Shown in pieces: positions 1 to 64,000 of a DNA stretch of 64,000 bases (within the stretch, counting starts at the first letter, position 1; the number at the start of each line of letters is the position of its first letter). The notes under the pieces are model-generated. The model was not told where the DNA came from. It worked only from the letters and a program-made list of their open reading frames with translations, and searched no databases. Location of the stretch: contig JAHKLN010000011.1 in assembly GCA_020854755.1 (NCBI GenBank), positions 2,131-66,130 of the forward strand. Reading direction: 5' to 3'. The DNA comes from Methanomicrobiaceae archaeon (GTDB lineage Archaea > Halobacteriota > Methanomicrobia > Methanomicrobiales > Methanoculleaceae). Both the position numbers and the translations under genes were made by a program.

Positions 1-1050
1 CTCCTGCGGATGGATGATTGCTTTCAGACTCCCGTCCCGCGGGTGGGCGGTCAGGAGAAACCCTTCGACCGTTTTGTGTAACGGGAGCAGATGGGTGATC
101 ATATCGGCCACGGTGATCCGGTGATGCTGGATCCATGTCAGGGCAGTGGCCAGGTTATGGAAATCGGCGGCATATGAATGGGTGATCGTAATCTCGTTCT
201 GCCACAGGTTCCAGAGGTTTATCTCGGATTGAACGTCAGGATTCGTGGGGGCGAAAAACAAGATCGTTCCCCCCTTCCCGACTGCTGCAAGCGACTGCTG
301 CACACAGACGGGAACCGGTGCGGTCATAATGACGGTGTCTGCGCCAGAGCCGCCGTTTAACTCTTTAAACTTTTCGGGAAGATCGTCGGTAGCGGAGATG
401 GCTGCATCAGCGCCGAAGTTTTTTGCGATCTGCAACCGATCGGGATTGATATCGGAGACCGCAATGAATCCCGCACCGTTCAAGCGGGCCACCTTCACAT
501 GCAGCAGCCCGGTGATGCCGGCGCCGATGATCAGGACCGATCGGCCGTCACTGGTCGGCGCCCAGTGCTGCCCGCGCACGACACATCCGAGGGGCTCGAC
601 AAAGGTGGCTTCATCAAACGAGACCGATTCGGGAAGGCGCAGGATACCCCGGTCCACGTTGATCTCCGGCAGGACGACATACTCTGCAAACGCCCCGAAC
701 GCATTCTTGAATTTTGTCTTCTGCAGCGTGTCGCAGGCGGTCGTATGCCCGCGTATGCACGCATTGCATGTGTTGCAGGCGACATGGTGGGTAGCCACGA
801 CCCGATCCCCCACCCTCCACTTCGGGTCGACATCTGATCCGACCTCTGCAATGATGCCTGCGCATTCGTGTCCGAACGCCCCGATACCACCCGGCCGTCC
901 GGCACGCTTCATCCGGTACCATTCCATGACATCCGACCCGCAGACCCCGCATGCCATGACTTTGACTTTGATCTCCCCCGGCCCGACCGATAGATCCTCA
1001 ACCTCTTCGGTGCGAATGTCGCTGTTCGAGTAATACACTGCCGCTTTCAT
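1..1050 (-). CDS. Zn-dependent alcohol dehydrogenase family (MDR; threonine/sorbitol dehydrogenase-like); C-terminal end runs off the window
   Basis: Absent from the ORF track because it has no stop in the window. Manual reverse-strand translation from ATG 1050..1048 is open to position 1: MKAAVYYSNSDIRTEEVEDLSVGPGEIKVKVMACGVCGSDVMEW...GHECAGIIAEVG...VLIIGAGITGLL. This shows catalytic-Zn Cys/His motifs and a GxGxxG Rossmann motif. The + ORF 245..1033 is its antisense shadow. Confidence 0.85.
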   Translation of the reverse strand, partial: MKAAVYYSNSDIRTEEVEDLSVGPGEIKVKVMACGVCGSDVMEWYRMKRAGRPGGIGAFGHECAGIIAEVGSDVDPKWRVGDRVVATHHVACNTCNACIRGHTTACDTLQKTKFKNAFGAFAEYVVLPEINVDRGILRLPESVSFDEATFVEPLGCVVRGQHWAPTSDGRSVLIIGAGITGLLHVKVARLNGAGFIAVSDINPDRLQIAKNFGADAAISATDDLPEKFKELNGGSGADTVIMTAPVPVCVQQSLAAVGKGGTILFFAPTNPDVQSEINLWNLWQNEITITHSYAADFHNLATALTWIQHHRITVADMITHLLPLHKTVEGFLLTAHPRDGSLKAIIHPQE

Positions 1051-1093
1051 GATTGTACCGTGGAGTGCTGCTATATGATAGATCAAAAAATTT

Positions 1094-1918
1094 TTAGTCG
1101 AGCCTGGATGCCCCGGGCAGGCATCCATTGTATATATCCAGGGCTTCCTGCACGGTATGATCGTCGTGGACGATTGCACGGATTGCTCTGATCATGCCGA
1201 TGGGATTCTCATCCTGGAAGATATTCCGTCCGAAATCGACGCCCACGGCACCCGCCTGGACGGAGTTGTAGGCCATTGCAAGGGCGTCGGGAGGGCTCGA
1301 ATACTTCCCTCCTGCAACGACGACCGCTGTGGGAGCAACAGCCTCAACCAATCGGGAAAACTCCTCGCAGTAATAGGTCTTGATGATCCGGGCGCCGGCA
1401 TCCTGGCAGATACGGGAGGCAAGGGCTAAGTAGCGGAGATCCCGGGCCATCTCTTTACCCACGGCGGTTACGGCCAGCACGGGCATGCCGTACTCTTCGG
1501 CCTGATTGATCATATCGGTGAGATTAAGAATCGTCTGCTGCTGATTGGCAGAGCCGACATACACGCTGACCGCCACCCCGGCCGCATCCATCCGGATGGC
1601 TTCCTTGATGGTGACCGTGAGCTTCTCATCGCTCAGCTCTTCGAATAGAACGCTGTTCCCCCCGGTCACCCGCAGCATGATGGGTTTACTCCCGGCATCT
1701 TCGGGTGCGATGTTGCTCCGGACCGCCCCCCGGGTCGTCATCAGACAGTCGCAGTAGGGAAGGAGTGTTTTTATCGTGTTGCTCATATTGCGCAGACCCG
1801 TTGTCGGCCCCTGGAAATAGGGGTGGTCTATTGCAAGCATGACGACCCGATTGTCTTTCGGGTTGATGATCCGGTTCATCCGGCTTTGAATTCCCATATC
1901 AAGGTATGCGTTCACCAT
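1094..1918 (-). CDS. DeoC/LacD-family class I aldolase, LsrF-like / archaeal FBP-aldolase-like
   Basis: 274 aa. GIQSRMNRIINPKDNRVVMLAIDHPYFQGPTTGL and IIKTYY...VVAGGK...GVDFGRNIFQ resemble LsrF/FbaB-type TIM-barrel aldolases (recollected similarity, not searched). Confidence 0.8.
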   Translation of the reverse strand: MVNAYLDMGIQSRMNRIINPKDNRVVMLAIDHPYFQGPTTGLRNMSNTIKTLLPYCDCLMTTRGAVRSNIAPEDAGSKPIMLRVTGGNSVLFEELSDEKLTVTIKEAIRMDAAGVAVSVYVGSANQQQTILNLTDMINQAEEYGMPVLAVTAVGKEMARDLRYLALASRICQDAGARIIKTYYCEEFSRLVEAVAPTAVVVAGGKYSSPPDALAMAYNSVQAGAVGVDFGRNIFQDENPIGMIRAIRAIVHDDHTVQEALDIYNGCLPGASRLD

Positions 1919-1968
1919 AAGGACATCTCACGAAAAGTAATCATTCACAACGGTAAAGAACGTTGGGA

Positions 1969-2187
1969 TTATTCTTCCTTCGGCCTGACGATGAGGTATC
2001 CCTTCTCTATGAGCCAGTGGTGGAATTCGTAGGTGCTGTGCAGACAGTTCGATGCGCAGATCGCCCGAATCTCTTCATATTCACGAGATTTTTCCACTTC
2101 TTTATTCAACAGCAATTGAATCGGGCATTTCACATCATGGCAATACTCCCGACGCGTATAATCGATATACCCCTCTATCGACTGCAT
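1969..2187 (-). CDS. small Cys-rich hypothetical protein
   Basis: 72 aa ORF with protein-like composition (CHDVKCP, CASNC). No family recognised. Confidence 0.4.
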   Translation of the reverse strand: MQSIEGYIDYTRREYCHDVKCPIQLLLNKEVEKSREYEEIRAICASNCLHSTYEFHHWLIEKGYLIVRPKEE

Positions 2188-2251
2188 ACCAGTCTCTTGA
2201 GAGTTGAAATGAAAAAGGATTGCGGAAGAGTTCGGTGAGGCGGTGCCCGGC

Positions 2252-2998
2252 TCAGCGCTTCCGAAGGATGAAGAACTCGTAGCCGTACTCGCGTCCGTGC
2301 TTTTTGAATATCTCCATCTCCCGCTCCGAGAACGCGACGAACCCTTCCGCGTCGGGATTGCCGGCAGCGGCCTGCTTCAGGCCGGGCAGCCGCTCAAGAA
2401 GCGGCATATAGTAGTTCTCCCACCAGACGGAGGGAGGGAGCGGGAAGGTGGCGACGACCTCGTAGCCGGCCCGCTCGGCAATAGCACGGTTCTCCGAAAC
2501 CCTCGTTATCGCCGGGTAGCAGTCGTTCCAGAACGCGGCAGCTTCCGGGGAGGGCTGATCGGTGAACCAGACCGCTTCGGTGAGGCAGACATAGCCCCCC
2601 GGCCGGAGGAGCCGCTTCCAGGACTTCAGCCCCTCCGCAAACCCCACGACAAAGATCGAGCCCTCCGCCCAGAGGATGTCGAACGATGCAACCTCAAACG
2701 GCAGATCGTCCATAGACGCCTGCACCGTCGTGATCCGGTCGTCGACCCCGGCCCTTGCCGCCCTCAGGGCGAGGTCGTCCAGGAAAGGCTGGTGGATGTC
2801 GATGGCGGTGATATGGCAGTCCGGGCAGATGCGTGCGAGGTCGACCGTCTGCATCCCGCTCCCGCACCCGATATCCAGGATCTTTGGCCGGGCCGGGAGG
2901 TTTTTCAGCATGAAAAACGCTTTTCTCGTGCACTCGTTGCTCCCCGGGCCCTGGCGGGGGAGCCCTTCGTGCATGGTGAAGAGGAAAGATAGGTCCAT
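2252..2998 (-). CDS. class I SAM-dependent methyltransferase
   Basis: Start placed at ATG 2998 (MDLSFLFTMHEG...) inside ORF 2252..3130. Motif I ILDIGCGSG is present, with a typical post-I/II layout (ITAIDI, DILWAEGS). Confidence 0.85.
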   Translation of the reverse strand: MDLSFLFTMHEGLPRQGPGSNECTRKAFFMLKNLPARPKILDIGCGSGMQTVDLARICPDCHITAIDIHQPFLDDLALRAARAGVDDRITTVQASMDDLPFEVASFDILWAEGSIFVVGFAEGLKSWKRLLRPGGYVCLTEAVWFTDQPSPEAAAFWNDCYPAITRVSENRAIAERAGYEVVATFPLPPSVWWENYYMPLLERLPGLKQAAAGNPDAEGFVAFSEREMEIFKKHGREYGYEFFILRKR

Positions 2999-3294
2999 TA
3001 GGATATAATGCGTCCCCCGATCCGATAAAGGGCAGGGTTGCAGGGCTGGGCTCTGCCGCTGTCCTCGTGTTCTTTCCCCGATACCTCTTCGATAATGAGA
3101 GGCTCGATGCCTCCGGGACTCCTGCAGCACACGGCTGAAAGTTCTATAATCGAAGCTTCAACAACTCTCATCGGACGCGAGGCGTTTGGTTCTCTCCCGG
3201 TCGTCAGTGAAGCCGCCAGATGTATTCCCGGGCCGCTCAAACGCGAGCATGCGGCAATATCCTGGAGGAAGATCGCAGGTATGTGTAGGTGCAT
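2998..3294 (-). CDS. hypothetical ORF, possibly translationally coupled to the methyltransferase
   Basis: 98 aa from ATG 3294. Its TAA (3000..2998) overlaps the methyltransferase ATG by 1 nt. No recognisable domain and no obvious RBS. Confidence 0.25.
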   Translation of the reverse strand: MHLHIPAIFLQDIAACSRLSGPGIHLAASLTTGREPNASRPMRVVEASIIELSAVCCRSPGGIEPLIIEEVSGKEHEDSGRAQPCNPALYRIGGRIIS

Positions 3295-3645
3295 CACCGT
3301 ATGCCCGGCGGCTTTGCCCGGGCGACCGGCTGGTCATCGCCCCCCAGAACAGCCCGGAGGCATGGGACGGGTGCGAGATAGCGGTGACGGTGAAGGTATA
3401 GTGGCCCGGCAGAAACGGATTTGCGTAGATTGGTGGGATGGATGAGAAGATGAGCCTGAAAAGAGGATAGCAACGGTCCTTCGACACCGGAAGACGGCCC
3501 GCTATCAGGCTCTGATGATCACCTGAGATGGCCGCCCTCTCTCCGGCTGTTTTTTGGCTCCTGGATCGCTGGACTATTGACACCCTCGATGGAACAAACC
3601 GGAGTGATAAAGTAGAAGCCCGGGAAAACACTGTACTCGACCGGA

Positions 3646-4530
3646 ATGATGGTCTCCGATGGCATCGAGTTATTCCTTCGCCTCTATCCTGCTTACCTGC
3701 TGGTTGAGTTCGTTCTTCGGCCAGGCTTTTGCGGAGCGGATCGGTTCCGGAACAGCTGGCGCTCCAGGTCGCTGATACTGCATGCCGTTGCTGCCGGAGG
3801 GCTGACATTTCTCTTTGCCGCCCTCTGGGACATTGTATTCATGCTGCAAAACCCGGCGTCTCTCCCGGCTATGCTTCCTCAGCTCCGGAACGCCCTGCTA
3901 TACGCCTTCGTCCTCGTCGCGGCCTCGCACTTCGCGATCGACGGAGCGCTGGCCCGATGGACGGCGGGCAGACGGGAAAAGACGAGCCGTGGAGGCGATC
4001 CGGGCCTGCTGCCCGAAGATGACTCACTCCGTACGCTCTTCGCCGGTGGTGCCGCCCACCTGGGGGTGCTGTTCATCGTGCTCGTGCTGCTCTCTCCGCA
4101 GGCCCCGATCCCATATCCGTTCGCCGGTCCGGTCGAGCTGATCAGGATCTGGGTCGCCGCAATCTCCTTCCTTCTGGTGCTCCAGCCTGGCGGGATGCTG
4201 GTCGGCGGCGTCATCCGCTCCTGGCGGGATGATGCGGATGCTTTCCAGGAAGGCAGCCTGGATAAAGCCGGCCGCTTGATCGGATACGTCGAGAGGGTCC
4301 TGGTCGTGACGTTCATCCTGGTAAACCAGTACACGGCGATCGGCTTCTTCATTGCGGCAAAAGGGCTTTTCAGGATCAACGATCCGAAGAGATCGGAATA
4401 TATCATCGTGGGAACACTGGTCAGTTTCGCCATTGCGGTCCTTATCGGAGCGGCTGCCGCTTACCTGATATATCAGGGCGGAATTGAGCAGTGCATAGAA
4501 TATCTATCGGAGCTCCTACAAATCTCCTGA
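3646..4530 (+). CDS. polytopic membrane protein (possibly DUF3307-like)
   Basis: 294 aa with multiple hydrophobic helices (LTFLFAALWDIVFML, LLYAFVLVAASHFAIDG, VLFIVLVLL, ISFLLVLQPGGMLVGG, IIVGTLVSFAIAVLIGAAAAYLIY). The family name is a tentative recollection. Confidence 0.6.
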   Translation: MMVSDGIELFLRLYPAYLLVEFVLRPGFCGADRFRNSWRSRSLILHAVAAGGLTFLFAALWDIVFMLQNPASLPAMLPQLRNALLYAFVLVAASHFAIDGALARWTAGRREKTSRGGDPGLLPEDDSLRTLFAGGAAHLGVLFIVLVLLSPQAPIPYPFAGPVELIRIWVAAISFLLVLQPGGMLVGGVIRSWRDDADAFQEGSLDKAGRLIGYVERVLVVTFILVNQYTAIGFFIAAKGLFRINDPKRSEYIIVGTLVSFAIAVLIGAAAAYLIYQGGIEQCIEYLSELLQIS

Positions 4531-4590
4531 GTCCGACTGTAACGATTCCATTCTATCAGCCGGGACCACAGAGTGCTCACATATACTAAT

Positions 4591-4695
4591 ATGAATAATT
4601 TAATTCATAATATCTAAAAATGAATTAGTAAATTCATGCAAATAATTTATGAGTTCAAATATTCATATAGTTAAAAAATAAGGAGATATATTCAT
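4591..4695 (+). promoter_or_regulatory. four phased 18-bp palindromic boxes (ATGAAT-N6-ATTCAT type) at exact 29-bp spacing in the A/T-rich leader of the 4698 gene
   Basis: Boxes start at 4591 (ATGAATAATTTAATTCAT), 4620 (ATGAATTAGTAAATTCAT), 4649 (ATGAGTTCAAATATTCAT) and 4678 (ATAAGGAGATATATTCAT; right half conserved, left half overlaps the RBS). Read directly from the sequence. Confidence 0.5.
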
Positions 4696-4697
4696 AT

Positions 4698-5426
4698 ATG
4701 CCTGCGGCCAAGATCCCTTACAGCAGAGGCGATGATGACGGCATGACGGGAGGTAAGGTGTTTGCTGTGCTCACAGGAGATCTGGTCCGTTCCAGAGCCA
4801 TCAAGGATGCATGCGGCGAAGAGTGTATACGCCGCCTAAAAGAGATATTGGCGGAGATCGGGAGGGACTACACAGCGCCCTTCTCGATCTTCCGCGGCGA
4901 CAGTTTTCAGGGCGTCTCAGCACAACCCCAGGAGGCGCTGAAAGATGCGGTTCTTCTGCGCCTCAAACTCATCGCCGGGTTTAATCCCGGCAATAGCGCT
5001 CTTCGGCTGGATGCACGAATTGCGGTCGGCATCGGCAGCATCCGGTACCTGCCCGGAGATGGTTCGGTTGGAGAAGGGGATGGAGAAGCATTCCGGCTCT
5101 CGGGCCTCGAACTGGACGCCATGAAGCAGGCCGGCCGGGGCATCATCGCAAAGACCCCCTGGGAGGATGTAAATGAGACGCTGTCGATCTTCTGCGAGGT
5201 TTTAGACAGAACCATTGCCGGATACACGAAGAGGCAGGCCGAAGCGGTGCTGCTGGCGCTGGAAGGGCTCACGCAGAGAGAGATCGGGGAGCGGGTCGGC
5301 ACGAGCCAGTCTGCGATATCGTATCGCCTGAAGGGGACGGATTATGACCTCACCCTGAAGATCCTGGAATGGTATCGATCGCAGATCCGGGAGCGGGCTG
5401 CACCTGCAGAAGCGATACACGCATGA
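4698..5426 (+). CDS. SatD-like protein with C-terminal sigma70-region-4/LuxR-type HTH
   Basis: AAGGAG lies ~12 nt upstream of the ATG. The N-terminal FAVLTGDLVRSR...FRGDSFQG resembles the SatD family (recollection). The C-terminal LEGLTQREIGERVGTSQSAISYRLKG is an HTH. Confidence 0.65.
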   Translation: MPAAKIPYSRGDDDGMTGGKVFAVLTGDLVRSRAIKDACGEECIRRLKEILAEIGRDYTAPFSIFRGDSFQGVSAQPQEALKDAVLLRLKLIAGFNPGNSALRLDARIAVGIGSIRYLPGDGSVGEGDGEAFRLSGLELDAMKQAGRGIIAKTPWEDVNETLSIFCEVLDRTIAGYTKRQAEAVLLALEGLTQREIGERVGTSQSAISYRLKGTDYDLTLKILEWYRSQIRERAAPAEAIHA

Positions 5427-5777
5427 TAAGACCTGAGTGCTGCCTGCGCCGGGGAGATGCTGGCCCTGTGGTCTCTAGGTGTATTGGGGGCCGGATCTTC
5501 CATGGATGCATCCTGCCTCCGACAGTTCAGGGAATGCCAGCAAGCATCGGGATCACCGTTTAAAGCTGATCAGCAGAATACTGTGTTTAGCTGATTTAAT
5601 CGCATTAGAGTGTATCTGGCACTAATAGGGAGCGGAGTTAGGACAGAAAGAATGATGCTATCGCAGTTAAACCAGATGCACAAGAATAACCGTCCCCTCC
5701 ATGCACGTCAACCTATTAACCGGAATCTAACATGGAGAGCAGAGATTTGCATGAGTATGTTCAAACGAGGAGTCCCT

Positions 5778-5805
5778 CTTCAGGAGGATTTGAACCATCC
5801 TGAAG
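5778..5805. terminator. perfect 8-bp-stem hairpin between convergent genes
   Basis: CTTCAGGA (5778..5785) pairs with TCCTGAAG (5798..5805) around a 12-nt loop. It lies between the 3' ends of 4698..5426 (+) and 5941..7143 (-). Function is inferred. Confidence 0.3.
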
Positions 5806-5940
5806 GACATAAGCAATGAATGGGTGACCGGCAGATAGTATTTGGTGAGGAAGAAGGAGCGATCAACCCGGAAGATGGGGATCAGCGTTTTTGCAGAAAA
5901 ATTGAGGCGTTACCGGGACAGACACAGTCTGCGGAGCATG

Positions 5941-7143
5941 TTACTCGCTCAGCGCCTCCTCATCATCCTCCCGGGCAATCACCCCATACCCGTGGGGCAT
6001 GCATTTTGAGCAGAGAATGATCTCATCCTCCCGGGACCCGCGTTCCGATGCACTTGGCGCTTCGCTTGACACTGCATCGGGACTGACGCCTCCACGCGGC
6101 AGTTTCAGGACAGTAATGCCTTTGGTCTCCGGCAACCTCTCGATTGAGGCCAGCAATCTTCGGATCTCGGCTTCGCTGTCGCGGATGAGTTCCTGGATCT
6201 GGTGCAAAAACGTTCTTTCATCTGCAACATATATCGGCCGGTCGCATAATCGGCCGGAGCGGACCTCGTCTTTCAGTATGATCGAGCCGTCCTGCTCAAG
6301 CTCTTTCAGCGCCCGGACTATGCCTTCTTCAGAGGAGGTGTTGTGGTACTGCGAGAAATCGTTGCCCGAACGGTACGCCTGCCGGATCTTCTCCAGCGAT
6401 CCGATGTTAGCGGCCAGCCCGGCAAGCCGGCTCCTTATCCGGTAGAAAGATTCCATGAACGCGGAGTAGTCGACGGCCGTGAAGAATTTTACAACGTCTT
6501 CCTGGCGGAGGCACGGCGCAACAAGGTAAAATCTCTCGTCCATCCCGCCCCCACGCGGCGTCAGGTAATAATCTACCACTGCAGCCAGTTTCTTCGCCAC
6601 GAGAGTTTCCAGCACCTGTATGCAGTCATTGAAGAACGTCCTGCTGATCTCGTGGGGGAGTGCGGTCGCATAGTTATAGTCCCGCGGACTCTTTTGCAGA
6701 AATGACGCCTCGATTCTTTTTTTATCGATCACATACAGAACGGCGAGGGGATTGTGGCCTTCGAAGTCTCTGGGCTCGAGGTGTTCGATGGCACTGCGTG
6801 CGAACACTTCTGCAATGGCATTTCCTTTCTCGGTCAATACATAGCCTGTTAACTCCTCAAACGAGTGCCATTGGGCGTTCTCGATGAATTCCAGCACCTT
6901 GAGGGAGTGAATAGCGTCATCAGGAATATTTTTATAGATGACCCCCTCCTCGCGGATATGCTGGGCGGCATAGGTGTATCGTATCGCGTTAAAGGTGCAT
7001 TTGATTCTGGCTTCCGGAAGGCCGTTCATCACTTTTTGCGAAAATCCGTCCAGCAGACCGTTAATGGCATGTATTGAATCTTCAGACAGCCCCATCTCTG
7101 CCAGCACACTGGAAATCTTTGAATCCCCCATTCCTCTTTCCAT
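5941..7143 (-). CDS. hypothetical protein (400 aa), no family recognised
   Basis: Long ATG-initiated ORF with protein-like composition and an acidic C-terminus with CSKCMPHG. It is flanked by lower-GC non-coding DNA. Confidence 0.65.
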   Translation of the reverse strand: MERGMGDSKISSVLAEMGLSEDSIHAINGLLDGFSQKVMNGLPEARIKCTFNAIRYTYAAQHIREEGVIYKNIPDDAIHSLKVLEFIENAQWHSFEELTGYVLTEKGNAIAEVFARSAIEHLEPRDFEGHNPLAVLYVIDKKRIEASFLQKSPRDYNYATALPHEISRTFFNDCIQVLETLVAKKLAAVVDYYLTPRGGGMDERFYLVAPCLRQEDVVKFFTAVDYSAFMESFYRIRSRLAGLAANIGSLEKIRQAYRSGNDFSQYHNTSSEEGIVRALKELEQDGSIILKDEVRSGRLCDRPIYVADERTFLHQIQELIRDSEAEIRRLLASIERLPETKGITVLKLPRGGVSPDAVSSEAPSASERGSREDEIILCSKCMPHGYGVIAREDDEEALSE

Positions 7144-8193
7144 GCCGCCCCTGACCTGATTTGATTGGTTTTATCGGCTCTGTAAGTAAATACGTTTCGT
7201 TTCGGCTTTCACCGAGATCAGGCCCGGCTATGCAGATATTTCTCTCTACATGCCTGTATGGTCAAACGGGCGCTTCCAACCTATCCCCTCCCCCTGGCAG
7301 AGCGCAGATATCTTTACGTTCATACTCTCAACTCGAATGGTCTCGATGCGGGTCTGCACGCAGGAACAATATAAAAGGGGGATATCCGGCTTCCAATTGT
7401 CCACCGGACCGTTGCGATAGCATACAGGGGCAGACCCGCCCGCTCCAGGGGTATTGCGATGCCATCGCGGGCAGCGTTTTTGCCAGGCAATTACTCCATG
7501 TACGAGAAGATCGGTGCCGGCTTCCGGTAGCCAACCGGCCGCCCTGCTGTCCGACGCTGGGACTGATCGCCCCCGTAGACCAGAAACGATCGATCGGGGG
7601 TGTTGCCGGAAAGTTGGTTCCAGCGTGTTAGACCGTCCGAACAAGTGTTGTCTTTCCCGGCTGGCGGGGGGCGATTACTGATACCGCCGAAACCCGAGAG
7701 CGAGCGACCGGATCTTCTCCTCTGCATCCCGCCTGATGAAGGGGGTCGTCACTTCCTTATGGTTGGACATATTGTAAATCTTAGTTACAATTTGTCCATA
7801 TCTGCTCCCTCTCCAGAGGCCGGCGGGAACCGGGAGGGGCTGGTGGATATCCACGATCTGCCATTCCGGCCCACTGCGGAGAATGACGGATATAGCCCTG
7901 ACTGAGAGGGGACAGGGTAAAAAATCCATCGCGGTGAGCAGGATTGTCTGAAACCAATCAATCCACGATCAGTATAGCAGCATGCGGCGGTCGCATGCCC
8001 CCATCGCCGGGCTATAGAAGAGAAGGCCGTTCTGGCCTGGTCCAGCACTGTTTGAAAGATTTGCTTTAATGAATGCTCTGCCACGTTCTTCAATGATCTC
8101 GGTTCTCTGGAACTGAAGGAATCCGGGCTAAAGATGCAATGCTTATTACCTCCCGAGAAAAAGCTCCATTGGTAATAGCAATTGTGCGGTAAT

Positions 8194-8724
8194 ATGATGA
8201 AAGCGAGGTTTGTTTCGATAATTATTCTTCTTTTGCTCGGATGTCCTCTTGCAGGGCCAGCATTACTGCCTGCTGCAGCGGCAGTCCTGCATGCTCTGCC
8301 CGGCATTCCGGACGATGCTGTTCCCCACTGGGAACGGGACTATCTTCAGGGGGCTGGAGATCCCGTGCTTGAAGTAATCAATGTCGGCAAGAGGGAAGTG
8401 ACATTTTCTCTGTGGAAAACGCCGCCTGACTATTATGAGGGATATCATCTTACCCCGGCGGATTATGCGGTGACCGTGCAGAAAGGTGAACGTGCGTCGC
8501 TTGTCGTCGATGAAGGGCACTACCTGTACTGGGCTGCGGAGATGCCCTATGAAACATCGCCGTGGTGGTCTGGCTCAACCATCTGGTTTGACGGGGATTG
8601 TACATATACAGCGGTTTTTCCCGAAGAATCCAACCTGAATGCGAAAAGCATACCGGGCTTTGAGGTCGTTTTGCCGGTTGCGGCATTGACGCTACTTGCT
8701 CTTTTTTGGAGGAAGACGATTTGA
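8194..8724 (+). CDS. secreted/surface protein with PGF-CTERM-like sorting signal
   Basis: Start moved to ATG 8194 (MMKARFVSIIILLLLGCPLAG signal-like). The C-terminus [23 protein letters not shown] has PGF, a hydrophobic helix and basic residues. Confidence 0.7.
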   Translation: MMKARFVSIIILLLLGCPLAGPALLPAAAAVLHALPGIPDDAVPHWERDYLQGAGDPVLEVINVGKREVTFSLWKTPPDYYEGYHLTPADYAVTVQKGERASLVVDEGHYLYWAAEMPYETSPWWSGSTIWFDGDCTYTAVFPEESNLNAKSIPGFEVVLPVAALTLLALFWRKTI

Positions 8725-9272
8725 AACGCGTTTTCATGTTGATTCTGGCGATCAGCATAGCTTTTTTCTGCCCGGCACTTGCAGCATCGCAGGATTCGGG
8801 CGCTGATGGGTGGGAACTCCTCCCGGAGAGCCGCCAGAGCCATCCCTGGGAAAGAATGCCTGACGAATCTTCAGAAGAAAGGGCGGTAAAAGTCGAATTT
8901 GTCAACGATCTACCCTGGAACTACACGGTGAGTCTTGATGAATGCACACTGGAAGCGATCGACTCGGCAACACCCTCCGGGAATACGTTTATTCTCGCAT
9001 CGGGCATCCCTGAAACGAGATATCTCGAACCCGGCTTCCACTCATTCGTGTTTAAGAGCCATACTGATTGGGTAGCCTTTGGGTACTCCGCGAGTGATTC
9101 GATTCGTTTTGAAGAGGGTTACACGTATAGAATGACGTTCCTTGACCCGGGAGGTTATTCTTCGAAACACGGCGTGGAAACCAGCCATCCACCGGAGAGA
9201 AGCATACCCGCTTCAGGATGGGAGGCAGGCATCCTTGCGGTGGTGTTTGTGCTCTTGATCAGGAGGCGGTGA
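8721..9272 (+). CDS. secreted protein with C-terminal transmembrane anchor
   Basis: TTG 8721 has GGAGG 8 nt upstream and overlaps the upstream stop (TTGA). Signal-like [20 protein letters not shown] at the N-terminus; C-terminal [18 protein letters not shown]. Confidence 0.6.
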
Positions 9273-9442
9273 GTGTTTCCCTGGAGTGTCCGGGTATGCG
9301 GTTCAATTTGGATCGAATGAGTCTCGCTGGAGATATCGGTGAAATGAGTCACGATAGGCTATATCGCAATAAGGCCATGCCGGGGTATCGTCTTGGCAGG
9401 GAGTATCCGTGGCGATGCCCGCCACGATCTCCTGCGGGATCT

Positions 9443-9682
9443 GCACTCCGGGCGTTTCGTGCGAGCCGGTCGTTTGAGGAGGGCTGCCTGCTTGCCGTGA
9501 ACCTGGGCGACGACGCGGACACGACCGGAGCGATTTTTGGGCAGCTGGCGGGGGCGTATTATGGAGAGCGCGGGATACCTGCATCCTGGCTGGAAGTGCT
9601 TGCCCATCGGGAGATGATCGGCAGGTGTGTTGAAGACCTGATGCATATCGGGCGTGAGGAATACGATAGAACTACCTCGTGA
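9443..9682 (+). pseudogene. C-terminal fragment of an ADP-ribosylglycohydrolase-family gene
   Basis: Only the family's C-terminal motif block is present: [36 protein letters not shown]. The upstream part of ORF 9218..9682 has no matching N-terminal domain. Confidence 0.5.
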
Positions 9683-9766
9683 GTACTCGTGTCTGATCGG
9701 CGGTCCGGGAGCTGCCGGCATCCCTATCCCTTCCGGTCCGGTTCTTATACTTACATTGCTCATATA

Positions 9767-9774
9767 TTTAAATA
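9767..9774 (+). promoter_or_regulatory. TATA-box-like element (TTTAAATA) upstream of the vapB-like gene
   Basis: TTTAAATA ends 22 nt before ATG 9797. That spacing is compatible with a leaderless or near-leaderless archaeal transcript. Confidence 0.4.
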
Positions 9775-9796
9775 TTTAAACCTTACACGTAGATGC

Positions 9797-10036
9797 ATGG
9801 GCACGATCACGCTGAGCATCGATGATCAGACGGAGCGGGCATTCCGGAGGCTGGCTGAAAAAATTCTCGGGAAGCGGAAGGGAGCGCTCGGTGAAGCGGC
9901 GACCGAGGCGATGAACCTCTGGATCCGGGAAAAGACACAGGAGGCGATCGCCAGGGACGCTCTCGACCAGGCTGATAAGGCGTATCATCTCGGCGAGAAG
10001 AGGTATGCGTCGAGGAAGGACCTGTATGACCGGTAA
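9797..10036 (+). CDS. VapB-type antitoxin (small DNA-binding protein)
   Basis: 79 aa from ATG 9797 (MGTITLSIDDQTERAFRRLAEK...). It overlaps the downstream PIN gene by 11 nt. Confidence 0.7.
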   Translation: MGTITLSIDDQTERAFRRLAEKILGKRKGALGEAATEAMNLWIREKTQEAIARDALDQADKAYHLGEKRYASRKDLYDR

Positions 10037-10463
10037 TCCACCGCTGATCGACACGAATATCCTCGTCTCCCTCTTCGATGCGGACGCACCCGAAAAGCGG
10101 CGCGTCTCAAAGGATCTCGTGGCTGCATGCTGGCGGTCGGAGACACGCTACTCGGTCTCGGTGCAGAACCTCGCCGAGTTCTCGGTGGTCGTGACCGAGA
10201 AGGTCGAACACCCGATGCCGGCTGAGGACGTGCAACGCTTCGTCCGGAACATCCGGGACTTTGAAGGCTGGAACGTCGTCGGATACGGGAGCGGGACCAT
10301 CCTGCACGCCCTGGAGATCCGGGAACGCTATCATGTCCACTTCCGGGACGCACTCCTGGCTGCAACGATGATCGAGTCCGGTATCGGGACGATCATCACC
10401 GAAGATGCGCATCTCCTGCGCATTCCCGGTATCACGGTCACCAACCCGTACCGGCATGGATGA
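10026..10463 (+). CDS. vapC: PIN-domain toxin (VapC-type ribonuclease)
   Basis: Start at ATG 10026. PLIDTNILVSLFD, FRDALLAATM and IITEDAH supply the PIN acidic residues. Confidence 0.85.
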   Translation: MTGNPPLIDTNILVSLFDADAPEKRRVSKDLVAACWRSETRYSVSVQNLAEFSVVVTEKVEHPMPAEDVQRFVRNIRDFEGWNVVGYGSGTILHALEIRERYHVHFRDALLAATMIESGIGTIITEDAHLLRIPGITVTNPYRHG

Positions 10464-10719
10464 TCGGTACGCTGGCGGAGGGCATCCCTCACGCTCCGCG
10501 CGCTTGCTGCCGGCACCAGCATTCATCCGGCGAAGCTCATGCCCGGTGACCTCCCGTGCCCCGGCATCCGGGCAGGGAGGCTCCCGGGATCGAGGCACTG
10601 GCCGAAAGACTGCCTGCAGGTGTCTCCTGCTCTCTCAATCGATGCAACAGGGCGAAGCCGCAGCGGCCGGTGCCAGTGCGTGAGCCGAAAAGAAGAGGAT
10701 GGAGAGGATACCGTCCCGC

Positions 10720-11634
10720 TTACTCTTCCCCTCTCTTCCGGGCGGCCGAGACTGCGTAGACCATTGCTATTCCTATCAGGAGGCCTGCAGGAACGACCAG
10801 GATCGGAAACTCAGGAACATCGGTTGTCGGTGGTTCCGACCCGGCGAGTGAAAACATTTGGATCCGGTGATTGCTGGTGTCGGCTACATAGACATATCCG
10901 TCGGGATCCACCGCGATCCCCGCCGGGTATTTGAACTCCCCTTCGCCGGAGCCTTCAGAGCCCCATTGTGCGACGAAGGTGCCGGTGCTGTCGAATTTCT
11001 GTATCCGGTGATCGAGTCGACCTGTCACAAAGACGTGCCCGCTGGCATCCGCTCCAACTGCGATGCCGTAAGGCTGGTTAAACTCTCCTTCGCCAGTGCC
11101 GGATGAGCCCCATTGTGCGATGAAGGTGCCGGCGCTGTCGAATTTCTGTATCCGGTGATTGTTGCTATCGGCTACATAGACATATCCGTCGGGATCCACC
11201 GCGATCCCGTGAGGCATCTGAAACTCCCCTTCGCCGGGGCCTTCAGAGCCCCATTCTGCGACGAAAGTGCCGGTGCTGTCGAATTTCTGGACGCGGCGAT
11301 TGTTCCTATCTATCACATAGACCCATCCATCCGCTCCAACTGCGATGCCGAAAGGCTGGTTAAACTCCCCTTCGCCAGTGCCGTATGAGCCCCATTGGGC
11401 GATGAAGGTGCCGGTGCTGTTAAATTTCTGGATCCGGTGATTGTTGCTATCGGCAACATAGACATGGCCTTCGGCATCCGCCGCGATGCCTTTTGGCAGG
11501 GGAAACTGTCCTGTGCCTTTGCCATGAGTGCCCCAGGCTGTGACGAACTGATACTCTTCAGCTGCCGCAACTGACGGCACCAGCATGACGCATGCAACAA
11601 TTGCTACAAGAAAGGCTATCTTCTTCATTCTCAT
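10720..11634 (-). CDS. secreted NHL-repeat beta-propeller protein with PEF-CTERM-like anchor
   Basis: Signal peptide MRMKKIAFLVAIVACVMLVPSVAAA. Five ~47-aa repeats of the form GEFxxPxGIAVDxDGYVYVADxxNHRIQKFDSTGTF. The C-terminus is PEFPILVVPAGLLIGIAMVYAVSAARKRGEE. Confidence 0.85.
   Translation of the reverse strand: MRMKKIAFLVAIVACVMLVPSVAAAEEYQFVTAWGTHGKGTGQFPLPKGIAADAEGHVYVADSNNHRIQKFNSTGTFIAQWGSYGTGEGEFNQPFGIAVGADGWVYVIDRNNRRVQKFDSTGTFVAEWGSEGPGEGEFQMPHGIAVDPDGYVYVADSNNHRIQKFDSAGTFIAQWGSSGTGEGEFNQPYGIAVGADASGHVFVTGRLDHRIQKFDSTGTFVAQWGSEGSGEGEFKYPAGIAVDPDGYVYVADTSNHRIQMFSLAGSEPPTTDVPEFPILVVPAGLLIGIAMVYAVSAARKRGEE
10820..11520 (-). repeat. tandem ~141-bp coding repeats (NHL blades); boundaries approximate
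   Basis: The same peptide unit recurs five times. The repeats also show in antisense ORFs 10858..11106 and 11113..11388, which translate almost identically. Confidence 0.7.
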
Positions 11635-12329
11635 CTCCTCCTGATGTGAGTATACAATCTGGCATCTCCCTGACCGATAGGTTCGGCGGCAGCGGCACGG
11701 TCACGATGCCGCAGAGCAGTCCGATCAGCAGTACCAGGACTCTCTTCACTCACACCGCTTCGCTTGCATCCACATGTCTGCATCGTTCAGGTCGAGAAGA
11801 TGCCTGTATGCCGGCTGATGGCCTTTCCGGGGCAGCAAGGGCCTTCTTGAAATCCTAGAGTTCCGTGAGGCAGGCCGATACGCCTTTCTCCGCCGGTAAT
11901 GCCACGATTGGGTTTTTACACTTCCTGTATTTATATCTTGGCTGGATTTTGCACTGTTGAATACAAGAAGAAAAAAACTATATTTTACATAACCCGTCAA
12001 AAATTTCCCTCTTATTCCTATAAAAAACTTCAATTTTTGGCATATGTATTGTTGGGATTTATATATGATAATTTGCAAAAAGCCTGCTCGAGGACTTTAT
12101 TATACAGTACATTGTATTCAGATTGTTGAATATAATCCAGCAAGAAATACCGCTATATAAAAGATGTCATTTGGATTATTGTTGTGCATGAAATATTCTG
12201 CCGGAAAAGACTCTTTAATCTCATAAACTTCTGATATGTCGTTATTCTCTCTTTTTCCGTTCGGCCGAAGATCTCGCGACGCTCTGCCGGACGTGCCGCA
12301 CCTGTTCCGTTTTAAAGCAACACCCCCCG

Positions 12330-12347
12330 GCCAGCCTCTGGGCTGGC
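12330..12347 (-). terminator. 7-bp GC hairpin just downstream of the 12354..12752 ORF
   Basis: GCCAGCC-TCTG-GGCTGGC lies 7-24 nt after the TAA at 12356..12354 and is followed on the minus strand by an A/T-rich tract. Confidence 0.3.
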
Positions 12348-12353
12348 TGCAGG

Positions 12354-12752
12354 TTAGCGGTGCATAGTATCCGCTGGTCTCCCTGCTGCGAGCCTCGACC
12401 CGGCAGCGGTGAGACCCGTATGCGAGACGACGGCCAGGTGGTCAGTGCCGCCTGCCGGCGCTACCTGCCTGTCGAGCGCGTACTCTCCTGTGCTTGCAGG
12501 GATTGCATGATAGTGAAAGATGATTGTGCCAACCGGGCCATCGGGGAAAACCGGCAGCGGAAAAGGCGTCACTCTCAAACTTCCCGGGCATAATGCATGC
12601 ATATATTCTCCCGGTTCACTGAATCTTCGAGGATTGCGGCATTCACAACTCTGGCTTATCCATTCCTCATTCGTGACATCGCACTTGAAGCCGGATCTCA
12701 TTCGGGAAATCTCCGGATTCAGGGAGGGGGATCCGTCTCCGTGATAAGGCAT
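12354..12752 (-). CDS. hypothetical protein (132 aa)
   Basis: ATG 12752 with GGAGG 10 nt upstream. No domain recognised. Confidence 0.4.
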   Translation of the reverse strand: MPYHGDGSPSLNPEISRMRSGFKCDVTNEEWISQSCECRNPRRFSEPGEYMHALCPGSLRVTPFPLPVFPDGPVGTIIFHYHAIPASTGEYALDRQVAPAGGTDHLAVVSHTGLTAAGSRLAAGRPADTMHR

Positions 12753-12945
12753 TTCGGAATGACCTCCTTATCATACCATTATCCGATCTTCATGTCGGCC
12801 CGGAAGAGTTTGGACCATCTTGTGAGATCATCCCTGTATCCGAACCGACTCTATGAACCAGATGCCTCCGGCAGGATGCATCAACCAACACTGATCAGTG
12901 CTGAATCAACCCATTTCAGCAGATTGATGTGTTCTGCGGCTCCAG

Positions 12946-13647
12946 ATGAGTATACCTATGATGGCAATGGGCCGCATCACCTCGCCAATCCTGAAGCTAT
13001 CTGCAATTCTGCTGATCTCGCTCGCCATCTGCTGCTCGGCCGGCTGCGTGGCATTTGAGGAGGCAACATCCACGGCAACGCCGGCATCGACTCCAACCGC
13101 GATGCATACCATCGCATCAACCCCGACACAAAAGGTTGCAGCAACAAAAACCCCCGCACCGGCGTCGACGCCTTCAGGGATCAATTCAGTCAGCACCGCC
13201 GCAATCGAGCAGGCAGTCTTTGCCCTCACCAATGAGGAGAGAGCAGATGCAGGAACGCCTGCTCTCCTCTGGGACGAGCGGCTGGCGGCGATCGCCCGGG
13301 AACACAGCCGGGATATGGCGGAGAACGATTTCTTCTCCCACGACAACCTTCGCGGCGAAGATCCCACTGCTCGGGCAGAGCGGCACGGTTACCCCACCCG
13401 CAAAGACCTCGGCGGGGGCTGGTACACAGACGGCATCGCCGAAAATATCGGCAAGATGCCGACCGGCAACGTCATCGGGATCGGGCATGTTGCCCGGGAC
13501 GCCGATGCGATTGCACGGGCTCTGGTGGACTCCTGGATGGAGAGTCCGGGCCACAGAGGGAACATGCTGGAGGCGGGGTATGACCGATTGGGGGTGGGGG
13601 TGGCATACGACGGGAAATACTATGTTGCAACGCAGAATTTCTGGTAA
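12946..13647 (+). CDS. CAP/SCP/PR-1 (YkwD-like) domain secreted protein with Thr/Pro-rich linker
   Basis: Signal/lipobox-like LLISLAICCSAGC, a TP-rich linker, and CAP motifs REHSRDMAENDFFSH and WMESPGHRGNML...GVGVAY. Confidence 0.85.
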   Translation: MSIPMMAMGRITSPILKLSAILLISLAICCSAGCVAFEEATSTATPASTPTAMHTIASTPTQKVAATKTPAPASTPSGINSVSTAAIEQAVFALTNEERADAGTPALLWDERLAAIAREHSRDMAENDFFSHDNLRGEDPTARAERHGYPTRKDLGGGWYTDGIAENIGKMPTGNVIGIGHVARDADAIARALVDSWMESPGHRGNMLEAGYDRLGVGVAYDGKYYVATQNFW

Positions 13648-13855
13648 CTCAGGCGATGATTCGGACGGAGGGGCTGGGCGGATCCAACTTTTCGAACCTC
13701 ATATCCGGCAGGTCCTCCGGAATGCTTGATCTGGCATTTGACTGCTACATTTCAAATGTCAGGTTGCTCTCACCGTGCCGGACATCTCAACTGCCGGGAT
13801 AGACACCCACAGCCGTTCCGGCATCCTTTTCCGTTCGCGGATGGTAGCCTCTGGT

Positions 13856-14344
13856 ATGACAGCACTCTCTATCGGCATGCCGGCACCCGACTTCTGCCTC
13901 CCGGACGCTGATGAGCAAACGGCCTGCCTTGCAGACTTTCGGGGAGGCTACGTGGTCGTCTACTTCTACCCAAAGGACAATACCTCGGGCTGCACCCTGG
14001 AGGCCCGGTCCTTCTCCGACGAGCTGGAGGCGTTTGCCCGATTAAACACCCCGGTCTTTGGGATCAGCCCGGACTCGGTCAAGAGCCATAAGAAATTCTC
14101 CGAGAAGCAGCACCTCGCCGTCCGCCTCCTCTCCGACCCCGATCGCCAGGCGATCGAGGCGTATGGCGTCTGGGTGCAGAAGAAGCTCTACGGCAGCGAG
14201 TACATGGGTGTCGACCGGAGCACCTTCATCATCGACCCCGAGGGAAAGGTTGCCGCCGTCTGGCGGAAGGTGAAGGTGAAGGGGCATGTGGCCGAGGTGA
14301 TGGAAAAGCTCGAGGAACTCACCGGAACAGGTGTTCCCCGGTAG
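13856..14344 (+). CDS. bcp: peroxiredoxin, Bcp type
   Basis: Start at ATG 13856 (MTALSIGMPAPDF). VVVYFYPKDNTSGCTLEA carries the peroxidatic Cys motif; GISPDSVKSHKKF follows. Confidence 0.9.
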   Translation: MTALSIGMPAPDFCLPDADEQTACLADFRGGYVVVYFYPKDNTSGCTLEARSFSDELEAFARLNTPVFGISPDSVKSHKKFSEKQHLAVRLLSDPDRQAIEAYGVWVQKKLYGSEYMGVDRSTFIIDPEGKVAAVWRKVKVKGHVAEVMEKLEELTGTGVPR

Positions 14345-14459
14345 GTGCAGGGTTGTCCTGGCACCAAGGAGCACTACGACACCCGGAAGGGAACGGCATC
14401 TCCCCGAATCCGAAAGAGATAATGCTTCCCGGATGGTACTACCCATATAGAGGAGTCTG

Positions 14460-14771
14460 ATGCACCCGATTATACGCGACAAGATCCGCGACATCGCCTC
14501 GATTGCCGCACGCCGCCGGGTGAAAAAGCTCGCGGTCTTCGGCTCGGCGGCGGGCGACCGGTTCAAGCCCGCGGAGAGCGACATCGATTTTCTCGTCGAG
14601 TTCGAACCGATGACCCCAGTGGAACATGCAGAGGCGTACTTCGGTCTCGAAAAAGACCTGGCCGAGCTATTCGACCGCGAAATCGATCTCGTGGAGCTAT
14701 CCGCGATCAGAAACCCGTTCTTCCGTGAATCCGTGGAAGAGACCCGCAAGGATGTATATGCCGTCGCGTGA
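14460..14771 (+). CDS. mntA: nucleotidyltransferase antitoxin (MntA-type)
   Basis: FGSAAGDRFKPAESDIDFLVEF matches the GSx10-ishDxD minimal NTase motif. AGGAG RBS is present and the gene overlaps the downstream HepT gene. Confidence 0.85.
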   Translation: MHPIIRDKIRDIASIAARRRVKKLAVFGSAAGDRFKPAESDIDFLVEFEPMTPVEHAEAYFGLEKDLAELFDREIDLVELSAIRNPFFRESVEETRKDVYAVA

Positions 14772-15099
14772 GAGCAGGAAGTATCTCTACGATATCACAG
14801 AGGCCGCAGACTATATCGCACGCTTCACCGCCGGGAAGACCTATGAGGAGTACCGCAGCGATCCCATGCTCAGGTCCGCCGTTGAGAGGCAGTTTGAGAT
14901 CATTGGTGAAGCGCTCAATCAGCTCCTCCGGCGGGAGCCGGGCATCAGGAATAAAATCTCCGATGCACCCCTGATTATTGCGTTCAGGAATCGCCTGATT
15001 CATGGGTATGCAACTGTGTCCGATGAGGTTGTCTGGGGTGTCGTCGAAGGTTACCTGCCGGTTCTCTCAGGTGAGGTGCGGTCACTCTTGAGAGAATAG
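14758..15099 (+). CDS. hepT: HEPN/DUF86 toxin (HepT-type)
   Basis: Start at ATG 14758 (or 14752). FRNRLIHGY carries the Rx4H HEPN motif. The protein is ~113 aa. Confidence 0.85.
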   Translation: MPSRESRKYLYDITEAADYIARFTAGKTYEEYRSDPMLRSAVERQFEIIGEALNQLLRREPGIRNKISDAPLIIAFRNRLIHGYATVSDEVVWGVVEGYLPVLSGEVRSLLRE

Positions 15100-15124
15100 G
15101 TGGTTGATAACGTGACCGTATAGG

Positions 15125-15361
15125 TCATTCCTTCATACAGAACTCGTTCTCGATCTCATGCTCGGAGTAGAACCGACCAGCGCGGATATCCTCGAGAGCA
15201 TCCTCAATCCCCCGGATCGTCTCCTCGCTCAGGGGCTCCGCATCGACGGCCATCGCAATCAGGCGACCGATAACATCGTTATATGACTCTCCTGGATGCC
15301 GTTTCAAGGCATCAAGGCGTCTTTTGTTCTCGGGTGTGAGCCAGACCGTGGTACCGGACAT
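15125..15361 (-). CDS. small antitoxin-like protein (archaeal RelB-like), no adjacent toxin
   Basis: 78 aa. The C-terminal IRGIEDALEDIRAGRFYSEHEI resembles archaeal RelB-type antitoxins (recollection). Confidence 0.5.
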   Translation of the reverse strand: MSGTTVWLTPENKRRLDALKRHPGESYNDVIGRLIAMAVDAEPLSEETIRGIEDALEDIRAGRFYSEHEIENEFCMKE

Positions 15362-15475
15362 GTCACTGCCAATAGGCGGTTATTGCTATTGAGATCTGTG
15401 ATAAAAAGCGTTCGTCGCCTGTACGCCACCCGGCAGAAATCCGGGCAGCCGGTTTTCCCAGATCCGTTGGCTGGT

Positions 15476-16141
15476 CTACTTCTCATCTCCGGCAGCACAT
15501 GCCAGTTCGCAGGCACGGCAATGGTCGACCCGCTCTCTGCCGGAGGCTTTATCGGTGCTCATCCTTTTCGAACAACGCTCCCGGCTGTACCTGCCGGTGC
15601 GAAAGGCATCCATCGGGCAGGCGCGGATGCAGTATTCCTCGCAGCCTGCGCAGGGGTGTGCAGCCGCCGGCAGAGCCGGGTCAGGGCTCTCCAGGTCCGC
15701 CCAGACCGCCCGGAACCGAACCCGCGGCCCGAAGCCCGGGACGAGGACGAGATTGTTCCTCCCCATCACCCCGATGCCCGCCATGCACGCCGCGTCCTTC
15801 AGGTAAATCCCGCCGTCATAGATCTGGTAGGGGATGACCCGGGCCCGGATGCCGTACTCTTTCTCCAGCCAGAGGGCGAGCTCTCTGCCGATACCCGCGA
15901 GGATCCGATCCCCGGGCGTTCCCCGCTCCGGCTCCCAGAGGTCTAATTCGGGATGCTCCGGGTCGTGGGAGAGGCCCAGGATGATGTACGTTCCCCGGTC
16001 TGTCTGGAATCCCTGGTAGCCGTCGGCGGCTGCCGAAGGGCAGTTAATGAGCCGGGCTGCAGGGACGGCGCCGGCCGCGTCCGCTCCGAGTGCGCGTGCT
16101 CTCCGGAGCGCTGCGTTGAGGATCTCGCGGTCGTCCGGCAT
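15476..16141 (-). CDS. 4Fe-4S cluster protein, epoxyqueuosine reductase (QueG)/reductive-dehalogenase-like
   Basis: Start at ATG 16141 (MPDDREIL...). Cys clusters CAGCEEYCIRACPMDAF and CRACELAC. Confidence 0.65.
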   Translation of the reverse strand: MPDDREILNAALRRARALGADAAGAVPAARLINCPSAAADGYQGFQTDRGTYIILGLSHDPEHPELDLWEPERGTPGDRILAGIGRELALWLEKEYGIRARVIPYQIYDGGIYLKDAACMAGIGVMGRNNLVLVPGFGPRVRFRAVWADLESPDPALPAAAHPCAGCEEYCIRACPMDAFRTGRYSRERCSKRMSTDKASGRERVDHCRACELACAAGDEK

Positions 16142-16648
16142 TGCAGGAAGAGTGGATGCGAGGGGTGAAGAATGATCCGGTTGTTCGGGTTCTGAAAAGG
16201 GGAAAGGCGGTAACTTTTCACAGTATCGGGATATCTCTGTTATTTGTGCCCGCGCCGGTGCTCTCGATCTCAATGGGATGCGGTGATGCATTGGCCAATC
16301 TGCGTGAGTGCTCATGAGGTCAGAGTGAAGAGTGGCGATCCCGGTGCTGGTTGCGGGCAGGTTAAGCCCCCGTATTGCAGATCTAAAACCAGATAAAGTA
16401 TTTGAATCCGGTGCTGCTCTCGCCAGGCCATGCCGCCTGCTATCCGGGGATAAACCCGCCGCAATACCGCTCCGGGATGCCGCATATCTGCAATTATTAG
16501 AAAAGCTTTATTTAGTCAGGCCGGATATCGCTCGGCGATGGCAGCTCCCCGGGCAGTCTGCGGTCTACCGGCATAATACACGAAGCAACGACAAAAACCA
16601 TGAAGATGGAGGCCGGGCTGCCCCCGGGCGGGCAGGAGTCCTGTACAT

Positions 16649-18142
16649 ATGGCAAAGAAATCCCTGGTAATCCCGGATGACCGGAGTGTCATCGTCGTCT
16701 CAGATCTGCACCTGGGGTCGCAGGAGGGCCTGGAAACAGCGAGGCGGTTCTATAGGTTTCTGGAGCATCTCTCGAATGGCTGCATACCTCTTCCCGATGC
16801 CTGCCGTGCGGGAGGTGCGGCTGCATCCCCTGATCCTGCCACGAGGGAGTGTTTGCTTCCGCCGGAGGCGATCATTCTGCTGGGGGATATCCTCGAACTC
16901 TGGGATCCGAGAAACCAGGACCGGAACATGGCATACACCGATGCATTTCAGCCATTCTTAACGATGCGGGATATGGACTGCGATGTGATCTACGTGGCCG
17001 GAAACCATGACGAGGATATTGTAGAGATCATCGAATCGTATGATGAGGAGTTGGGGCAGCTAGAGCAGTCAGAGAATGGCCTTCTCCAGAACTATAGGAT
17101 CGAGTATCTCAAGGAGGAGGGTCGGCAGAAGCCGGTGAGCCTCAAAATTCCGTGGAGAGGCTCCCGCAAACTCGAGATCTGCAGCCGCAAATATCCCGCC
17201 CCGCGTCTCAAAGGTGGGGAGCTGGGTATTGATGTAGGAGGCACCAGATATGCGTTCCTTCACGGCCAGCAGTTTGATCGGGAGCAGATCACCTATACGA
17301 CAAGCCAGGTACTGGGGAGACGGTTTGATCCGGTGGATTTCTTCCAGGATCTTGCCTGCACCTCAGTGGCAAGGATGTTCAGGCTGACAAGACCGGGGAA
17401 GAATCCTCTGCTGACTATTGGCATCTTTCTGGCAGCAATCCTTCTGGCAGCAATTCCACTCTGGGCGGTTCTCGCATCGGATTCTGGCATCTGGCGTCCA
17501 GTTATCGGTGCATTAGGGGGCATCCTGCTGGCATTGATATCTCTCTACTATGGGCTGTTCAGGTTTGGGGATAAAGAGCGCGACTATCCCTCCTCGGCTG
17601 TCTTAGGACTTATCTGCGCTCTGATATTCATTCTTGTCGTTGGGGCACTCTGGGCTGGTATGATGAATTATCTGTTCTATATCCCGTTAATATTGTCAGG
17701 TTATTTCCTTGCGGTCATCGGCATCCCGGTCGCCATTTCCGTTGTGAAAAAGAGATTCTACAATAGGTTGTCCTCAACCAGAGATTGGACTTCGGAAAAG
17801 ATAATGAACCCACAAAAGAGCAGTTTCGACCCGAGCAAGTATCTGTATGAATCCCCGGTCCTGGTGTTCGGTCACACCCACATACCGGACTTCGAGCGGG
17901 GGAATCTGGAGACCGGACGGATCCGCCTCTTCGTCAATTCAGGCTCGTGGATGAGAGAGGACGGTAAATCGAATGCAGACCTGGATACTTTTATCTATAT
18001 CGATAAAGCGGGCATATGCTGTCTGCGGTGGAACGATGAAGAGGGCAGGGTAGAGTGTTATAGAAAGGATAAGGGCGGTCCGGAGGGCAAGGTCCCTCTC
18101 TGCGAATACATTCTGAAGAGTAATATTCAATTGAGGGATTGA
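16649..18142 (+). CDS. calcineurin-like metallophosphoesterase with an internal multi-helix membrane insertion
   Basis: MPE motifs appear in order: VVSDLHLG, LLGDILELWD, VAGNHDE, LHGQQFD, then VFGHTHIP. About 130 aa of hydrophobic helices (LLTIGIFLAAILLAAIPLWAVL..., ILLALISLYYGLF, LICALIFILVVGALWAGMM, LILSGYFLAVIGIPVAI) lie between the fourth and fifth motifs. Confidence 0.8.
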   Translation: MAKKSLVIPDDRSVIVVSDLHLGSQEGLETARRFYRFLEHLSNGCIPLPDACRAGGAAASPDPATRECLLPPEAIILLGDILELWDPRNQDRNMAYTDAFQPFLTMRDMDCDVIYVAGNHDEDIVEIIESYDEELGQLEQSENGLLQNYRIEYLKEEGRQKPVSLKIPWRGSRKLEICSRKYPAPRLKGGELGIDVGGTRYAFLHGQQFDREQITYTTSQVLGRRFDPVDFFQDLACTSVARMFRLTRPGKNPLLTIGIFLAAILLAAIPLWAVLASDSGIWRPVIGALGGILLALISLYYGLFRFGDKERDYPSSAVLGLICALIFILVVGALWAGMMNYLFYIPLILSGYFLAVIGIPVAISVVKKRFYNRLSSTRDWTSEKIMNPQKSSFDPSKYLYESPVLVFGHTHIPDFERGNLETGRIRLFVNSGSWMREDGKSNADLDTFIYIDKAGICCLRWNDEEGRVECYRKDKGGPEGKVPLCEYILKSNIQLRD

Positions 18143-18181
18143 CCGGCCTCTGGACCTGCGAAAAATGGGCAGAGGTCCGGC

Positions 18182-18817
18182 TCACCCGTTGAAATGGTGG
18201 AAATCGTGGCACTGGCGGAGATACTCCTGCTTCCGCTGTTTGCTCGGGTTGATCGGCGGTCTGAGGTAGCCCATCTCCGGCGTCTGGAGGGCCGGGCAGA
18301 ACGGGCAGAGAGCGGCATCGACATCGTTTGCCTTCTCCCGGACCGGGCAGTAGTACACCCCGTCGACGCTCGCGACCGTATCGCCGCCGGGAAACGGCAT
18401 GCCGACCGGATGGGCGGGGAGATCCTGCACGAACATGCAGAACGCGGCGAGGAGGAACTTCAGGAACCGGAGCCGGATCTGCTCGTCATTGCCGTGCGAG
18501 CACTGCGTCGCTACCATTGTCCAGTATCTGCCGGCATCCGGGTGGAGGGGCGCTTTCTGGTGGGCGTATGTGCCCTGCCGGTGCGCGAGGAGGAGGGCCT
18601 GGTAGGTCCCGTGCAGGTGACCGGTGATCATCTCTTCCAGTCTCCTCCGGTACTCGGGGCTCGTGCCCTGGAGCGATCCCGAAAAGTTCCATCGCATCTT
18701 CTTGAGGTCCGTCGGGGAGTAGGAGAGCGCGATGGCTGCGATCTCCCGGGCAAGCTCGCCCCGGTTCGTTGCCGACCCGAGTTTCGTACAATGCTGTGCG
18801 ATAGTGTCGTCATTCAT
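18182..18817 (-). CDS. UPF0305/DUF2115-like archaeal protein
   Basis: Start at ATG 18817 (MNDDTIAQ...). SPEYRRRLEEMI and C-terminal YYCPVREK...CPFCP resemble the methanogen UPF0305 family (recollection). Confidence 0.55.
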   Translation of the reverse strand: MNDDTIAQHCTKLGSATNRGELAREIAAIALSYSPTDLKKMRWNFSGSLQGTSPEYRRRLEEMITGHLHGTYQALLLAHRQGTYAHQKAPLHPDAGRYWTMVATQCSHGNDEQIRLRFLKFLLAAFCMFVQDLPAHPVGMPFPGGDTVASVDGVYYCPVREKANDVDAALCPFCPALQTPEMGYLRPPINPSKQRKQEYLRQCHDFHHFNG

Positions 18818-19087
18818 GGTTGATATCTCCGCAGAGCATGGATCCTGCGGCGGCCGGGCATGTCTCCTCTCTCCGGTACGCTGCAGGCGCTCGCCATGCT
18901 TCAGGCTGGAAGGGATGCGGTAGGCCCGGGCCTGCCAGGCAGCTCCCGTTTCCCGCGTCCTCTGGGATATCGACTGATACGCTGCCAATCCGGCCTCCGC
19001 TCCTCCTCCACATCCACCGCAATACTATTCGTGTTGAGGGGAAAAATTCTGCGGTTTCGGATACGGGGGAGATCGAACTATCCGCAT

Positions 19088-19717
19088 TCAATCGTCAGGG
19101 ATCAGAAAGAGCCCCAGCAGATTCGCATGGGTCGTTCCCATCGTCTCGACACTGACGCCCTTTGCCGCCATGAGCCCGGATATCACGGCATCGGCAAAGA
19201 CCCAGGCGGCCGTCTCAAAGAAAGTGCCGAGGGGGGAGAAACAGGTCCGCTCCTCTCTGGCGTCCGGCCTCAGGAACGGATCGCAGGGGATTTCAATGAT
19301 GTAATGGGCAATCTGCCCGGCGGGTGAATCCCTATTGCCGGTGACCACGCAGATTGCTGCTCCCCCGGTATGCGCTGCCTTCACAGCGAACCGGGTCGCA
19401 ACCCCATCTCTTCCCGTGCTCGAGAAGAGGATGAGGAGATCGCCTGCCATGCTGCCTGTTGTTACTTGCGGCACGATCGTCTCGCCGACAACATACGTGG
19501 GGATTCCCAGGTGGGTGAGCCGCATGGCAAATACACATGCAACCAGCCCGGACCGGCCCATACCGAGGACGAATATGCGGCGGGCATCGAGGATCGCGGC
19601 TAGAAATGCAGTGACGTCGTCTCTGGCGATGGTATCGGTCACCTGTGCGAGGCTCTCCGCCATTGAGCGCATCATTGTCTTTACATAGGATTCGAAGTCG
19701 CGTTCCGTGAGATCCAT
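19088..19717 (-). CDS. SIS-domain sugar-phosphate isomerase (6-phospho-3-hexuloisomerase-like)
   Basis: RIFVLGMGRSGLVACVFAMRLTHLG, LLILFSSTGRDG and ICVVTGN give the typical SIS layout. Confidence 0.8.
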   Translation of the reverse strand: MDLTERDFESYVKTMMRSMAESLAQVTDTIARDDVTAFLAAILDARRIFVLGMGRSGLVACVFAMRLTHLGIPTYVVGETIVPQVTTGSMAGDLLILFSSTGRDGVATRFAVKAAHTGGAAICVVTGNRDSPAGQIAHYIIEIPCDPFLRPDAREERTCFSPLGTFFETAAWVFADAVISGLMAAKGVSVETMGTTHANLLGLFLIPDD

Positions 19718-20112
19718 GCGGACTACGGTTCCCGTATGGGTGCCGGCGGATGAAAAAAAATGGTATGCCCGGAAGCGAAGGCCCTCGTCTCCGGCGGAAG
19801 GCGCGTCATACGCGGAGAGCGGCCGGGAGATCCCTGCGTGGACGTTTGCAGGGCTATCTGCCCGGGGCAGGGCCGTTGAGCCTGCAACGCAGGAACATCC
19901 TGAGGATGTCGCAACAAAGCCGGGGAAGAGCCGGATCGTACCGGTGACCCGTGCATTGCTGCGTGGCAGCTCACTCCCCGGCCTGAGGACTGGGGACTTC
20001 CCGCTCCGCCCCCTTCACCCCCGCATGTTACAGGGCATTGCAGCGCCGATCACCCCCGGGGGGGAGATCAGGGCTTGTGAGACAGCCGGCCCGCCGGTGG
20101 CACGCGGATCTG

Positions 20113-20208
20113 CCGGGAAGCGAATACGCGGTGATCCCGGATGCCGGGCATGTCGCGCACCAGGACAACCCCGAAGGGTTCAACCGGGTGCTGCGGGCAT
20201 TTCAGGAA
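20113..20208 (+). pseudogene. possible C-terminal remnant of an alpha/beta hydrolase
   Basis: Only PGSEYAVIPDAGHVAHQDNPEGFNRVLRAFQEE (the catalytic-His region of the fold) is present. No upstream nucleophile-elbow region is found in any frame. Confidence 0.3.
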
Positions 20209-20427
20209 GAATGGCCGGCGGGAGGGATTGAGAGGGAGATCACAACGCTTCTCATGGTGAAGCCCGGGCTGCAGATTTCGCAGATCCCTGCAGCGATGAA
20301 GGCCGCATGGCTGCGAGGTCATGCAGCACCCCTCCTGCAAGGACAGACCTGAAGATCAGGAGCAGAATGCGCAGAGCAACGGTGGTCTATATTGCCTGCC
20401 TTCGATCATGGTTCCAGATCAGAATCT

Positions 20428-20474
20428 TGTTGTTTCCTGAACGGAAACATTTTGTTCACGGAGCGGAAACAACA
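20428..20474 (+). promoter_or_regulatory. nested inverted repeats overlapping the start of the wHTH-nucleotidyltransferase gene
   Basis: TGTTGTTTCC (20428..20437) is the reverse complement of GGAAACAACA (20465..20474). An inner GTTTCC-TGAAC-GGAAAC hairpin lies between them, and CGGAAACA occurs twice. Confidence 0.35.
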
Positions 20475-21031
20475 TGCGAGAACCGGTACTAAGCGACCTC
20501 TTCAGGACTGAAGAACGGATACGCGTCCTCCGCTATGTAGCAGGGCGGCAAACAGTTGCGGCAACGGGAGTTGTCGAAGCAACAGGGGTCTCAAAAGCTC
20601 TGGTTTCACGCTACCTGCACCTGCTTGTCCGGGAGGAGTTCTGCACGCAGGATGGCCGGGCATATCTCTGGGAGGAGAATGCCAGAAGTCTGGCGGTAAA
20701 GTGCCTGCTCAACATCGATCTTCTCATGGCGGTGGTTCCGCTCCCGGGGTGGGCGGGGGGTATAGGCGTCTACGGGAGTTTTGCAGAAGGGACAAACACA
20801 GCCGACAGCGATCTCGATCTCTGGGTGCTCGTCGACGAATACACACCCGACCTCCTGATGCTTGCAGCAAGGGTTGAGAAGACTGTTAGTGCAGCAGCAG
20901 GAGTTGAGACAAATATACTCATAATTACCCCTGAAAGGCTATCGGAACTCCGCGAGACTGATGAACCGTTCTATGCCGGCCTCATGAGGTGGGGCGTCAC
21001 AATCAGGGGTGAATCCATTGACAACGATTGA
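20474..21031 (+). CDS. winged-HTH + minimal nucleotidyltransferase (MNT-type antitoxin-like)
   Basis: N-terminal HTH IRVLRYVAGRQTVAATGVVEATGVSKALVSRYLHLL. NTase motif YGSFAEGTNTADSDLDLWVLV. Confidence 0.8.
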   Translation: MREPVLSDLFRTEERIRVLRYVAGRQTVAATGVVEATGVSKALVSRYLHLLVREEFCTQDGRAYLWEENARSLAVKCLLNIDLLMAVVPLPGWAGGIGVYGSFAEGTNTADSDLDLWVLVDEYTPDLLMLAARVEKTVSAAAGVETNILIITPERLSELRETDEPFYAGLMRWGVTIRGESIDND

Positions 21032-21034
21032 TGA

Positions 21035-21471
21035 TTGCTACTCGGAAAAATGCTCCGCAGGGTCAGGCCGTCCGCAGAGAAGGCGAACGAGTCGCTCAGC
21101 CTGGCCTCATCCTATCTTGCGGAGGCACGGCAGGTTGCCGGGGTCGGCGCGAACAGGATGAGCCTGACAGGAGCATATATGGCATGGTTCCATGCTGCCC
21201 GTGCCGTGCTCTTCCGAGATGGTATCCGTGAGAAGAGCCATTATTGCATCGAACTGTATCCTGAACATATGTAAAGTCCGGAGATCTTGAAGACGCATGG
21301 GTATTGATGTTTGGCAGGATGAGGGCACAGCGGCATGAAAGTCAGTACTCATTCGCGCCTGCGCCTACCGATGCGGAGGTCTCGGCCGCCGTCCTGCATG
21401 CCGGGAGGTGTATCGAGAGGATGAGGCGCTTGCTCTCCAAGACGCCGAAAAGGGAATGGAAGGGAAGATAA
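21035..21471 (+). pseudogene. HEPN-domain gene interrupted by a frameshift near 21265-21274
   Basis: Frame 1 (21035..21274) gives ...YMAWFHAARAVLFRDGIREKSHYCIELYPEHM*. The reading continues in another frame from ~21265 as ...VKSGDLEDAWVLMFGRMRAQRHESQYSFAPAPTDAEVSAAVLHAGRCIERMRRLL... to TAA 21469..21471. The second frame carries an Rx4-6H HEPN-type motif (RMRAQRH). Confidence 0.6.
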
Positions 21472-21733
21472 CTCTACTGTTTAACAGCGAGTGGCCATTG
21501 CATCACAGCAGTGTTTTAACTTGTGAGAGTGAAAGGGGCGAGGCAGGAAGTCCCCGACCGGGAGTGCGCGGTAGTATACAGTGTGAAACCCTAACCATGC
21601 ATCAATGCCGGCTGGGGTGATTTTTTCTGTGGCTACGACAATAATAGTAAAAAGATCATCATTGCGGGGGGATGCCCGGACCATCGCCCCGCTATCGATT
21701 CGAACAGAATCGTCTGGATGAATACGAGGCACC

Positions 21734-22642
21734 ATGCCAGAGAAAGGAGGGGGGATCTCCTATTGCCCGCCGGATATCGGATCGCTTCGGGCTGACGGGT
21801 ATTATCCGGTCGACATGCACCTGCACACCAATCATTCGGACGGCCGCACCGGGATTTGGGATATCCTCCGGTATGCAACAGCAAAAAAGATCGGCGTTGC
21901 AATAACCGATCACAACGAGATACGCGGATCGCTGGAAGCGATATCGAAAAGACCTGAGATCCTGGTGATCCCGGGCATCGAACTTGATACGGAGGAAGGG
22001 CCGCATCTCCTCTTTTATTTCTATACTGCCGGTGATTTGCAGGATTTCTTCCATGATCTTTCCCGTGAGCGAAACCGGCAGACACCCGGTCTTCCAGAGA
22101 ACCTGCCGGTGCTGGAGTGCCTGCAGATTGCCGCAGACTATGACTGCCTCCGGGTAGCCGCCCACCCGTATGGGTACTTCGGCATCAACCGGGGAGTCCT
22201 GAAATGTGTCGAGAAACAGATGCTCCCCGGCGTTCTCGATCATATCGACGGCATAGAAGCCATCTGCGGGGGCATGATGCACGGCCTGAACGCGAAGGCC
22301 ATCGGATATGCACGGCGGCATGAGGTCGCGTATACCGGCGGATCGGATGCCCATATCCTCTCGGACGTCGGCAATGTGGTGACCGCCGGTACGGCCGATA
22401 CGGTGGAAGAGTTTCTGGATGGAATAATCCGGAGGGAGAACCTGGTCGTCGGCGAGCCCGGGGGATATCTGGCAAAGGGTGCGACCGCCGGGGTCATTGC
22501 CTGGAGTTTCGTCCCGTATTCCATCGCCATGATAGGTGCCCGCTGTTCGGTCCGGAGACGCCGGGCATCAGCACTGGTCTCGTCCTGCTGCAGCAGGATT
22601 CCGGCATACTGCGGCACAGAACAGGAAGACGATGGATCATAG
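21734..22642 (+). CDS. PHP-domain metal-dependent phosphoesterase
   Basis: VDMHLHTNHSDG, AITDHN, AAHPYGY and GGSDAH are PHP motifs. Confidence 0.8.
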   Translation: MPEKGGGISYCPPDIGSLRADGYYPVDMHLHTNHSDGRTGIWDILRYATAKKIGVAITDHNEIRGSLEAISKRPEILVIPGIELDTEEGPHLLFYFYTAGDLQDFFHDLSRERNRQTPGLPENLPVLECLQIAADYDCLRVAAHPYGYFGINRGVLKCVEKQMLPGVLDHIDGIEAICGGMMHGLNAKAIGYARRHEVAYTGGSDAHILSDVGNVVTAGTADTVEEFLDGIIRRENLVVGEPGGYLAKGATAGVIAWSFVPYSIAMIGARCSVRRRRASALVSSCCSRIPAYCGTEQEDDGS

Positions 22643-24109
22643 GAGCGGGGAGAAAAGCCTCGATATCGACTTTTTTATCCGGATCGTCATGGGCAGGGCT
22701 GCAAACCGCTCCCGGGTCAGCTCTGTGCAGACCAGGAGATCCTGGTCGAATATCTCCTTGAGCTCCTTTGCGACGGCATGGTCGTACATGATGACATTTG
22801 TCTCGAAATTGAGGTTGAAGCTCCTGACATCCCAGTTGGCGCTCCCCACCGATGCCGCGGCCTCGTCGACGACGATCGTCTTCGCGTGGATAAACCCGTT
22901 GTCATAGGTGTATGCCCGGACGCCTGCGTCCAGGAGCTGTTTGATATACGAATATCCTGCCCAGTAGACGAACGGGTGATCCGGCTTTGAGGGTATCATG
23001 ATCCGCACGTCAATGCCGGACAGGGCGGCCATCCGCAGGGCGTCCATGATACTATCGTCAGGAATGAAATAGGGGGTCTGGATGTATACCGACTCTGTCG
23101 CCAGCGTGATCAGTTTGAGATAGGCCTCCTTGATCGGGCTCCAGTAGGTATCCGGACCGCCCGACACCACCTGCATCGGAAGCCAGGTGTCGGGCCGGGT
23201 GCCGATGTCCGGGAAATAGCGAGGAGAAAACTCGAGTCTTTCCTCTTTTGCTGCATAATTCCAGTCAAGGATGAAGCGAATCTGCATCGAACGTACCGCA
23301 TGGCCTTCCACCACAACAGCCGTATCGCGCCAGGGCGCCCACCTCGGGTCGCGGCTTAAGTTATCGTCGCCGATGTTGAACCCGCCGATGAACCCGACCG
23401 TCCCGTCAATGACTGCGATCTTGCGATGGTTACGGTAATTGAGCCTCGGATGCCGTATGTTTAAGAGAGAGGGGAAGAAGAATGCCAGCTTTCCTCCCGC
23501 CTCGAGATAGGGTGTGTAGAAGGATTTTTTTGGACCTGCCGCACCAAACCCGTCGGCAAGGAACCTGACCGTCACACCCGCGTTTGCCCGCTCGGTCAAT
23601 GCTGCAAAGACTTCGTTGCCGATCCGGTCATCCTTGAGGATATAATATTCCATGTGAATATGGTCCTGCGCCCCCCGGATGGCCTCGAGCAGGGCATCGA
23701 ACTTGTCATTGCCGTCGGTAAAGATCTTCACCCGGTTGTCTGTCGTCACGAGCGCCATGTTGCTCTCCATCAGCATGATCATCATCCGCCTGTACGGATC
23801 AGGGAACGCGTGCGGTTTCGGGATTTCGTATCTGAAGAGGTCCTTCTTCTGGGATTCTATCTGGTAGGTCAGGGCCTCGTCATACTCTTTCTTCCCCCCA
23901 AACATCCTGCCCCGGTAAATACTCTGGCCAACGAAGAGATAGAGGACAAATCCGATGACCGGCAGCAGGAACAGGGCCATCAGCCATGCGATGGTCGAAC
24001 TCGGGTTTTTCCGCTCGATAAAGACCACGGTCAGTGCAAAAAAGATGTTTATCAGGAAGACGATCGGGATGATGAAGTATAGGATGAATTGAAGCGCTCC
24101 GGCCATCAT
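22637..24109 (-). CDS. cls: cardiolipin synthase (PLD superfamily, two HKD motifs)
   Basis: Two N-terminal TM helices. HKD motifs NHRKIAVIDG...GGFNIGD and FIHAKTIVVDEAAASVGSANWDVRS. Confidence 0.9.
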   Translation of the reverse strand: MMAGALQFILYFIIPIVFLINIFFALTVVFIERKNPSSTIAWLMALFLLPVIGFVLYLFVGQSIYRGRMFGGKKEYDEALTYQIESQKKDLFRYEIPKPHAFPDPYRRMMIMLMESNMALVTTDNRVKIFTDGNDKFDALLEAIRGAQDHIHMEYYILKDDRIGNEVFAALTERANAGVTVRFLADGFGAAGPKKSFYTPYLEAGGKLAFFFPSLLNIRHPRLNYRNHRKIAVIDGTVGFIGGFNIGDDNLSRDPRWAPWRDTAVVVEGHAVRSMQIRFILDWNYAAKEERLEFSPRYFPDIGTRPDTWLPMQVVSGGPDTYWSPIKEAYLKLITLATESVYIQTPYFIPDDSIMDALRMAALSGIDVRIMIPSKPDHPFVYWAGYSYIKQLLDAGVRAYTYDNGFIHAKTIVVDEAAASVGSANWDVRSFNLNFETNVIMYDHAVAKELKEIFDQDLLVCTELTRERFAALPMTIRIKKSISRLFSPLL

Positions 24110-24229
24110 GTCTTTTCACTGTCAGCACAGCTAGGTTGATCCTCCCTGTATAGAATGCTAGCGAAGTTTCAGACCCGAACAGAACGCCACTGACATACCG
24201 AAGAGGGCAGACATCACCGCTCGCCCGCG

Positions 24230-24601
24230 TTCCCATCGCCCCCCCGCTCTCCGTTTTGGCCACCGTGAAACAGGCCGTCTTTATAAATCGCGGGAAACGA
24301 ACCACGCACCGAGAGCAGATCGGGCGCAACGGCGGAGAGGCGAGGCCGGAGCCGACGTTCCAGACCCTGGTTACCCATTGCTCAAACTCGGTGTCATGGG
24401 TGACGCCCCGTTCCAGGGTGATCGGCTCGTACTTCGCCCGGCCCGGCGATTTTCGCAAGGAGGGGGGCTCCTCTTCCCGGTGGTCGGCGTGAGCGCACCG
24501 ATCTTTGGTACTCCCGCAACGTACCGGCCGTCCCGCTTCACGCGGAACTTGAAGTTCTTATAGGGATCGAACCTCTGCGGATTGACGCTGAAATCGACCA
24601 T
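24230..24601 (-). pseudogene. frameshifted, 3'-decayed copy of the eCIS tube gene
   Basis: MVDFSVNPQRFDPYKNFKFRVKRDGRYVAGVPKIGAL (ORF 24371..24601) continues in another frame as KSPGRAKYEPITLERGVTHDTEFEQWVTRVWNVGSGL (within ORF 23880..24458). Compare the intact tube at 49569..50096. The lower boundary is approximate. Confidence 0.7.
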
Positions 24602-24614
24602 ACCGACTCGCCTC

Positions 24615-25045
24615 CTATGTCTGCATCTCTCCGGCGATCTGCTGGATCTTGATGATCACGAACTCTGCGGGCTCGAGCGGTGCAAAACCGACGACGATGT
24701 TGACCATCCCCCGGATGCCGCCAAACAGGCTTTCTTCGATGAAGAGGGCCATCCTGCGCACCGGGATGTATCTGTACTCGTCGGCGAACCGGTCGCCTTC
24801 CTGCAGCGTCCGCGCGCCCAGCAGTGCTGCATCGAGGCCTGCAGGAGACTTCCAGACCCCCGGGTTGCATCCGTCCCGGCAACGATGCCGGCGATCATGC
24901 CGCAGGGCGCGAAGGTATCGAGCGGTCCACCCGGTTCGGGTCCGCCTGGATCACCCGGGGGAAGAAGAGGGCGGCATTCCGGGTCTCTTTCCCGGTCAGG
25001 CCCAGAGTCGCCAGGCCGTTCCGCGCGGACGCGGCATGCCGCCGC
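24615..25045 (-). pseudogene. 5'-truncated, internally deleted copy of the eCIS sheath gene (3' part only)
   Basis: ARNGLATLGLTGKETRNAALFFPRVIQADPNR matches sheath residues ~309-340. DNA next to the stop (24615..24617) is near-identical to 50033..50180. Antisense ORF 24582..25088 parallels 50077..51129 with two blocks missing. The upper boundary is approximate. Confidence 0.7.
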
Positions 25046-25198
25046 CCAGCACTCTTCCGGGAGGGGGCACCATCATTATCATGATTAAGGGCGACAGTAA
25101 TCGGTACATACCAATCCGTAACACTGGCGAAATATGAGAGCATATCGAACACACAAGATACTTTCGCACATCAGCGGGCTTACTGGCGGGCGGCCCAT

Positions 25199-27118
25199 AT
25201 GACGTCACCTGACAATGCCACCGGATCCGAAGGCATCCAGCGCAGACGCCGGCTGCTGGCTGCCGCTCCCGTTTTTCTGCTGACGCTGGTCTTTGCTGTG
25301 CAGTTCTTCGTGGATATTCCCATCGATGTAATCGCTCCCTTTCAGGCAGCGCTCAACATCCTCCTGAACGTGGGGTTCATTGTTCTGGCTGCTCTCGTGG
25401 CCTGGGGCGTGGTGAAGATCGGCCGGCTGCAGCTCGTCTGGATGGGATCCGGCATCCTCGTGCTGGGTCTGGCCATTCTGACTGCGAATCTGGTCGGAAG
25501 CCCGATCAGCCTGAATACGGGTATACAGATACAGAATATCGGCGCTCTTCTCGCCGGTTCCCTCCATTTCATCGGCGCCCTGATGGCAGTCTTCTCGATC
25601 GGCCTGCTGAGGCCGGATCGGCGGCAGCGGACAATCGCTCTCGCGGCCGGCTACGGCGGCGGCATTGCGGCTGTAGTACTCGTCGTCCTCCTGAGCGCAG
25701 CTTCGGCGCTCCCCGTTTTCTTCATCCCCGGAGAGGGCGGAACCCCGATCCGGCAGGCGGTCATCACCCTCGCTGCAGTTCTTTTTGCCGCCTCCGCCCT
25801 GCTGCTATTCGTGCAGTACTCCCGGTCGCGCTCGTCGTTCCTGTACATGTACAGCCTGGCGCTGACTTTTCTGAGCCTCGGGCAGCTCGCATACCTGTTT
25901 GCCGTCACATCAGGCGACATCATGTCATGGATCGGCAGGGTGGGGCAGTGGGGCGCCTCCATCTACTTCCTGATCGCCCTGTTCCTGCTGTTCCACCTCT
26001 CGCGCAGCCGCCTTGGTGACGTTCACCACCTGCTGGACGGCATCTTTCCCCCCTCCAGCGAAGGCTATAGGCTCCTGATTGAGGCATCCCCCGATGCAAT
26101 CATCGGCCTGGATGCCGAAGGGCGCGTGCTGGTATGGAACTCCGCCGCCGAGAAGATACTCGGCTACAGCAGCAGAGAGGCAATGGGGCGGCCTCTCGGG
26201 GATCTGCTGGGCATCCGGCTATCCTGGCGTGATAGCGGCGCCTCCGCCAATCCCGGCACGCAGGAGTCAGAAGAGCTCCTGCTGCGACGGCAGGACGGCA
26301 GAGAAGTGTGGCTGGGCATCTCGGTGGCTCACGGTGCTGTTCGCGGGCATCCGGTTGCCACCGTCAACATACGGGATATCACCAGGCGGAAGCGTGCAGA
26401 GCTATCGCTCCGCGAGAGCGAAGAGAGGTACCGCCAGCTCCACCGGCAGCTGGAGATCGCAAACAGGGAGACGAGCCTCTACCTCGACATCCTCACCCAC
26501 GATATCGGCAACACCGAGAACGTCTCGAACCTCTACGACGATATCCTCGTCGAGACGGTGGAGGGGGAGGCGCTCGGCTACGCGGAGAAACTCCGGCGGA
26601 GCATCAAAAAGAGCATCGAGATACTCGATACCGTCTCAAAGATTCGCCGGATCCATCAGGCTTCACCCGATCTCAGGCCGGTCGATCTTGATGCAGCGAT
26701 CCGCGACGGGGTCCGGGAGTTCCCTGACAGGCCCGTCTACTATGACGGCATTCCCCTCTGGGTGTGGGCGGACGACCTCCTCGGTGTGGTAACGAGCAAC
26801 CTGATCGGCAACGCCGTCAGGCACGGCGGGCCGGATGTCCGGATTGCCGTCAGGGTAGAGGGGCTGGAGGGTGAGGTCCTGGTCTCGGTCGAGGATACCG
26901 GACCCGGGATCCCGGCTGCCGGGAAGCTTGAAGTCTTCCGGCGGTATGAGCAGCAGAAGCGGGGAGTTGGCGAAGGGCTCGGGCTCTATCTGGTGCAGAT
27001 CCTCATCGAGCGCTACGGCGGGCGCGTCTGGGCCGATGACCGGGTGCCCGGGCGTCCGGAGGAGGGGGCGGCGTTCCGGTTCACGCTCCGGCAGGCGGAT
27101 CAGGATGGAGAGGACTGA
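25199..27118 (+). CDS. membrane sensor histidine kinase (multi-TM N-terminus, PAS, HisKA-like THDIxN, HATPase_c)
   Basis: ~8 hydrophobic helices, then PAS (PDAIIGLDAEGRVLVWNSAAEKILGY), phospho-acceptor LDILTHDIGNTEN, and N/G boxes NLIGNAVRHG, DTGPGI, GLGLYLV. Confidence 0.85.
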   Translation: MTSPDNATGSEGIQRRRRLLAAAPVFLLTLVFAVQFFVDIPIDVIAPFQAALNILLNVGFIVLAALVAWGVVKIGRLQLVWMGSGILVLGLAILTANLVGSPISLNTGIQIQNIGALLAGSLHFIGALMAVFSIGLLRPDRRQRTIALAAGYGGGIAAVVLVVLLSAASALPVFFIPGEGGTPIRQAVITLAAVLFAASALLLFVQYSRSRSSFLYMYSLALTFLSLGQLAYLFAVTSGDIMSWIGRVGQWGASIYFLIALFLLFHLSRSRLGDVHHLLDGIFPPSSEGYRLLIEASPDAIIGLDAEGRVLVWNSAAEKILGYSSREAMGRPLGDLLGIRLSWRDSGASANPGTQESEELLLRRQDGREVWLGISVAHGAVRGHPVATVNIRDITRRKRAELSLRESEERYRQLHRQLEIANRETSLYLDILTHDIGNTENVSNLYDDILVETVEGEALGYAEKLRRSIKKSIEILDTVSKIRRIHQASPDLRPVDLDAAIRDGVREFPDRPVYYDGIPLWVWADDLLGVVTSNLIGNAVRHGGPDVRIAVRVEGLEGEVLVSVEDTGPGIPAAGKLEVFRRYEQQKRGVGEGLGLYLVQILIERYGGRVWADDRVPGRPEEGAAFRFTLRQADQDGED

Positions 27119-27195
27119 TTCTCTCCGGCACCGGTACAGCACCGCCGGGATAACGCACGGCCGGGGGAACGGGCCGCGCGGTTTGTCGAGCGGGT

Positions 27196-27755
27196 CGGGC
27201 TCGATGCCATCAGAAAGGACGTCCTGGCCTTCGTCCCCGGTATCCCGCTTGATGCAGCCCGCTCCGGGCAGAGATCCTCCCGCGAGCCTCCTTGTCTCCC
27301 GGGGGCAGGAAGAAGTGGGGCATGCCATACCTCCGGACGGTGCAGTATGCTGCGGGTAAAACGGATTTACAACGAACCTTCCGGGGACGATGGCCTCCGG
27401 ATCCTCGTCGACCGGCTCTGGCCGAGGGGCGTCCCGAAGGAGAAGGAGATCGCGCCGAGCCACGAGCTGCGGCGCTATTCCGCGGGGGCTTTGCATGAAA
27501 CCCCATAATGCCTTGAGGCCACAGGCATACAGCAGGAACATGGACGGTGACGCTCACCACCCAGTTCATATAAAACGCCCATGAAGCCGTTTTACGGCCA
27601 CAGGCGCAACGGATGAAAATTCATGAGTTTTCTGGAGCTCCCAGTACAGTGGGCCGAGGGAGACATCCTCATGGGGGTGGGGGGACCGGGGGGGAGACCC
27701 CTCCCCGAAAGCCGCCTCCCCCCGTGAGGATGGCCGGTGGGAAGCCGTATATGGG
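27196..27755 (+). repeat. direct-repeat copy A (deleted version of 53435..54383)
   Basis: Near-identical from CGGGCTCGATGCCATCAGAAAGGACG onward. Relative to copy B it lacks 27 bp inside the DUF488 ORF and ~340 bp (the DUF488 3' part plus downstream sequence). Similarity ends near GGGAAGCCGTATATGGG. Confidence 0.75.
27347..27508 (+). pseudogene. truncated DUF488 gene copy
   Basis: [43 protein letters not shown] then diverges to a stop. The intact paralog is 53587..53931. Confidence 0.6.
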
Positions 27756-28150
27756 AGAGCATATGAAGGACGTCCGTATCCACGGGCCGGTTCGATTTTT
27801 CAAAGAAAACCGGGATGAGGCCCGCATCGGCCGCATGCCTAGCGGCGGAGAGCGGGATCGGATTTGCCGGGAGGATGCTGGAAGAGCAGCGGTTCATCCT
27901 CGAGAGGGGACGGGCTGTACCTCCCCCGCAGCCGGATCGGGCAGAAGAGCATCGATCAGGAGTAGCAGTACGGCTTACGGCAATGAAGGATGGGAATGAG
28001 GTGGCCGGACTCGAACCGCATAGCAGACAACTCAGCGCATCGATCTTTTTGGTTTCACGGCATCTCAGCACTACTGCTGCATGTATGACGCGATTCCTGA
28101 TAACCGCATACTCTGCTTTACTCCGCCATTGCCCCTACCAGGGGTGTGCC

Positions 28151-28165
28151 ACCAAAAAATAATTG
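28151..28165 (-). terminator. oligo-T tract downstream of the last eCIS gene
   Basis: The minus strand reads ATTATTTTTTGGT about 35-45 nt after the TGA at 28200..28198. Archaeal terminators are typically oligo-T, so function is inferred. Confidence 0.35.
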
Positions 28166-28197
28166 GAGTCTGTGAGGATATCAATCTATCGGCAGAT

Positions 28198-30969
28198 TCA
28201 CGCATGCGTGCTGCCGTCCCTCATGCTTGCCGGCTTGCTGATCGGTACCGAGGCGCCGCGGGTCAGGTTGTCGGCAGCGATCCACTGCGGCATCCCCCTG
28301 TCGGTCGTGGCAACCGCACGGACAAGGATCCCGGTATTTGCGTTCTCTATGTGGTTCTGCCGCAGGACGATCATGGGGCCGAGGACGCCGTAGACCTTGA
28401 TCCCCACGACGTCGGCCTGCCGCAGGTTGTTCACCCGCACGATATTGCTCTCGGCGATCAGGCTCCGGCAGTTGCCGGTAAAGATGCCGTGGGCGGGGTC
28501 GGGGCAGAGCGGTGTTGCCGTGATCTCCACCGTATTGCCCGATATAATCGCCCTGTCGATGAAGTCGTGGTCGTTGCGCGGCGCATTTGCGTGGCTCACC
28601 CCCAGGTGGATGCCCTGGGTCGCCCCCCGGATTGTGTTGTAGAGGATCCGGACGTCGGGCTGCGAAGAGCCTGCGATCAGGATACCCCGGGCGGCGGACG
28701 GCGGGGCGCTCACCGCTTTATCCAGCCAGCCGGCCAGCGAGGGGAACTTCCGCCTGAGATCCTCCTCCCGGAGGACGCGGTCCACGTGTGAGAACACGAA
28801 CGTCTTCGCATCCCCCGGCCGGTCGAATGCAGGAGCGCTCGCTGCTCTCACCAGCGCCTGCAGATCCTTTTCGAGTGCAGGGGCGGTTGCGAGCCGGATG
28901 GTATGGCTGCCGATGGGGATGGCGATATACTTCCCTGCTTCCCGCACGGGCTGGTCGACGACGAGTCCCTTGAGGAGCCGTCCGACGATCTCCTTCCGGA
29001 GCCCCCGGTCCACGCGGATCGCAGCGAGGGGGTCCCTTCTGGGCTCGCCGTGCACCGCGATATCGTTCTGCTCGATCCTAACGCGGCCTGCGTTTGAAAC
29101 CAGGATGCCAATCTGCCGGTTGGCCGGAGAGAGGTCGCACCCCCGGATCCGGACCGACGCGGTGGCTCGGGCGTTCGCTCCCGGGTCGGGGTTCCATACT
29201 CCCAGGCAGGCGATGCCGTCCCGGCGCCCTGCCGCCCCCCGCACCGTCACCCGCTCGACCGTGACGCTGCCGCAGCGGTCGAAGGCGAGCACGCCGTTAA
29301 GCGTCTGCTCTCCCCCTGCCGCCCCCTCTGCTCCGGCGCTGACCATGATGTCCTCCACCACGACGCTCTCCCATCCGGAAAACACCAGCGCCGGCCGGGA
29401 AGCGGGTGCCGCAATCATCGTTCCCTTTCCGCATCCCGACAGACGGAGGTGGCCGCTGCCGGAAAAGACGATCGTATCGTCAATGCTGTATTCTGCCGCC
29501 TGGAGGCAGATCCGGGCGCTCTTTTTCCCCGTCACCCGGGACGGGCAGTTCCTGAGATCCGATGGGAGCACCACCACGGTGCAGCTCCCGTCCCGCCGCC
29601 GGCAGATGGCATCGAGAGCCTCCTGGACCGTTGTTGAGTCCTCCATCTCGCAGGCAGTCCCCGAAAAATCGACGTCTTCTGCAGAAATAGCGGTAGCGGG
29701 AGGAAACAGCCTCCGGCAGTCCTTCACGACCCCGACCGTCCCGCCCGACACACCGAGGATCGCGAGCGGGCAGTAATGGTGCTCCACCCCGTCGGGAGGC
29801 CTGAATGCGGGTTCATCGCCGGCATCGAGCGGCCACTCGATGGCATCGGTGATCGTCCGGGACGGGATCAGCCAGTAATCGCCGGGCGACAGCGCCCCCT
29901 GGCGGAAGGCCACCTGGATGCCCTCCTCGAGATCCATCCACTCCTCGCCGCCGGGCAGCGATCCGACATAATCCCAGAGGCGGACTGTCGGGTTCGTGAA
30001 CGATTCGAGGCGGATGACGGTGTCGCTGCCGGGAGGGCGTATCGTCTCCGGGTCGATGATCAGGTCTTCTCCCTCCAGGCCGATCAATCGGGCGACGACC
30101 CCGGCAATGCCCTTCCGCTCCCGGAGTTCGTCGGTGATCTCTATCCATCGTCCCCCTGCAGTCCGGCAATCCCGGAATGCGTCGAGCACGCGGGAGGGCG
30201 CGTCTTTCAGCGTGATCCTTCCATCTGGCGATGAGGCCGAGCAGCGGGCGGCAAAGGCGGCGTTATCGCGCGACCATTTGATGAGAGGCAGATGTCCGCC
30301 GGAGAACTCCTCGTGCACCTCCACCCGGTAGAGCTGGTTCTCCAGGCGGCGGTACTCCCCCGCAGTGATCTCGCACGGCCCGGCATGTGCCTGGCTGCGG
30401 TTGTATCGCGCCTTCATCATCCCCTGTACGGCCTCGCCCTCGATCGGGTCGCTGCATGATGGCTGTCCGCCGGGGGATCGCCTGGCCCGGATCTCCCAGG
30501 CCACTTCGGTGCGGGTGGCGGTATCCGGGCCGCCGAGCGCCACTTCCCGGATATTCGGGTCCTCGAGCGCCGAGACATGCCGCTCCCACACATCCAGGTA
30601 CACGAAGTGGTATCCGGTCTCGAGCGGCCAGGGAAAGGTCAGCAGGCCTCTCTCTGCCAGCGCGTCCCCGGCCGCCGGGACGATCAGATCCGCTTCGTTC
30701 TCGCAAAGTATCCCGTCCACGTAGTACCGGCCGCGGGTCACCGCGATCCCGCCGCCCTCCGTCGGCCGGATCGCGAACCCCGCGGGCGCATCCCCCTTCG
30801 GCCCCCCGTGGTGGCCGATCAGGTCTCTATCGGCAGAGCGGCGGCGATACCTCTCGATATCCGCCTGCTCGTTCCAGTCCGCATCGAGCTGCACCCTCCC
30901 CTGCTGCATGCGGACACCGGAATAGTGCTTCTCCCGCGAAAATGAATTGCGGGTAAAATCTCCATACAT
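28198..30969 (-). CDS. eCIS terminal gene: DUF6519-like N-terminus + right-handed beta-helix-like C-terminal region (candidate receptor-binding/depolymerase protein)
   Basis: ORF 28198..30987 starts at a GTG; ATG 30969 has GAGGAGG ~8 nt upstream. N-terminus MYGDFTRNSFSREKHYSGVRMQQGRVQLDADWNEQ. The C-terminal third has short repeated units (ILYNTIRGATQGIHLG, ISGNTVEI, AESNIVRVNN, LRQNHIENANTGILV). Confidence 0.7.
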   Translation of the reverse strand: MYGDFTRNSFSREKHYSGVRMQQGRVQLDADWNEQADIERYRRRSADRDLIGHHGGPKGDAPAGFAIRPTEGGGIAVTRGRYYVDGILCENEADLIVPAAGDALAERGLLTFPWPLETGYHFVYLDVWERHVSALEDPNIREVALGGPDTATRTEVAWEIRARRSPGGQPSCSDPIEGEAVQGMMKARYNRSQAHAGPCEITAGEYRRLENQLYRVEVHEEFSGGHLPLIKWSRDNAAFAARCSASSPDGRITLKDAPSRVLDAFRDCRTAGGRWIEITDELRERKGIAGVVARLIGLEGEDLIIDPETIRPPGSDTVIRLESFTNPTVRLWDYVGSLPGGEEWMDLEEGIQVAFRQGALSPGDYWLIPSRTITDAIEWPLDAGDEPAFRPPDGVEHHYCPLAILGVSGGTVGVVKDCRRLFPPATAISAEDVDFSGTACEMEDSTTVQEALDAICRRRDGSCTVVVLPSDLRNCPSRVTGKKSARICLQAAEYSIDDTIVFSGSGHLRLSGCGKGTMIAAPASRPALVFSGWESVVVEDIMVSAGAEGAAGGEQTLNGVLAFDRCGSVTVERVTVRGAAGRRDGIACLGVWNPDPGANARATASVRIRGCDLSPANRQIGILVSNAGRVRIEQNDIAVHGEPRRDPLAAIRVDRGLRKEIVGRLLKGLVVDQPVREAGKYIAIPIGSHTIRLATAPALEKDLQALVRAASAPAFDRPGDAKTFVFSHVDRVLREEDLRRKFPSLAGWLDKAVSAPPSAARGILIAGSSQPDVRILYNTIRGATQGIHLGVSHANAPRNDHDFIDRAIISGNTVEITATPLCPDPAHGIFTGNCRSLIAESNIVRVNNLRQADVVGIKVYGVLGPMIVLRQNHIENANTGILVRAVATTDRGMPQWIAADNLTRGASVPISKPASMRDGSTHA

Positions 30970-30983
30970 GCTGTCAGACCTCC

Positions 30984-33062
30984 TCACGAAACATAGAATA
31001 TCCCCGCTTCAAACCCGAATCTGATATACTCATCAATCACCCTCCGAAGGTTCGATTCCCGGTCGGCCTGGAACAGCCTGTTGAACGCACCCATCTCCGA
31101 GCCGTTCTGTGCCCCTGTCAGGATATCCGGGCTGCATGCCGCGCTCAGCTGGGCATACCCCGGACGGCCGTAGCGCCGCCGGGTGAACGCAGGCCGGCGT
31201 GCGGCCTCCAGGGCTGCGATCTGCTGTTCCGTCCGATCTCCGGCTGTTCTTGCGGCCTCGAGACTCAGGTCGGGCTGACAGCGGTACCGCCGGGGGGTTC
31301 GCGACGCTCCCGGGACATAGCTGAAGCGGATGCAGCCCGCCTGCCTCCGCTCCACGGTGACATCAATGAGGAAGATCGAATCCGACGCCTCCAGTTCCGC
31401 CACGCAGACCTGACCAAAGACCGTGCAGCGCTCCATCACGGCTTTCGGCCCCTCCCCCGACTCCCATCCGGCGACTGCGGGGTACGACCCGTCCTCCGGA
31501 GGCGCATCCAGGATGCTCTCGCTGACGGTGAGGGGGCGTGCATCTGCGGGAATCCGCAGCGGCCCGCAGATGCTCCGGTGTATCGTCACCCCCGGGCGAT
31601 CGGACGCATCCGATGTCTGGAGGCTGTTTGCGCGCGGATAGCGGGGGCTGCCGTCCTGGTTGAGCGACCACCCGGGCACCAGGGTGGTGTGCGTGATCCG
31701 GATATCGGGCGATCCCGCAATCTGCAGCCCGCCCTCCACCAGGAACCCGTCCAGGGAGAAGGAGGATCCCTCCGCTCCCCGGATGACGTTGTTCCCGACA
31801 GGCCGCCAGGTCGGCCGGCAGCCCTCGCCCGCCTCGATCGTCACCGCGGTCTCCGGCGGCAGATCGATATCGAAATTCCCTCCGTAGACGCCGTTATCCT
31901 CGACCCGGATGACGAGCACGCGCCTGCCTTCGGACTCACCGATATCCAGGCATCGGTCCCTCGCCTCCTGCAGGGTCGTGCACGCCCCGTTCTTTGAGAC
32001 CCGGATCACGCATGCATCGGGATCGGCTGCACGCTGCCGGGGATACGGTCCGCCCCCCATATCCGCAGAGAAGCCGTAGCAGTACGAGACCTCCACCTGC
32101 GCCGGCGACCCGCCGTCGGGGAAGGCAAGCCGTCCTCGCTCCGGGTCGATCGCCACCTTCCCGGGCCCGGGCCGCTCCCACGCACTCAGGTCGGCCACGA
32201 CGATTGCCGAGGCGGGAACAAGCCTGCCGTCACGGTAGACGGCAAGGGCGCAGCCCTCCCCGTACAGCCGGGAGCGTCCGGGCCACCCGGTATCGGGCCG
32301 TGAGTCCGAGCGGGCCATAAACTCCCTGAGATCGTCCTCCAGCGCTCCCGGACGGATTGCGCCTGGCACATGCTCCTCACCGGAGATCCGGGAGATATCC
32401 TCCTCCGTGGACGGGAGGGAGAAGAGGGGGAGATCGGTACCGAGCGTGCTGAAGTGGTACAGCCCCCGGGAACCGCGGGCAGGAGCGCGGAGCATCTGGT
32501 AGGGCGTCAGCCGCCAGAGGAAGATGCCGATATGGGGGATGTTGAACCTGCCCCTGCCGCTCCCGATCCGGCGCACCTCGGCCGTGTGCGCCAGACGGCT
32601 AAACGGCGTCCCCAGGAGATCGAGGGCGTTTCGATCCCGCAGATCCGCCGTGCCGCCGCCGTCGCGTACGTGGGCGAGGTGCTGCGTCCTCGCCAGTGCC
32701 TGGAAGAACTCAACGGCATGGGCGGGCCACCGGGTGATGTCGCGGGCCAGCTGCTCCAGCACGGCCGCCGTCCCCTTCCTGCGGCGATAGGCGATGCTGT
32801 TGGCGACGTATGCCCGAAGGCTGCTCCCCTCTCCCGGGGTGAGCAGGCCGGCGCCGAGGGCGTCCCCGATGTAGGGCACCGCCCACTCCGCACAGGTCTC
32901 GATGAAGAGATCGTCGTACAGCTGATCCAGGTTCTCCTCCAGTGCCCGCACCTCATCCGCAATCACCCCGAGCAGCTGCAAAAGCGGCTCCCCGCGTTCG
33001 CCGTCGCGTATGCGGTAGATGGCGGGCAGCAGGGAATAGAGGGTCTCATCATCGAAGTTCAT
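30984..33062 (-). CDS. phage P2 gpI-like tail/baseplate protein
   Basis: N-terminus LYSLLPAIYRIRDGERGEPLLQLLGVIADEVRALEENLDQLYDDLFIETCAEWAVPYIGDALG. ATGA overlap with the upstream gene. Confidence 0.8.
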   Translation of the reverse strand: MNFDDETLYSLLPAIYRIRDGERGEPLLQLLGVIADEVRALEENLDQLYDDLFIETCAEWAVPYIGDALGAGLLTPGEGSSLRAYVANSIAYRRRKGTAAVLEQLARDITRWPAHAVEFFQALARTQHLAHVRDGGGTADLRDRNALDLLGTPFSRLAHTAEVRRIGSGRGRFNIPHIGIFLWRLTPYQMLRAPARGSRGLYHFSTLGTDLPLFSLPSTEEDISRISGEEHVPGAIRPGALEDDLREFMARSDSRPDTGWPGRSRLYGEGCALAVYRDGRLVPASAIVVADLSAWERPGPGKVAIDPERGRLAFPDGGSPAQVEVSYCYGFSADMGGGPYPRQRAADPDACVIRVSKNGACTTLQEARDRCLDIGESEGRRVLVIRVEDNGVYGGNFDIDLPPETAVTIEAGEGCRPTWRPVGNNVIRGAEGSSFSLDGFLVEGGLQIAGSPDIRITHTTLVPGWSLNQDGSPRYPRANSLQTSDASDRPGVTIHRSICGPLRIPADARPLTVSESILDAPPEDGSYPAVAGWESGEGPKAVMERCTVFGQVCVAELEASDSIFLIDVTVERRQAGCIRFSYVPGASRTPRRYRCQPDLSLEAARTAGDRTEQQIAALEAARRPAFTRRRYGRPGYAQLSAACSPDILTGAQNGSEMGAFNRLFQADRESNLRRVIDEYIRFGFEAGIFYVS

Positions 33063-35686
33063 GCGAGCTCACCCCACTCTATCGGCCTCTGATCGATCTG
33101 GAGCAGTTCGGCAGGGGACGCGGCGGCGATATCCTCGCCGGAAGAGGGCTGTCTGGCGACGATCACCGCATTTCGCCCCCGCTGCCCGTCCGACCTGAAG
33201 AGGAGGCCGATCTCGACTGCAGACACACCGGGGACCGACTGGATCACCCCGGTCACCTCGCTGATCGTCACGGGCTGGCCGAACTCGCGGGCCTCGAACG
33301 AGAAGGCCTCCCTGACCGCACGCTCCGCATCGGCCAGGACCTTTGATCGGACGTACGCAGGATCGGTCTTTACGTTCGCGCGTATCTGGAAGAATACCGG
33401 ACGGAACGACAGCACCCGGACCGGGAGGCGGGGGTCGCCGCGGGTGCACAGCGCGGCCTTCAGCCCCTCGCAGGTGGGTCCGCCCGGAGGCACGCTCTCG
33501 CCCCCGGGACCGGCGACGGTGAGGAGGACGGCCCGGGACTGCCCCATCCATCCGTCGACGGCCATGGCTTTTGCGATGCCGGGGAAGGCCCTCGCGTACG
33601 ACGCAAAGTCCCGGATGGAGACGATCCGGTCCAGGGTGAGGACCGCGAGCGGCGAGTTCTGCCGGATCTCGCCGAGTGTCTCCGCATCGGCGCCTCCCGA
33701 TGCAGGCAGGGGGTTGGTGACGGACCGGACGCCCGGAGGCCGCCTGGTGAGCAGGGTGAGGCGTTCCGCCTCGAGGTTTCCGGCACGGCCGCTGCCGGAC
33801 CGGTAGGTGGCGGTGACGTTCTCCCTGCCTGAAGGCAGCCGCGCTCCCCGCTCGCCGTCGCCGAAGGTGACGGTGGTGGTGCCGTCCTCCTCGGTGCGGA
33901 CAGTGTAGCACCGGTCGCCGGGCCCTGCGTCGATCAGGCTCTCTGCTTCGCGCCAGAGCAGATCGTTGACCCGGATCTCAAGGCTCGATTCCAGACTGCC
34001 GGTCTCCCCCGAGGTGACGCAGGTGAGGGGAGCGGCCTTCAGGGAAAACTGCTGGTAGGAGAGCCTCCCGTCGCCGCTCCCGAGGACCTCCTCCCGGGTC
34101 TCGCCGTGCGTTGCCGCCGCCACATTTGCGTTGATCGTCACGCTCTCCCGCCTGTACCTGTGGGATAACGCCGTCGAGAAGGAGAGGAGGGTCAGGCCTT
34201 CTGCGATCTCGACGGAGGCGATCGTTACCGCTTCGTGCGCAGCAGACATCCTGAGATCGATCGGCGCTCCGGACAGCACGACGACCTGACCTTTCTGCAG
34301 CTCCGGATACGCCCCTTCCAGGACGACGGAGTCCCCTTCGACGGGAGTGGTGTCGGCCACCTCCGCAATCTCGAGCTCCTCGCTCTGGGCGGAGATGGCG
34401 GTCTCCCGGATTTTAAAGGAGGGGACGGCCCGATCCAGCCTGAGCCGGGAGACCCTCGCGCTGATCAGGTAGTCGCTCCGCGCCACCTCCTCGTTCTGGA
34501 CGACCGTGCCGAGGACTTCCTCTCCGGTGCGGGTATTTTTGAGAAGGATCCGGCTGCCGGGGAGGATGCCCGGATATGAGGCGTCCAGGTGGATGCAGTC
34601 GTGTACCCCAAAGAGGTTCGCGTCGTCGGCGAGCGTTGCATCGTCCCAGTTGCGATGGCCGCCTCTCCGGTCGTCGGGGAGCATATCATACCGGGGGGCG
34701 TTGTGGCCGAAGGGTGCGGTATGGCAGCGGAAGACAGAGACCCTGACTGTCTGCGCCAGAACGCGCCCGGCCCGCTGCATCTGCATGTTCTCCTTGAGTC
34801 TTTTGAGCGGCCATCCCTGGTGCGCGGCGAATGCAATCAGGTCGGCGGCCTGCCAGCGTTTATCGAGCACAGCGGACTTCACGTGGGCGTCGGTCATGGC
34901 CATGGCCTTCGAGATGAAGGCGGCCGGAGCCGCCGCGATCTGCGCCGTCACCGGGCCCGGGGGCGGTGCGGAGGCGAGGTGGACGCGGACGGTGCCGCGT
35001 GCTGTGTCCGGGAAGACCTCGGTCACCGTCCTGACCCTCTTCTCCTCCGCGCTCTTTGCAAGGAGGATCCGGTCGCCCGGCTTTACGGTGGCGGCGTTCC
35101 CCCGGATAGTGAAGGCCTCCGCGTCCAGGGAGATCTCCTGCGGGAGGTACAGCCGGGGTGAAATCGCGTTCCATTCGGTCCGTGCAGCAATCTCCTCGAC
35201 CGTCTCGAAGGTCAGGGGCGGCCGCCCGTCGAGCGGGATGCTCTGCACCCTCGTGCCCCTGCCGACCGGCACGGCCGCCAGATCGCTCTCCACCGTGAAT
35301 GCGAGGTAGGTGGCGGCAGCGGCGCCGGGCCGCAGCCGGTACCCGGTCAGGGCGGCGATGTGGGAGAGCGAGAGCCGTTCGGTGGCCGTCCGGAGGTAGC
35401 ATTCGTTTGCGATACGCTCCTGGTAAAAGGTCAGGACATCGCCGATCACCGCCCAGGCATCCAGCAGGGCGATGCTGAAGTCGCCGCTCTCCCGCGTCCG
35501 GAGGCCGGCGAGCGCCGGCCGTCTCTCTGTCCCGCTGAGTGCGGCCATCATGCTTGCCCTGAAGCGGGCGTGGTCGCCTGTCCGGTAGGAGATCATCCGG
35601 AGTCCCGGGCGGTTGTATATCCGTACGGGGGTCGCGCGGCGCATCCCCTCACAGCAGCCGCAGAGATCGGATCTTGCGCTCATCAT
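33059..35686 (-). CDS. baseplate-J-like protein, second paralog (Afp12 position)
   Basis: Start at ATG 35686 (ATGA overlap with the upstream stop). LLDAWAVIGDVLTFYQERIANECYLRTATERLSL parallels LVEVLAYLGDHLSYRQDAIATEAYLRTARRRVSV of the upstream protein. Confidence 0.8.
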   Translation of the reverse strand: MMSARSDLCGCCEGMRRATPVRIYNRPGLRMISYRTGDHARFRASMMAALSGTERRPALAGLRTRESGDFSIALLDAWAVIGDVLTFYQERIANECYLRTATERLSLSHIAALTGYRLRPGAAAATYLAFTVESDLAAVPVGRGTRVQSIPLDGRPPLTFETVEEIAARTEWNAISPRLYLPQEISLDAEAFTIRGNAATVKPGDRILLAKSAEEKRVRTVTEVFPDTARGTVRVHLASAPPPGPVTAQIAAAPAAFISKAMAMTDAHVKSAVLDKRWQAADLIAFAAHQGWPLKRLKENMQMQRAGRVLAQTVRVSVFRCHTAPFGHNAPRYDMLPDDRRGGHRNWDDATLADDANLFGVHDCIHLDASYPGILPGSRILLKNTRTGEEVLGTVVQNEEVARSDYLISARVSRLRLDRAVPSFKIRETAISAQSEELEIAEVADTTPVEGDSVVLEGAYPELQKGQVVVLSGAPIDLRMSAAHEAVTIASVEIAEGLTLLSFSTALSHRYRRESVTINANVAAATHGETREEVLGSGDGRLSYQQFSLKAAPLTCVTSGETGSLESSLEIRVNDLLWREAESLIDAGPGDRCYTVRTEEDGTTTVTFGDGERGARLPSGRENVTATYRSGSGRAGNLEAERLTLLTRRPPGVRSVTNPLPASGGADAETLGEIRQNSPLAVLTLDRIVSIRDFASYARAFPGIAKAMAVDGWMGQSRAVLLTVAGPGGESVPPGGPTCEGLKAALCTRGDPRLPVRVLSFRPVFFQIRANVKTDPAYVRSKVLADAERAVREAFSFEAREFGQPVTISEVTGVIQSVPGVSAVEIGLLFRSDGQRGRNAVIVARQPSSGEDIAAASPAELLQIDQRPIEWGELA

Positions 35687-38451
35687 CCACCTCGCAGTTC
35701 CATACGGAATACCCCGTGTTCGGGGAAGTTCGGGTCGTTGTCCAGGCGGGCGCACTCGAACTTCCTGATCGCCAGCCTGCCCGCATCGATCCCCTCGTTG
35801 CCGGGCTGCCCGAGCCGCCGGAACGTCGTCACCTCGCAGGCCGAGACGCCCTCGATCTCCCCGGCAGCCCGGTAGATATGACTCAGGTAGACCGGCTGCC
35901 CGAGCGAGAAGTTGTCTGGATGGAAGATCCCCCGCCGTCCATCGGGACGCCGGCCGGCGCTGAAGGTGGAGATCAGTTCCCGGGCGACATCCGACCGGTC
36001 ATACCCGGATTTGACGCATATCCGGACTGCGATCTCCAGAGGCACGTGGCGTGGCCCCCGGATCTCCAGATCCTGCCCCATGAACCGGTACCGGTCCAGG
36101 AACGCAAGGAGTTCCTCTTTGAACGGCTCGTCCACCTCCCTGCCGCCGAACCGGTCGACGGTGAGGAAGACCGTATACCAGCTCCCGGTCCACTGCAGCG
36201 CGGCCGCGGCCCGCTGGACCGAAGGATGGCGCATCGCGAGGGCTGCATAGTCCTCCGGGGTGACCGCACGCTCCTGGCGGCGGAACATGGACGGTGCGAT
36301 CTCGCGCACCCGGTCGATGCTCTCCGGTGCGGTGCCGCCGAACGCGGGCAGGGGGTTGTTGACGCCAACGATCGAGGGATCGTGGGCAACCATATGGACG
36401 AGCGTCTCGCTGCCGACGTTCCCCTCCGGCCCGTTGCCTGTCCGGTACGCCGCGAAAAACTCCTCCCCTGATGCCGGCCGCATCCCGAAACTGCCGTCCC
36501 CGAATCGTATCCAGGCAGATCCGTCCGACTCGGTCTCGATCACATATTCCCTTGCTTCCGGGGCGCTGTTGAGCAGATCGCGGACGGGAGACCAGGAGAA
36601 GGCCTGCTCTCTCCCGGACATCCGGCTGGAGAGCCGTACGGCAGGCCGGGCCTCCTCCGGCGACAACTCCCTGACCGCAGCCGCCGGAGGCGGGAGCGAG
36701 GAGACCAGGAGGCGTTCCGGGGCGTCCTCGTGAGCATTTTCGAGACGGATCCGGTAGGCCTGCGTGCCGTCTGAGATCGACCACTCGTCCAGCCTCCCCT
36801 GTATGGAGAGGCTCTCCGCTGCAAACACGATCCCCCGGTTCATGAACGCCTGGTGCAGATACGGGGGCAGTGCCCTGTCATCAAGGCTCTCTACCTGCCG
36901 GGCCAGCAGATCCTCCTCCCCTGCGGCAAACGCCAGTCCGAAGAGCGTCCGCTCGGCATACGGCAGCGCGTGGGTGAGCGGGCCGGCACCGAGCCGCGGC
37001 CGGAAGCGTGGCAAAACGGGCTGCTGCGCCGGGCGTGCGCAGGGATTGCCCGTCTCCTGCGGATCTGCGGCAAAGAAGAGTGCCGGTGCGGCCACCGTCC
37101 CGAGCGCCTCAGCCCCGGGCAGCGTGCGCCCGGCATCTGCCAGCACGATGTTCCCCAGCGCGATGCTGAGATCCTCGCAGTACTCCTCGCGCTTCCCGTC
37201 GGGGGAGACGGATCCCGATATGCAGAAGGCCGCCGGCAGCGCGTCCGCCGCGTCCCACCGGATCAGGGTGACGGGCGCCGGGCCGCCGTCCGCAGAACGG
37301 ACCGGATCCCCGGTGACCCGGACGTGGGTCAGGCGGACGGCATGCCGGTGCATACGGTCCGCTTCCTCCGGCCGGCCGGTGCGGGGATCCCGGTGCTCTG
37401 CAACGATCAACACGTCGCCGGCCATGAGGCCGGAGAGATCGCCCGCTAGCCAGGCCTCGGTCGCGCCTGCTGGCAGGCAGCACCGCCGGTCGCCCCAGGC
37501 ATAAAAGCGCATCTCATTCTGCGCCCGCGAAAGAACCGCGGAGTGGACCGTCTCGAACACTTCGGGCTTCTGATCCAGAGCTTTCTGGTACTCGCGGGAA
37601 TCCGGCGCGATCCGCGTCCCCGCTCCGGCGACCCCGGTGAGGATCTGCGTCCCGGGTGCGAGCCGGAGGCGGTCGCCCTCCACGCGGATATGCATCCATG
37701 CCCGGGCATTGCAGCCGTCGTGCATCCGGTAGTCGACCAGCCGGGCATGCCTCCGCACCGATACCCTCCGGCGTGCGGTACGGAGGTATGCCTCGGTGGC
37801 GATCGCGTCCTGCCGGTAGGAGAGGTGGTCTCCCAGATAGGCAAGGACCTCGACGAGCGCCATGCCGGCATCGGCGGGGTTTTGCTCGGTCCATTCCGGC
37901 AGCAGCAGGGCCATTCGATCGAGGATCAGCCTGCGGAAGCTCTCAAAGTCCCTGGCGCAGTAATCGATCTCCGGGGCGCGATCCGGGACGTCCGGACAGA
38001 CCATCTCCTCCCTGCAGTCGAACGTCCGGGGGCATCCCGCCTTGAAGGAGAACTCAACTGCGGAGAGCACCGGATCAAACCCTTCGGGCGGCTCCGCACT
38101 CGATCTCCCCCCCACCAGGCGGAGGGTGTAGGTGGAGAAGTCGCCCGGTGCATCGACCTCGATTATGAGAGTGCTCTCATCCTGTGCGGCGATGCTGCTC
38201 ACCGGAACCGTCTGTATGCGTGCGCCGCCTTCGATCCGGATCAGCCCGGCAGCTGCCGCTCCCGCGAGGGGCAGGCGATCGAGGATGCCTGCGGGCAGCT
38301 CCCGGATGAGGGTGAGGAGGATCGTCCTCTGGCGCTCATTCTCCGGCATGCCGGGCGCATCCACCACTTCGAGCGTCTCGATGCCGTTGTACGTGCTCCC
38401 GTGCCGCACCGCGTCGCGCCGGTCCCGGTTGCAGCAGGCATAGACGGCCAT
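35683..38451 (-). CDS. baseplate-J / T4 gp6 / Afp11-like baseplate wedge protein
   Basis: ATG 38451 (MAVYACCNRDRRDAV...) lies 1 nt after the gp25 stop. The ORF-track start 38469 is a TTG. Carries the conserved EAYLRTA block. Confidence 0.85.
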   Translation of the reverse strand: MAVYACCNRDRRDAVRHGSTYNGIETLEVVDAPGMPENERQRTILLTLIRELPAGILDRLPLAGAAAAGLIRIEGGARIQTVPVSSIAAQDESTLIIEVDAPGDFSTYTLRLVGGRSSAEPPEGFDPVLSAVEFSFKAGCPRTFDCREEMVCPDVPDRAPEIDYCARDFESFRRLILDRMALLLPEWTEQNPADAGMALVEVLAYLGDHLSYRQDAIATEAYLRTARRRVSVRRHARLVDYRMHDGCNARAWMHIRVEGDRLRLAPGTQILTGVAGAGTRIAPDSREYQKALDQKPEVFETVHSAVLSRAQNEMRFYAWGDRRCCLPAGATEAWLAGDLSGLMAGDVLIVAEHRDPRTGRPEEADRMHRHAVRLTHVRVTGDPVRSADGGPAPVTLIRWDAADALPAAFCISGSVSPDGKREEYCEDLSIALGNIVLADAGRTLPGAEALGTVAAPALFFAADPQETGNPCARPAQQPVLPRFRPRLGAGPLTHALPYAERTLFGLAFAAGEEDLLARQVESLDDRALPPYLHQAFMNRGIVFAAESLSIQGRLDEWSISDGTQAYRIRLENAHEDAPERLLVSSLPPPAAAVRELSPEEARPAVRLSSRMSGREQAFSWSPVRDLLNSAPEAREYVIETESDGSAWIRFGDGSFGMRPASGEEFFAAYRTGNGPEGNVGSETLVHMVAHDPSIVGVNNPLPAFGGTAPESIDRVREIAPSMFRRQERAVTPEDYAALAMRHPSVQRAAAALQWTGSWYTVFLTVDRFGGREVDEPFKEELLAFLDRYRFMGQDLEIRGPRHVPLEIAVRICVKSGYDRSDVARELISTFSAGRRPDGRRGIFHPDNFSLGQPVYLSHIYRAAGEIEGVSACEVTTFRRLGQPGNEGIDAGRLAIRKFECARLDNDPNFPEHGVFRMELRGG

Positions 38452-38452
38452 C

Positions 38453-38809
38453 CTACACCTCCCGGGCAAACCGGGCGGATTGACGCTCCTGGCTCCGGCG
38501 CACCACGTACTGCACCACGACCACGAGTGCCGCTTCCCGGCACTCCACGCTCACCTCCTCGACCTGGATCAGGTCCGAAAGCCACTTCTGCAGCGCACCC
38601 TGGACCATGAACTGCATTGCCGCGGAGGTCTCGTCACCTGCGGGGGCAAAGACAAGGTGCATCAGGCCGCAGCCGAAATCAGGGCGGTTTACCCGCTCTC
38701 CGGGCGAGGTGAAGAGCACCTGCTCGATCAGGTCGCGTATGTGTTCGTCCTCTCCTGCCGTTTTGGTCCCGCCCCGGGAGTCGAAGTGCAGGGGGAATTT
38801 GACCTGCAT
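38453..38809 (-). CDS. GPW/gp25-family baseplate wedge protein
   Basis: 118 aa. IRDLIEQVLFTSPGERVNRPDFGCGL is the characteristic gp25 block. Confidence 0.9.
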   Translation of the reverse strand: MQVKFPLHFDSRGGTKTAGEDEHIRDLIEQVLFTSPGERVNRPDFGCGLMHLVFAPAGDETSAAMQFMVQGALQKWLSDLIQVEEVSVECREAALVVVVQYVVRRSQERQSARFAREV

Positions 38810-39130
38810 TCAAGATCCCCTGACCCGCAGCTGGGTCATAAACACCGAAACACCCGTGCCGTTCGGGACGCATGTCGCCTGGCTGTCCTGGAGGAGCACG
38901 GGCTGCCCCCCGGCACGCACCCGGAGCGCAGCCGAGATCCACTGGGCGGTCACGCAGGGCTGCGGACCGGCGGCAGTTGCAAACGGGCAGCCCGCGATTG
39001 TATGCGGGTACGGCTGGGTGACGACCGGCTGCCCCGCGACCCGCACCCGGGGATTGCCCGCCGTCGCCTGCGCCTGGCCGCCGTGGAGGCAGAGGACGGT
39101 TGCACCGATATGCAGCAGGAATCCCGGCAT
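38810..39130 (-). CDS. PAAR-like spike-tip protein
   Basis: Internal ATG 39130 of ORF 38810..39658 overlaps the spike-gene stop by 1 nt. 106 aa, MPGFLLHIGATVLCLHGGQAQATAGNPRVRVAGQPV...RVRAGGQPVLL with PAAR/DUF4280-like repeats. Lies between the spike and gp25 genes. Confidence 0.65.
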   Translation of the reverse strand: MPGFLLHIGATVLCLHGGQAQATAGNPRVRVAGQPVVTQPYPHTIAGCPFATAAGPQPCVTAQWISAALRVRAGGQPVLLQDSQATCVPNGTGVSVFMTQLRVRGS

Positions 39131-39615
39131 CACAGCACCTCCAGCGCACCGTCGTTCACCGATACCTGGGGGCCGGTGAGCTTGAGGGAGGCGCCCATGC
39201 CGTTTGTAATCTCGATACCTGCAACACCGATCTCGATCTTCATGCCGGTCGCCGTCTCGATCGTGATGCTGCCGATTCCCGGGAGGTCGTTGATGGCGAC
39301 GGTGACCTGCTCGGTCTTGATCACCTTCATGTCCGGGACGGCAGGCATCGCAGGGGCTTCCCCGAGCCCCCAGAAGCAGCCGCTCCAGATCGGGTAGTCC
39401 GGATCCCCGTCTTCGAACTCGACCCAGATATTCGCCCCCACCGGGGGGATGGCGAAGATGCCGACCCCCGGCCCGGCGTACGGCACGCAGGGCATCGCCC
39501 AGCTCAGCCGTCCCTCGCCGAGGACGCCCGGAACGCTCACCTGCAGTCTCCCCTGGAGATGGGGATCCAGATTGCTCTCCACTTTTCCGCGATATTTTCC
39601 GAAATACTCTGTCAT
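39130..39615 (-). CDS. gpV / gp5 OB-fold central spike protein
   Basis: YRGKVESNLDPHLQGRLQVSVPGVLG...MPCVPYAGPGVGIFAIPPVGANIWVEFEDGDPDYPIWSGCFW. Confidence 0.9.
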   Translation of the reverse strand: MTEYFGKYRGKVESNLDPHLQGRLQVSVPGVLGEGRLSWAMPCVPYAGPGVGIFAIPPVGANIWVEFEDGDPDYPIWSGCFWGLGEAPAMPAVPDMKVIKTEQVTVAINDLPGIGSITIETATGMKIEIGVAGIEITNGMGASLKLTGPQVSVNDGALEVL

Positions 39616-40751
39616 GTCCGCACCACCGGAATCGTCGTCCCGAGCCCCTCCCTGGCAAGCAAAAACCGCTGCTTGCAGGAACCGCGGGTGATGGTATGGG
39701 TCACCTGGCTCACGTAGTACAGTCCGTCGTGCAGGGCGCCCGCCCCTCGCAGCCCCACGAGCCCCCGCGGCGAAAGCAGGCTGCCGTAGCGCACGGTGTC
39801 GACCTCGCCGCTTGCGGTGACGACACGGTCCATGGATCGATCGGTCTCGGCCTGGGCCCGGGCCATCGCCTGCGGGAAGTTCAATCCCTGCTGGCGAAGC
39901 CGGGTGGACCGGATATGCCTCCGGTGGATTGCCCAGTCCGGCAGGCTCGCGAGCGGGATTCTCGTGCTTGCAAACGTCTGCACCGGAAACACCTGGTTTG
40001 TCGTCCGGTCCTGCACCCGCCCCGACACCATCTCTGCTTCCAGGGCGTTATGCTGGAACGATATGGAGTCGACGTTGGAGTGGGTGCCCATATTCACCGA
40101 GAGCGCGGGCTGCGGGATCCCGGCCCGGATCGGAGGCCCCCAGTAGCAGGTGTTGGTAAACGGCGCCGGTCCCGGGGTGATGTAGCAGACGTAGGCGTGG
40201 CGGGCCGCAAGTGCCTGCAGGTACCGGAGATCAGTCGTCTGCTGGACGGGAATCCGCTCCGTGGGGAGCGGGGGGTCGATGAAGACCGGCGGGAAGACGG
40301 CGGGAATGAGGCCGTACTCCGGGTAGCTGCCGATGATCCGGTAGGCGATCAGCGTCTCGTCCAGGCCCGGATGCTCGACGGACTTCTCCTCCCGGTCGAG
40401 CATCAGGCTGATGTCCTCGCCGGTGAGGGTCAGCAGGAGCGATCCCGGCTGCCCTCCCGGCTCGAGATCCTGGCTGGTGATGATGCCGTCCATCGGCGCG
40501 TGCGGCATCCCGTTGATGATGATCGTCAGGATGATGCGGTTGAAGACCGAGAAGAGCGGGCTTGCCGCGAGCGCTGCCGCCGCAACGCCCGCAGGTGCGT
40601 TCCCCTCCACCCGGAACGCAAGCGAGAATCCCGATCGCCCCTGGTCCCGGTGCGTCACCTCGATCCGCTCCAGGGCATCGATGATCGGCCCGGGCACGGG
40701 CGCCGGAATCGTCGGTCCGATCATCAGCTGGACATGTATACCCTGGAGCAT
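39612..40751 (-). CDS. baseplate hub, phage late-control gpD / gp27-like
   Basis: 379 aa, with C-terminal GLYYVSQVTHTITRGSCKQRFLLAREG. Sits immediately upstream of the spike gene with an ATGA overlap. The family call is tentative. Confidence 0.65.
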   Translation of the reverse strand: MLQGIHVQLMIGPTIPAPVPGPIIDALERIEVTHRDQGRSGFSLAFRVEGNAPAGVAAAALAASPLFSVFNRIILTIIINGMPHAPMDGIITSQDLEPGGQPGSLLLTLTGEDISLMLDREEKSVEHPGLDETLIAYRIIGSYPEYGLIPAVFPPVFIDPPLPTERIPVQQTTDLRYLQALAARHAYVCYITPGPAPFTNTCYWGPPIRAGIPQPALSVNMGTHSNVDSISFQHNALEAEMVSGRVQDRTTNQVFPVQTFASTRIPLASLPDWAIHRRHIRSTRLRQQGLNFPQAMARAQAETDRSMDRVVTASGEVDTVRYGSLLSPRGLVGLRGAGALHDGLYYVSQVTHTITRGSCKQRFLLAREGLGTTIPVVRT

Positions 40752-40755
40752 CGTT

Positions 40756-41055
40756 TCACCCTTCAGGCTGCGGGACGGGCACCCGGAGCACCCTTCCGGC
40801 CTCGGCGGTCAGTTCGAGCGGGTGCATGGCATCGTTCGCATCGCAGATGCGCCAGAACATCGTCGGGTCTCCGAGCGTCCGGGCTGCGATCAGGTCGAGG
40901 CGGTCCCCCTGCTGGACGCGGACCTCGGCCAGGAGGGGGAGATCCCCGCTCCCGGGCAGGAAGCGCCTGGGCATATAGGAGCATTCCCGCCCGTCGCGTG
41001 CGGTGAACCGGAGCGGTTTCTGGTGGGCGTACCGGCTTGTATACTCGAACATCAT
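40756..41055 (-). CDS. LysM-like / phage tail protein X-like
   Basis: 99 aa. VQQGDRLDLIAARTLGDPTMFWRICDANDAMHPLELTAEAGRVLRVP shows a LysM-type pattern. Confidence 0.7.
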   Translation of the reverse strand: MMFEYTSRYAHQKPLRFTARDGRECSYMPRRFLPGSGDLPLLAEVRVQQGDRLDLIAARTLGDPTMFWRICDANDAMHPLELTAEAGRVLRVPVPQPEG

Positions 41056-41064
41056 CTGCGCCTT

Positions 41065-41715
41065 CTAGAGGATCCTGCTCATACCCGCCGCATCAAGGCC
41101 GGTGGGAATGCCTATTCTGGCCATGGTCTCCTTGCCGATCTGGTGGGCGATGAAGAGGGCGTGCCCCGGATGCGACGGCATGAGATCGTTGTAGCTCAGC
41201 ACCCGGAGGCCGAGGGTTACCCTGGCCCGGATCGGGTTGAGATGTACGTCGTGCGCCTCTTCGGTCACCCTGAACTCGGTCACCTGAACGGGGAGGATGC
41301 GCATGGGCCCGTAGATGAAGAGGGTGAAGGCAGCCGGCGGGGGCACGACCTCGATGATCCCCATCTCCATGAGGGCAATGTTTGCAAGCACCCTGCTGCT
41401 CTGCGGATAGAGGAGCACCTCGAGCGCCGCGAGCTGGGGGTGGATGCCCATGCCGGTCGCGAGGACGTCAGCCTTTTCCAGCTGATCCGTGGCGTCGATC
41501 TCCAGCTCGAGGCTGATCGTCTCGACCGGCGCCCCCTTCAACCGGAGGGCCGACGTCCGTTCCCCGCCCTCTCCTCCGGCCGTCTGCGCCTGCAGCGTCC
41601 GCGTGAGCGTATCGGGGTTATACTGAAAGACTATCACGCTGGGTGTGGGGCTGGGCAGATCGAAGGACACAAGCGCCCCTTTGAGAAGCCTTGGGGAACC
41701 GGGAAATGTCGTCAC
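41065..41715 (-). CDS. conserved tail protein with tube-adaptor/initiator-like N-terminus (Afp5/Afp7 class, tentative)
   Basis: GTG start with GGGG ~10 nt upstream. LLKGALVSFDL...VIVFQYNPDTLTRTL. First gene after a ~300-bp gap. Confidence 0.7.
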   Translation of the reverse strand: MTTFPGSPRLLKGALVSFDLPSPTPSVIVFQYNPDTLTRTLQAQTAGGEGGERTSALRLKGAPVETISLELEIDATDQLEKADVLATGMGIHPQLAALEVLLYPQSSRVLANIALMEMGIIEVVPPPAAFTLFIYGPMRILPVQVTEFRVTEEAHDVHLNPIRARVTLGLRVLSYNDLMPSHPGHALFIAHQIGKETMARIGIPTGLDAAGMSRIL

Positions 41716-42012
41716 TACATATAACCCCTTTGTATATCAGTAAAGAAGGTGCATCAGGAATAAAGGTTTTTGGTTGATTGTTTCTGCTTCCTGTGGAATC
41801 TTCGCGTCTCTGCATCGTCTGTTGTCAGTCGATGCATGATCCGGTGCTTCTCCGGGCGGGATCTTCACCGGTCTCCCTGCAGCCTCCGGCCTCGTGAGCC
41901 GCTCCATGCAGGCGGTCGATCCTGCCGGGGGAAGAGGGTGAGCCGATCCTTTATGGACCGGCAGGCAGGCCTCCCGGCAGAGGAACGCCTGCATCACCGT
42001 GCACCGGAGAGG

Positions 42013-42939
42013 CTACTGCTCTTCGTAATAGCCTCCCGATCCGGCCTTTGGTACCGAACTGCGGCTGGCGGGCGAGCTCGGGATGACATTCCCCGCCCCG
42101 TCAAGCACCCTGAGTTGACCGGCGTCCAGGCGTCTCTGGCAGCACAGGTCGCAGTCCGATCCGCCGCAGGCGCGCCCCTCTGCATTGTTATGCAGATCCA
42201 TCTTATTCTCATTGGCAGGCCCGTCGCCATGGCGTTCGTGGCCGGTGGCGATGGTCTCTGCCTGGTCGGCGCCAATTTCAGCCGTCATCGTGCAGTTCCA
42301 GTAACAATGCCGCCAGGCGTCTGCGGGCCCGTTATGCAGCCCCGGCAGTCCCGTCGCTCTGGCTCGTACCAGGGCGCGATCGGCAAGCCGGCTTGCCTTG
42401 TAGGCATCCCAGGGGCCGACTCCCAGGACAGCGCTCCACATCTCGCCCAGACCGGCGCGGGCGATCTGCAGCCCGGAGGGCGTCACCCTGGGGGGCTCCA
42501 CCCGCCCGTGCAGCACCTGTCTGGCTGCGGCGATGGCCTCACGTTCGTACAGGTCTCCTTCCTGGCCGCCACTGCCGGCGCTCTGCTGCATCGCGTGGGT
42601 CAACTCATGGGCGAGTAGTTGTCGCCCTTCGCCTGTTTCCGGGGCGTACTGCCCGGTCCCGAAGACCAGGTCCCGTCCCACCGTGTACGCCTTCGCATTC
42701 ACCGCTCGCGCCGACTCCGCGGCTTTTGCGCCAGTATGCACCCGCACCCGGGCAAAATCGTGGTTGAATCCCGATTCCATGAACTCCCGCGTCCTCCGGT
42801 CCAGCGGCTGCCCGGGCGAGCGCAGCACCTCGTGCACGATCGGCGGGATATGGCCGGCATCGCGGCGCTGCAGGATGCCGGCCCGGGAGGGCGTGATAGA
42901 GGATGCCGCCGCCGCAGCCTGGTGGTGTTTCATGGTCAT
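42013..42939 (-). CDS. DUF4157 (HExxH zincin-like) protein with unknown Cys/His-rich C-terminal domain; candidate eCIS payload
   Basis: PIVHEVLRSPGQPLDRRTREFMESGFNHDFARVRVHTGAKAAESARAVNAKAYTVGRDLVF...LLAHELTHAMQQ. The C-terminal part has ADAWRHCYWNC, HERHGDG, MDLHNNAEGR and CGGSDCDLCC. Confidence 0.85.
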   Translation of the reverse strand: MTMKHHQAAAAASSITPSRAGILQRRDAGHIPPIVHEVLRSPGQPLDRRTREFMESGFNHDFARVRVHTGAKAAESARAVNAKAYTVGRDLVFGTGQYAPETGEGRQLLAHELTHAMQQSAGSGGQEGDLYEREAIAAARQVLHGRVEPPRVTPSGLQIARAGLGEMWSAVLGVGPWDAYKASRLADRALVRARATGLPGLHNGPADAWRHCYWNCTMTAEIGADQAETIATGHERHGDGPANENKMDLHNNAEGRACGGSDCDLCCQRRLDAGQLRVLDGAGNVIPSSPASRSSVPKAGSGGYYEEQ

Positions 42940-42947
42940 TGAGAACC

Positions 42948-44327
42948 TCAGCGTGCGTACCTGCTGTTGATCATCCTGCGCAGTCCTCGCTCGCCGCCCA
43001 GCCGGAACGTGGGATCTTGCTCGTAGAGGAACCGGAAGATGCGTTCCCGTGCACGCTGCTCGACCTGCTGGTTTAACAGCGCCGTGCGCTTCTGGAGTTC
43101 GGGTCCCCAGCTGTCAATAGGCTGGTAGAGTAGGACTTCCGGTGCCATGCGGCGATACTGGTCGCGAAACTCCGTGCGCCGCAGAAACTCAATCTCCATC
43201 TGAATGGCCCGCCGAACGCTCTGTTCGGACGGCGTCAGCTCGCGGCGAATGGCGCGGCGCAGGTGCTCGAAGGCGGTGCAGCTGATCCCGAAACACGTCC
43301 GCTCTTCTCTGGGCCGTCTGTCTTCCGGTGCCGCACTGATGGTTGCTTGCGGGCGCTGCCGCCGGGGCGCCGGCAATGGCGTGGGGGCAGGCTTCGGGGT
43401 GGGCGCCGGTGGCGGTGCCATGCGGTGGGCGACGACGCTGCGGCGGTCCGCACGCGCGCCGGGCGTTGCACCGTGCTTGAAGATGCCGGCGATCCGGGCC
43501 GGAAAGACACTCGCGTTCTCCAGCACGCTTCTCGCTCTGAGCGCCCGCAGGCAGGAGAGATGTTCGTTGAAATCGGCCGGCCCGTCTTCGCTTGCAAACC
43601 CGTGAATCGTCACGGAGTCGCCGGGCTGAAGCCGACCGGCAAAACTGCGCAGCCGTGCTTCTTCGCCGGCGAGAAAATCGTCGCAGTTCACGGCGAACCG
43701 GAAGAGCTCCTCGCTGCTTGTACCGACGTCGGTGATGTCGCCGCACATGCCCTCACAGCCCGCGACGGGGCGCATGCCGGATGGCCTGTAGCATGCCCGC
43801 TGGAGCGGCGCCGGGGCATTGCCGCACCGCCCGGCACTGGAGCGGCCATCGGCCGACCCCGACGCGATCTGATCGGCCTCGTGCTCGTACCGGCTCTCGC
43901 ACGGCTCTATCCTGAGGTCTCCTGGCGTGCGTACGCCGCCCTGCTGCACCACGTGAGCCAGTTCGTGCATCAGCAGCGCTCTTCCTTCCGCCATATCCGG
44001 CGCAAATCGGCCGGCGTCAAAGACGATGTCGCGGCCGACCGTATACGCCAGCGCGTTGACCGCCCGCGCCGATTCCGCCGCCTTTGCATCCGCGTGCACC
44101 CGCACCCGGGAAAAGTCGTGGCCGAACCGGGGCTCCATATCGGCGCGGGTGGCCGGGTCGAGAGGCCGCCCCGTGGAGCGCAGCACTTCATGCACGATCG
44201 GCGGCGCCATCTCCTGCGTGGACCTCAGAGCCGAACGCTGCAGGGCCGGCATCTTTTGAGAACAATCGCATATCCGCTGCAGGACTCCGCCGGCCTGTTC
44301 TGCCTGAGCAGCAGCCATCTGTCTCAT
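42948..44327 (-). CDS. DUF4157 (HExxH zincin-like) protein with OmpA-C-like domain and basic helical tail; candidate eCIS payload
   Basis: PIVHEVLRSTGRPLDPATRADMEPRFGHDFSRVRVHADAKAAESARAVNALAYTVGRDIVF...LLMHELAHVVQQ. The middle region VTIHGFASEDGPADFNEHLSCLRALRARSVL is OmpA/MotB-like. A PAPTPKPAPTPLPAP linker follows. Confidence 0.85.
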   Translation of the reverse strand: MRQMAAAQAEQAGGVLQRICDCSQKMPALQRSALRSTQEMAPPIVHEVLRSTGRPLDPATRADMEPRFGHDFSRVRVHADAKAAESARAVNALAYTVGRDIVFDAGRFAPDMAEGRALLMHELAHVVQQGGVRTPGDLRIEPCESRYEHEADQIASGSADGRSSAGRCGNAPAPLQRACYRPSGMRPVAGCEGMCGDITDVGTSSEELFRFAVNCDDFLAGEEARLRSFAGRLQPGDSVTIHGFASEDGPADFNEHLSCLRALRARSVLENASVFPARIAGIFKHGATPGARADRRSVVAHRMAPPPAPTPKPAPTPLPAPRRQRPQATISAAPEDRRPREERTCFGISCTAFEHLRRAIRRELTPSEQSVRRAIQMEIEFLRRTEFRDQYRRMAPEVLLYQPIDSWGPELQKRTALLNQQVEQRARERIFRFLYEQDPTFRLGGERGLRRMINSRYAR

Positions 44328-44581
44328 CTCCCTATCCCTCCGTATACTGCCTGTGCGATTCGGGTGCCGAGATTGCAGGGGTCGTTTCCGCCCTCCAGCC
44401 GGATCGTCCCCCCGGGCACGCGTGGCCGTGCGCCCCCCGGGGCGAGATCGGCGGAGAGCCCGCCGGCGGCCAGCATCCGCGCCAGCTTGCCCTCCACCGC
44501 CGCCTGCAGGAGCGGGCGCTCGCTGTAAGGGATATCGATCCCGTCCAGCACCAGGCGCTCGATATGTACCGTGATCTTCAT
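44324..44581 (-). CDS. small conserved eCIS-associated protein (85 aa)
   Basis: Start at ATG 44581 (MKITVHIERLVLDGIDIPY...). ATGA overlaps on both sides, with the ATPase stop and the DUF4157 start. Confidence 0.6.
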   Translation of the reverse strand: MKITVHIERLVLDGIDIPYSERPLLQAAVEGKLARMLAAGGLSADLAPGGARPRVPGGTIRLEGGNDPCNLGTRIAQAVYGGIGR

Positions 44582-46629
44582 GCGTCTCCTCCTTTCTTCG
44601 CCGCCTCCGTCCACCGGAAGTCGGCCTCGTTGATCGGGCGCTCCATCTTCCGGAACTCGGCCCTTGCCGCCTGAAGCACGAGCGGCATGGTCACCGGGGT
44701 GCCTGCCTCTGCCGCAAGGAAGGCGGCGTTGAGGGCGGTGTTGTGGATGCTCCCACCGGTCAGGTTCAGCCGGGCCAGCCGGTCGATCTCCAGCCCCTCG
44801 GTCTCTGTCTCGGGTGGAAAGACCCTCTCCCAGATGCGCCTGCGTTCGGGCTGCCCCGGGAAGGGGAAGGCGACGATGAACCTGAGCCTGCGGAGGAAGG
44901 CGGGGTCGAGCGATGACTTCATGTTCGTCGCCAGGATCGCAAGCCCCCTATACGCCTCGATCCGCTGCAGCAGGTAGTTGATCTCGATATTCGCATAGCG
45001 GTCGTGGCTGTCCTTCACCTCGCTGCGTTTGCCGAAGAGGGCATCGGCTTCGTCGAAGAAGAGGATCGCCCCTCCGTCCTCCGCCGCGTCGAAGAGCCGC
45101 CGCAGGTTCTTCTCCGTCTCACCGATATACTTGTTGACCACGGCGGAGAGGTCAATGCGGTACAGATCAAGGCCGAGATCGTTGGCGATCACCTCTGCGG
45201 CCATGGTCTTGCCGGTACCGCTCTCCCCTGCAAAGAGTGCGCTGATCCCGAGCCCGCGGTTCATCCGGTGCCGAAATCCCCACTCGTCGTAGACAGTGCT
45301 TCGCCGCCTCACCTGGTCGGCGATCCGGCGGAGCAGTGACTGTTGCTCCTCGGGAAGGACGAGATCCTCCCATCGGGCCTTCGGATCGATCCGCCGTGCA
45401 AGCTGCTCTATCCCCGGCCGGGTTCTCTCCAGGCATGCCGACCACAGCCCGTCATGGAGGCCGGTATCGCCGTCGTCCGCCCCGTCGAGCACCGGGCCTG
45501 CGATCTGCCGGATCGCCTGAAGGTTCAGGTTGAACTGGCCGGCGAGGAGTGCCGGGCTCTCTTTGCCCCTCTCTCCGAGCGCCGCAGCCCACGCAGCCTT
45601 CTGTTCGGCCGGTGTCGGTCGCTCGATGTCCAGGATCAGGGTGGTGCGATCGAGATCCGGCCTGACCTCCCGGGTGTCGATCAGGGCAGGGCCTCCGTAC
45701 AGCAGGAGAAAACGTTCGAGCGTAGCGTTCTGTGCCTCGCCGGCCGTTCCCGGTTCACCCTCCAGGCCGGCGTCGAGGTAGAGTGCTATCGGCACAAGCA
45801 GGCTCTCGCGCTGCCAGAGACGGGCCAGCATATCGAGGTCGGCCGCCTGGGAAGGCAGCAATGCAACGGGGATACGGGTGATCCGGATGCCGGCGCTCAA
45901 TACGGCGTGGTGCGTCACGGCCTGCTTGCTCACCGTATCAGGACCGACGAGCTGGACAAGAGTCGGCCTTCCGGAATCGCCCTCCCCCTGCAGATGCCGT
46001 CGAATGCGTTCGGCTGCGGCGAACTGGCTCGGGGAGAGCGCTTCCGGTTCGGCGTATGCCGTATCGAACGGGACGGTGAACGGGATCAGCCGGTTGTCGA
46101 GCCTGTTATGCCCCTTGATGAAATGCACAACCCGCTCGTCGGCCTGCAGGGCGCTGGCGGTCAGGGGAAGGGCCGCCTGCTGGTGGCATTCGATCAGGCG
46201 GTAGTAGCGCAGCGGGCGTTCCGGCAGGAGCGCATCCCAGGAACGATCCTCAAACAACGCGAGCGCCAGGGCAAACGTCGGGTAGGGCCTTCCGGGGTCG
46301 TCCTGCGCCCGGGCGCAGAGCCCGGAAATCCTGGTATCGAGCTCCATGGCGGCGCAGAGCAGGAGCACCTCCTGCTCGAACCGGGAGAGCCCGAACTGCC
46401 GGGCAAGGAGGGTCAGCGCCGGAGAAGGAAGCGCCGCTTCGGCGGCGGCCATGGCTTCCGCGGCACGGGCGATTGCTTCGCCCGAAGGGAGGCGCCCTTC
46501 GGGCGATCCCCCTGCCTGCGGTTCGTCCGGGCCGCCGGCTGCGAACCGCTGCAGGAGGAGGCGAAGCCAGGCTAATGCCGCGGCGAGGTACTCCTCGTTG
46601 TTCTCTTCCCACTCTTCGTATGGACTCAT
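44578..46629 (-). CDS. AAA+ ATPase (Afp15-like)
   Basis: Walker A GESGTGKTMAAE, Walker B ILFFDEADALF, sensor LAILATN, and a ~400-aa non-ATPase N-terminal region. Confidence 0.95.
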   Translation of the reverse strand: MSPYEEWEENNEEYLAAALAWLRLLLQRFAAGGPDEPQAGGSPEGRLPSGEAIARAAEAMAAAEAALPSPALTLLARQFGLSRFEQEVLLLCAAMELDTRISGLCARAQDDPGRPYPTFALALALFEDRSWDALLPERPLRYYRLIECHQQAALPLTASALQADERVVHFIKGHNRLDNRLIPFTVPFDTAYAEPEALSPSQFAAAERIRRHLQGEGDSGRPTLVQLVGPDTVSKQAVTHHAVLSAGIRITRIPVALLPSQAADLDMLARLWQRESLLVPIALYLDAGLEGEPGTAGEAQNATLERFLLLYGGPALIDTREVRPDLDRTTLILDIERPTPAEQKAAWAAALGERGKESPALLAGQFNLNLQAIRQIAGPVLDGADDGDTGLHDGLWSACLERTRPGIEQLARRIDPKARWEDLVLPEEQQSLLRRIADQVRRRSTVYDEWGFRHRMNRGLGISALFAGESGTGKTMAAEVIANDLGLDLYRIDLSAVVNKYIGETEKNLRRLFDAAEDGGAILFFDEADALFGKRSEVKDSHDRYANIEINYLLQRIEAYRGLAILATNMKSSLDPAFLRRLRFIVAFPFPGQPERRRIWERVFPPETETEGLEIDRLARLNLTGGSIHNTALNAAFLAAEAGTPVTMPLVLQAARAEFRKMERPINEADFRWTEAAKKGGDA

Positions 46630-47849
46630 GGCAGGATCGTGATCGTCTGGTCTTCTGCAAACCCGGGCGGCGACTGCGAGAAGTCCACCGGGTTGCTGTC
46701 CACGCCGTCCACCCGTACCCGGACGACATACTCCCCGGGCTCGAGGTCGCTTGCACGCACCTGGAGGATCGTGGGCTTCCCTTCATCGGGGGGGGTTGTG
46801 ACGGCCTGGATCTCCGTCTCGCGATCCCCGAGGAGCACCATGACCCGCTGCCCCTCCCGCACCCGGGGAGCGCACTCCAGGGTGAGGAGGAGGTCGCCGC
46901 TGTCCGCCTGAACCGGCGTGATCCCCGATGCGCGGGGGGCGAGGGCAAAGGAGACCTCGTTCGTTGTCCTGGCGGGAAGATCCGGCGCCCGGAGGCGAAG
47001 GGCCAGGGTATAGAACCCTGCCGGCCAGCGTTCGAGCGCAAGGGGGTCCGTGCCGGTATCCGGGATCCTCAAGAAGAGGGTACCGGGCTGATTTCCCGGG
47101 AGAGGCGCGAGCGTATGCGCTTCCCGAAGAAGGGGCGATCGGATCTCCGCCGTGAGCCCTTCGCCGTCCAGATGCTCTCCCGAAACAACCAGATCGCCAC
47201 CGAGCTCCACCCCGAACGCGCCGTTTTTGGGGGCAGCTCCCCGGAGGGCGGGCGTGCCGGTGGGCAGGAGGAAGACGCCCCTGCCGTCCCGGCCGAGCTT
47301 CAGCACCGGCAGCGGCATCTTCGCAGGCCGGTCGCTCTCTATCAGGACGACGTGTACCTGGTATGCCGCGGAGATGCGGTACTGCGTCTGGAACGCGGTC
47401 CAGAGCCGGGAGATCTCGTCCAGAGACAGGGACAGGGGCGTGATGCGCACCCGCTCCGCCTGCTCGTGCAGGTCGGCGCCCGTCACGGCATGCCGGAGCC
47501 TGCCCGGGCTCAGGGAGGGGGTGTCGTGCAGGATCCGCATGGCGTGGCCCAGGAGCTGGTGGGCCATCAGATCGTCGTTGTCCCTGCCGTATGCCGTGAT
47601 CAGGTAATGGAGGTCGAGGGCTAGGGGAGGGTGTCCCCCCTCTCCCGGCAGGGCCATGTTCCGCCATGCGGCGTTGATCCCTGTCTGGTAGAGGAAGATA
47701 TTCACCTGGTTTGCACTGTTGCTGCCCCGTGCCTTGTCCGGCGGCTGGACCGTGACGATCGTGTCCGCCAGGGACGGATCCGCTGCGACCTCCATCAGGA
47801 GGCCCTGCAGGGCGGCGGTCACCGCCGCAATGGAACGGAAATTGCTCAT
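46626..47849 (-). CDS. DUF4255 / Pvc16-Afp16-like tail cap (terminator) protein
   Basis: MSNFRSIAAVTAALQGLLMEV...VNIFLYQTGINAAWRN is the DUF4255-type N-terminus. ATGA overlaps at both ends. Confidence 0.85.
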   Translation of the reverse strand: MSNFRSIAAVTAALQGLLMEVAADPSLADTIVTVQPPDKARGSNSANQVNIFLYQTGINAAWRNMALPGEGGHPPLALDLHYLITAYGRDNDDLMAHQLLGHAMRILHDTPSLSPGRLRHAVTGADLHEQAERVRITPLSLSLDEISRLWTAFQTQYRISAAYQVHVVLIESDRPAKMPLPVLKLGRDGRGVFLLPTGTPALRGAAPKNGAFGVELGGDLVVSGEHLDGEGLTAEIRSPLLREAHTLAPLPGNQPGTLFLRIPDTGTDPLALERWPAGFYTLALRLRAPDLPARTTNEVSFALAPRASGITPVQADSGDLLLTLECAPRVREGQRVMVLLGDRETEIQAVTTPPDEGKPTILQVRASDLEPGEYVVRVRVDGVDSNPVDFSQSPPGFAEDQTITILP

Positions 47850-48841
47850 CTTCGCATCTCTCCATCGCGTCTCTTCAGGTACTCGTCGAGACGGGTGGCC
47901 TCGTGTGCGTCCCGCTCCCGCCGCTGGACGGCAGGAGGCTGCACGGCCCGCACCTCGATCCTGCCGATGGTCACCTGGACGGCGGGCGGCTGCTGCGCCA
48001 TCCCGCCGTCCTCCGGGTATCCGCCAACACTGCCGGAACGCTCCCTCGGACGCACGTTTCTGCCGGGTATGGGCCTCAGTTCCCCGTTCTGCCGCACCTT
48101 TGGCCTGTGCCCGGCAGCCCCGGGAACGCGTATCGGATCGGGCTCTGCTGCCCCCGAAGGTCGGCGGAGTGGTTTGCCCGGATCCTGCTCGTATCTCATC
48201 GTCTCCAGAGGGATATCCGTTCCCGGTGCGGGGGTATGCGGACGCCCGGGGATCTCCTCCCCCCGGGATGGTGGCGGAACGGGGATGCCGGCCGGCGTCT
48301 TCCCATCGGCTGCGGACCGGACGGGAGACTGGGCCGGGGGAGGGATCTCATCCGGCGCAGCCGCCCGGGGAAGCCCCCTGTCCGGGTCGCTCTCTTCAGC
48401 GGCAGGCGGCCTGCGAGGCGTGCTGCCGATCTCCTCCGGTATATCTGCATTCTCCCCGCCGGGGGCGCGATCTCTGGCCGGTCCGGGTGGTCTCCCCGCA
48501 GGGTGCATCTCTTCGGCTCGCTTCCCCGTGCGGGTGTTTATCTCTTCTCTTCCCCGTGCGGGTGTCCGGGCGACGGCGGCGGGAGGGTGGTGTCTGGGCG
48601 GCGCGGGCCGCTGTACCGCCGTCTCGGGAGCGGAGGAGGTCTCCTGGGGGTCTTCTCCGCCTCCTCTCTTTATCCGCGGCCTCTCACCGGTATGCGGCAG
48701 CATGCCGGGGGGCATCTCCTCCTCGGCTTCGCCCCGGTGCACTTCACGCGCCGCGGGTTCAAAAAACGAAGGCAGGCGCGGGTAGACCGCCCCTGCCCTG
48801 CCGGAATGCCGGGCAATCAGTGCATGAATAAATCCGCTCAT
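47846..48841 (-). CDS. Pro/Arg/Gly-rich low-complexity protein in the tape-measure (Afp14) position
   Basis: Start at ATG 48841, a 1-nt overlap with the upstream stop. Ordered-looking ends MSGFIHALIARHSG... and ...VQVTIGRIEVRAVQPP...LDEYLKRR flank ~250 aa of P/R/G/E-rich sequence. Confidence 0.6.
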   Translation of the reverse strand: MSGFIHALIARHSGRAGAVYPRLPSFFEPAAREVHRGEAEEEMPPGMLPHTGERPRIKRGGGEDPQETSSAPETAVQRPAPPRHHPPAAVARTPARGREEINTRTGKRAEEMHPAGRPPGPARDRAPGGENADIPEEIGSTPRRPPAAEESDPDRGLPRAAAPDEIPPPAQSPVRSAADGKTPAGIPVPPPSRGEEIPGRPHTPAPGTDIPLETMRYEQDPGKPLRRPSGAAEPDPIRVPGAAGHRPKVRQNGELRPIPGRNVRPRERSGSVGGYPEDGGMAQQPPAVQVTIGRIEVRAVQPPAVQRRERDAHEATRLDEYLKRRDGEMRR

Positions 48842-49563
48842 CAGTCGACCAGCTCCAGGTATCTCTCCCGCCTCCAGGCGCTCATGGCCAGTATCTCGGT
48901 TTCGGACCACCCGTACGCAGAGGCAAGGATGTGCACTTCATGCAGGGTACGCCTCGCAAGGGACGCCACCTCCGCCCAGAGATACGAGACGATATCGAAG
49001 GCCGCCTGCCATTCGTAGGTGCACGAGCAACACGTCAGAACGAGCGTGATATCCGCCTGCGGGTCTGCCTCCCTCATCTCCTCGCCGACGGCGTCGACGA
49101 TGCCCGGAGGCAGGTGCGAGACGGCAACCGGCTCCCCGGCAAGACAGGACCGCACCACGCATCGATGAAGGAGCGAAGCCTCGGGGTCCTGGGCATCGAA
49201 AACCGCCAGGAGATCGCCGGCTGTCGGCAGACGGAACTCTACCGTATACCCGTCCCGGATCAGCGAGAGCCTGCCGTCCGCGGGTGGCGCTGCCTCGATC
49301 CGCACGTCCCCGGCTAGAAACGCGAGCTCCAGCTCTTCGCCGCATGCGGGGCAGGCCGTACGGGCGGCAAATCCCGGGCCGAAGATCGCTTCACGGAGGT
49401 CAAGGAGCAGCCGGTCCCGCTCGCCGATGCTCATGCACGCCAGATCGCCCGGGCTGGTATGGGGATATGCTGCGGCAAGAAGCGCAAGCGCACGTTCGGC
49501 AGGCGGCCGATTCTGCCCCCGCTCCCATACCCCGAGCACATCTGCTGCGGTAAGGCCCTGCAT
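48841..49563 (-). CDS. conserved hypothetical with two Cys pairs (zinc-ribbon-like), Afp6 position
   Basis: Start at ATG 49563 (MQGLTAADVLGVWERGQ...). Contains CPACGEELE and CCSCTYEW. Confidence 0.65.
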   Translation of the reverse strand: MQGLTAADVLGVWERGQNRPPAERALALLAAAYPHTSPGDLACMSIGERDRLLLDLREAIFGPGFAARTACPACGEELELAFLAGDVRIEAAPPADGRLSLIRDGYTVEFRLPTAGDLLAVFDAQDPEASLLHRCVVRSCLAGEPVAVSHLPPGIVDAVGEEMREADPQADITLVLTCCSCTYEWQAAFDIVSYLWAEVASLARRTLHEVHILASAYGWSETEILAMSAWRRERYLELVD

Positions 49564-49568
49564 AACCT

Positions 49569-50096
49569 CTAGCCGGGCGGTTCGGTGAAGGTGGGCTCGG
49601 TCGGTTCGGTCACCGCATAATCGCGCTCCCAGCCCTCGTTCTCCAGTTTCAACGTCTGGATTGCGACTGCATTGGCATTGGCGTCCAGGTCGGGAATGGC
49701 CTGGTACTCCGAGACCCAGCACCGGTATACTTTATACGCGATCGCAAGCTGCCCTGCCTCGTTGTATATCTCGATGATGATATCCTTGCGGAAATCCTTC
49801 AGCGAGACCTCGGAGCCGAGGCCGGAGCCGTAGTTCCAGACCTTGTTTGCCCATTGCTCAAACTCGACGTCATGGGTGACGCCCCGTTCAAGGGTGATCG
49901 GCTCATACTTCGTCCGGCCCGGCGATTTTCTCGAGGAGGAGGGATCTCCCCCTTCCCGGTGCTCCACCACCTCGGTGGTCCGCTTGAGCGCACCGATCTT
50001 CGATACTCCCGCAACGTACCGGCCGTCCCATTTCACGCGAAACTTGAAGTTCTTATAGGGATCGAACCTCTGCGGATTGACGCTGAAATTGACCAT
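49569..50096 (-). CDS. contractile-tail tube protein (T4 gp19-like)
   Basis: MVNFSVNPQRFDPYKNFKFRVKWDGRYVAGVSKIGALKRTTEVVEHREGGDPSSSRKSPGRTKYEPITLERGVTHD. GGAGG lies 10 nt upstream. Confidence 0.95.
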   Translation of the reverse strand: MVNFSVNPQRFDPYKNFKFRVKWDGRYVAGVSKIGALKRTTEVVEHREGGDPSSSRKSPGRTKYEPITLERGVTHDVEFEQWANKVWNYGSGLGSEVSLKDFRKDIIIEIYNEAGQLAIAYKVYRCWVSEYQAIPDLDANANAVAIQTLKLENEGWERDYAVTEPTEPTFTEPPG

Positions 50097-50109
50097 ACTG
50101 ACTCGCCTC

Positions 50110-51723
<1,614 letters not shown>

Positions 51724-52504
51724 CAATTTTCTCCTTTCTTTTTAGTAGTTCAGACCTCGAATATGCAGGGGTCTTCCTGAATCGCCATCCTGGCGGCAGA
51801 TATCGGGACGGCCGCGGCGCTGTCCACGGCATCGGATCAAAAAGAGCATGGCAGGTGCCTGATCGAACAGCACAACGCCTCCGGAGCTCGATAGTACATG
51901 CGGTGACCCGGGTAAGACCGGTTCATCTCCTCTGCCATCGGTTGTGCATGTACGATGCCCCCCGTCCATGTCCGCGGCGGTAAGGAGTGGTTGGGTTAAA
52001 CCCGCGTCTTCTGGCTGTACAATCAACGCAATGTCCGTTTCCCCTGTGTTAATCAATACTGCGATTATACCGCAGGCGTCCACACTCCAATCTCCGGCAG
52101 ATGAAATCGCCGGACAACCCCGGAACCCTGTCGTTGAATGCCCGATCGGTCTGTTTCGGCGTGGATCCCTACACACATCACTATACAGTGCCCTTAAAAA
52201 AACCTTTTGGTTATCAGAAATACCGCTGATATCCTGAATTACTCTTTGCACAAAAATTTCTCCGCACCCTCTCTCCGGGCGCCCGTTCAGGAGGCAGTCA
52301 TGCCGGAAGGGATCAGAGTCCCTGACCGGGCCGATGTGAACCCCCGGTGCGACCTCTGCCCGGGAGGTGGCGGATCAACCGGGGAAAATGCCGCGATCTC
52401 CTCAAACACGCCGGTGTAACCCGAACAGTGAGAACAGGCGTACCCCCCGGGGGCATCGGTGGACGGATCGTATCCGGCGGATTTGGATGTGCCGGATAGG
52501 TGAG

Positions 52505-53045
52505 ATGAATGTGGATAATGGACCCGCCAGAGCAATCCTCCAGAGGGACGGCACGCCATATGCAATCGCGCCGGGAACCCCGCAGGGATCGTCATCCCGG
52601 AGCATCCGGAGAGCATCATGAAGGTCTTCAGGCGCTACGGCATTCCCGTTATCGGGATGACGTTGGGGCAGCGGATGGTGCTCGCGGGCATCAGGGAAGA
52701 GGACGTCGAGAGCATCTGGACGGAACCCGGGATGACCGTGGGCCAGGCGGCCGCACCCTGCGTCCACTACGTCCGGGCATGCTCCGGGACGGTGACCGCA
52801 GACATGGCACGCAGGACTTGCCGGGCCTCGGGCTCGGGGTCGAGGAACTGTACCCGGGCATGAACCTGCCGGCAGAGGCCAAGATGGAGATCCCGGGATG
52901 CTCCCGCTGCTGTGGCGAGCGCTACCTCAGGGATATCGGGGTCGTCGGGAGCGCGAAAGGCTGGACGGTCCTCTTCGGGGGCGACTCCGGCGGATGCCCC
53001 CGGATCGGCGATACCGCCGCCAGAGATATCATAAAACGCCCATGA
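52505..53045 (+). pseudogene. small nitrite/sulfite-reductase-like (Dsr-LP-like) gene with at least two frameshifts, 3' end abutting a repeat element
   Basis: Three frames join as MNVDNGPARAILQRDGTPYAIAPGTPQG / IVIPEHPESIMKVFRRYGIPVIGMTLGQRMVLAGIREEDVESIWTEPGMTVGQAAAPCVHYVRACSGT / ...GTQDLPGLGLGVEELYPGMNLPAEAKMEIPGCSRCCGERYLRDIGVVGSAKGWTVLFGGDSGGCPRIGD. The family call comes from motif resemblance only. Confidence 0.45.
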
Positions 53046-53311
53046 AGCCCGCGAGCGGGCTCCAGGTTCAACTGATAAAACACACATGAGGAGCTGCATC
53101 AGGCTTAACACACGAAAACGACAGGTTGTAAGGTTCCAGCCCGGTATCGGCTACGAGGAGAGTACCTCGGGTATCGGGAGGTTTTTCATGGAAAAATTCT
53201 AGAGCCTCCATCGATACCCGGGCCCGGTTTTCTCTGACTGTCCCGGTGGAGTGGACCGGGGAGGGGGAGACCCCCTCCCCTGCGAGGATAGCCGGTGAGA
53301 TGCCGTATCCG
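53031..53311 (+). repeat. copy of a short dispersed intergenic repeat
   Basis: The 19-mer ATAAAACGCCCATGAAGCC is identical at 27569..27587 and 53031..53049. Both copies continue to a GGGGAG...CTCCCC G/C hairpin and a G(T/C)GAGGAT(G/A)GCCGGTG(G/A)GA(A/T)GCCGTAT block. Confidence 0.6.
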
Positions 53312-53434
53312 GGACGCAAAGAATAGGGCGGCAGGAACCTTCCATTTTAGAAATCGGCTTTATCTTCATGTGAAAGAGCAGGTCCTCTATCCGGGCCGCC
53401 GCCTCCTCGAGCACCATCAGGATAACGCTCAGAC

Positions 53435-54383
53435 CGGGCTCGATGCCATCAGAAAGGACGTCCTGGCCTTCGTCCCCGGTATCCCGCTTGATGCAGCCCG
53501 CTCCGGGCAGAGATCCTTCCGCGAGCCTCCTTGTCTCCCGGGGGCAGGATTAAGTGGGGGCATGCCATACTTCCGGACGGTGCAGTATGCTGCGGATAAA
53601 ACGGATTTACGACGAACCTTCCGGGGACGATGGCCTCCGGATCCTCGTCGACCGGCTCTGGCCGAGAGGCGTCTCGAAGGAGAAGGCGAAGATCGACCGG
53701 TGGGAGAAGGAGATCGCGCCGAGCCACGAGCTGCGGCGCTGGTTCGGGCACGATCCGGCGAAGTGGGAGGAGTTTCTGCGGCGGTACCGGGCCGAACTCA
53801 GGGACAGGGAAGACCTGCTCGACCGCCTCCGTCAGGAGGAGAGCGAAGGGACCGTCACGCTCCTCTACGCCGCCCGGGATGGAGAGCACAGCAACGCCGC
53901 GGCGCTGGTGCGGTTTATCAGAGGGGATTAGGCTGCACGCCGGCGGTCATCGACCCTTTCATCCGTCTTTTGGGCGATGGACGGGATGGGAGGTCAGGTC
54001 GGGATATGGACGAGGGCATTTCTCCGCCGCACCGGGAGAAACCCTCCGGCGGCAACCGTAGCAGGCAGCGCTCTTTTGCAGGGTTTTTGCATGAAACCAC
54101 ATGATGCCGCGGGGGCGCAGGCACCAGAACGAAGGTGGGTGATGCTGCTCACCACCCGTTTTCATGTAAAACCGCGTATGAAGCCCCCCGGGGAGGGGCT
54201 GCAGGCTCAATCGATTAAAATTCCTGACGCTGCACCGATACGCACTGTCCTGTTTTCGCAGACTATACCGGGACAGTGGACCGAGGGGGACATCCCAACG
54301 AGGGGTGGGACCGAGGAGGGGGTCTCCCCCTCCCCGTCCGCCCCTCCCCCGGATGAAGTGTCGGTGGGAAGCCGTGTACGGGG
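53435..54383 (+). repeat. direct-repeat copy B (full-length; carries the intact DUF488 gene)
   Basis: See copy A (27196..27755). The offset between copies is 26239 bp at the left edge. Confidence 0.75.
53587..53931 (+). CDS. DUF488-family protein
   Basis: Start at ATG 53587. [63 protein letters not shown]...VTLLYAARD. Confidence 0.85.
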
Positions 54384-54691
54384 TCAACTGATTTGAGCGG
54401 CGAGAGGCTTCCATTTACAGATGCCGGCTTAATTTTCCTGTGAAACTGCTCATGAAGCCCCCCGGATTGGGCATAGGCGCACCGGATAAAAATTCTTGAG
54501 CTGATATCGATACCCCGGAGCATCGCGGATTCTGTAGTTCCTGGATCTCGCGGGCCACCGGAACGTAACTATCGAGAAAACGGCTCCAAAATATCGGCAC
54601 AGAACTCAGGGATCTTCATGGCTGTGCTTGTGCCGCTCGGCAACACACTGTTCATATGGCGCCGCGGACATCTCCGCTGCGTTCATATCAG

Positions 54692-54700
54692 TTTTAAATA
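54692..54700 (+). promoter_or_regulatory. TATA-box-like element (TTTTAAATA) upstream of kaiC
   Basis: Ends 36 nt before ATG 54737. Confidence 0.4.
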
Positions 54701-54736
54701 CCTATTAGATCCTACAGGTATTCACCGTTGATTTAT

Positions 54737-56494
54737 ATGCACCTTATAGAACAACCGGGGGGATCGGCCCGCGTCGAGCTGCAAAAGAGCCCGACCGGGA
54801 TTCAGGGCCTGGATGAGATCACGCTCGGCGGCCTGCCGAGAGGGCGCACGACGCTTGTGGTCGGCAAGGCGGGATCCGGCAAGACCCTGCTCGGGATGGA
54901 GTTTTTAGTCCGCGGCGCGCTGGAGTTCGGGGAACCCGGCGTCTTCTTCTCGTTTGAGGAGACGGCCGGGGATCTCACCCAGAATGTCGCATCCCTCGGC
55001 TATGACCTGAACGATCTCCGGGAGAGAAACCTGCTCTCGATCGATCATGTGGAGGTATCCCGGAGCGATATCGTCGAGACGGGGGAGTACGATCTCGAGG
55101 CGCTCTTCATCCGGCTCGGCTACGCCATCGACTCCGTCGGCGCACAAAGGGTCGTCCTGGATACCATCGAGTCGCTCTTCTCCGGCTTTGCGGATACCGC
55201 CATCCTCCGCGCCGAACTCCGGCGGCTCTTCTTCTGGCTGAAGGAGAGAGGCGTCACCGCCGTCGTCACCGGGGAGAGCGGTGAGGCGACCATGACCCGC
55301 CATGGCCTGGAGGAGTACATCTCCGACTGCGTGATCCTCCTGGATCACCGGGTCGACGAGCAGATCTCCACCCGCCGCCTCCGGGTGGTGAAGTACCGCG
55401 GGTCGGTCCATGGCACCAACGAATATCCCTTCTTAATCGACGAGAACGGGATCTCCGTGCTGCCGATCACCTCCGCCGGGCTGACGCATACCGTCAGCCG
55501 GGACCGCATCTCAAGCGGCGTCGATCGCCTCGACGCCATGCTTGAAGGAGAGGGGTTCTACCGCGGCAGCACGATCATGATTGCCGGGACGCCCGGCACC
55601 GGCAAGACCAGTTTCGGGGCGAGTTTCGGGGACGCTGCCTGCCTCCGGGGCGAGAAATGCCTCTACTTCGCCTTTGAGGAGTCGCCGGACCAGATCGTCC
55701 GGAACATGCAGTCCATCGGGATCGATCTGGCGCCCCATATCACCGCCGGCCTGCTTGAGATTCACGCCTCCCGGCCGACCATGTACGGCCTGGAGATGCA
55801 CCTTGTCCTGATGCTCAAGCAGATCCAGGAGCGGCAGCCCGATGTGGTGGTGATCGATCCCCTGACCGATCTTATCTCAATCGGTACGTCCAGAGACGTC
55901 AAGGTCATGCTCACGCGGCTCGTTGACTTCCTGAAGACGGACGGGATCACCGTGCTCTTCACCTACCTTGCCCACACGCGGGAGGCGGTAGCCCCCTCGG
56001 ACTTTGTCGTCTCCTCGCTCATCGATACCCTGATCCAGCTGCAGGATATCGAGTCTGCCGGCGAACGCAACCGCGGGCTGTACGTGCTGAAATCGCGGGG
56101 CATGGGGCATTCCAACCAGATCCGCGAGTACCGGATCACCGATGGCGGCATCGAACTCGCCAACATCTACGCCGGGCCCGCCGGGATGTTCTTTGGCACC
56201 TCCCGGTTCGTGCAGGAGGCGAAGGAGGAGGCAGAGCGCGAAGCGCGGGAGGAGGAGATCGCATACCAGCAGCGCGAGCTCGAGCGGAAGCGGAGCGTCA
56301 TGGAGGCCCGGATCGCCGCCCTGCGCAACGAGTTCGCCTCGCACGAGGAGCAAGTCCGGAGGCTGATCAAGGCGGAGGGCGCCCGGCAGGATGCGGTGAA
56401 AGCAGACACCCGGGCAATCCGGAAACTGCGAAAGGCCGATGAACCCGGGGAGAGCATGATCCGATCAACCGGAAGTACCGGGGAGGAGCAATGA
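54737..56494 (+). CDS. kaiC: KaiC-family double RecA-domain ATPase with charged coiled-coil C-terminal extension
   Basis: ATG 54737; the track start 54728 is a [19 protein letters not shown], Walker A GKAGSGKT (domain 1) and GTPGTGKT (domain 2). The tail is [26 protein letters not shown]... Confidence 0.9.
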
Positions 56495-56805
56495 CCGATA
56501 CGGAGGAGACCGCCCTGGAGGAGAACGGCGATGTCTGGATCCTGCGGCTCTACGTCGCCGGGCAGACCCCGAAATCGCTCGCGGCGTTCGCCAACTTAAA
56601 GCAGCTCTGCGAGGAGCACCTTGCCGGGAAGTACCGGATCGAGGTGATCGATCTCCTGGAGCACCCGCAGCTCGCCAAAGGCGATCAGATCTTTGCCGTC
56701 CCCACGCTCGTCCGGCGGCTTCCGCCGCCGCTGCGCAAGATCATCGGCGACCTCTCGAACACGGAGAAGGTCCTCGTCGGCCTGGATATACGGCCGGGGG
56801 GCTGA
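56491..56805 (+). CDS. kaiB: KaiB-like thioredoxin-fold protein
   Basis: [47 protein letters not shown]...[23 protein letters not shown] overlap with kaiC. Confidence 0.85.
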
Positions 56806-56809
56806 GCGC

Positions 56810-57160
56810 ATGGCTGATGAGAGAGAGCAGGAGCGGCGCTCGGCGGCGGAAAAGTTCGAGCAGGCGCTTGAGGGACGGGCGGATACCCGCTACATCCTCC
56901 GGCTCTACGTTGCCGGCATGACGCCCCGGTCGCAGCGGGCGATCGAGAATGTCAAGGCGATCTGCGAGACGCATCTTTCCGGGCGCTACGACCTTGAGGT
57001 GATCGATGTCTACCAGCAGCCCGAACGGGCGGGGGAAGCCCAGGTCGTGGCCGCGCCGACGCTCATCAAGCAGCTGCCGCTGCCGCTCCAGAGGCTGATC
57101 GGGGATATGTCTGATAAGGATCGCGTCCTGGTCGGGCTCGGCATCCAGAAGAAGGAGTAA
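56810..57160 (+). CDS. kaiB: KaiB-like protein, second paralog
   Basis: Start at ATG 56810. [45 protein letters not shown]...PTLIKQLPLPLQRLIGDMS. Confidence 0.85.
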   Translation: MADEREQERRSAAEKFEQALEGRADTRYILRLYVAGMTPRSQRAIENVKAICETHLSGRYDLEVIDVYQQPERAGEAQVVAAPTLIKQLPLPLQRLIGDMSDKDRVLVGLGIQKKE

Positions 57161-57179
57161 CGCTGCCGGGAGATCCAGC

Positions 57180-58544
57180 ATGCAGGAGTCAGAGCGTCCA
57201 CCCGATCCGAATGCTCCGCGGCTGCCACACGAGGAGGATCTCCTCCGCGTGCTGGAGGAGCTCTACGGAGGATTCGCCGATGCGAAGGAGACGCTTTCGG
57301 CGATCCGGAAGGGCGAGGTCGACGCCTTCCTCGTCTCCGCGGAGGACGGGGAGAAGATCTACACCTTAAAGACCGCCGAGCATCCCTACCGCGTGCTGAT
57401 CGAGCAGATGCGGGAAGGTGCGGCGATTCTGTCTGCCGGCGGCACCATCCTCTACAGCAACGAAAGCTGCGCCCGGCTGCTCGGGATGCCGCTCGAGAAG
57501 GTGATGGGGGAGTCGATCCACCGGTTCATTGCTCCTGCCGATGCGGTGCGTTTCCGGAGGATGATGGAGGCGGGGGATCTTTTTGGCAGTGCGGTCGAGA
57601 GCACGCTGCAGACGCCCGGAGGACGGCAGGTGCCGGTGCACCTCTCGCTGAAACTGCTGCAGTTGGACGGGGTGCAGATCTACTCCCTGGTCGCAACCGA
57701 TCTGACAGAGCGGGTACAGGCAGAAGAGACCCTGCGCAGGGCTTATGAAGAGCTCGAGGACCGGGTGGAAGAGCGGACCGCCGAACTGGCTGAGTACAAC
57801 GACCGGCTCCGGATCGAGATCGATGAGCGCAGGCGGGCCGAAGAGGCGCTTCGCTGCCGCACCGGCGATCTCATCCGGCAGAGCCGGGAGATCGAAGAGG
57901 CGCAGCGCATGGCGAACCTCTACCTGGACATCATGACGCATGATATCAGGAACGCCAACAACGTCTCGGGGATATACGCTGATCTTCTCGTCGATCTGCT
58001 CGAAGAGAATCTCAGGGAGTATGCGGAGCGGCTCCAGGCCAGCATCAAGAGGAGCACCGAGATCCTCCAGAACGTCGCCACCATACGGCGGATACATGCA
58101 GGTTCTCCCGACCTGGTGCCGGTTAATCTTGACGCCGTCATCAGGGAGGAGATCCGGAACTATCCCGGCGCAGCAGTCCGGTACGACCGGACGAACGCCA
58201 CTGTCCGGGCGGACGGCCTCCTCCCGGTGATCTTCACGAACCTGATCGGCAACGCCGTCAGGCACGCCGGATCCGGCGCCGATATTACCATCCGTGTGGA
58301 AGACCGGGACGGCGAGGTGCTCGTTTCGGTCGAGGATACCGGTCCGGGCGTGTCGGATGGGATGAAAGGAAAACTCTTCAACCGGTTCGAGCGCGACGGG
58401 AACATTGGCCGCGGAGAAGGCCTCGGCCTCTTCATCGTCCGGACGCTCGTTGAGCGCTACGGCGGCAGGATCTGGGCCGACGACCGCGTGCCCGGCCGCC
58501 CGGAGGAAGGGGCGGCGTTCCGGTTCACGCTCCGGAAGGCCTGA
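57180..58544 (+). CDS. cytoplasmic PAS histidine kinase (THDIxN type)
   Basis: PAS (REGAAILSAGGTILYSNESCARLLG), LDIMTHDIRNANN, NLIGNAVRHAG, DTGPGV, GLGLFIV. The C-terminal 30 aa are nearly identical to the kinase at 25199..27118. Confidence 0.85.
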   Translation: MQESERPPDPNAPRLPHEEDLLRVLEELYGGFADAKETLSAIRKGEVDAFLVSAEDGEKIYTLKTAEHPYRVLIEQMREGAAILSAGGTILYSNESCARLLGMPLEKVMGESIHRFIAPADAVRFRRMMEAGDLFGSAVESTLQTPGGRQVPVHLSLKLLQLDGVQIYSLVATDLTERVQAEETLRRAYEELEDRVEERTAELAEYNDRLRIEIDERRRAEEALRCRTGDLIRQSREIEEAQRMANLYLDIMTHDIRNANNVSGIYADLLVDLLEENLREYAERLQASIKRSTEILQNVATIRRIHAGSPDLVPVNLDAVIREEIRNYPGAAVRYDRTNATVRADGLLPVIFTNLIGNAVRHAGSGADITIRVEDRDGEVLVSVEDTGPGVSDGMKGKLFNRFERDGNIGRGEGLGLFIVRTLVERYGGRIWADDRVPGRPEEGAAFRFTLRKA

Positions 58545-58615
58545 ACCGGCAGGTAACTTCGAAATATTTCGTAATTACAGACAGGTTTAACGGATCGGCA
58601 TGCCAATATCCGGTC

Positions 58616-59908
58616 ATGAAACGCATATCACCGACGATTTTTGTCCTGGCAGTGATCCTCGCGCTCGGCTGCATCGTTGCGGGGTGCGCCGATATGCAGG
58701 GAGCGATATCAGCGAGATCTGCCGGGGAGGAGACGCTGGATGATCAGTCGGCGGACGCTATCGATAGCGTGGCTGCGGGGAACAACCGGTTCGCCTGCGA
58801 TCTGTACCGCAATCTGGCCGACGATCCGAAATACGCGGAAACCAACCTCTTCTTCTCGCCCTACAGCATCTCATCGGCTCTTGCGATCACCTACGAGGGC
58901 GCCCGCGGCACGACTGCCGACGAGATCCGATCGGTGCTCCACCTGCCGGAGAACGATACCCTGCGGCGGGAAGGGTTCTCCGGGATCAACGCCCGGATGA
59001 ACAGCGTGGATGCCGCCTGCACCCTCCGGACGGCGAACGCACTCTGGGCGGAGGAGACGTATCAGTTCCTGCCGGAGTATATCGAGACGGCAGAGCGCTA
59101 TTACGGCGCGAACGCAACAAACATCGACTTCATCAACGCTCCCGAGGAGTCGCGCAGCACCATCAACCGCTGGGTGGAGGAGCGGACCGAAGAGAAGATC
59201 CGGGATCTGCTGCCGCCCGGCTCGATCGACCCGGTGACAAGGCTGGTGATCACAAACGCCATATACTTCGAGGGGACGTGGGTGAAGCAGTTCGATGAGA
59301 ATCTCACACGGGACGATGATTTCCGGGTTGCACCGGAAAGGGCCGTGCGTGTCCCGATGATGCAGCGGACCGGCGAAGATGCCGTCTTTAACTATACGGA
59401 GACCGGGACCGTCCAGGTGCTCGGGATGCCGTATGCGCACGAGAGCGGACGGCAACTCTCGATGCTCGTCATCCTTCCGAACGACGAAAACCTGACGGCC
59501 GCCGAAGCGGCTCTTGATCCGGAGCAGATCGGGGAGCTCCGGCAGTCGCTGGTCTCGCAGCGCGTGGACGTCTTCTTCCCGAAATTCACGCTCGAGACGG
59601 AGTACTCCCTTCCGGAGACGCTTGCGGCGATGGGGATGCCGACGGCGTTTTCCGGGGCGGCCGATCTCTCGGGTATGGACGGCACGAGAGACCTCTTCAT
59701 CAGCGATGTCATCCACAAGGCGTTTGTCGACGTGGACGAGGAGGGCACCGAGGCCGCGGCCGCGACCGCGGTTGTCGTCCGCCTGGTATCTGCGCCCCAG
59801 AACAATGATATTCCCGTCTTCAGGGCGGATCACCCCTTCGTCTTCCTCATTCTCGATGACGATACCGGAAACATCCTCTTCATAGGAAGGGTGGCGAACC
59901 CGGCGTGA
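58616..59908 (+). CDS. serpin-family protease inhibitor with signal/lipobox-like N-terminus
   Basis: LALGCIVAGC. NLFFSPYSISSALAITYEGARGTTADEI. Hinge and reactive-centre region DVDEEGTEAAAATAVVVRLVSAP...FRADHPFVFLI. Confidence 0.9.
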   Translation: MKRISPTIFVLAVILALGCIVAGCADMQGAISARSAGEETLDDQSADAIDSVAAGNNRFACDLYRNLADDPKYAETNLFFSPYSISSALAITYEGARGTTADEIRSVLHLPENDTLRREGFSGINARMNSVDAACTLRTANALWAEETYQFLPEYIETAERYYGANATNIDFINAPEESRSTINRWVEERTEEKIRDLLPPGSIDPVTRLVITNAIYFEGTWVKQFDENLTRDDDFRVAPERAVRVPMMQRTGEDAVFNYTETGTVQVLGMPYAHESGRQLSMLVILPNDENLTAAEAALDPEQIGELRQSLVSQRVDVFFPKFTLETEYSLPETLAAMGMPTAFSGAADLSGMDGTRDLFISDVIHKAFVDVDEEGTEAAAATAVVVRLVSAPQNNDIPVFRADHPFVFLILDDDTGNILFIGRVANPA

Positions 59909-59930
59909 GGGGTGGCGATCGATCCCCGGG

Positions 59931-60713
59931 CTACAGCGGGAGTTCGGCCTCCAGGACGGCGAAGAACCGCTCTCTCGCCCTCCGCTCTCGCCAGGGGGTA
60001 TGGCCGCACGCCTCCAGCGTGATGAACCGGAAGTCGGCGAGCACGCGGGAGAGGGGTGCTGCGACCCCTTCTGCCGGGTGGGGGTCGTAATCGCCGTGGA
60101 TGGCGACGACGGGGCAGCAGATCCGCTCCCCGAGCGCCAGGAGCTCTCCGCTCCTCCGCAGCCGCTCCGCCTCCCCCCATACCCGGCAGAAGATATCAGG
60201 CCGGAGTTCGCAGGCCTCGCCGCCGCCGGGCAGAGGGTCGAGGTGATCGGCACTTGACAGCACCTCCCCGAGCCGTGCGAGCGCCGCAGGAGCCGCTCCT
60301 CCGCTATCCCCGAGGGCACGCATCAGGGAGAGGGCTTCCTTGCGTTCGCTATCCTCCAGCCGGGAGAGGCGGGTGTTCTGGACCAGAGGAGCGTACCGCT
60401 CCTCAAAAGGCCCGCTCCCGATCAGGACGACCTTTGCCGCAAGCGCTGGATACCGGGCGGCGGCGATGAACGCGAGCCAGGCGCCCCAGGAGTGCCCGAC
60501 GAGGGTTGCCGGGCAGGCGGCGTGCTCCTCAAGCACCCCGGCAAGTTCCTGCACCTGCCCTTCCAGCGTCGCCGCCTGCTGCAGCGGTTCGAGGACGCCC
60601 CGCCGAAAAGAGAGCGCCCGGGCGACCGGGGCCATCTCGCCTGCCGCTCCGGGTCCTCCGTGCACGACGGCAACGGCGTACGGGGCGGCGCCGTACCTGC
60701 GCAGGGCAGTCAT
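59931..60713 (-). CDS. alpha/beta-fold hydrolase
   Basis: VVHGGPG and the nucleophile elbow GHSWGAW. C-terminal AIHGDYDPH...EACGHTP. Confidence 0.85.
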   Translation of the reverse strand: MTALRRYGAAPYAVAVVHGGPGAAGEMAPVARALSFRRGVLEPLQQAATLEGQVQELAGVLEEHAACPATLVGHSWGAWLAFIAAARYPALAAKVVLIGSGPFEERYAPLVQNTRLSRLEDSERKEALSLMRALGDSGGAAPAALARLGEVLSSADHLDPLPGGGEACELRPDIFCRVWGEAERLRRSGELLALGERICCPVVAIHGDYDPHPAEGVAAPLSRVLADFRFITLEACGHTPWRERRARERFFAVLEAELPL

Positions 60714-61008
60714 ACCAGGTATGTGGCCGGATACCCAATAGTCCTGTGCATCGGTGCGGCGGTCGCACGCTGCCCCATAAAACGGGAGCAGAATGGGACA
60801 CCTCGATCTGTGCGCTCCCGCCGCAGGCTTCTCTGCCGGATCAACCCGGGGCTTTCCATCTACGATCCCGGCGTAATCCCCGGGCAGACTCGTGCCCTTT
60901 TTCTTCTGCCATGCCTACCCTTGAGTTGATCAGGACGATGCCGCATCCGGAGGCAGGGTTTTCTCCCGCTGCCGGTCAGGCATCGTGCGTCGAGGGAGGT
61001 TACCTGAT

Positions 61009-61497
61009 ATGGATACACGCACATTCTGTGTGAAACTGGTCGGCATTGTGCATGCCGATGAAGGATCGTTCTCGATCGAGCTTGCCGGGCCGTTCCGGCC
61101 CGCCCTTCTGGGCCTTGACGGATTCAGCCATATGCTCGTGCTCTGGTGGTGCGACCGGGTTGATACGGAAGAGCGCCGGAGCGAGACTGTCTGCAGAAAG
61201 CCGTACACCAAAGGCCCGGAGACGATCGGGATCTTTGCCACCCGGTCGCCGGTCCGGCCAAACCCGATCGCGCTGTCGGCAGTACCGGTGCTCGGTATCG
61301 ATACGGCCGCGGGCATCATCAGCATTCCGTTCATCGATGCCGGCGACGGGACGCCGGTGCTGGACATCAAGCCCTATCTCCCGGCCACCGAGCGAATACG
61401 GGAGGTGAGCGTGCCTGCATGGTCTTCGCACTGGCCGCAGTGGTACGAAGACAACCGGGGGTTTGACTGGGCGGCGGAGTTCACCTCCGAGGAATGA
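61009..61497 (+). CDS. TsaA/YaeB (TrmO-like, UPF0066) SAM-dependent methyltransferase family
   Basis: Start at ATG 61009 with a GGAGG-containing RBS. FSHMLVLWW, GIFATRSPVRPNPIALS and DGTPVLDIKPYLP. Confidence 0.85.
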   Translation: MDTRTFCVKLVGIVHADEGSFSIELAGPFRPALLGLDGFSHMLVLWWCDRVDTEERRSETVCRKPYTKGPETIGIFATRSPVRPNPIALSAVPVLGIDTAAGIISIPFIDAGDGTPVLDIKPYLPATERIREVSVPAWSSHWPQWYEDNRGFDWAAEFTSEE

Positions 61498-61510
61498 ACG
61501 CATTCCGGCC

Positions 61511-62308
61511 TTATGGGGGGGCCGGGTACGGCCGCACCGAAGCGGCGACGGCGGCAAGTTCGTCCTCGGGGAGCGGGCCCTGGAGGCAGAACGACGCGCT
61601 CCCGTCGCTCCAGGAGAGCTGGTGCTGCCCGATTCCTTCGACGTATTTCCCCGGTTGGCCGTTGACCGTGACATTCTTCGTAGAGGGCATGCTGAGCGCG
61701 AAGGGGTAGGGCGGATCGCCGGCACAGGTCTGGACGAGACGGAGTTCGGAGGTCTCGTTCGTGTAGACGACGTCCCGGCGCGGGCAGGGATCGCCGAATA
61801 TCCGGACGGCGACGAGCGCGTAGCCGGACGGCAGGTATTCCGGGGCGGCGAGGGCGCAGCCGGGAGGCAGGGCGGCGGCAGCCTCCTTGAGTGTGGGGAC
61901 CTCTAGCGGCGGCGCCGTGTACATGCAGGGAGGGGGATCCTTTACATACTGCCACGTCCGGCTGACGATGGTCTCGTTCTCGACATCCACATACACCCGG
62001 TAGCGGGAGGGGATATCGGTCGGCCGGAGGACGACGACCGTGCAGGTGCCCGCAACGGTGCCTTCGGGCCCCGTGCTCTCAAGATACCCCTCGGTCACCT
62101 CGACGATCTCGTACTCCCCCTCCTCGATCGGAATATTCCGCCGGACTTCCGGGTCTGCGAGTGCGATGGCAATCGCCTGTTCGGTCTCGTTTGCCGGCAT
62201 CTCGTCACCCGCCGGGAGATCGACGCACCCTGCCGCCAGGAGAAGCAGCAGGCAGAGCCCCGCAGCGCCGGCAGGCATCCCGGGCCTCGTGCGGCAGCGG
62301 CCGGTCAT
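61511..62308 (-). CDS. lipoprotein-like secreted protein (DUF4367-like C-terminus, tentative)
   Basis: Start at ATG 62308 with GGAGG 7 nt upstream. AGLCLLLLLAAGC is lipobox-like. The C-terminus has LPSGYALV...LSWSDG. Confidence 0.6.
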   Translation of the reverse strand: MTGRCRTRPGMPAGAAGLCLLLLLAAGCVDLPAGDEMPANETEQAIAIALADPEVRRNIPIEEGEYEIVEVTEGYLESTGPEGTVAGTCTVVVLRPTDIPSRYRVYVDVENETIVSRTWQYVKDPPPCMYTAPPLEVPTLKEAAAALPPGCALAAPEYLPSGYALVAVRIFGDPCPRRDVVYTNETSELRLVQTCAGDPPYPFALSMPSTKNVTVNGQPGKYVEGIGQHQLSWSDGSASFCLQGPLPEDELAAVAASVRPYPAPP

Positions 62309-62610
62309 CGACACTCCTCCCGGCGGTATCCGGGGATTGGGTCTGCCCTGCAGAAGAGCGCCCCGGCACTGGCTGCACCTGCATTCTGCTTCATACGCCT
62401 TCAGGGTTAGATCCAGGCCGACAGGATAAAGGGTTTTTGGTGCGATCTCCCTTTGCGCGTGCTTTTGCAGATGGTTGTCATGGCAATGCCTTATGGCGTA
62501 ATGCCGGGGTCGGGACAGAGAAAAGCCCGGGAAGCTCGTGCTGCGCCTAATGTATCCGGTCACACAGCCCTCCCGGCATCGAAAGGAATAAGTATGTGTA
62601 AAAATAATTA

Positions 62611-62637
62611 AACACGTGTTGACATTATATTTCAACA
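62611..62637 (+). promoter_or_regulatory. overlapping palindromes at the 5' end of the ArsR-like gene
   Basis: AACACGTGTT (62611..62620) is a perfect palindrome. TGTTGA-N9-TCAACA (62617..62637) encloses ATTATATTT. Confidence 0.3.
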
Positions 62638-62924
62638 CTATCCCCGAACTGGCACGGGTGCTCGGCATGCTGGGGAACGAACAGCGTCTCGCCATCCTCA
62701 GGTCGATCTCGAGCGAAGAGAAGTACGCCCGCGAGATAGCAGAGGAGCTCGGCATTTCACGCCCGCTGGTGAACATCTACCTCAAGCAGCTCGAAAAGCT
62801 CGGGCTTGTGGAGGCAACCAGCAGGACATCGGAAGAGCCGCCGTACCTCCGGCGGTATTACCGGGCGGTGCCGTTTGAACTCGTGGTGAATCTTGAGATG
62901 ATCGAAAGATTACGGAGGTCATAG
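62616..62924 (+). CDS. ArsR-family winged-HTH regulator
   Basis: LGNEQRLAILRSISSEEKYAREIAEELGISRPLVNIYLKQLEKLGLV. The start is uncertain: GTG 62616 or ATG 62667. The latter would fit a promoter formed by the upstream palindrome/TATA-like region. Confidence 0.75.
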   Translation: MLTLYFNTIPELARVLGMLGNEQRLAILRSISSEEKYAREIAEELGISRPLVNIYLKQLEKLGLVEATSRTSEEPPYLRRYYRAVPFELVVNLEMIERLRRS

Positions 62925-62927
62925 AAA

Positions 62928-63272
62928 ATGAAGGGAAATTTGATGAATAAATTCGTTATTGCGGCGTGGGTCGCCGTTCTTGCACTGTGGGCGATCGTGA
63001 TTCTCGGTGGACTGTTCATCGAACCCCAGATGCTTGGTCACGGCGTGCAGGGCATTGCCTGGGTGACGATCAATCTGGCAATCTTTACGTTGCTCGTCTA
63101 TGTCGTTGTCCGGCTGAAAGAATGGATCGAACAGCGCACAGATCATATCGCGGAGCGAAGTTCCGGCACTGCGGATGCAGACGCCGAGCTTGGGGTGCTC
63201 CGGAATAAAGTTGATGCGCTTGAGCAGAAGGTCGACCGCATCCTGACAATTCTTGAGGATGTGGCGGAGTGA
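62928..63272 (+). CDS. small two-helix membrane protein with coiled-coil tail
   Basis: ATG 4 nt after the ArsR-like stop. FVIAAWVAVLALWAIVILGGLF and WVTINLAIFTLLVYVVV, then LRNKVDALEQKVDRILTILE. Confidence 0.6.
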   Translation: MKGNLMNKFVIAAWVAVLALWAIVILGGLFIEPQMLGHGVQGIAWVTINLAIFTLLVYVVVRLKEWIEQRTDHIAERSSGTADADAELGVLRNKVDALEQKVDRILTILEDVAE

Positions 63273-63377
63273 GGCCGAATGCGCAGGATCTCGCACGTAT
63301 TGAGTGCGCCGCAGTGTTATACTGGCGGACGGAAGTAGCAGGGAGCGGACGCCCCGGGGGAGTGCCGGGTCATTCTG

Positions 63378-63968
63378 TCACTCATGGCGGGTCACTGTCG
63401 TCAGCCGCCAGGCGAGAAGAACCCCGCACGAGACGCCACCCACGACCAGGACGGCTGCCGCCATCGAGGCGACGGAACTACTCCCCAGCACGAACGCACG
63501 GACGAAGAGCAGCGGCAGGAGGACGGCATATAGGATCGCGATGCGCACCGGATTGGCCCCGGCAGCACCGCCGTCGAAGAGGAGATGCCCGAGTGCCAGC
63601 GTGGCGCCGGCGAGGACGAGGATCCAGAGGGGCCTGAGTACCGGGTAGGATGCAGACGCGAAGATGTAGACGAGTGAAAAGATCACCACCGTCAGGATGT
63701 CGACCGCTGTTCTTGCTGCGCTCCGGGCGGGCACGACGCGGCTTTCACCATGTGTGGAGCGCGACTTCATCATGTGGCTCACAATCGCCGGGAGATAGGG
63801 GCTATAGAGGTGTTCCCTCCTCCGGTACCTGGTCATGAGCGCCACGTAGATGCCGGTGGGGACCATCGCAAGGATGAAAGGCCAGAAACCGGGCACATGC
63901 ACGTATCCCGCCATATCCGACAGGCCGATCGCCATGAAGGACGCGAACCAGACGGCAATGGAGCGCAT
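63378..63968 (-). CDS. polytopic membrane protein, no family recognised
   Basis: ATG 63968 (the track start 63971 is a GTG) with GGAGG just upstream. ~6 hydrophobic segments. Confidence 0.55.
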   Translation of the reverse strand: MRSIAVWFASFMAIGLSDMAGYVHVPGFWPFILAMVPTGIYVALMTRYRRREHLYSPYLPAIVSHMMKSRSTHGESRVVPARSAARTAVDILTVVIFSLVYIFASASYPVLRPLWILVLAGATLALGHLLFDGGAAGANPVRIAILYAVLLPLLFVRAFVLGSSSVASMAAAVLVVGGVSCGVLLAWRLTTVTRHE

Positions 63969-64000
63969 CACCTCCTCTTTCAGGATCGAGTCGACAACGA

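What the first reader, a model, noticed from the sequence alone, without database searches (positions are those of the whole stretch)
42085..42447. Unassigned Cys/His-rich C-terminal domain (ADAWRHCYWNC ... HERHGDG ... MDLHNNAEGR ... CGGSDCDLCC)
Seen in sequence: residues ~165-285 of the 308-aa DUF4157 protein form a compact region with conserved-looking His, Cys and Asp motifs after the metallopeptidase-like domain.

Inference: it sits where an effector module would be expected in an eCIS payload, so it is a candidate novel toxin or enzyme domain. I vaguely associate D-A-[FW]-R-H-x-Y-W-N and MDLHNN motifs with an uncharacterised bacterial DUF. I cannot name it reliably.
Basis: inference. Interest (0 to 1): 0.65.

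Follow-up and report, generated by a model that had tools for sequence, protein, structure and literature searches.

The report
BteO-like toxin domain on eCIS cargo
The C-terminal domain is real but already catalogued: it is Pfam DUF6973, the same toxin domain as the Bacteroides fragilis effector BteO that attacks the bacterial cell envelope, here carried by a cargo protein of a phage-tail-like injection machine.

Summary
Residues 165-285 of the 308-aa protein (window 42013-42939, minus strand) are there as described. They form a confidently folded domain (AlphaFold2 pLDDT 90) of six helices and a beta-hairpin.

The domain is not unassigned. It matches Pfam DUF6973 (PF22322) at E 1.9e-19. Its only structural match in the PDB is BteO, a B. 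fragilis T6SS effector (9uu0), and BteO itself scores as DUF6973 (E 3e-14). The six BteO residues whose mutation abolishes toxicity and OmpA binding are kept here: R210, H211, H234, E235, E244 and D248.

The family is large (7,444 clusters at 50% identity). The domain sits at the C-terminus of RHS toxins, in PT-HINT proteins and after eCIS_core, so it is a polymorphic-toxin domain. Non-eCIS loci carry a lipoprotein-like candidate immunity gene directly downstream.

The cysteines are specific to a subfamily. They come and go in pairs, which suggests three disulfides rather than catalytic residues.

The gene lies in the variable cargo slot of an eCIS operon. Most likely it is an injected antibacterial toxin acting on the envelope like BteO. 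Whether it acts by binding OmpA-like domains or by an unrecognised catalysis is unresolved.

Verdict: a new member of a known kind, of moderate interest.

The parts
42013..42939 (-). Complete gene for a 308-aa eCIS cargo protein: N-terminal region (residues 1-44), eCIS_core/DUF4157, linker, then DUF6973 toxin domain.
   Evidence: ORF; Pfam PF13699 and PF22322; full-length homologues with the same architecture.
42574..42807 (-). eCIS_core (DUF4157, 'PVC-metallopeptidase') domain, residues 45-122, containing HELTH (HExxH).
   Evidence: Pfam PF13699, E 1.8e-31. It marks eCIS cargo and toxins (PMC8213781; AlgoCIS Cgo1/Cgo2 architecture).
42085..42447 (-). DUF6973 (BteO-like) toxin domain, residues 165-285: six helices plus a beta-hairpin. 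Conserved groove residues are D207, R210, H211, H234, E235, E244, D248, N251 and N252.
   Evidence: Pfam PF22322, E 1.9e-19. AlphaFold2 pLDDT 90. Foldseek top PDB hit 9uu0_A BteO, probability 1.00, TMq 0.56. Profile against PDB sequences, E 1e-5. hhalign probability 94%. Conservation.
42139..42306 (-). Span holding the six cysteines C212, C216, C258, C263, C266 and C267. Inferred disulfide pairs are C216-C263, C258-C266 and C212-C267.
   Evidence: Presence and absence co-vary across 219 family members: 216/263 discordant in 4, 258/266 in 27, 212/267 in 47. Patterns are CCCCCC 57, CC.C.C 57, none 12. The Streptomyces homologue P0029 lacks both C212 and C267.
42948..44327 (-). Upstream neighbour, a second cargo-type protein (459 aa): eCIS_core, then an OmpA_C/Pal/MotB-like domain, a Pro-rich linker and an unassigned helical C-terminal domain.
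   Evidence: Pfam PF13699, E 1.7e-31, and sub-threshold OmpA, 23.8 against 27.2 bits. AlphaFold2 pLDDT 86. Foldseek hits Pal, MotB, OprF and 9uu2, the B. fragilis OmpA C-like domain.
44578..46629 (-). eCIS AAA+ ATPase (Afp15/Pvc15-type; WHD plus AAA), the presumed cargo loader, directly upstream of the cargo genes.
   Evidence: Pfam PF22977 and PF00004. Same order in syntenic loci. Role of Alg15 in loading.
46626..47849 (-). Pvc16_N tail-terminator or cap protein of the eCIS.
   Evidence: Pfam PF14065, E 2.2e-49.
49569..51726 (-). eCIS tube (gp19-like, 49569-50096) and sheath (50110-51726) genes.
   Evidence: Pfam PF06841, E 1.7e-47; PF04984 and PF17482.
41065..41715 (-). 216-aa gene just downstream of the cargo slot. 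By synteny it is the second CIS tube-type protein.
   Evidence: No Pfam hit here. The 217-218-aa gene at the same position in syntenic loci carries PF19266 CIS_tube.
33059..38469 (-). Two large Baseplate_J-like baseplate genes of the same eCIS operon.
   Evidence: Pfam PF04865.

Best explanation
The region is the toxin domain of an eCIS cargo protein and belongs to Pfam DUF6973, the family of the B. fragilis T6SS effector BteO.

Proposed mechanism, with each step marked.
1. The protein is made in the producer's cytoplasm without a signal peptide (read from the sequence).
2. Its N-terminal region plus eCIS_core directs it, with the adjacent AAA+ ATPase, into the tube of the contractile particle (by analogy with AlgoCIS Cgo1/Cgo2; inferred).
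3. After injection into a target bacterium the domain refolds in the cell envelope. Up to three disulfides may stabilise it there (inferred from paired cysteine co-occurrence).
4. Its conserved groove (R210/H211, H234/E235, E244, D248, N251/N252) engages an envelope target. By homology with BteO this target would be the peptidoglycan-anchoring OmpA_C-like domains, so the outer membrane-cell wall tether fails and the cell lyses (inferred from one characterised homologue).
5. No immunity gene is needed here because the toxin is harmless in the cytoplasm, as shown for BteO.

My confidence differs by level: family membership about 0.95, toxin or cargo role about 0.8, the specific non-enzymatic OmpA-binding mechanism about 0.4.
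For: Membership. Pfam PF22322 at 69.9 bits against a gathering score of 27. The BteO fragment also scores as PF22322, E 3e-14. BteO is the only significant hit to the family profile among PDB sequences, E 1e-5. It is also the only confident Foldseek PDB hit, probability 1.00, TMq 0.56 over 128 columns. hhalign probability is 94%.

Functional residues. BteO mutations R143A, H144A, H167A, E168A, D187A and D191A abolish toxicity and OmpA9 binding (PMC12541434). They align to R210, H211, H234, E235, E244 and D248. Five of these six columns are conserved in at least 217 of 221 aligned family rows; E244 is less conserved, at 153 of 221.

Toxin status. The domain sits at the extreme C-terminus of RHS proteins and occurs in PT-HINT proteins. 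The median is 17 residues after the domain. A conserved lipoprotein-like gene of about 150 aa overlaps the stop codon in some of 6 non-eCIS loci, as expected for a periplasmic immunity protein.

eCIS cargo. The gene lies between the AAA+ ATPase and the second tube gene of a complete eCIS operon. Syntenic loci hold variable arrays of eCIS_core fusion genes in that slot, with CHAP and PLA2-like domains among them. 59 of 218 family proteins carry eCIS_core.

Envelope site. Cysteines vary in pairs. BteO is toxic only in the periplasm.
Against: Nothing was tested experimentally for this protein.

BteO is a distant homologue (23% identity, RMSD 4.0 A) and lacks the cysteines. Only a fragment of its sequence, recovered from an alignment, could be compared.

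A stoichiometric binder fits poorly with a single-shot particle that carries few cargo molecules, because OmpA-family proteins are very abundant. The BteO authors themselves blamed weak in vitro killing on this imbalance.

Seven or eight nearly invariant polar residues (D, R, H, H, E, D, N, N) across thousands of clusters look more like an active site than a protein interface. These clusters include a Streptomyces protein, and structurally similar DUF6973 proteins occur in phages.

The candidate immunity family found here has no Pfam hit and could not be shown to resemble OmpA, unlike BtiO.

The target organism of this eCIS is unknown.
Confidence: 0.55

Rival explanations
1. DUF6973 is an unrecognised enzyme, a hydrolase or transferase acting on an envelope component, possibly on OmpA-like proteins or on a peptidoglycan- or lipid-linked substrate. 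H211, H234, E235 and D248 would form a catalytic or metal-binding site. OmpA binding in BteO would then reflect substrate recognition.
For: D207, R210, H211, H234, E235, D248, N251 and N252 are nearly invariant in 219 diverse members, and the family has 7,444 clusters. The domain is delivered by systems that inject few molecules, namely eCIS, RHS/T6SS and phage proteins. BteO changed muropeptide composition in vivo. Only glycosidase and amidase activities on peptidoglycan were excluded, and in vitro killing was weak for a binder. Immunity genes differ between lineages: BtiO against the lipoprotein family.
Against: No similarity to any known enzyme fold or family was found. Foldseek against the PDB gave only BteO, and Pfam and NCBIfam gave no enzyme family. 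Overexpressing OmpA6, OmpA8 or OmpA9 rescues cells from BteO, and a triple ompA deletion phenocopies intoxication. Both fit titration of a binder. I could not inspect model coordinates to test whether the residues form a metal-site geometry.
Confidence: 0.3
2. The domain is an effector aimed at eukaryotic cells (protists, fungi or invertebrates), as with the classic Afp, PVC and MAC eCIS, and not at bacteria.
For: The best-studied eCIS target eukaryotes, and many eCIS toxins lack immunity genes (PMC8213781). No immunity gene lies next to this gene.
Against: The same domain is carried by RHS toxins with an adjacent lipoprotein-like immunity candidate. The characterised member is antibacterial and acts in the periplasm. 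Cargo arrays of syntenic eCIS carry peptidoglycan-related modules: CHAP and OmpA-like. Lack of an immunity gene is explained if the toxin is inert in the cytoplasm.
Confidence: 0.08
3. The domain is not a toxin for target cells. It would be a structural or assembly factor of the particle, or a factor that helps lyse the producer to release particles.
For: The role of DUF4157 proteins is still debated, and a contribution of eCIS toxins to producer lysis has been suggested. Roseomonas and Neoroseomonas carry 176-aa stand-alone DUF6973 proteins in housekeeping neighbourhoods.
Against: The slot is variable between syntenic loci and DUF6973 is replaceable by other C-terminal domains, so it is not a conserved structural part. 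There is no signal peptide to reach the producer's own envelope. The RHS and PT-HINT contexts are typical of toxins.
Confidence: 0.05

Closest known systems
BteO, a Bacteroides fragilis GA3 T6SS effector (PDB 9uu0; He et al., PNAS 2025, PMC12541434)
   Same: Same Pfam family, DUF6973, and the same helical fold. The RH, HE and D motifs that are essential for BteO toxicity and OmpA9 binding are conserved. The predicted site of action is the envelope.
   Different: Delivery differs: eCIS_core cargo of an extracellular contractile particle here, a T6SS effector with an N-terminal transmembrane helix for BteO. Identity is only about 23%. This protein has six cysteines (three inferred disulfides) and BteO has none. 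There is no separate BtiO-like immunity gene here. D207 in this protein is N in BteO.
DUF4157/eCIS_core cargo proteins (AlgoCIS Cgo1/Cgo2; EATs of Geller et al. 2021, PMC8213781)
   Same: The architecture is N-terminal region, then DUF4157 with HExxH, then a variable C-terminal effector. The gene sits inside an eCIS operon next to the AAA+ ATPase.
   Different: The searched literature does not describe a DUF6973 C-terminal domain among validated eCIS toxins: no paper contains 'DUF6973' or 'PF22322', and it is absent from the Danov 2024 supplements. Here the cargo genes lie mid-operon, between the ATPase and the second tube gene, not at the 3' end.
RHS / PT-HINT polymorphic toxins (Zhang et al. 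2012, PMC3482391)
   Same: DUF6973 occupies the variable C-terminal toxin position of RHS proteins, with a small immunity-like gene immediately downstream.
   Different: The window protein has no RHS or HINT module. DUF6973 is not among the Tox or Ntox families named in that compendium, as far as the Pfam scan shows.
Tox-DHNNK and group XIV (prokaryotic/fungal) phospholipase A2: motif look-alikes
   Same: Only superficial motif resemblance: D-x-H-N-N to 'DHNNK', and R-H-C-Y-W-N to the PLA2 'RHDFGYxN' motif (the PLA2 motif is from my memory).
   Different: Tox-DHNNK has the HNH/EndoVII fold, whereas this domain is helical. No Pfam hit to PLA2 families at E<=1 and no PLA2 structure among the Foldseek hits.

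Membership tests
Pfam DUF6973 (PF22322) | Score against the family HMM above the curated gathering threshold | tested here: met
   69.9 bits for the whole protein and 72 bits for the domain alone, against a cut-off of 27; E 1.9e-19.
Pfam DUF6973 (PF22322) | Family signature residues: G-P-x-D-A-x-R-H, H-E, M-D-x-x-N-N-x-x-G | tested here: met
   All are present: GPADAWRH 204-211, HE 234-235, MDLHNNAEG 247-255. These columns are at least 97% conserved in 219 members.
BteO-type envelope (OmpA-targeting) effectors | Domain homologous to BteO 83-end in sequence and fold | tested here: met
   Foldseek 9uu0_A, probability 1.00, E 0.073, TMq 0.56. Profile against the PDB chain, E 1e-5. hhalign 94%, E 1.3e-7. 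BteO is in PF22322.
BteO-type envelope (OmpA-targeting) effectors | Conservation of residues required for toxicity and OmpA9 binding (R143, H144, H167, E168, D187, D191) | tested here: met
   They align to R210, H211, H234, E235, E244 (D to E) and D248.
BteO-type envelope (OmpA-targeting) effectors | Toxic in the periplasm but not the cytoplasm; binds OmpA_C-like domains | not testable with these tools
   Needs expression and pull-down experiments. The only indirect hints are the paired cysteines and lipoprotein-type immunity candidates in other loci.
BteO-type envelope (OmpA-targeting) effectors | Adjacent cognate immunity gene encoding a periplasmic OmpA_C-like mimic (BtiO) | tested here: not met
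   No small immunity ORF lies beside the gene. There is no homologue of the lipoprotein immunity candidates in the window. The neighbour does contain an OmpA_C-like fold, but it is a cytoplasmic eCIS_core cargo-type protein and the pairing is not conserved.
BteO-type envelope (OmpA-targeting) effectors | Delivery by a T6SS | tested here: not met
   The gene sits in an eCIS operon (sheath, tube, Pvc16, AAA+, baseplate J) and carries eCIS_core.
eCIS cargo proteins with DUF4157/eCIS_core | eCIS_core domain with HExxH, N-terminal to a variable effector domain | tested here: met
   PF13699, E 1.8e-31, residues 45-122; HELTH at 111-115.
eCIS cargo proteins with DUF4157/eCIS_core | Encoded within an eCIS gene cluster | tested here: met
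   syntenic clusters.
eCIS cargo proteins with DUF4157/eCIS_core | Disordered N-terminal loading sequence; physical presence in the tube lumen | not tested
   Residues 1-44 are Ala/Ser/Pro/Arg-rich (read from the sequence) but no disorder predictor was run. Loading needs mass spectrometry of purified particles.
Polymorphic-toxin C-terminal domain | Occurs as the extreme C-terminal module of RHS or PT-HINT proteins, with a downstream immunity gene | tested here: met
   RHS-DUF6973 in L010, L013, P0171, P0218, P0162, P0120 and P0211. PT-HINT in L006, P0025 and P0028. Conserved downstream gene in 6 loci.
Tox-DHNNK (HNH/EndoVII nuclease toxins) | HNH/EndoVII beta-beta-alpha fold | tested here: not met
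   The model is helical with only a terminal hairpin. Fold definition from PMC3482391.

The most novel reading that the evidence does not exclude
The OmpA_C-like modules on this eCIS lineage's cargo proteins could be built-in target mimics. They occur in trans in the neighbouring gene 42948-44327, and in cis in eCIS_core-OmpA-like-DUF6973 fusions such as P0229, P0206, P0207 and P0172. They would occupy the DUF6973 groove in the way the immunity protein BtiO does for BteO. The toxin would then be shipped with its own decoy, which is displaced in the target's envelope. This would be a previously undescribed 'immunity-in-cargo' arrangement.
Probability: 0.1. Interest if true: 0.7.

Novelty: new member of a known kind. 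Interest (0 to 1): 0.38.

Why it matters
It links three things that the searched literature keeps apart. Pfam's uncharacterised DUF6973 is not mentioned in any searched paper. BteO was described as a 'unique' effector without homologues. eCIS cargo is the third.

If DUF6973 is the BteO family, then BteO-like toxins are widespread (thousands of clusters). They would be delivered by RHS/T6SS systems and by eCIS, and the domain also occurs in phage proteins.

It would also give this eCIS lineage a predicted antibacterial, envelope-directed payload. Very few eCIS have a known bacterial target.

Delivery by a single-shot particle sharpens an open question: can a purely stoichiometric OmpA binder kill, or does the invariant R-H / H-E / D / N-N site hide a catalytic activity?

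Tried and rejected
1. Direct sequence search of the domain against PDB sequences gave only chance hits (superoxide dismutase 'WNHxYWNC', E about 1). The link to BteO appeared only with a profile and with the predicted structure.

2. NCBIfam and PADLOC scans gave nothing.

3. Literature searches for 'DUF6973' and 'PF22322', and in the supplements of Danov et al. 2024, found nothing.

4. Tox-DHNNK, suggested by the D-x-H-N-N motif, was rejected because it has an HNH fold.

5. Group XIV PLA2 was considered because of RH(C/D)(Y/F)..N. It was rejected for lack of any Pfam or Foldseek support.

6. I tested whether the OmpA-like neighbour is the cognate immunity partner. The fold is confirmed and cis fusions exist. 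However, the same module precedes unrelated C-terminal domains such as a PLA2-like one. In 9 other loci examined, DUF6973 genes and OmpA-like genes are not neighbours, and no OmpA family showed among the 25 neighbour families listed for 22 genome loci. The idea is kept only as a low-probability novel case.

7. I searched the window for the lipoprotein-like immunity family by tblastn and found no hit at E<1.

8. Promoter and terminator scans around the cargo genes gave nothing above chance. GC content matches the flanks, so there is no sign of recent transfer.

9. I could not read model coordinates, so disulfide geometry and a possible metal site were not checked.

10. The source organism was not determined. 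The closest genome hits are MAGs of Verrucomicrobiota and Acidobacteriota at 65-68% identity.
Full report
**1. What is in the sequence**

The finding lies in a 308-aa ORF on the minus strand, 42013..42939. Coordinates 42085-42447 correspond to residues 165-285. The quoted motifs are all present: ADAWRHCYWNC (206-216), HERHGDG (234-240), MDLHNNAEGR (247-256) and CGGSDCDLCC (258-267). The N-terminal half is eCIS_core/DUF4157 (PF13699, residues 45-122, E 1.8e-31) and includes HELTH, an HExxH motif.

**2. Genomic setting**

The gene sits in a complete extracellular contractile injection system (eCIS) operon on the minus strand. In order the operon holds:
- sheath (50110-51726)
- gp19-like tube (49569-50096)
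- T4_baseplate-like gene (48841-49722)
- Pvc16_N (46626-47849)
- WHD plus AAA ATPase (44578-46629)
- two eCIS_core genes (42948-44327 and 42013-42939)
- a 216-aa gene that is a CIS_tube protein by synteny (41065-41715)
- further spike and baseplate genes, including two Baseplate_J-like genes (33059-38469) and a DUF6519/beta-helix protein (28198-30987)

In syntenic loci from metagenomes, the slot between the ATPase and the second tube gene holds a variable array of two to five eCIS_core fusion genes. Their C-terminal domains differ: DUF6973, AMOP, TIG, CHAP, a PLA2-like domain and unknowns. The slot is therefore a cargo island, and DUF6973 is one interchangeable cargo module. GC content matches the flanks.

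**3. Identity of the domain**

The domain is not unassigned. It matches Pfam DUF6973 (PF22322) at E 1.9e-19, 69.9 bits against a gathering score of 27. NCBIfam and PADLOC give nothing. No paper in the searchable library contains 'DUF6973' or 'PF22322'.

A word-indexed search found 12 relatives, and 79 when repeated with a profile. An exhaustive profile search of 1.84 billion cluster representatives found 7,444 at E<=1e-3 and 2,845 at E<=1e-10.

AlphaFold2 with an 85-sequence alignment gives a confident model (pLDDT 90.3, pTM 0.86). It has six helices followed by a short beta-hairpin, and the last 20 or so residues are disordered.

**4. Link to a characterised protein**

Foldseek against the PDB returns one confident hit. 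It is 9uu0_A, an MBP fusion of the B. fragilis T6SS effector BteO (probability 1.00, E 0.073, TMq 0.56, 128 columns, 23% identity). All other hits have probability 0.13 or less.

Three further tests agree:
- The family profile finds the same chain among all PDB sequences at E 1e-5. The aligned motifs are NAFRH / AHEEN / IDLLNNQIGR.
- hhalign gives 94% probability.
- The BteO fragment recovered from that alignment scores as PF22322 itself (E 3e-14, 53 bits).

BteO is therefore a DUF6973 protein. Its paper says BLAST and JackHMMER found no motifs of known peptidoglycan hydrolases, calls it a 'unique' effector, and does not mention the Pfam family.

**5. What is known about BteO** (PMC12541434)

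- It is toxic only when directed to the periplasm.
- It causes elongation, blebbing and lysis.
- It shows no peptidoglycan glycosidase or amidase activity in vitro.
- It binds the C-terminal OmpA-like domains of several OmpA-family proteins.
- Overexpressing these proteins rescues cells, and a triple ompA deletion phenocopies intoxication.
- The immunity protein BtiO is a periplasmic structural mimic of the OmpA_C-like domain that sits in the alpha3-alpha6 groove.
- R143A, H144A, H167A, E168A, D187A and D191A abolish both toxicity and OmpA9 binding.

In my alignments these six residues correspond to R210, H211, H234, E235, E244 and D248 of the window protein.

**6. Family-wide conservation**

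I aligned 219 family members plus the query. Nearly invariant columns are G204, D207, A208, R210, H211, A227, H234, E235, M247, D248, N251, N252, G255, G274 and L276.

The cysteines are not part of it. C212, C216, C263 and C267 occur in about 70% of members, C258 and C266 in about 35%, and BteO has none. Their presence and absence co-vary in pairs across 219 members:
- 216 with 263: 4 discordant
- 258 with 266: 27 discordant
- 212 with 267: 47 discordant, of which 46 are a C212-only clade

The Streptomyces homologue P0029 has lost 212 and 267 together. Loss in pairs fits three disulfides better than a four-cysteine metal site. That in turn fits a domain that works in an oxidising compartment. 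This is an inference. The statistics are not corrected for phylogeny, and I could not inspect the model's coordinates.

**7. Evidence that DUF6973 is a polymorphic-toxin domain**

Among the longest members, most are RHS proteins with DUF6973 at the extreme C-terminus. Others carry PT-HINT. Of 218 family proteins, 59 carry eCIS_core, and the median tail after the domain is 17 residues.

In six non-eCIS loci (L009, L010, L011, L012, L016, L017) a conserved gene lies directly downstream. These loci come from Verrucomicrobiota, Phycisphaerae, Victivallales and Limnobacter. The gene encodes about 150 aa, overlaps the toxin's stop codon by 4 nt in some loci, and its product has a hydrophobic N-terminus followed by a cysteine in most, which looks like a lipoprotein. 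It has no Pfam match. This is what a periplasmic immunity protein would look like. It has no homologue in the window. The viral structure library also holds phage proteins annotated as DUF6973.

**8. The neighbouring gene**

The upstream gene (42948-44327) encodes eCIS_core plus a region with a sub-threshold OmpA hit (23.8 against 27.2 bits). An AlphaFold2 model of its residues 170-309 (pLDDT 86) matches Pal, MotB and OprF. It also matches 9uu2, the B. fragilis OmpA C-like domain released together with the BteO structure (E 4e-6, TMt 0.79, RMSD 1.8 A).

Homologues of this module include proteins in which it is fused between eCIS_core and DUF6973: P0229, P0206, P0207 and P0172. In P0168 it directly precedes DUF6973. 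Since BteO binds OmpA_C-like domains and is neutralised by an OmpA_C mimic, this juxtaposition is striking.

However, the same module also precedes unrelated C-terminal domains, for example a PLA2-like CCxxHDxCY domain in P0220. In other loci, genes with the OmpA-like module and DUF6973 genes are not neighbours. No OmpA family appeared among the 25 neighbour families listed (of 46 found) for 22 genome loci.

I therefore read the module as a general accessory domain of this lineage's cargo, plausibly one that targets the envelope. A specific decoy role remains a low-probability novel case. In this module the canonical DAP-binding Asp of OmpA-like domains (the D of Pal 'GHAD') is an invariant Ser, and four cysteines are invariant.

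**9. Most likely mechanism**

The protein has no signal peptide (read from the sequence). It has the layout of the AlgoCIS cargos Cgo1 and Cgo2: an N-terminal region, then DUF4157, then a C-terminal domain. In those cargos the disordered N-terminal region is required for loading into the tube, a step the authors attribute to the AAA+ protein, and DUF4157 is dispensable.

I infer the following. The protein is loaded into the particle. It is injected into a target bacterium and refolds in the envelope. It then acts through the conserved groove as BteO does, compromising the outer membrane-peptidoglycan connection. The missing immunity gene is explained if the toxin is inert in the cytoplasm, as BteO is.

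**10. Main rival**

The main rival is that the domain is a cryptic enzyme. Three arguments support it:
- The near-invariance of seven or eight polar, catalytic-type residues across thousands of clusters, plus structurally similar DUF6973 proteins in phages.
- Delivery by devices that inject only a few molecules, against targets present in very high copy number.
- The authors' own note that BteO kills weakly in vitro because of effector-to-target imbalance.

Against it, no enzyme fold or family resembles the domain, and the BteO genetics fit titration. I rate the binder mechanism at about 0.4 and the enzyme at about 0.3. Family membership and the toxin or cargo role are much more secure.

**11. 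Verdict**

- It is a new member of a known kind: a DUF6973/BteO-family toxin domain on an eCIS_core cargo protein.
- Interest is moderate. The useful new points are the DUF6973-BteO equation, the breadth of the family and of its delivery routes, the paired cysteines, a candidate immunity family, and the recurrent OmpA_C-like module in eCIS cargo.

Noticed in passing
window 42948-44327 (-): The neighbouring cargo-type protein has eCIS_core, an OmpA_C/Pal/MotB-like domain (AlphaFold2 pLDDT 86; Foldseek hits include 9uu2, the B. fragilis OmpA C-like domain), a Pro-rich linker and an unassigned helical C-terminal domain of about 120 aa. The canonical DAP-binding Asp is an invariant Ser and four cysteines are invariant in this module. 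The module recurs between eCIS_core and varied C-terminal domains: PLA2-like in P0220, DUF6973 in P0229, P0206, P0207, P0172 and P0168.
   Followed up: partly
L010:6348-6818, L011:1168-1632, L012:6258-6749, L016:6333-6782, L009:953-1417, L017:~6381-6635: A conserved lipoprotein-like gene of about 150 aa lies immediately downstream of RHS-type or short DUF6973 toxin genes, overlapping the stop codon by 4 nt in some loci. It shows an F/WxWDxL...PYTP motif and has no Pfam family. It is a candidate immunity family for DUF6973 toxins.
   Followed up: partly
L006:5326-6900 and proteins P0025, P0028, P0091, P0094, P0111: In some proteins DUF6973 is not terminal. It is followed by a PT-HINT/Hint module of about 180 residues (eCIS_core-DUF6973-PT-HINT). 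This reverses the usual order, in which the pretoxin HINT precedes the toxin domain.
   Followed up: no
L015, L018-L025 (Roseomonas, Neoroseomonas, Roseococcus, Acetobacteraceae genomes): Stand-alone DUF6973 proteins of 176 aa keep only C212 and lie in housekeeping-type neighbourhoods (ABC transporters, aminotransferases). No obvious secretion-system or immunity gene is nearby, so their role may differ from the toxin-fused forms.
   Followed up: no
BFVD hits A0A6J7WY85, A0A6J5T7E5, A0A6J5KNR3, A0A5Q2W5P5: Uncultured Caudovirales phages encode DUF6973 domains, some inside very large proteins (770-1438 aa; one is annotated PcfJ-like). This hints at a virion-associated or injected envelope-acting role in phages.
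   Followed up: no
window 41716-42012: A 300-bp gap with lower GC (about 0.57 against 0.66) separates the cargo genes from the downstream tube-like gene. It contains an AT-rich stretch (TATATAACCCCTTTGTATATCAGTAAAGAAGG). No sigma-70-like promoter or terminator was detected above chance.
   Followed up: partly
L004:4298-5200 and L004:6365-8509 (Ca. Udaeobacter MAG; same in L005): The closest genomic homologue (68% identity) lies between two other eCIS_core fusion genes. One has a Cys-rich C-terminal domain. The other (714 aa) has a second HExxH-type motif (THELVHAM) near its C-terminus. This is another multi-gene cargo array.
   Followed up: no
L030:7358-8512 and L030:6001-7335: A syntenic eCIS cargo array includes an eCIS_core-CHAP fusion (a peptidoglycan amidase/peptidase family) and an eCIS_core-OmpA-like-PLA2-like fusion. 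This suggests that the eCIS lineage carries envelope-directed, antibacterial payloads.
   Followed up: no
window 28198-30987 (-) and 33059-38469 (-): The same operon holds a large DUF6519 plus beta-helix protein (a possible tail fibre or receptor-binding protein) and two tandem Baseplate_J-like proteins of about 900 aa each. These were not examined for target specificity.
   Followed up: no

Follow-up and report, generated by a model that had tools for sequence, protein, structure and literature searches.

An OmpA-C-like module in the cargo of a phage-tail-like injection locus of a Methanomicrobiales archaeon

Why would an archaeon whose lineage is not known to make murein encode protein folds that typically bind peptidoglycan? 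This question was raised by the initial annotation of the DNA analysed here (64,000 nucleotides of a Methanomicrobiaceae archaeon, hereafter the window), which reported an OmpA-C-like module in a putative payload and a LysM-like module in a baseplate. Two alternatives were offered: either the particle or its payload acts on bacterial cells, or the modules are relics of a bacterial or phage ancestry. Our analysis partly supports both, and they are mutually compatible.

The host is archaeal according to its L21e, the 90% cluster of which contains only Methanoculleus, and the flank genes fall into clusters of Methanoregulaceae and Methanomicrobiaceae. Since the assembly, which is 81% complete, yielded no mcrA, mcrB, MtrA or archaeal SSU rRNA, the taxonomy rests on L21e, these flank-gene clusters and two Mch genes. 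The genome search of this assembly found no Mur ligase, and the module described below was the sole OmpA match in six frames. This agrees with the premise of a Methanomicrobiales host devoid of murein.

The injection locus and its bacterial relatives

Both modules belong to an eCIS (phage-tail-like injection) locus at 28198..52251 on the minus strand, the strand of all features given below, which was recognized by Pfam matches and by synteny with bacterial loci (L005, L009-L012, L014 and L018). It comprises 20 ORFs, all open and tightly packed. The gene order starts with sheath, tube, cap (Pvc16_N), AAA ATPase, a small conserved protein and two DUF4157 cargo genes, and continues with a tube-initiator-like protein, the LysM-like protein, spike, PAAR-like, gp25, two Baseplate_J proteins, a 692-aa protein and a DUF6519/beta-helix fibre. 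The small conserved protein (96 aa, 44324..44614) is encoded directly upstream of the cargo genes, and 10 other loci have copies of 33-49% identity at the corresponding place, of which nine come from bacterial MAGs and one from Methanomicrobiales (L030); in one locus (L009) there are two copies, each preceding a cargo gene. The tube-initiator-like protein (216 aa, 41065..41715) matches CIS_tube (E 0.0015) and is conserved in the syntenic loci.

The LysM-like protein (99 aa, 40756..41055) matches the PHROG baseplate wedge (1.4e-7) and hub (2.6e-6) families, scores below the cut-off of 22 for Phage_tail_X (15.4 bits, E 0.014) and has no match to Pfam LysM (PF01476). Hence, it is LysM-like of the baseplate type. 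Copies of 46-55% identity are found in the syntenic bacterial loci. The protein is real, and it is an ordinary part of P2 gpX-type baseplates, as uninformative for the present question as the initial annotation had held.

In at least six bacterial phyla, eCIS loci are found that are syntenic with this one and share its gene order, the identity to the syntenic bacterial loci being 80-85% for the tube, 46-60% for the AAA ATPase and 49-63% for the sheath. Twelve of the 14 genome loci bearing the module are bacterial. The phylogeny against bacterial eCIS that had been proposed at the outset placed the window sheath inside the bacterial clade, in a small tree with a biased sample, since its bacterial loci were retrieved through the motif of the module itself. 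Among 200 other Methanomicrobiales genomes, the sheath was found in four and the module in two. A syntenic locus is present in one genome (G169), and this locus type, with its cargo slot, is also kept by a second family of Methanomicrobiales. Besides, a decayed second sheath/tube copy lies near the locus, and in a relative (G110) no more than a remnant is left. The GC content, considered as a sign of transfer, was set aside: the locus has 66% against 60.5% for the genome, an excess of about 1.7 SD of 5-kb windows that is too weak alone. In the best explanation, the module arrived in this Methanomicrobiales genome within an eCIS locus of a lineage otherwise mainly bacterial. From the proposal of relics, a bacterial ancestry is borne out by synteny, sheath tree and cargo family, whereas decay of the module was not observed and its invariant residues are intact.

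The OmpA-C-like module and its cargo family

The module is carried by the cargo protein P0002 (459 aa, 42948..44327), whose gene comes after the AAA ATPase and before the baseplate genes in the order of the locus. Its leader (aa 1-54, 44166..44327), in which no signal peptide was apparent when the sequence was inspected by eye, may be a loading sequence by analogy with AlgoCIS Cgo1/Cgo2 (bioRxiv 10.64898/2026.05.27.728243). It is followed by an eCIS_core (DUF4157) domain (aa 55-131, 43935..44165; PF13699, 108.6 bits, E 1.7e-31), where the HExxH motif reads HELAH; with these features and its place inside an eCIS operon, P0002 belongs to the DUF4157/eCIS_core cargo. The OmpA-C-like module (aa 175-305, 43413..43805) consists of a Cys-bearing 30-aa N-terminal extension and a beta/alpha/beta/alpha/beta/beta core (aa about 207-303). 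The segment originally named corresponds to aa 205-300 (43428..43715), and the peptide quoted from it matches aa 207-269 of ORF 42948-44327 exactly. After a Pro-rich linker (aa 306-338, 43314..43412), the protein ends with an all-helical domain (aa 339-459, 42951..43313). This domain is a near-orphan, with one non-self homologue in a word-indexed search of 5.8 billion sequences; it has no Pfam or PHROG match and no recognisable activity, and no fold match was found in the PDB for its AlphaFold2 model (pLDDT 81).

In Pfam, the module is borderline. PF00691 scored 23.8 bits on the whole protein, 26.7 bits on the excised domain and 27.1-27.3 bits in the six-frame genome search, for a gathering cut-off of 27.2 bits, and it was matched at E<1e-3 by 18 of 33 and by 58 of 90 family members (best 3e-13). 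A profile built from 33 module sequences retrieved only OmpA-like chains from the PDB (YfiB, Pal, RmpM and OmpA, E 9e-6 to 1e-3), the top match being 9uu2, the C-domain of Bacteroides fragilis OmpA9. The AlphaFold2 model of the module (pLDDT 90.8, pTM 0.87) was compared with the PDB using Foldseek, and its top 50 matches were all OmpA-C-like (E about 1e-6, target TM 0.7-0.8, rmsd about 2 Å). By profile and by predicted structure, the segment thus encodes a genuine OmpA-C-like domain, and the structure prediction that had been suggested as a check agrees with the annotation, the Pfam HMM score being borderline. The OmpA/MotB C-terminal pattern read there is wrong in one part: its "TD" in hGhTD reads "AS" here.

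This difference lies in the ligand pocket. In canonical OmpA-like domains, the Asp of the TD motif pairs with the amine of diaminopimelate and an Arg contacts its carboxylate, the role of this Arg (Arg286 in Acinetobacter baumannii OmpA, AbOmpA) being taken from PMC12108004 and bioRxiv 10.1101/641415. In alignments to Pal, YfiB and AbOmpA, the peptidoglycan-contacting Asp271 of AbOmpA corresponds to Ser246 (codon 43590..43592), and this position is Ser in all 169 family members compared; an acidic residue two positions downstream (Asp248 in P0002) is found in 168 of them. The equivalent of Arg286 is Arg261 (codon 43545..43547), conserved as Arg in 168/169 members, with LS-x2-RA and the following Leu retained. 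Of the two ligand residues, whose conservation the initial annotation had made decisive, the Arg is therefore kept and the Asp is missing, and canonical peptidoglycan binding becomes doubtful given a Ser in every member. In SiiA, peptidoglycan is bound in spite of a reduced motif that lacks TD (bioRxiv 10.1101/641415).

The module also contains four cysteines that covary in two pairs. Cys179 (codon 43791..43793) and Cys215 (43683-43685) are lost together across the family, with several independent losses (Fisher p=4e-8). The co-occurrence of Cys191 (43755..43757) and Cys259 (43551-43553), the latter two residues before Arg261, is perfect: both are present in 161 members and neither in 6, without discordant cases (p=3.6e-11). 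Losses follow only module positions 5/41 and 17/85, all other pairings giving p>=0.23. This covariation suggests two disulfides, Cys179-Cys215 and Cys191-Cys259, and would imply that the module acts in an oxidising compartment. A four-Cys zinc site is disfavoured, as losses affect each pair separately and not all four cysteines at once.

The module is not confined to archaea. It forms the conserved central part of a cargo family whose members are mostly bacterial, and a search of 1.84 billion proteins returned 389 representatives at E<=1e-3 (about 390 clusters when grouped at 50% identity). The family layout is a leader, DUF4157, the Cys-bearing OmpA-like module, a proline linker and a variable C-terminal domain. 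The eCIS_core was found in 73 of 90 members. The C-terminal modules fall into about 20 unrelated groups among 34 members, and 13 different Pfam families occur at this position among 90 members. This combination of a constant N-terminal part with many unrelated C-terminal domains is the architecture of polymorphic toxins. Most C-terminal domains are unannotated; those recognized include Tlde1, PG_binding_1, phospholipase A2 and DUF6973, and some are predicted cytoplasmic toxins (Ntox44). All invariant residues of the module are intact in the window copy and in four other archaeal copies (L013, L017 and L026 among them), and judged by these residues the module is intact and no decaying relic.

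A previously uncharacterised OmpA-like subfamily of about 390 clusters is thereby defined, with AS-x-[E/D]-G in place of TD-x-x-G and two covarying Cys pairs. As the constant "pre-toxin" module of a polymorphic eCIS cargo, it bears on how cargo is directed after injection and on the engineering of eCIS payloads.

The neighbouring cargo and the possible target

The gene of P0002 lies directly upstream of that of the second cargo (308 aa, 42013..42939), which combines DUF4157 with a BteO-like DUF6973 domain (PF22322, 69.9 bits for a cut-off of 27). BteO binds OmpA-C-like domains and is neutralised by its immunity protein BtiO through mimicry of the OmpA C-domain (PMC12541434). BteO was reached through profiles only: a direct phmmer search of the 308-aa protein against the PDB returned nothing, and the DUF6973 profile had 9uu0 (MBP-BteO) as its sole PDB match, with a weak E of 0.0064. 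The OmpA-binding residues R143, H144, H167, E168 and D191 of BteO align to the invariant R, H, H, E and D columns of DUF6973. No immunity gene, BtiO-like or other, was found at the locus after either cargo gene. ORF 41737-41997 (86 aa) was discarded as a candidate, having an odd composition, an AT-rich 3' part and no homologue in other loci. In four family members, the OmpA-like module and DUF6973 are fused in one chain, and most DUF4157-DUF6973 proteins are too short to contain the module. A systematic pairing of the two kinds of cargo was rejected, as no DUF6973 was found in the flanks of other loci (up to 8 kb around the module).

Fold, family architecture, bacterial synteny, residue pattern and cysteine covariation are observations; the explanation that fits them best is proposed tentatively, with a probability not quite reaching one half. 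The module would be inherited and built for the bacterial envelope, and the cargo would therefore probably be antibacterial. The cargo would be packed unfolded in the tube lumen. Upon injection into a diderm bacterium, it may refold in the oxidising periplasm, where it would be locked by Cys179-Cys215 and Cys191-Cys259. The module could then dock at the layer of peptidoglycan and outer-membrane tethers through its remodelled OmpA pocket, in which the Arg is kept and TD is replaced by AS-x-[E/D], and docking would hold the variable C-terminal domain at the envelope. The module, together with a neighbour whose relative binds OmpA C-terminal domains, points to bacteria as the target and not to the murein-less producer. 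The proposal that the payload acts on bacteria is supported only indirectly, by the paired cysteines, the BteO-like neighbour and the lack of an immunity gene.

Other explanations have to be weighed against this one. The OmpA-like fold could be an inherited scaffold whose sole function in DUF4157 cargo is that of a stable "pre-toxin" spacer or a nucleus for folding, for instance in packing, release or refolding, without wall binding and with archaea, protists or nothing particular as target. Such a role would agree with the loss of the canonical Asp in 169/169 members and with the attachment of the module to about 20 unrelated C-terminal domains, predicted cytoplasmic toxins among them. Besides, whether DUF4157 cargo takes part in loading or refolding has yet to be settled (bioRxiv 10.64898/2026.05.27.728243), and haloarchaeal CIS secrete archaea-killing DUF4157 proteins (PMC11566945). 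However, a spacer would not need the remaining peptidoglycan motif, with its ligand Arg, to be nearly invariant over about 390 clusters; the covarying Cys pairs favour folding outside the cytoplasm, and the family includes Tlde1, PG_binding_1 and BteO-like partners. A scaffold is considered rather unlikely.

It is improbable that the cargo is non-functional in a recently acquired or silent island of bacterial origin, in which case the module would be uninformative on the present biology. The open, tightly packed ORFs (20/20), the intact invariant residues and the occurrence of the same locus type and cargo slot in a second Methanomicrobiales family speak against it, despite the patchy distribution in the order (sheath and module in 4 and 2 of 200 other genomes), the decayed sheath/tube copy nearby and the remnant in G110; the higher GC of the locus, which also favours it, is tempered by an excess of about 1.7 SD only. 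Finally, the adjacency of the two cargo genes, the fusions in four family members, the mimicry used by BtiO (PMC12541434) and the best PDB profile match of the module, the BteO-bound OmpA9 C-domain 9uu2, could indicate an OmpA mimic that acts as a decoy or chaperone by filling, in cis or in trans, the groove through which BteO-like (DUF6973) toxin domains bind OmpA. This is very improbable, considering that DUF6973 is missing from the flanks in other loci, that most members bear other C-terminal domains, that DUF4157-DUF6973 proteins are mostly too short to hold the module and that the archaeal producer has no OmpA to protect.

The explanation of a module built for the bacterial envelope has its own counterweights. 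The cargo set may have been inherited unchanged, without a current role. The family includes predicted cytoplasmic toxins such as Ntox44, and the C-terminal domain of P0002 has no recognisable activity. The canonical Asp is Ser in every member, and the disulfides are deduced from covariation.

Known here from its genes, the locus suggests that the phage-tail-like injector of bacterial lineage carried by this methanogen may be aimed at bacteria. A more specific scenario, which we regard as possible but unlikely, is that this eCIS attacks diderm bacteria with both cargos aimed at the tether between outer membrane and peptidoglycan, where the BteO-like domain would bind OmpA C-terminal domains and the stapled, Asp-less module would dock in the same layer. 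If true, this would represent inter-domain antagonism by injected, non-hydrolytic envelope effectors. The action of archaeal contractile injection systems on bacteria was stated as untested in recent work (PMC12352652), and CIS in methanogens were named as unexplored (PMC11566945). The locus offers a concrete handle on this question, with a producer lacking murein and OmpA and two cargos that both point to the bacterial envelope.

Comparison with known systems

The module shares the beta/alpha/beta/alpha/beta/beta fold of OmpA-C-like domains (PF00691; Pal, OmpA, MotB, YfiB, RmpM; A. baumannii OmpA 3TD3-3TD5). Of the De Mot-Vanderleyden motif, LS-x2-RA-x2-x-x3-L is retained together with the ligand Arg, and the RR-x-V strand at the C-terminus is common to both. 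In contrast, TD is invariantly AS, with the acidic residue moved two positions downstream, and an extra 30-residue N-terminal extension is probably linked to the core by two disulfides. The module also scores at or just under the Pfam cut-off, and it resides inside an injected cargo without signal peptide, barrel or lipobox. The periplasmic domain of SiiA (Salmonella SPI4 T1SS) likewise has an OmpA-like fold without TD but with the Arg kept, and binds peptidoglycan in vitro; however, SiiA is a stator-like inner-membrane protein of the producer and lacks the Cys staples, whereas the module is part of an injected cargo.

The LysM-like protein resembles the LysM-fold baseplate proteins of the P2 gpX/T4 gp53 type, as it matches phage wedge/hub families, is encoded between tube-initiator and spike, and is conserved in all syntenic bacterial loci. 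It differs by scores under the LysM and Phage_tail_X cut-offs and by being encoded in a separate small gene and not as a domain of the tube-initiator.

As for the cargo, P0002 has the leader, the DUF4157 with HExxH and the variable C-terminus of DUF4157/eCIS_core proteins (AlgoCIS Cgo1/Cgo2; the EATs of Geller 2021 and Danov 2024; haloarchaeal T6SS substrates), and likewise lies in an eCIS operon beside the AAA ATPase. Danov et al. (2024) reported 68 predicted EATs with a peptidoglycan-binding domain. What sets the subfamily of P0002 apart from other DUF4157 cargo is a constant OmpA-like module that separates DUF4157 from the variable domain, an architecture and residue signature for which no description was found in the published work consulted on DUF4157/eCIS cargo. 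The neighbouring cargo is comparable to the BteO/BtiO/OmpA9 system of the B. fragilis GA3 T6SS (PMC12541434; 9uu0, 9uu2): its DUF6973 aligns with BteO, the OmpA-binding residues are conserved, and the best PDB profile match of the adjacent module is the OmpA9 C-domain, the target of BteO. While BteO passes from one Bacteroides cell to another through a T6SS, the homologous domain is borne here by a DUF4157 eCIS cargo in a methanogen.

The OmpA-like module in its cargo protein and injection-system locus

A complete operon for an eCIS, a phage-tail-like injection system, lies at 28.2-52.3 kb of the window, whose G+C content is high. The segment 43428-43715 (-) encodes aa 205-300 of a 459-aa cargo protein (ORF 42948-44327, (-) strand), and the peptide quoted in the initial annotation spans aa 207-269. 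On Pfam alone the OmpA assignment is borderline, since PF00691 scored 23.8 bits with the whole protein (aa 217-287), 26.7 bits with the excised domain and 27.1-27.3 bits in a six-frame genome search, around a cut-off of 27.2 bits. The whole 131-aa module region (aa 175-305) is common to 33 relatives, whose profile matched no PDB chains other than OmpA-like ones (YfiB, Pal, RmpM, OmpA and OmpATb; E from 9e-6), and PF00691 was matched by the module relatives themselves (18/33 and 58/90, best E 3e-13). The AlphaFold2 model of aa 175-305 (pLDDT 90.8, pTM 0.87) shows strands and helices in the expected order, and OmpA-C-like domains account for all of its 50 best Foldseek matches in the PDB (E ~1e-6, target TM 0.7-0.8, rmsd ~2 A). 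The OmpA-C-like fold, for which the initial annotation had proposed checks by HMM and structure prediction, is thus real, these results settling the assignment.

The cargo protein comprises a leader (aa 1-54), DUF4157/eCIS_core with the HELAH motif (aa 55-131; Pfam, E 1.7e-31), a linker, the OmpA-like module, a Pro-rich linker (aa 306-338) and an all-helical C-terminal domain (aa 339-459), which has one non-self relative and whose AlphaFold2 model gave no fold match in the PDB. In 34 relatives, the regions C-terminal of the module form ~20 unrelated groups, with M35 peptidases, DUF6973, DUF3238, Tlde1, PG_binding_1, Ntox44, phospholipase A2 and SprT-like among the Pfam families. This is the layout of a polymorphic toxin, in which the OmpA-like module forms the pre-toxin part that stays constant. 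With HMMER, a complete search of 1.84 billion representatives gave 389 clusters of the module family at E<=1e-3 and 260 at <=1e-10. DUF4157 is an established eCIS cargo marker (PMC8213781): the DUF4157 proteins Cgo1 and Cgo2 of AlgoCIS are located in the tube lumen and loaded via a disordered leader (bioRxiv 10.64898/2026.05.27.728243), and DUF4157 proteins are secreted by haloarchaeal CIS (PMC11566945). Among predicted eCIS toxins, Danov et al. counted 68 that contain a peptidoglycan-binding domain (PMC11297309); neither the OmpA-like module nor its residue signature is described in the eCIS/DUF4157 cargo literature examined, including PMC8213781, PMC11297309 and the AlgoCIS study.

The LysM-like protein (ORF 40756-41055) carries a LysM-type sequence pattern. 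It matches PHROG baseplate wedge and hub families, and Phage_tail_X weakly, and copies 46-55% identical to it occur in syntenic bacterial loci. It is therefore a structural baseplate part, as had been proposed, and LysM is already among the listed eCIS shell domains (PMC8213781). The product of the last gene of the locus (28198-30987, (-)) joins a right-handed beta-helix to DUF6519, known as the eBAP5 fibre anchor (PMC12923769), and is a tailspike-like receptor binder, whose target may be a surface polysaccharide. Directly ahead of the DUF4157 cargo genes lies the gene for a conserved 96-aa protein (44324-44614, (-)) that has no family assignment and may act as a chaperone or adaptor for cargo. 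It precedes DUF4157 cargo in 10 other fetched loci, from nine bacterial MAGs and one Methanomicrobiales genome, and one locus (L009) has it twice (7222-7476 and 9160-9435), each time ahead of a cargo gene. Just beside the eCIS locus (54728-58544), a gene encodes a homologue of KaiC (NCBIfam PRK09302, E 4e-214), and a PAS histidine kinase comes next.

Murein-less host and probable bacterial ancestry of the locus

Methanomicrobiales have proteinaceous S-layers and are not known to make murein or pseudomurein. The host genome encodes ribosomal protein L21e, whose 90% cluster is Methanoculleus throughout, and the genes flanking the eCIS locus on either side fall into 90%-identity clusters with proteins of Methanoregulaceae/Methanolinea and Methanomicrobiaceae, so that the contig is archaeal to the left and right of the locus. 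Neither a Mur ligase nor a Pfam LysM match was found in the assembly (2.0 Mb, 81% complete), in which the module is the sole OmpA match. Nor were mcrA, mcrB, MtrA or SSU rRNA found, which at this completeness does not imply their absence. Two full-length methenyl-H4MPT cyclohydrolase (Mch) genes are present (contigs C117 and C52; L002, L003). Contigs C28 and C34 give mixed taxonomic signals (L21e cluster Methanoculleus versus window flank gene Methanoregulaceae/Methanolinea); this reflects either loosely assigned source labels or a mixed bin, despite an estimated contamination of 0.36%.

When one genome per species was scanned for the motif, the module turned up in 14 loci, two from Candidatus Methanoperedens and 12 bacterial (Lysobacteraceae, Thiobacillus, Alphaproteobacteria, Anaerolineales, Nitrospirota, Marinobacter, Verrucomicrobiota and Acidobacteriota). 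Most bacterial loci with long enough flanks (L005, L006, L008-L012, L014, L018) share the gene order of the window: sheath, tube, cap, AAA, 96-aa protein, 1-4 DUF4157 cargo genes, then tube-initiator, LysM-like, spike, PAAR-like, gp25 and Baseplate_J. In both Acidobacteriota loci (L015, L016), the matches were to DUF4157 genes only. Identity between the window and the syntenic bacterial loci reaches 80-85% for the tube, 46-60% for AAA and 49-63% for the sheath, the Methanoperedens loci being far more distant. A small tree of sheaths places the window sheath, with a remnant copy from a same-family genome, inside the bacterial clade (support 84/86), separate from a clade of Methanoperedens and two other Methanomicrobiales. 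Among 200 other Methanomicrobiales genomes, four have a sheath homologue and two the module; one genome of another family (G169) has the same locus type, with an OmpA-like cargo in the identical slot. The locus has a GC content of 66%, compared with 60.5% genome-wide (~1.7 SD). The simplest reading, from a bacterial sample drawn by the module's own motif, is a putative transfer of a bacterial eCIS lineage to Methanomicrobiales, possibly more than once. Ancestry accounts for the module in a murein-less archaeon, as a fixed part of the cargo family of this lineage. Hence the initial alternative of a structural relic holds as regards bacterial ancestry and fails as regards degeneration, the module being intact despite its host.

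Fragments ~70-78% identical to the sheath (~24714-25041, (-)) are found beside a cardiolipin synthase gene, 25 kb away from the intact locus, and a same-family genome (G110:C5; L028 7824-9164) keeps nothing more than a sheath with an internal deletion and a tube fragment. Both have the appearance of degenerate copies from the same eCIS lineage.

Neighbouring cargo, ligand residues and likely place of action

The second cargo (42013-42939, (-), 308 aa) matches Pfam DUF6973 at 69.9 bits, and a 46-sequence DUF6973 profile had one match in the PDB, the MBP-BteO fusion 9uu0 (E 0.0064). BteO is a Bacteroides fragilis T6SS effector that kills non-enzymatically by binding target OmpA proteins at their C-terminal OmpA-like domains, and mutating R143, H144, H167, E168 or D191 abolishes toxicity and OmpA binding (PMC12541434). 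Because these residues align, with equal spacing, with invariant R, H, H, E and D columns of DUF6973, the second cargo is predicted to bind a protein domain exclusive to bacteria. The BteO immunity protein mimics the OmpA C-terminal OmpA-like domain (PMC12541434). That the module is likewise an OmpA mimic is very improbable, and a dedicated mimic or chaperone role toward DUF6973 is unlikely, because the two are fused in only 4 of ~169 members and unpaired in the other fetched loci within up to 8 kb of flank. No immunity-like gene was seen after either cargo at the window locus: the ~300-nt gap between the second cargo and tube-initiator genes (41716-42012), AT-rich near its 3' end, holds a sole ORF of 86 aa, non-coding in appearance, and may contain an internal promoter. 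Hint/intein-type domains (PF07591, PF01079, PF14890) lie between both parts of DUF4157-DUF6973 proteins P0228, P0232, P0234, P0239, P0243 and P0258, which suggests self-cleaving toxin-domain release in some cargo.

The classical OmpA-like motif is TD-x10-LS-x2-RA-x2-V-x3-L (De Mot and Vanderleyden, quoted in bioRxiv 10.1101/641415), and A. baumannii OmpA (AbOmpA) holds peptidoglycan diaminopimelate by Asp271 and Arg286 (PMC12108004; bioRxiv 10.1101/641415). In HMMER alignments with Pal, YfiB and AbOmpA, Ser246 falls on the Asp position and Arg261 on the Arg position; the 15-residue spacing is unchanged. Across the family alignment (n=169), Ser is found in 169 members, the ligand Arg in 168 and, two positions further on from the Ser, an acidic residue in 168, and the motif Gly, Asn, Leu-Ser and Ala are almost invariant. 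Therefore one ligand residue is retained and the other systematically swapped: the OmpA/MotB pattern first reported stands for peptide and fold but lacks its key Asp, and conservation of the peptidoglycan-contacting pair extends to the Arg only.

Cys 179, 191, 215 and 259 are nearly invariant, and the few losses are only pairwise, 179+215 (Fisher p = 4e-8) and 191+259 (p = 3.6e-11, no discordant sequences), every other combination giving p>=0.23. Each of the five members without Cys179+215 is nearest to a four-Cys sequence, not to another of the five; several losses are therefore independent. This pattern fits two putative disulfides by which the N-terminal extension of 30 residues would be held to the beta1-alpha1 loop and also to helix alpha2, whose Cys lies two positions from the ligand Arg. 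The pairwise losses do not match one four-Cys metal site. Such disulfides would imply folding in an oxidising compartment, e.g., the bacterial periplasm.

Tentatively, the bacterial envelope is the most likely place of action, given the retained Arg pocket, the paired Cys, envelope-directed family partners and the BteO-like co-cargo. That the locus is a silent island appears improbable. The locus renders the open question of an archaeal CIS acting on bacteria directly testable. A non-binding scaffold, in which the module would have no wall-binding role, is somewhat unlikely. As judged from the residues, the Asp-to-Ser swap weakens the case for putative peptidoglycan binding without abolishing it, because SiiA, whose OmpA-like domain has likewise lost the TD and kept the Arg, still binds peptidoglycan via that Arg (bioRxiv 10.1101/641415).
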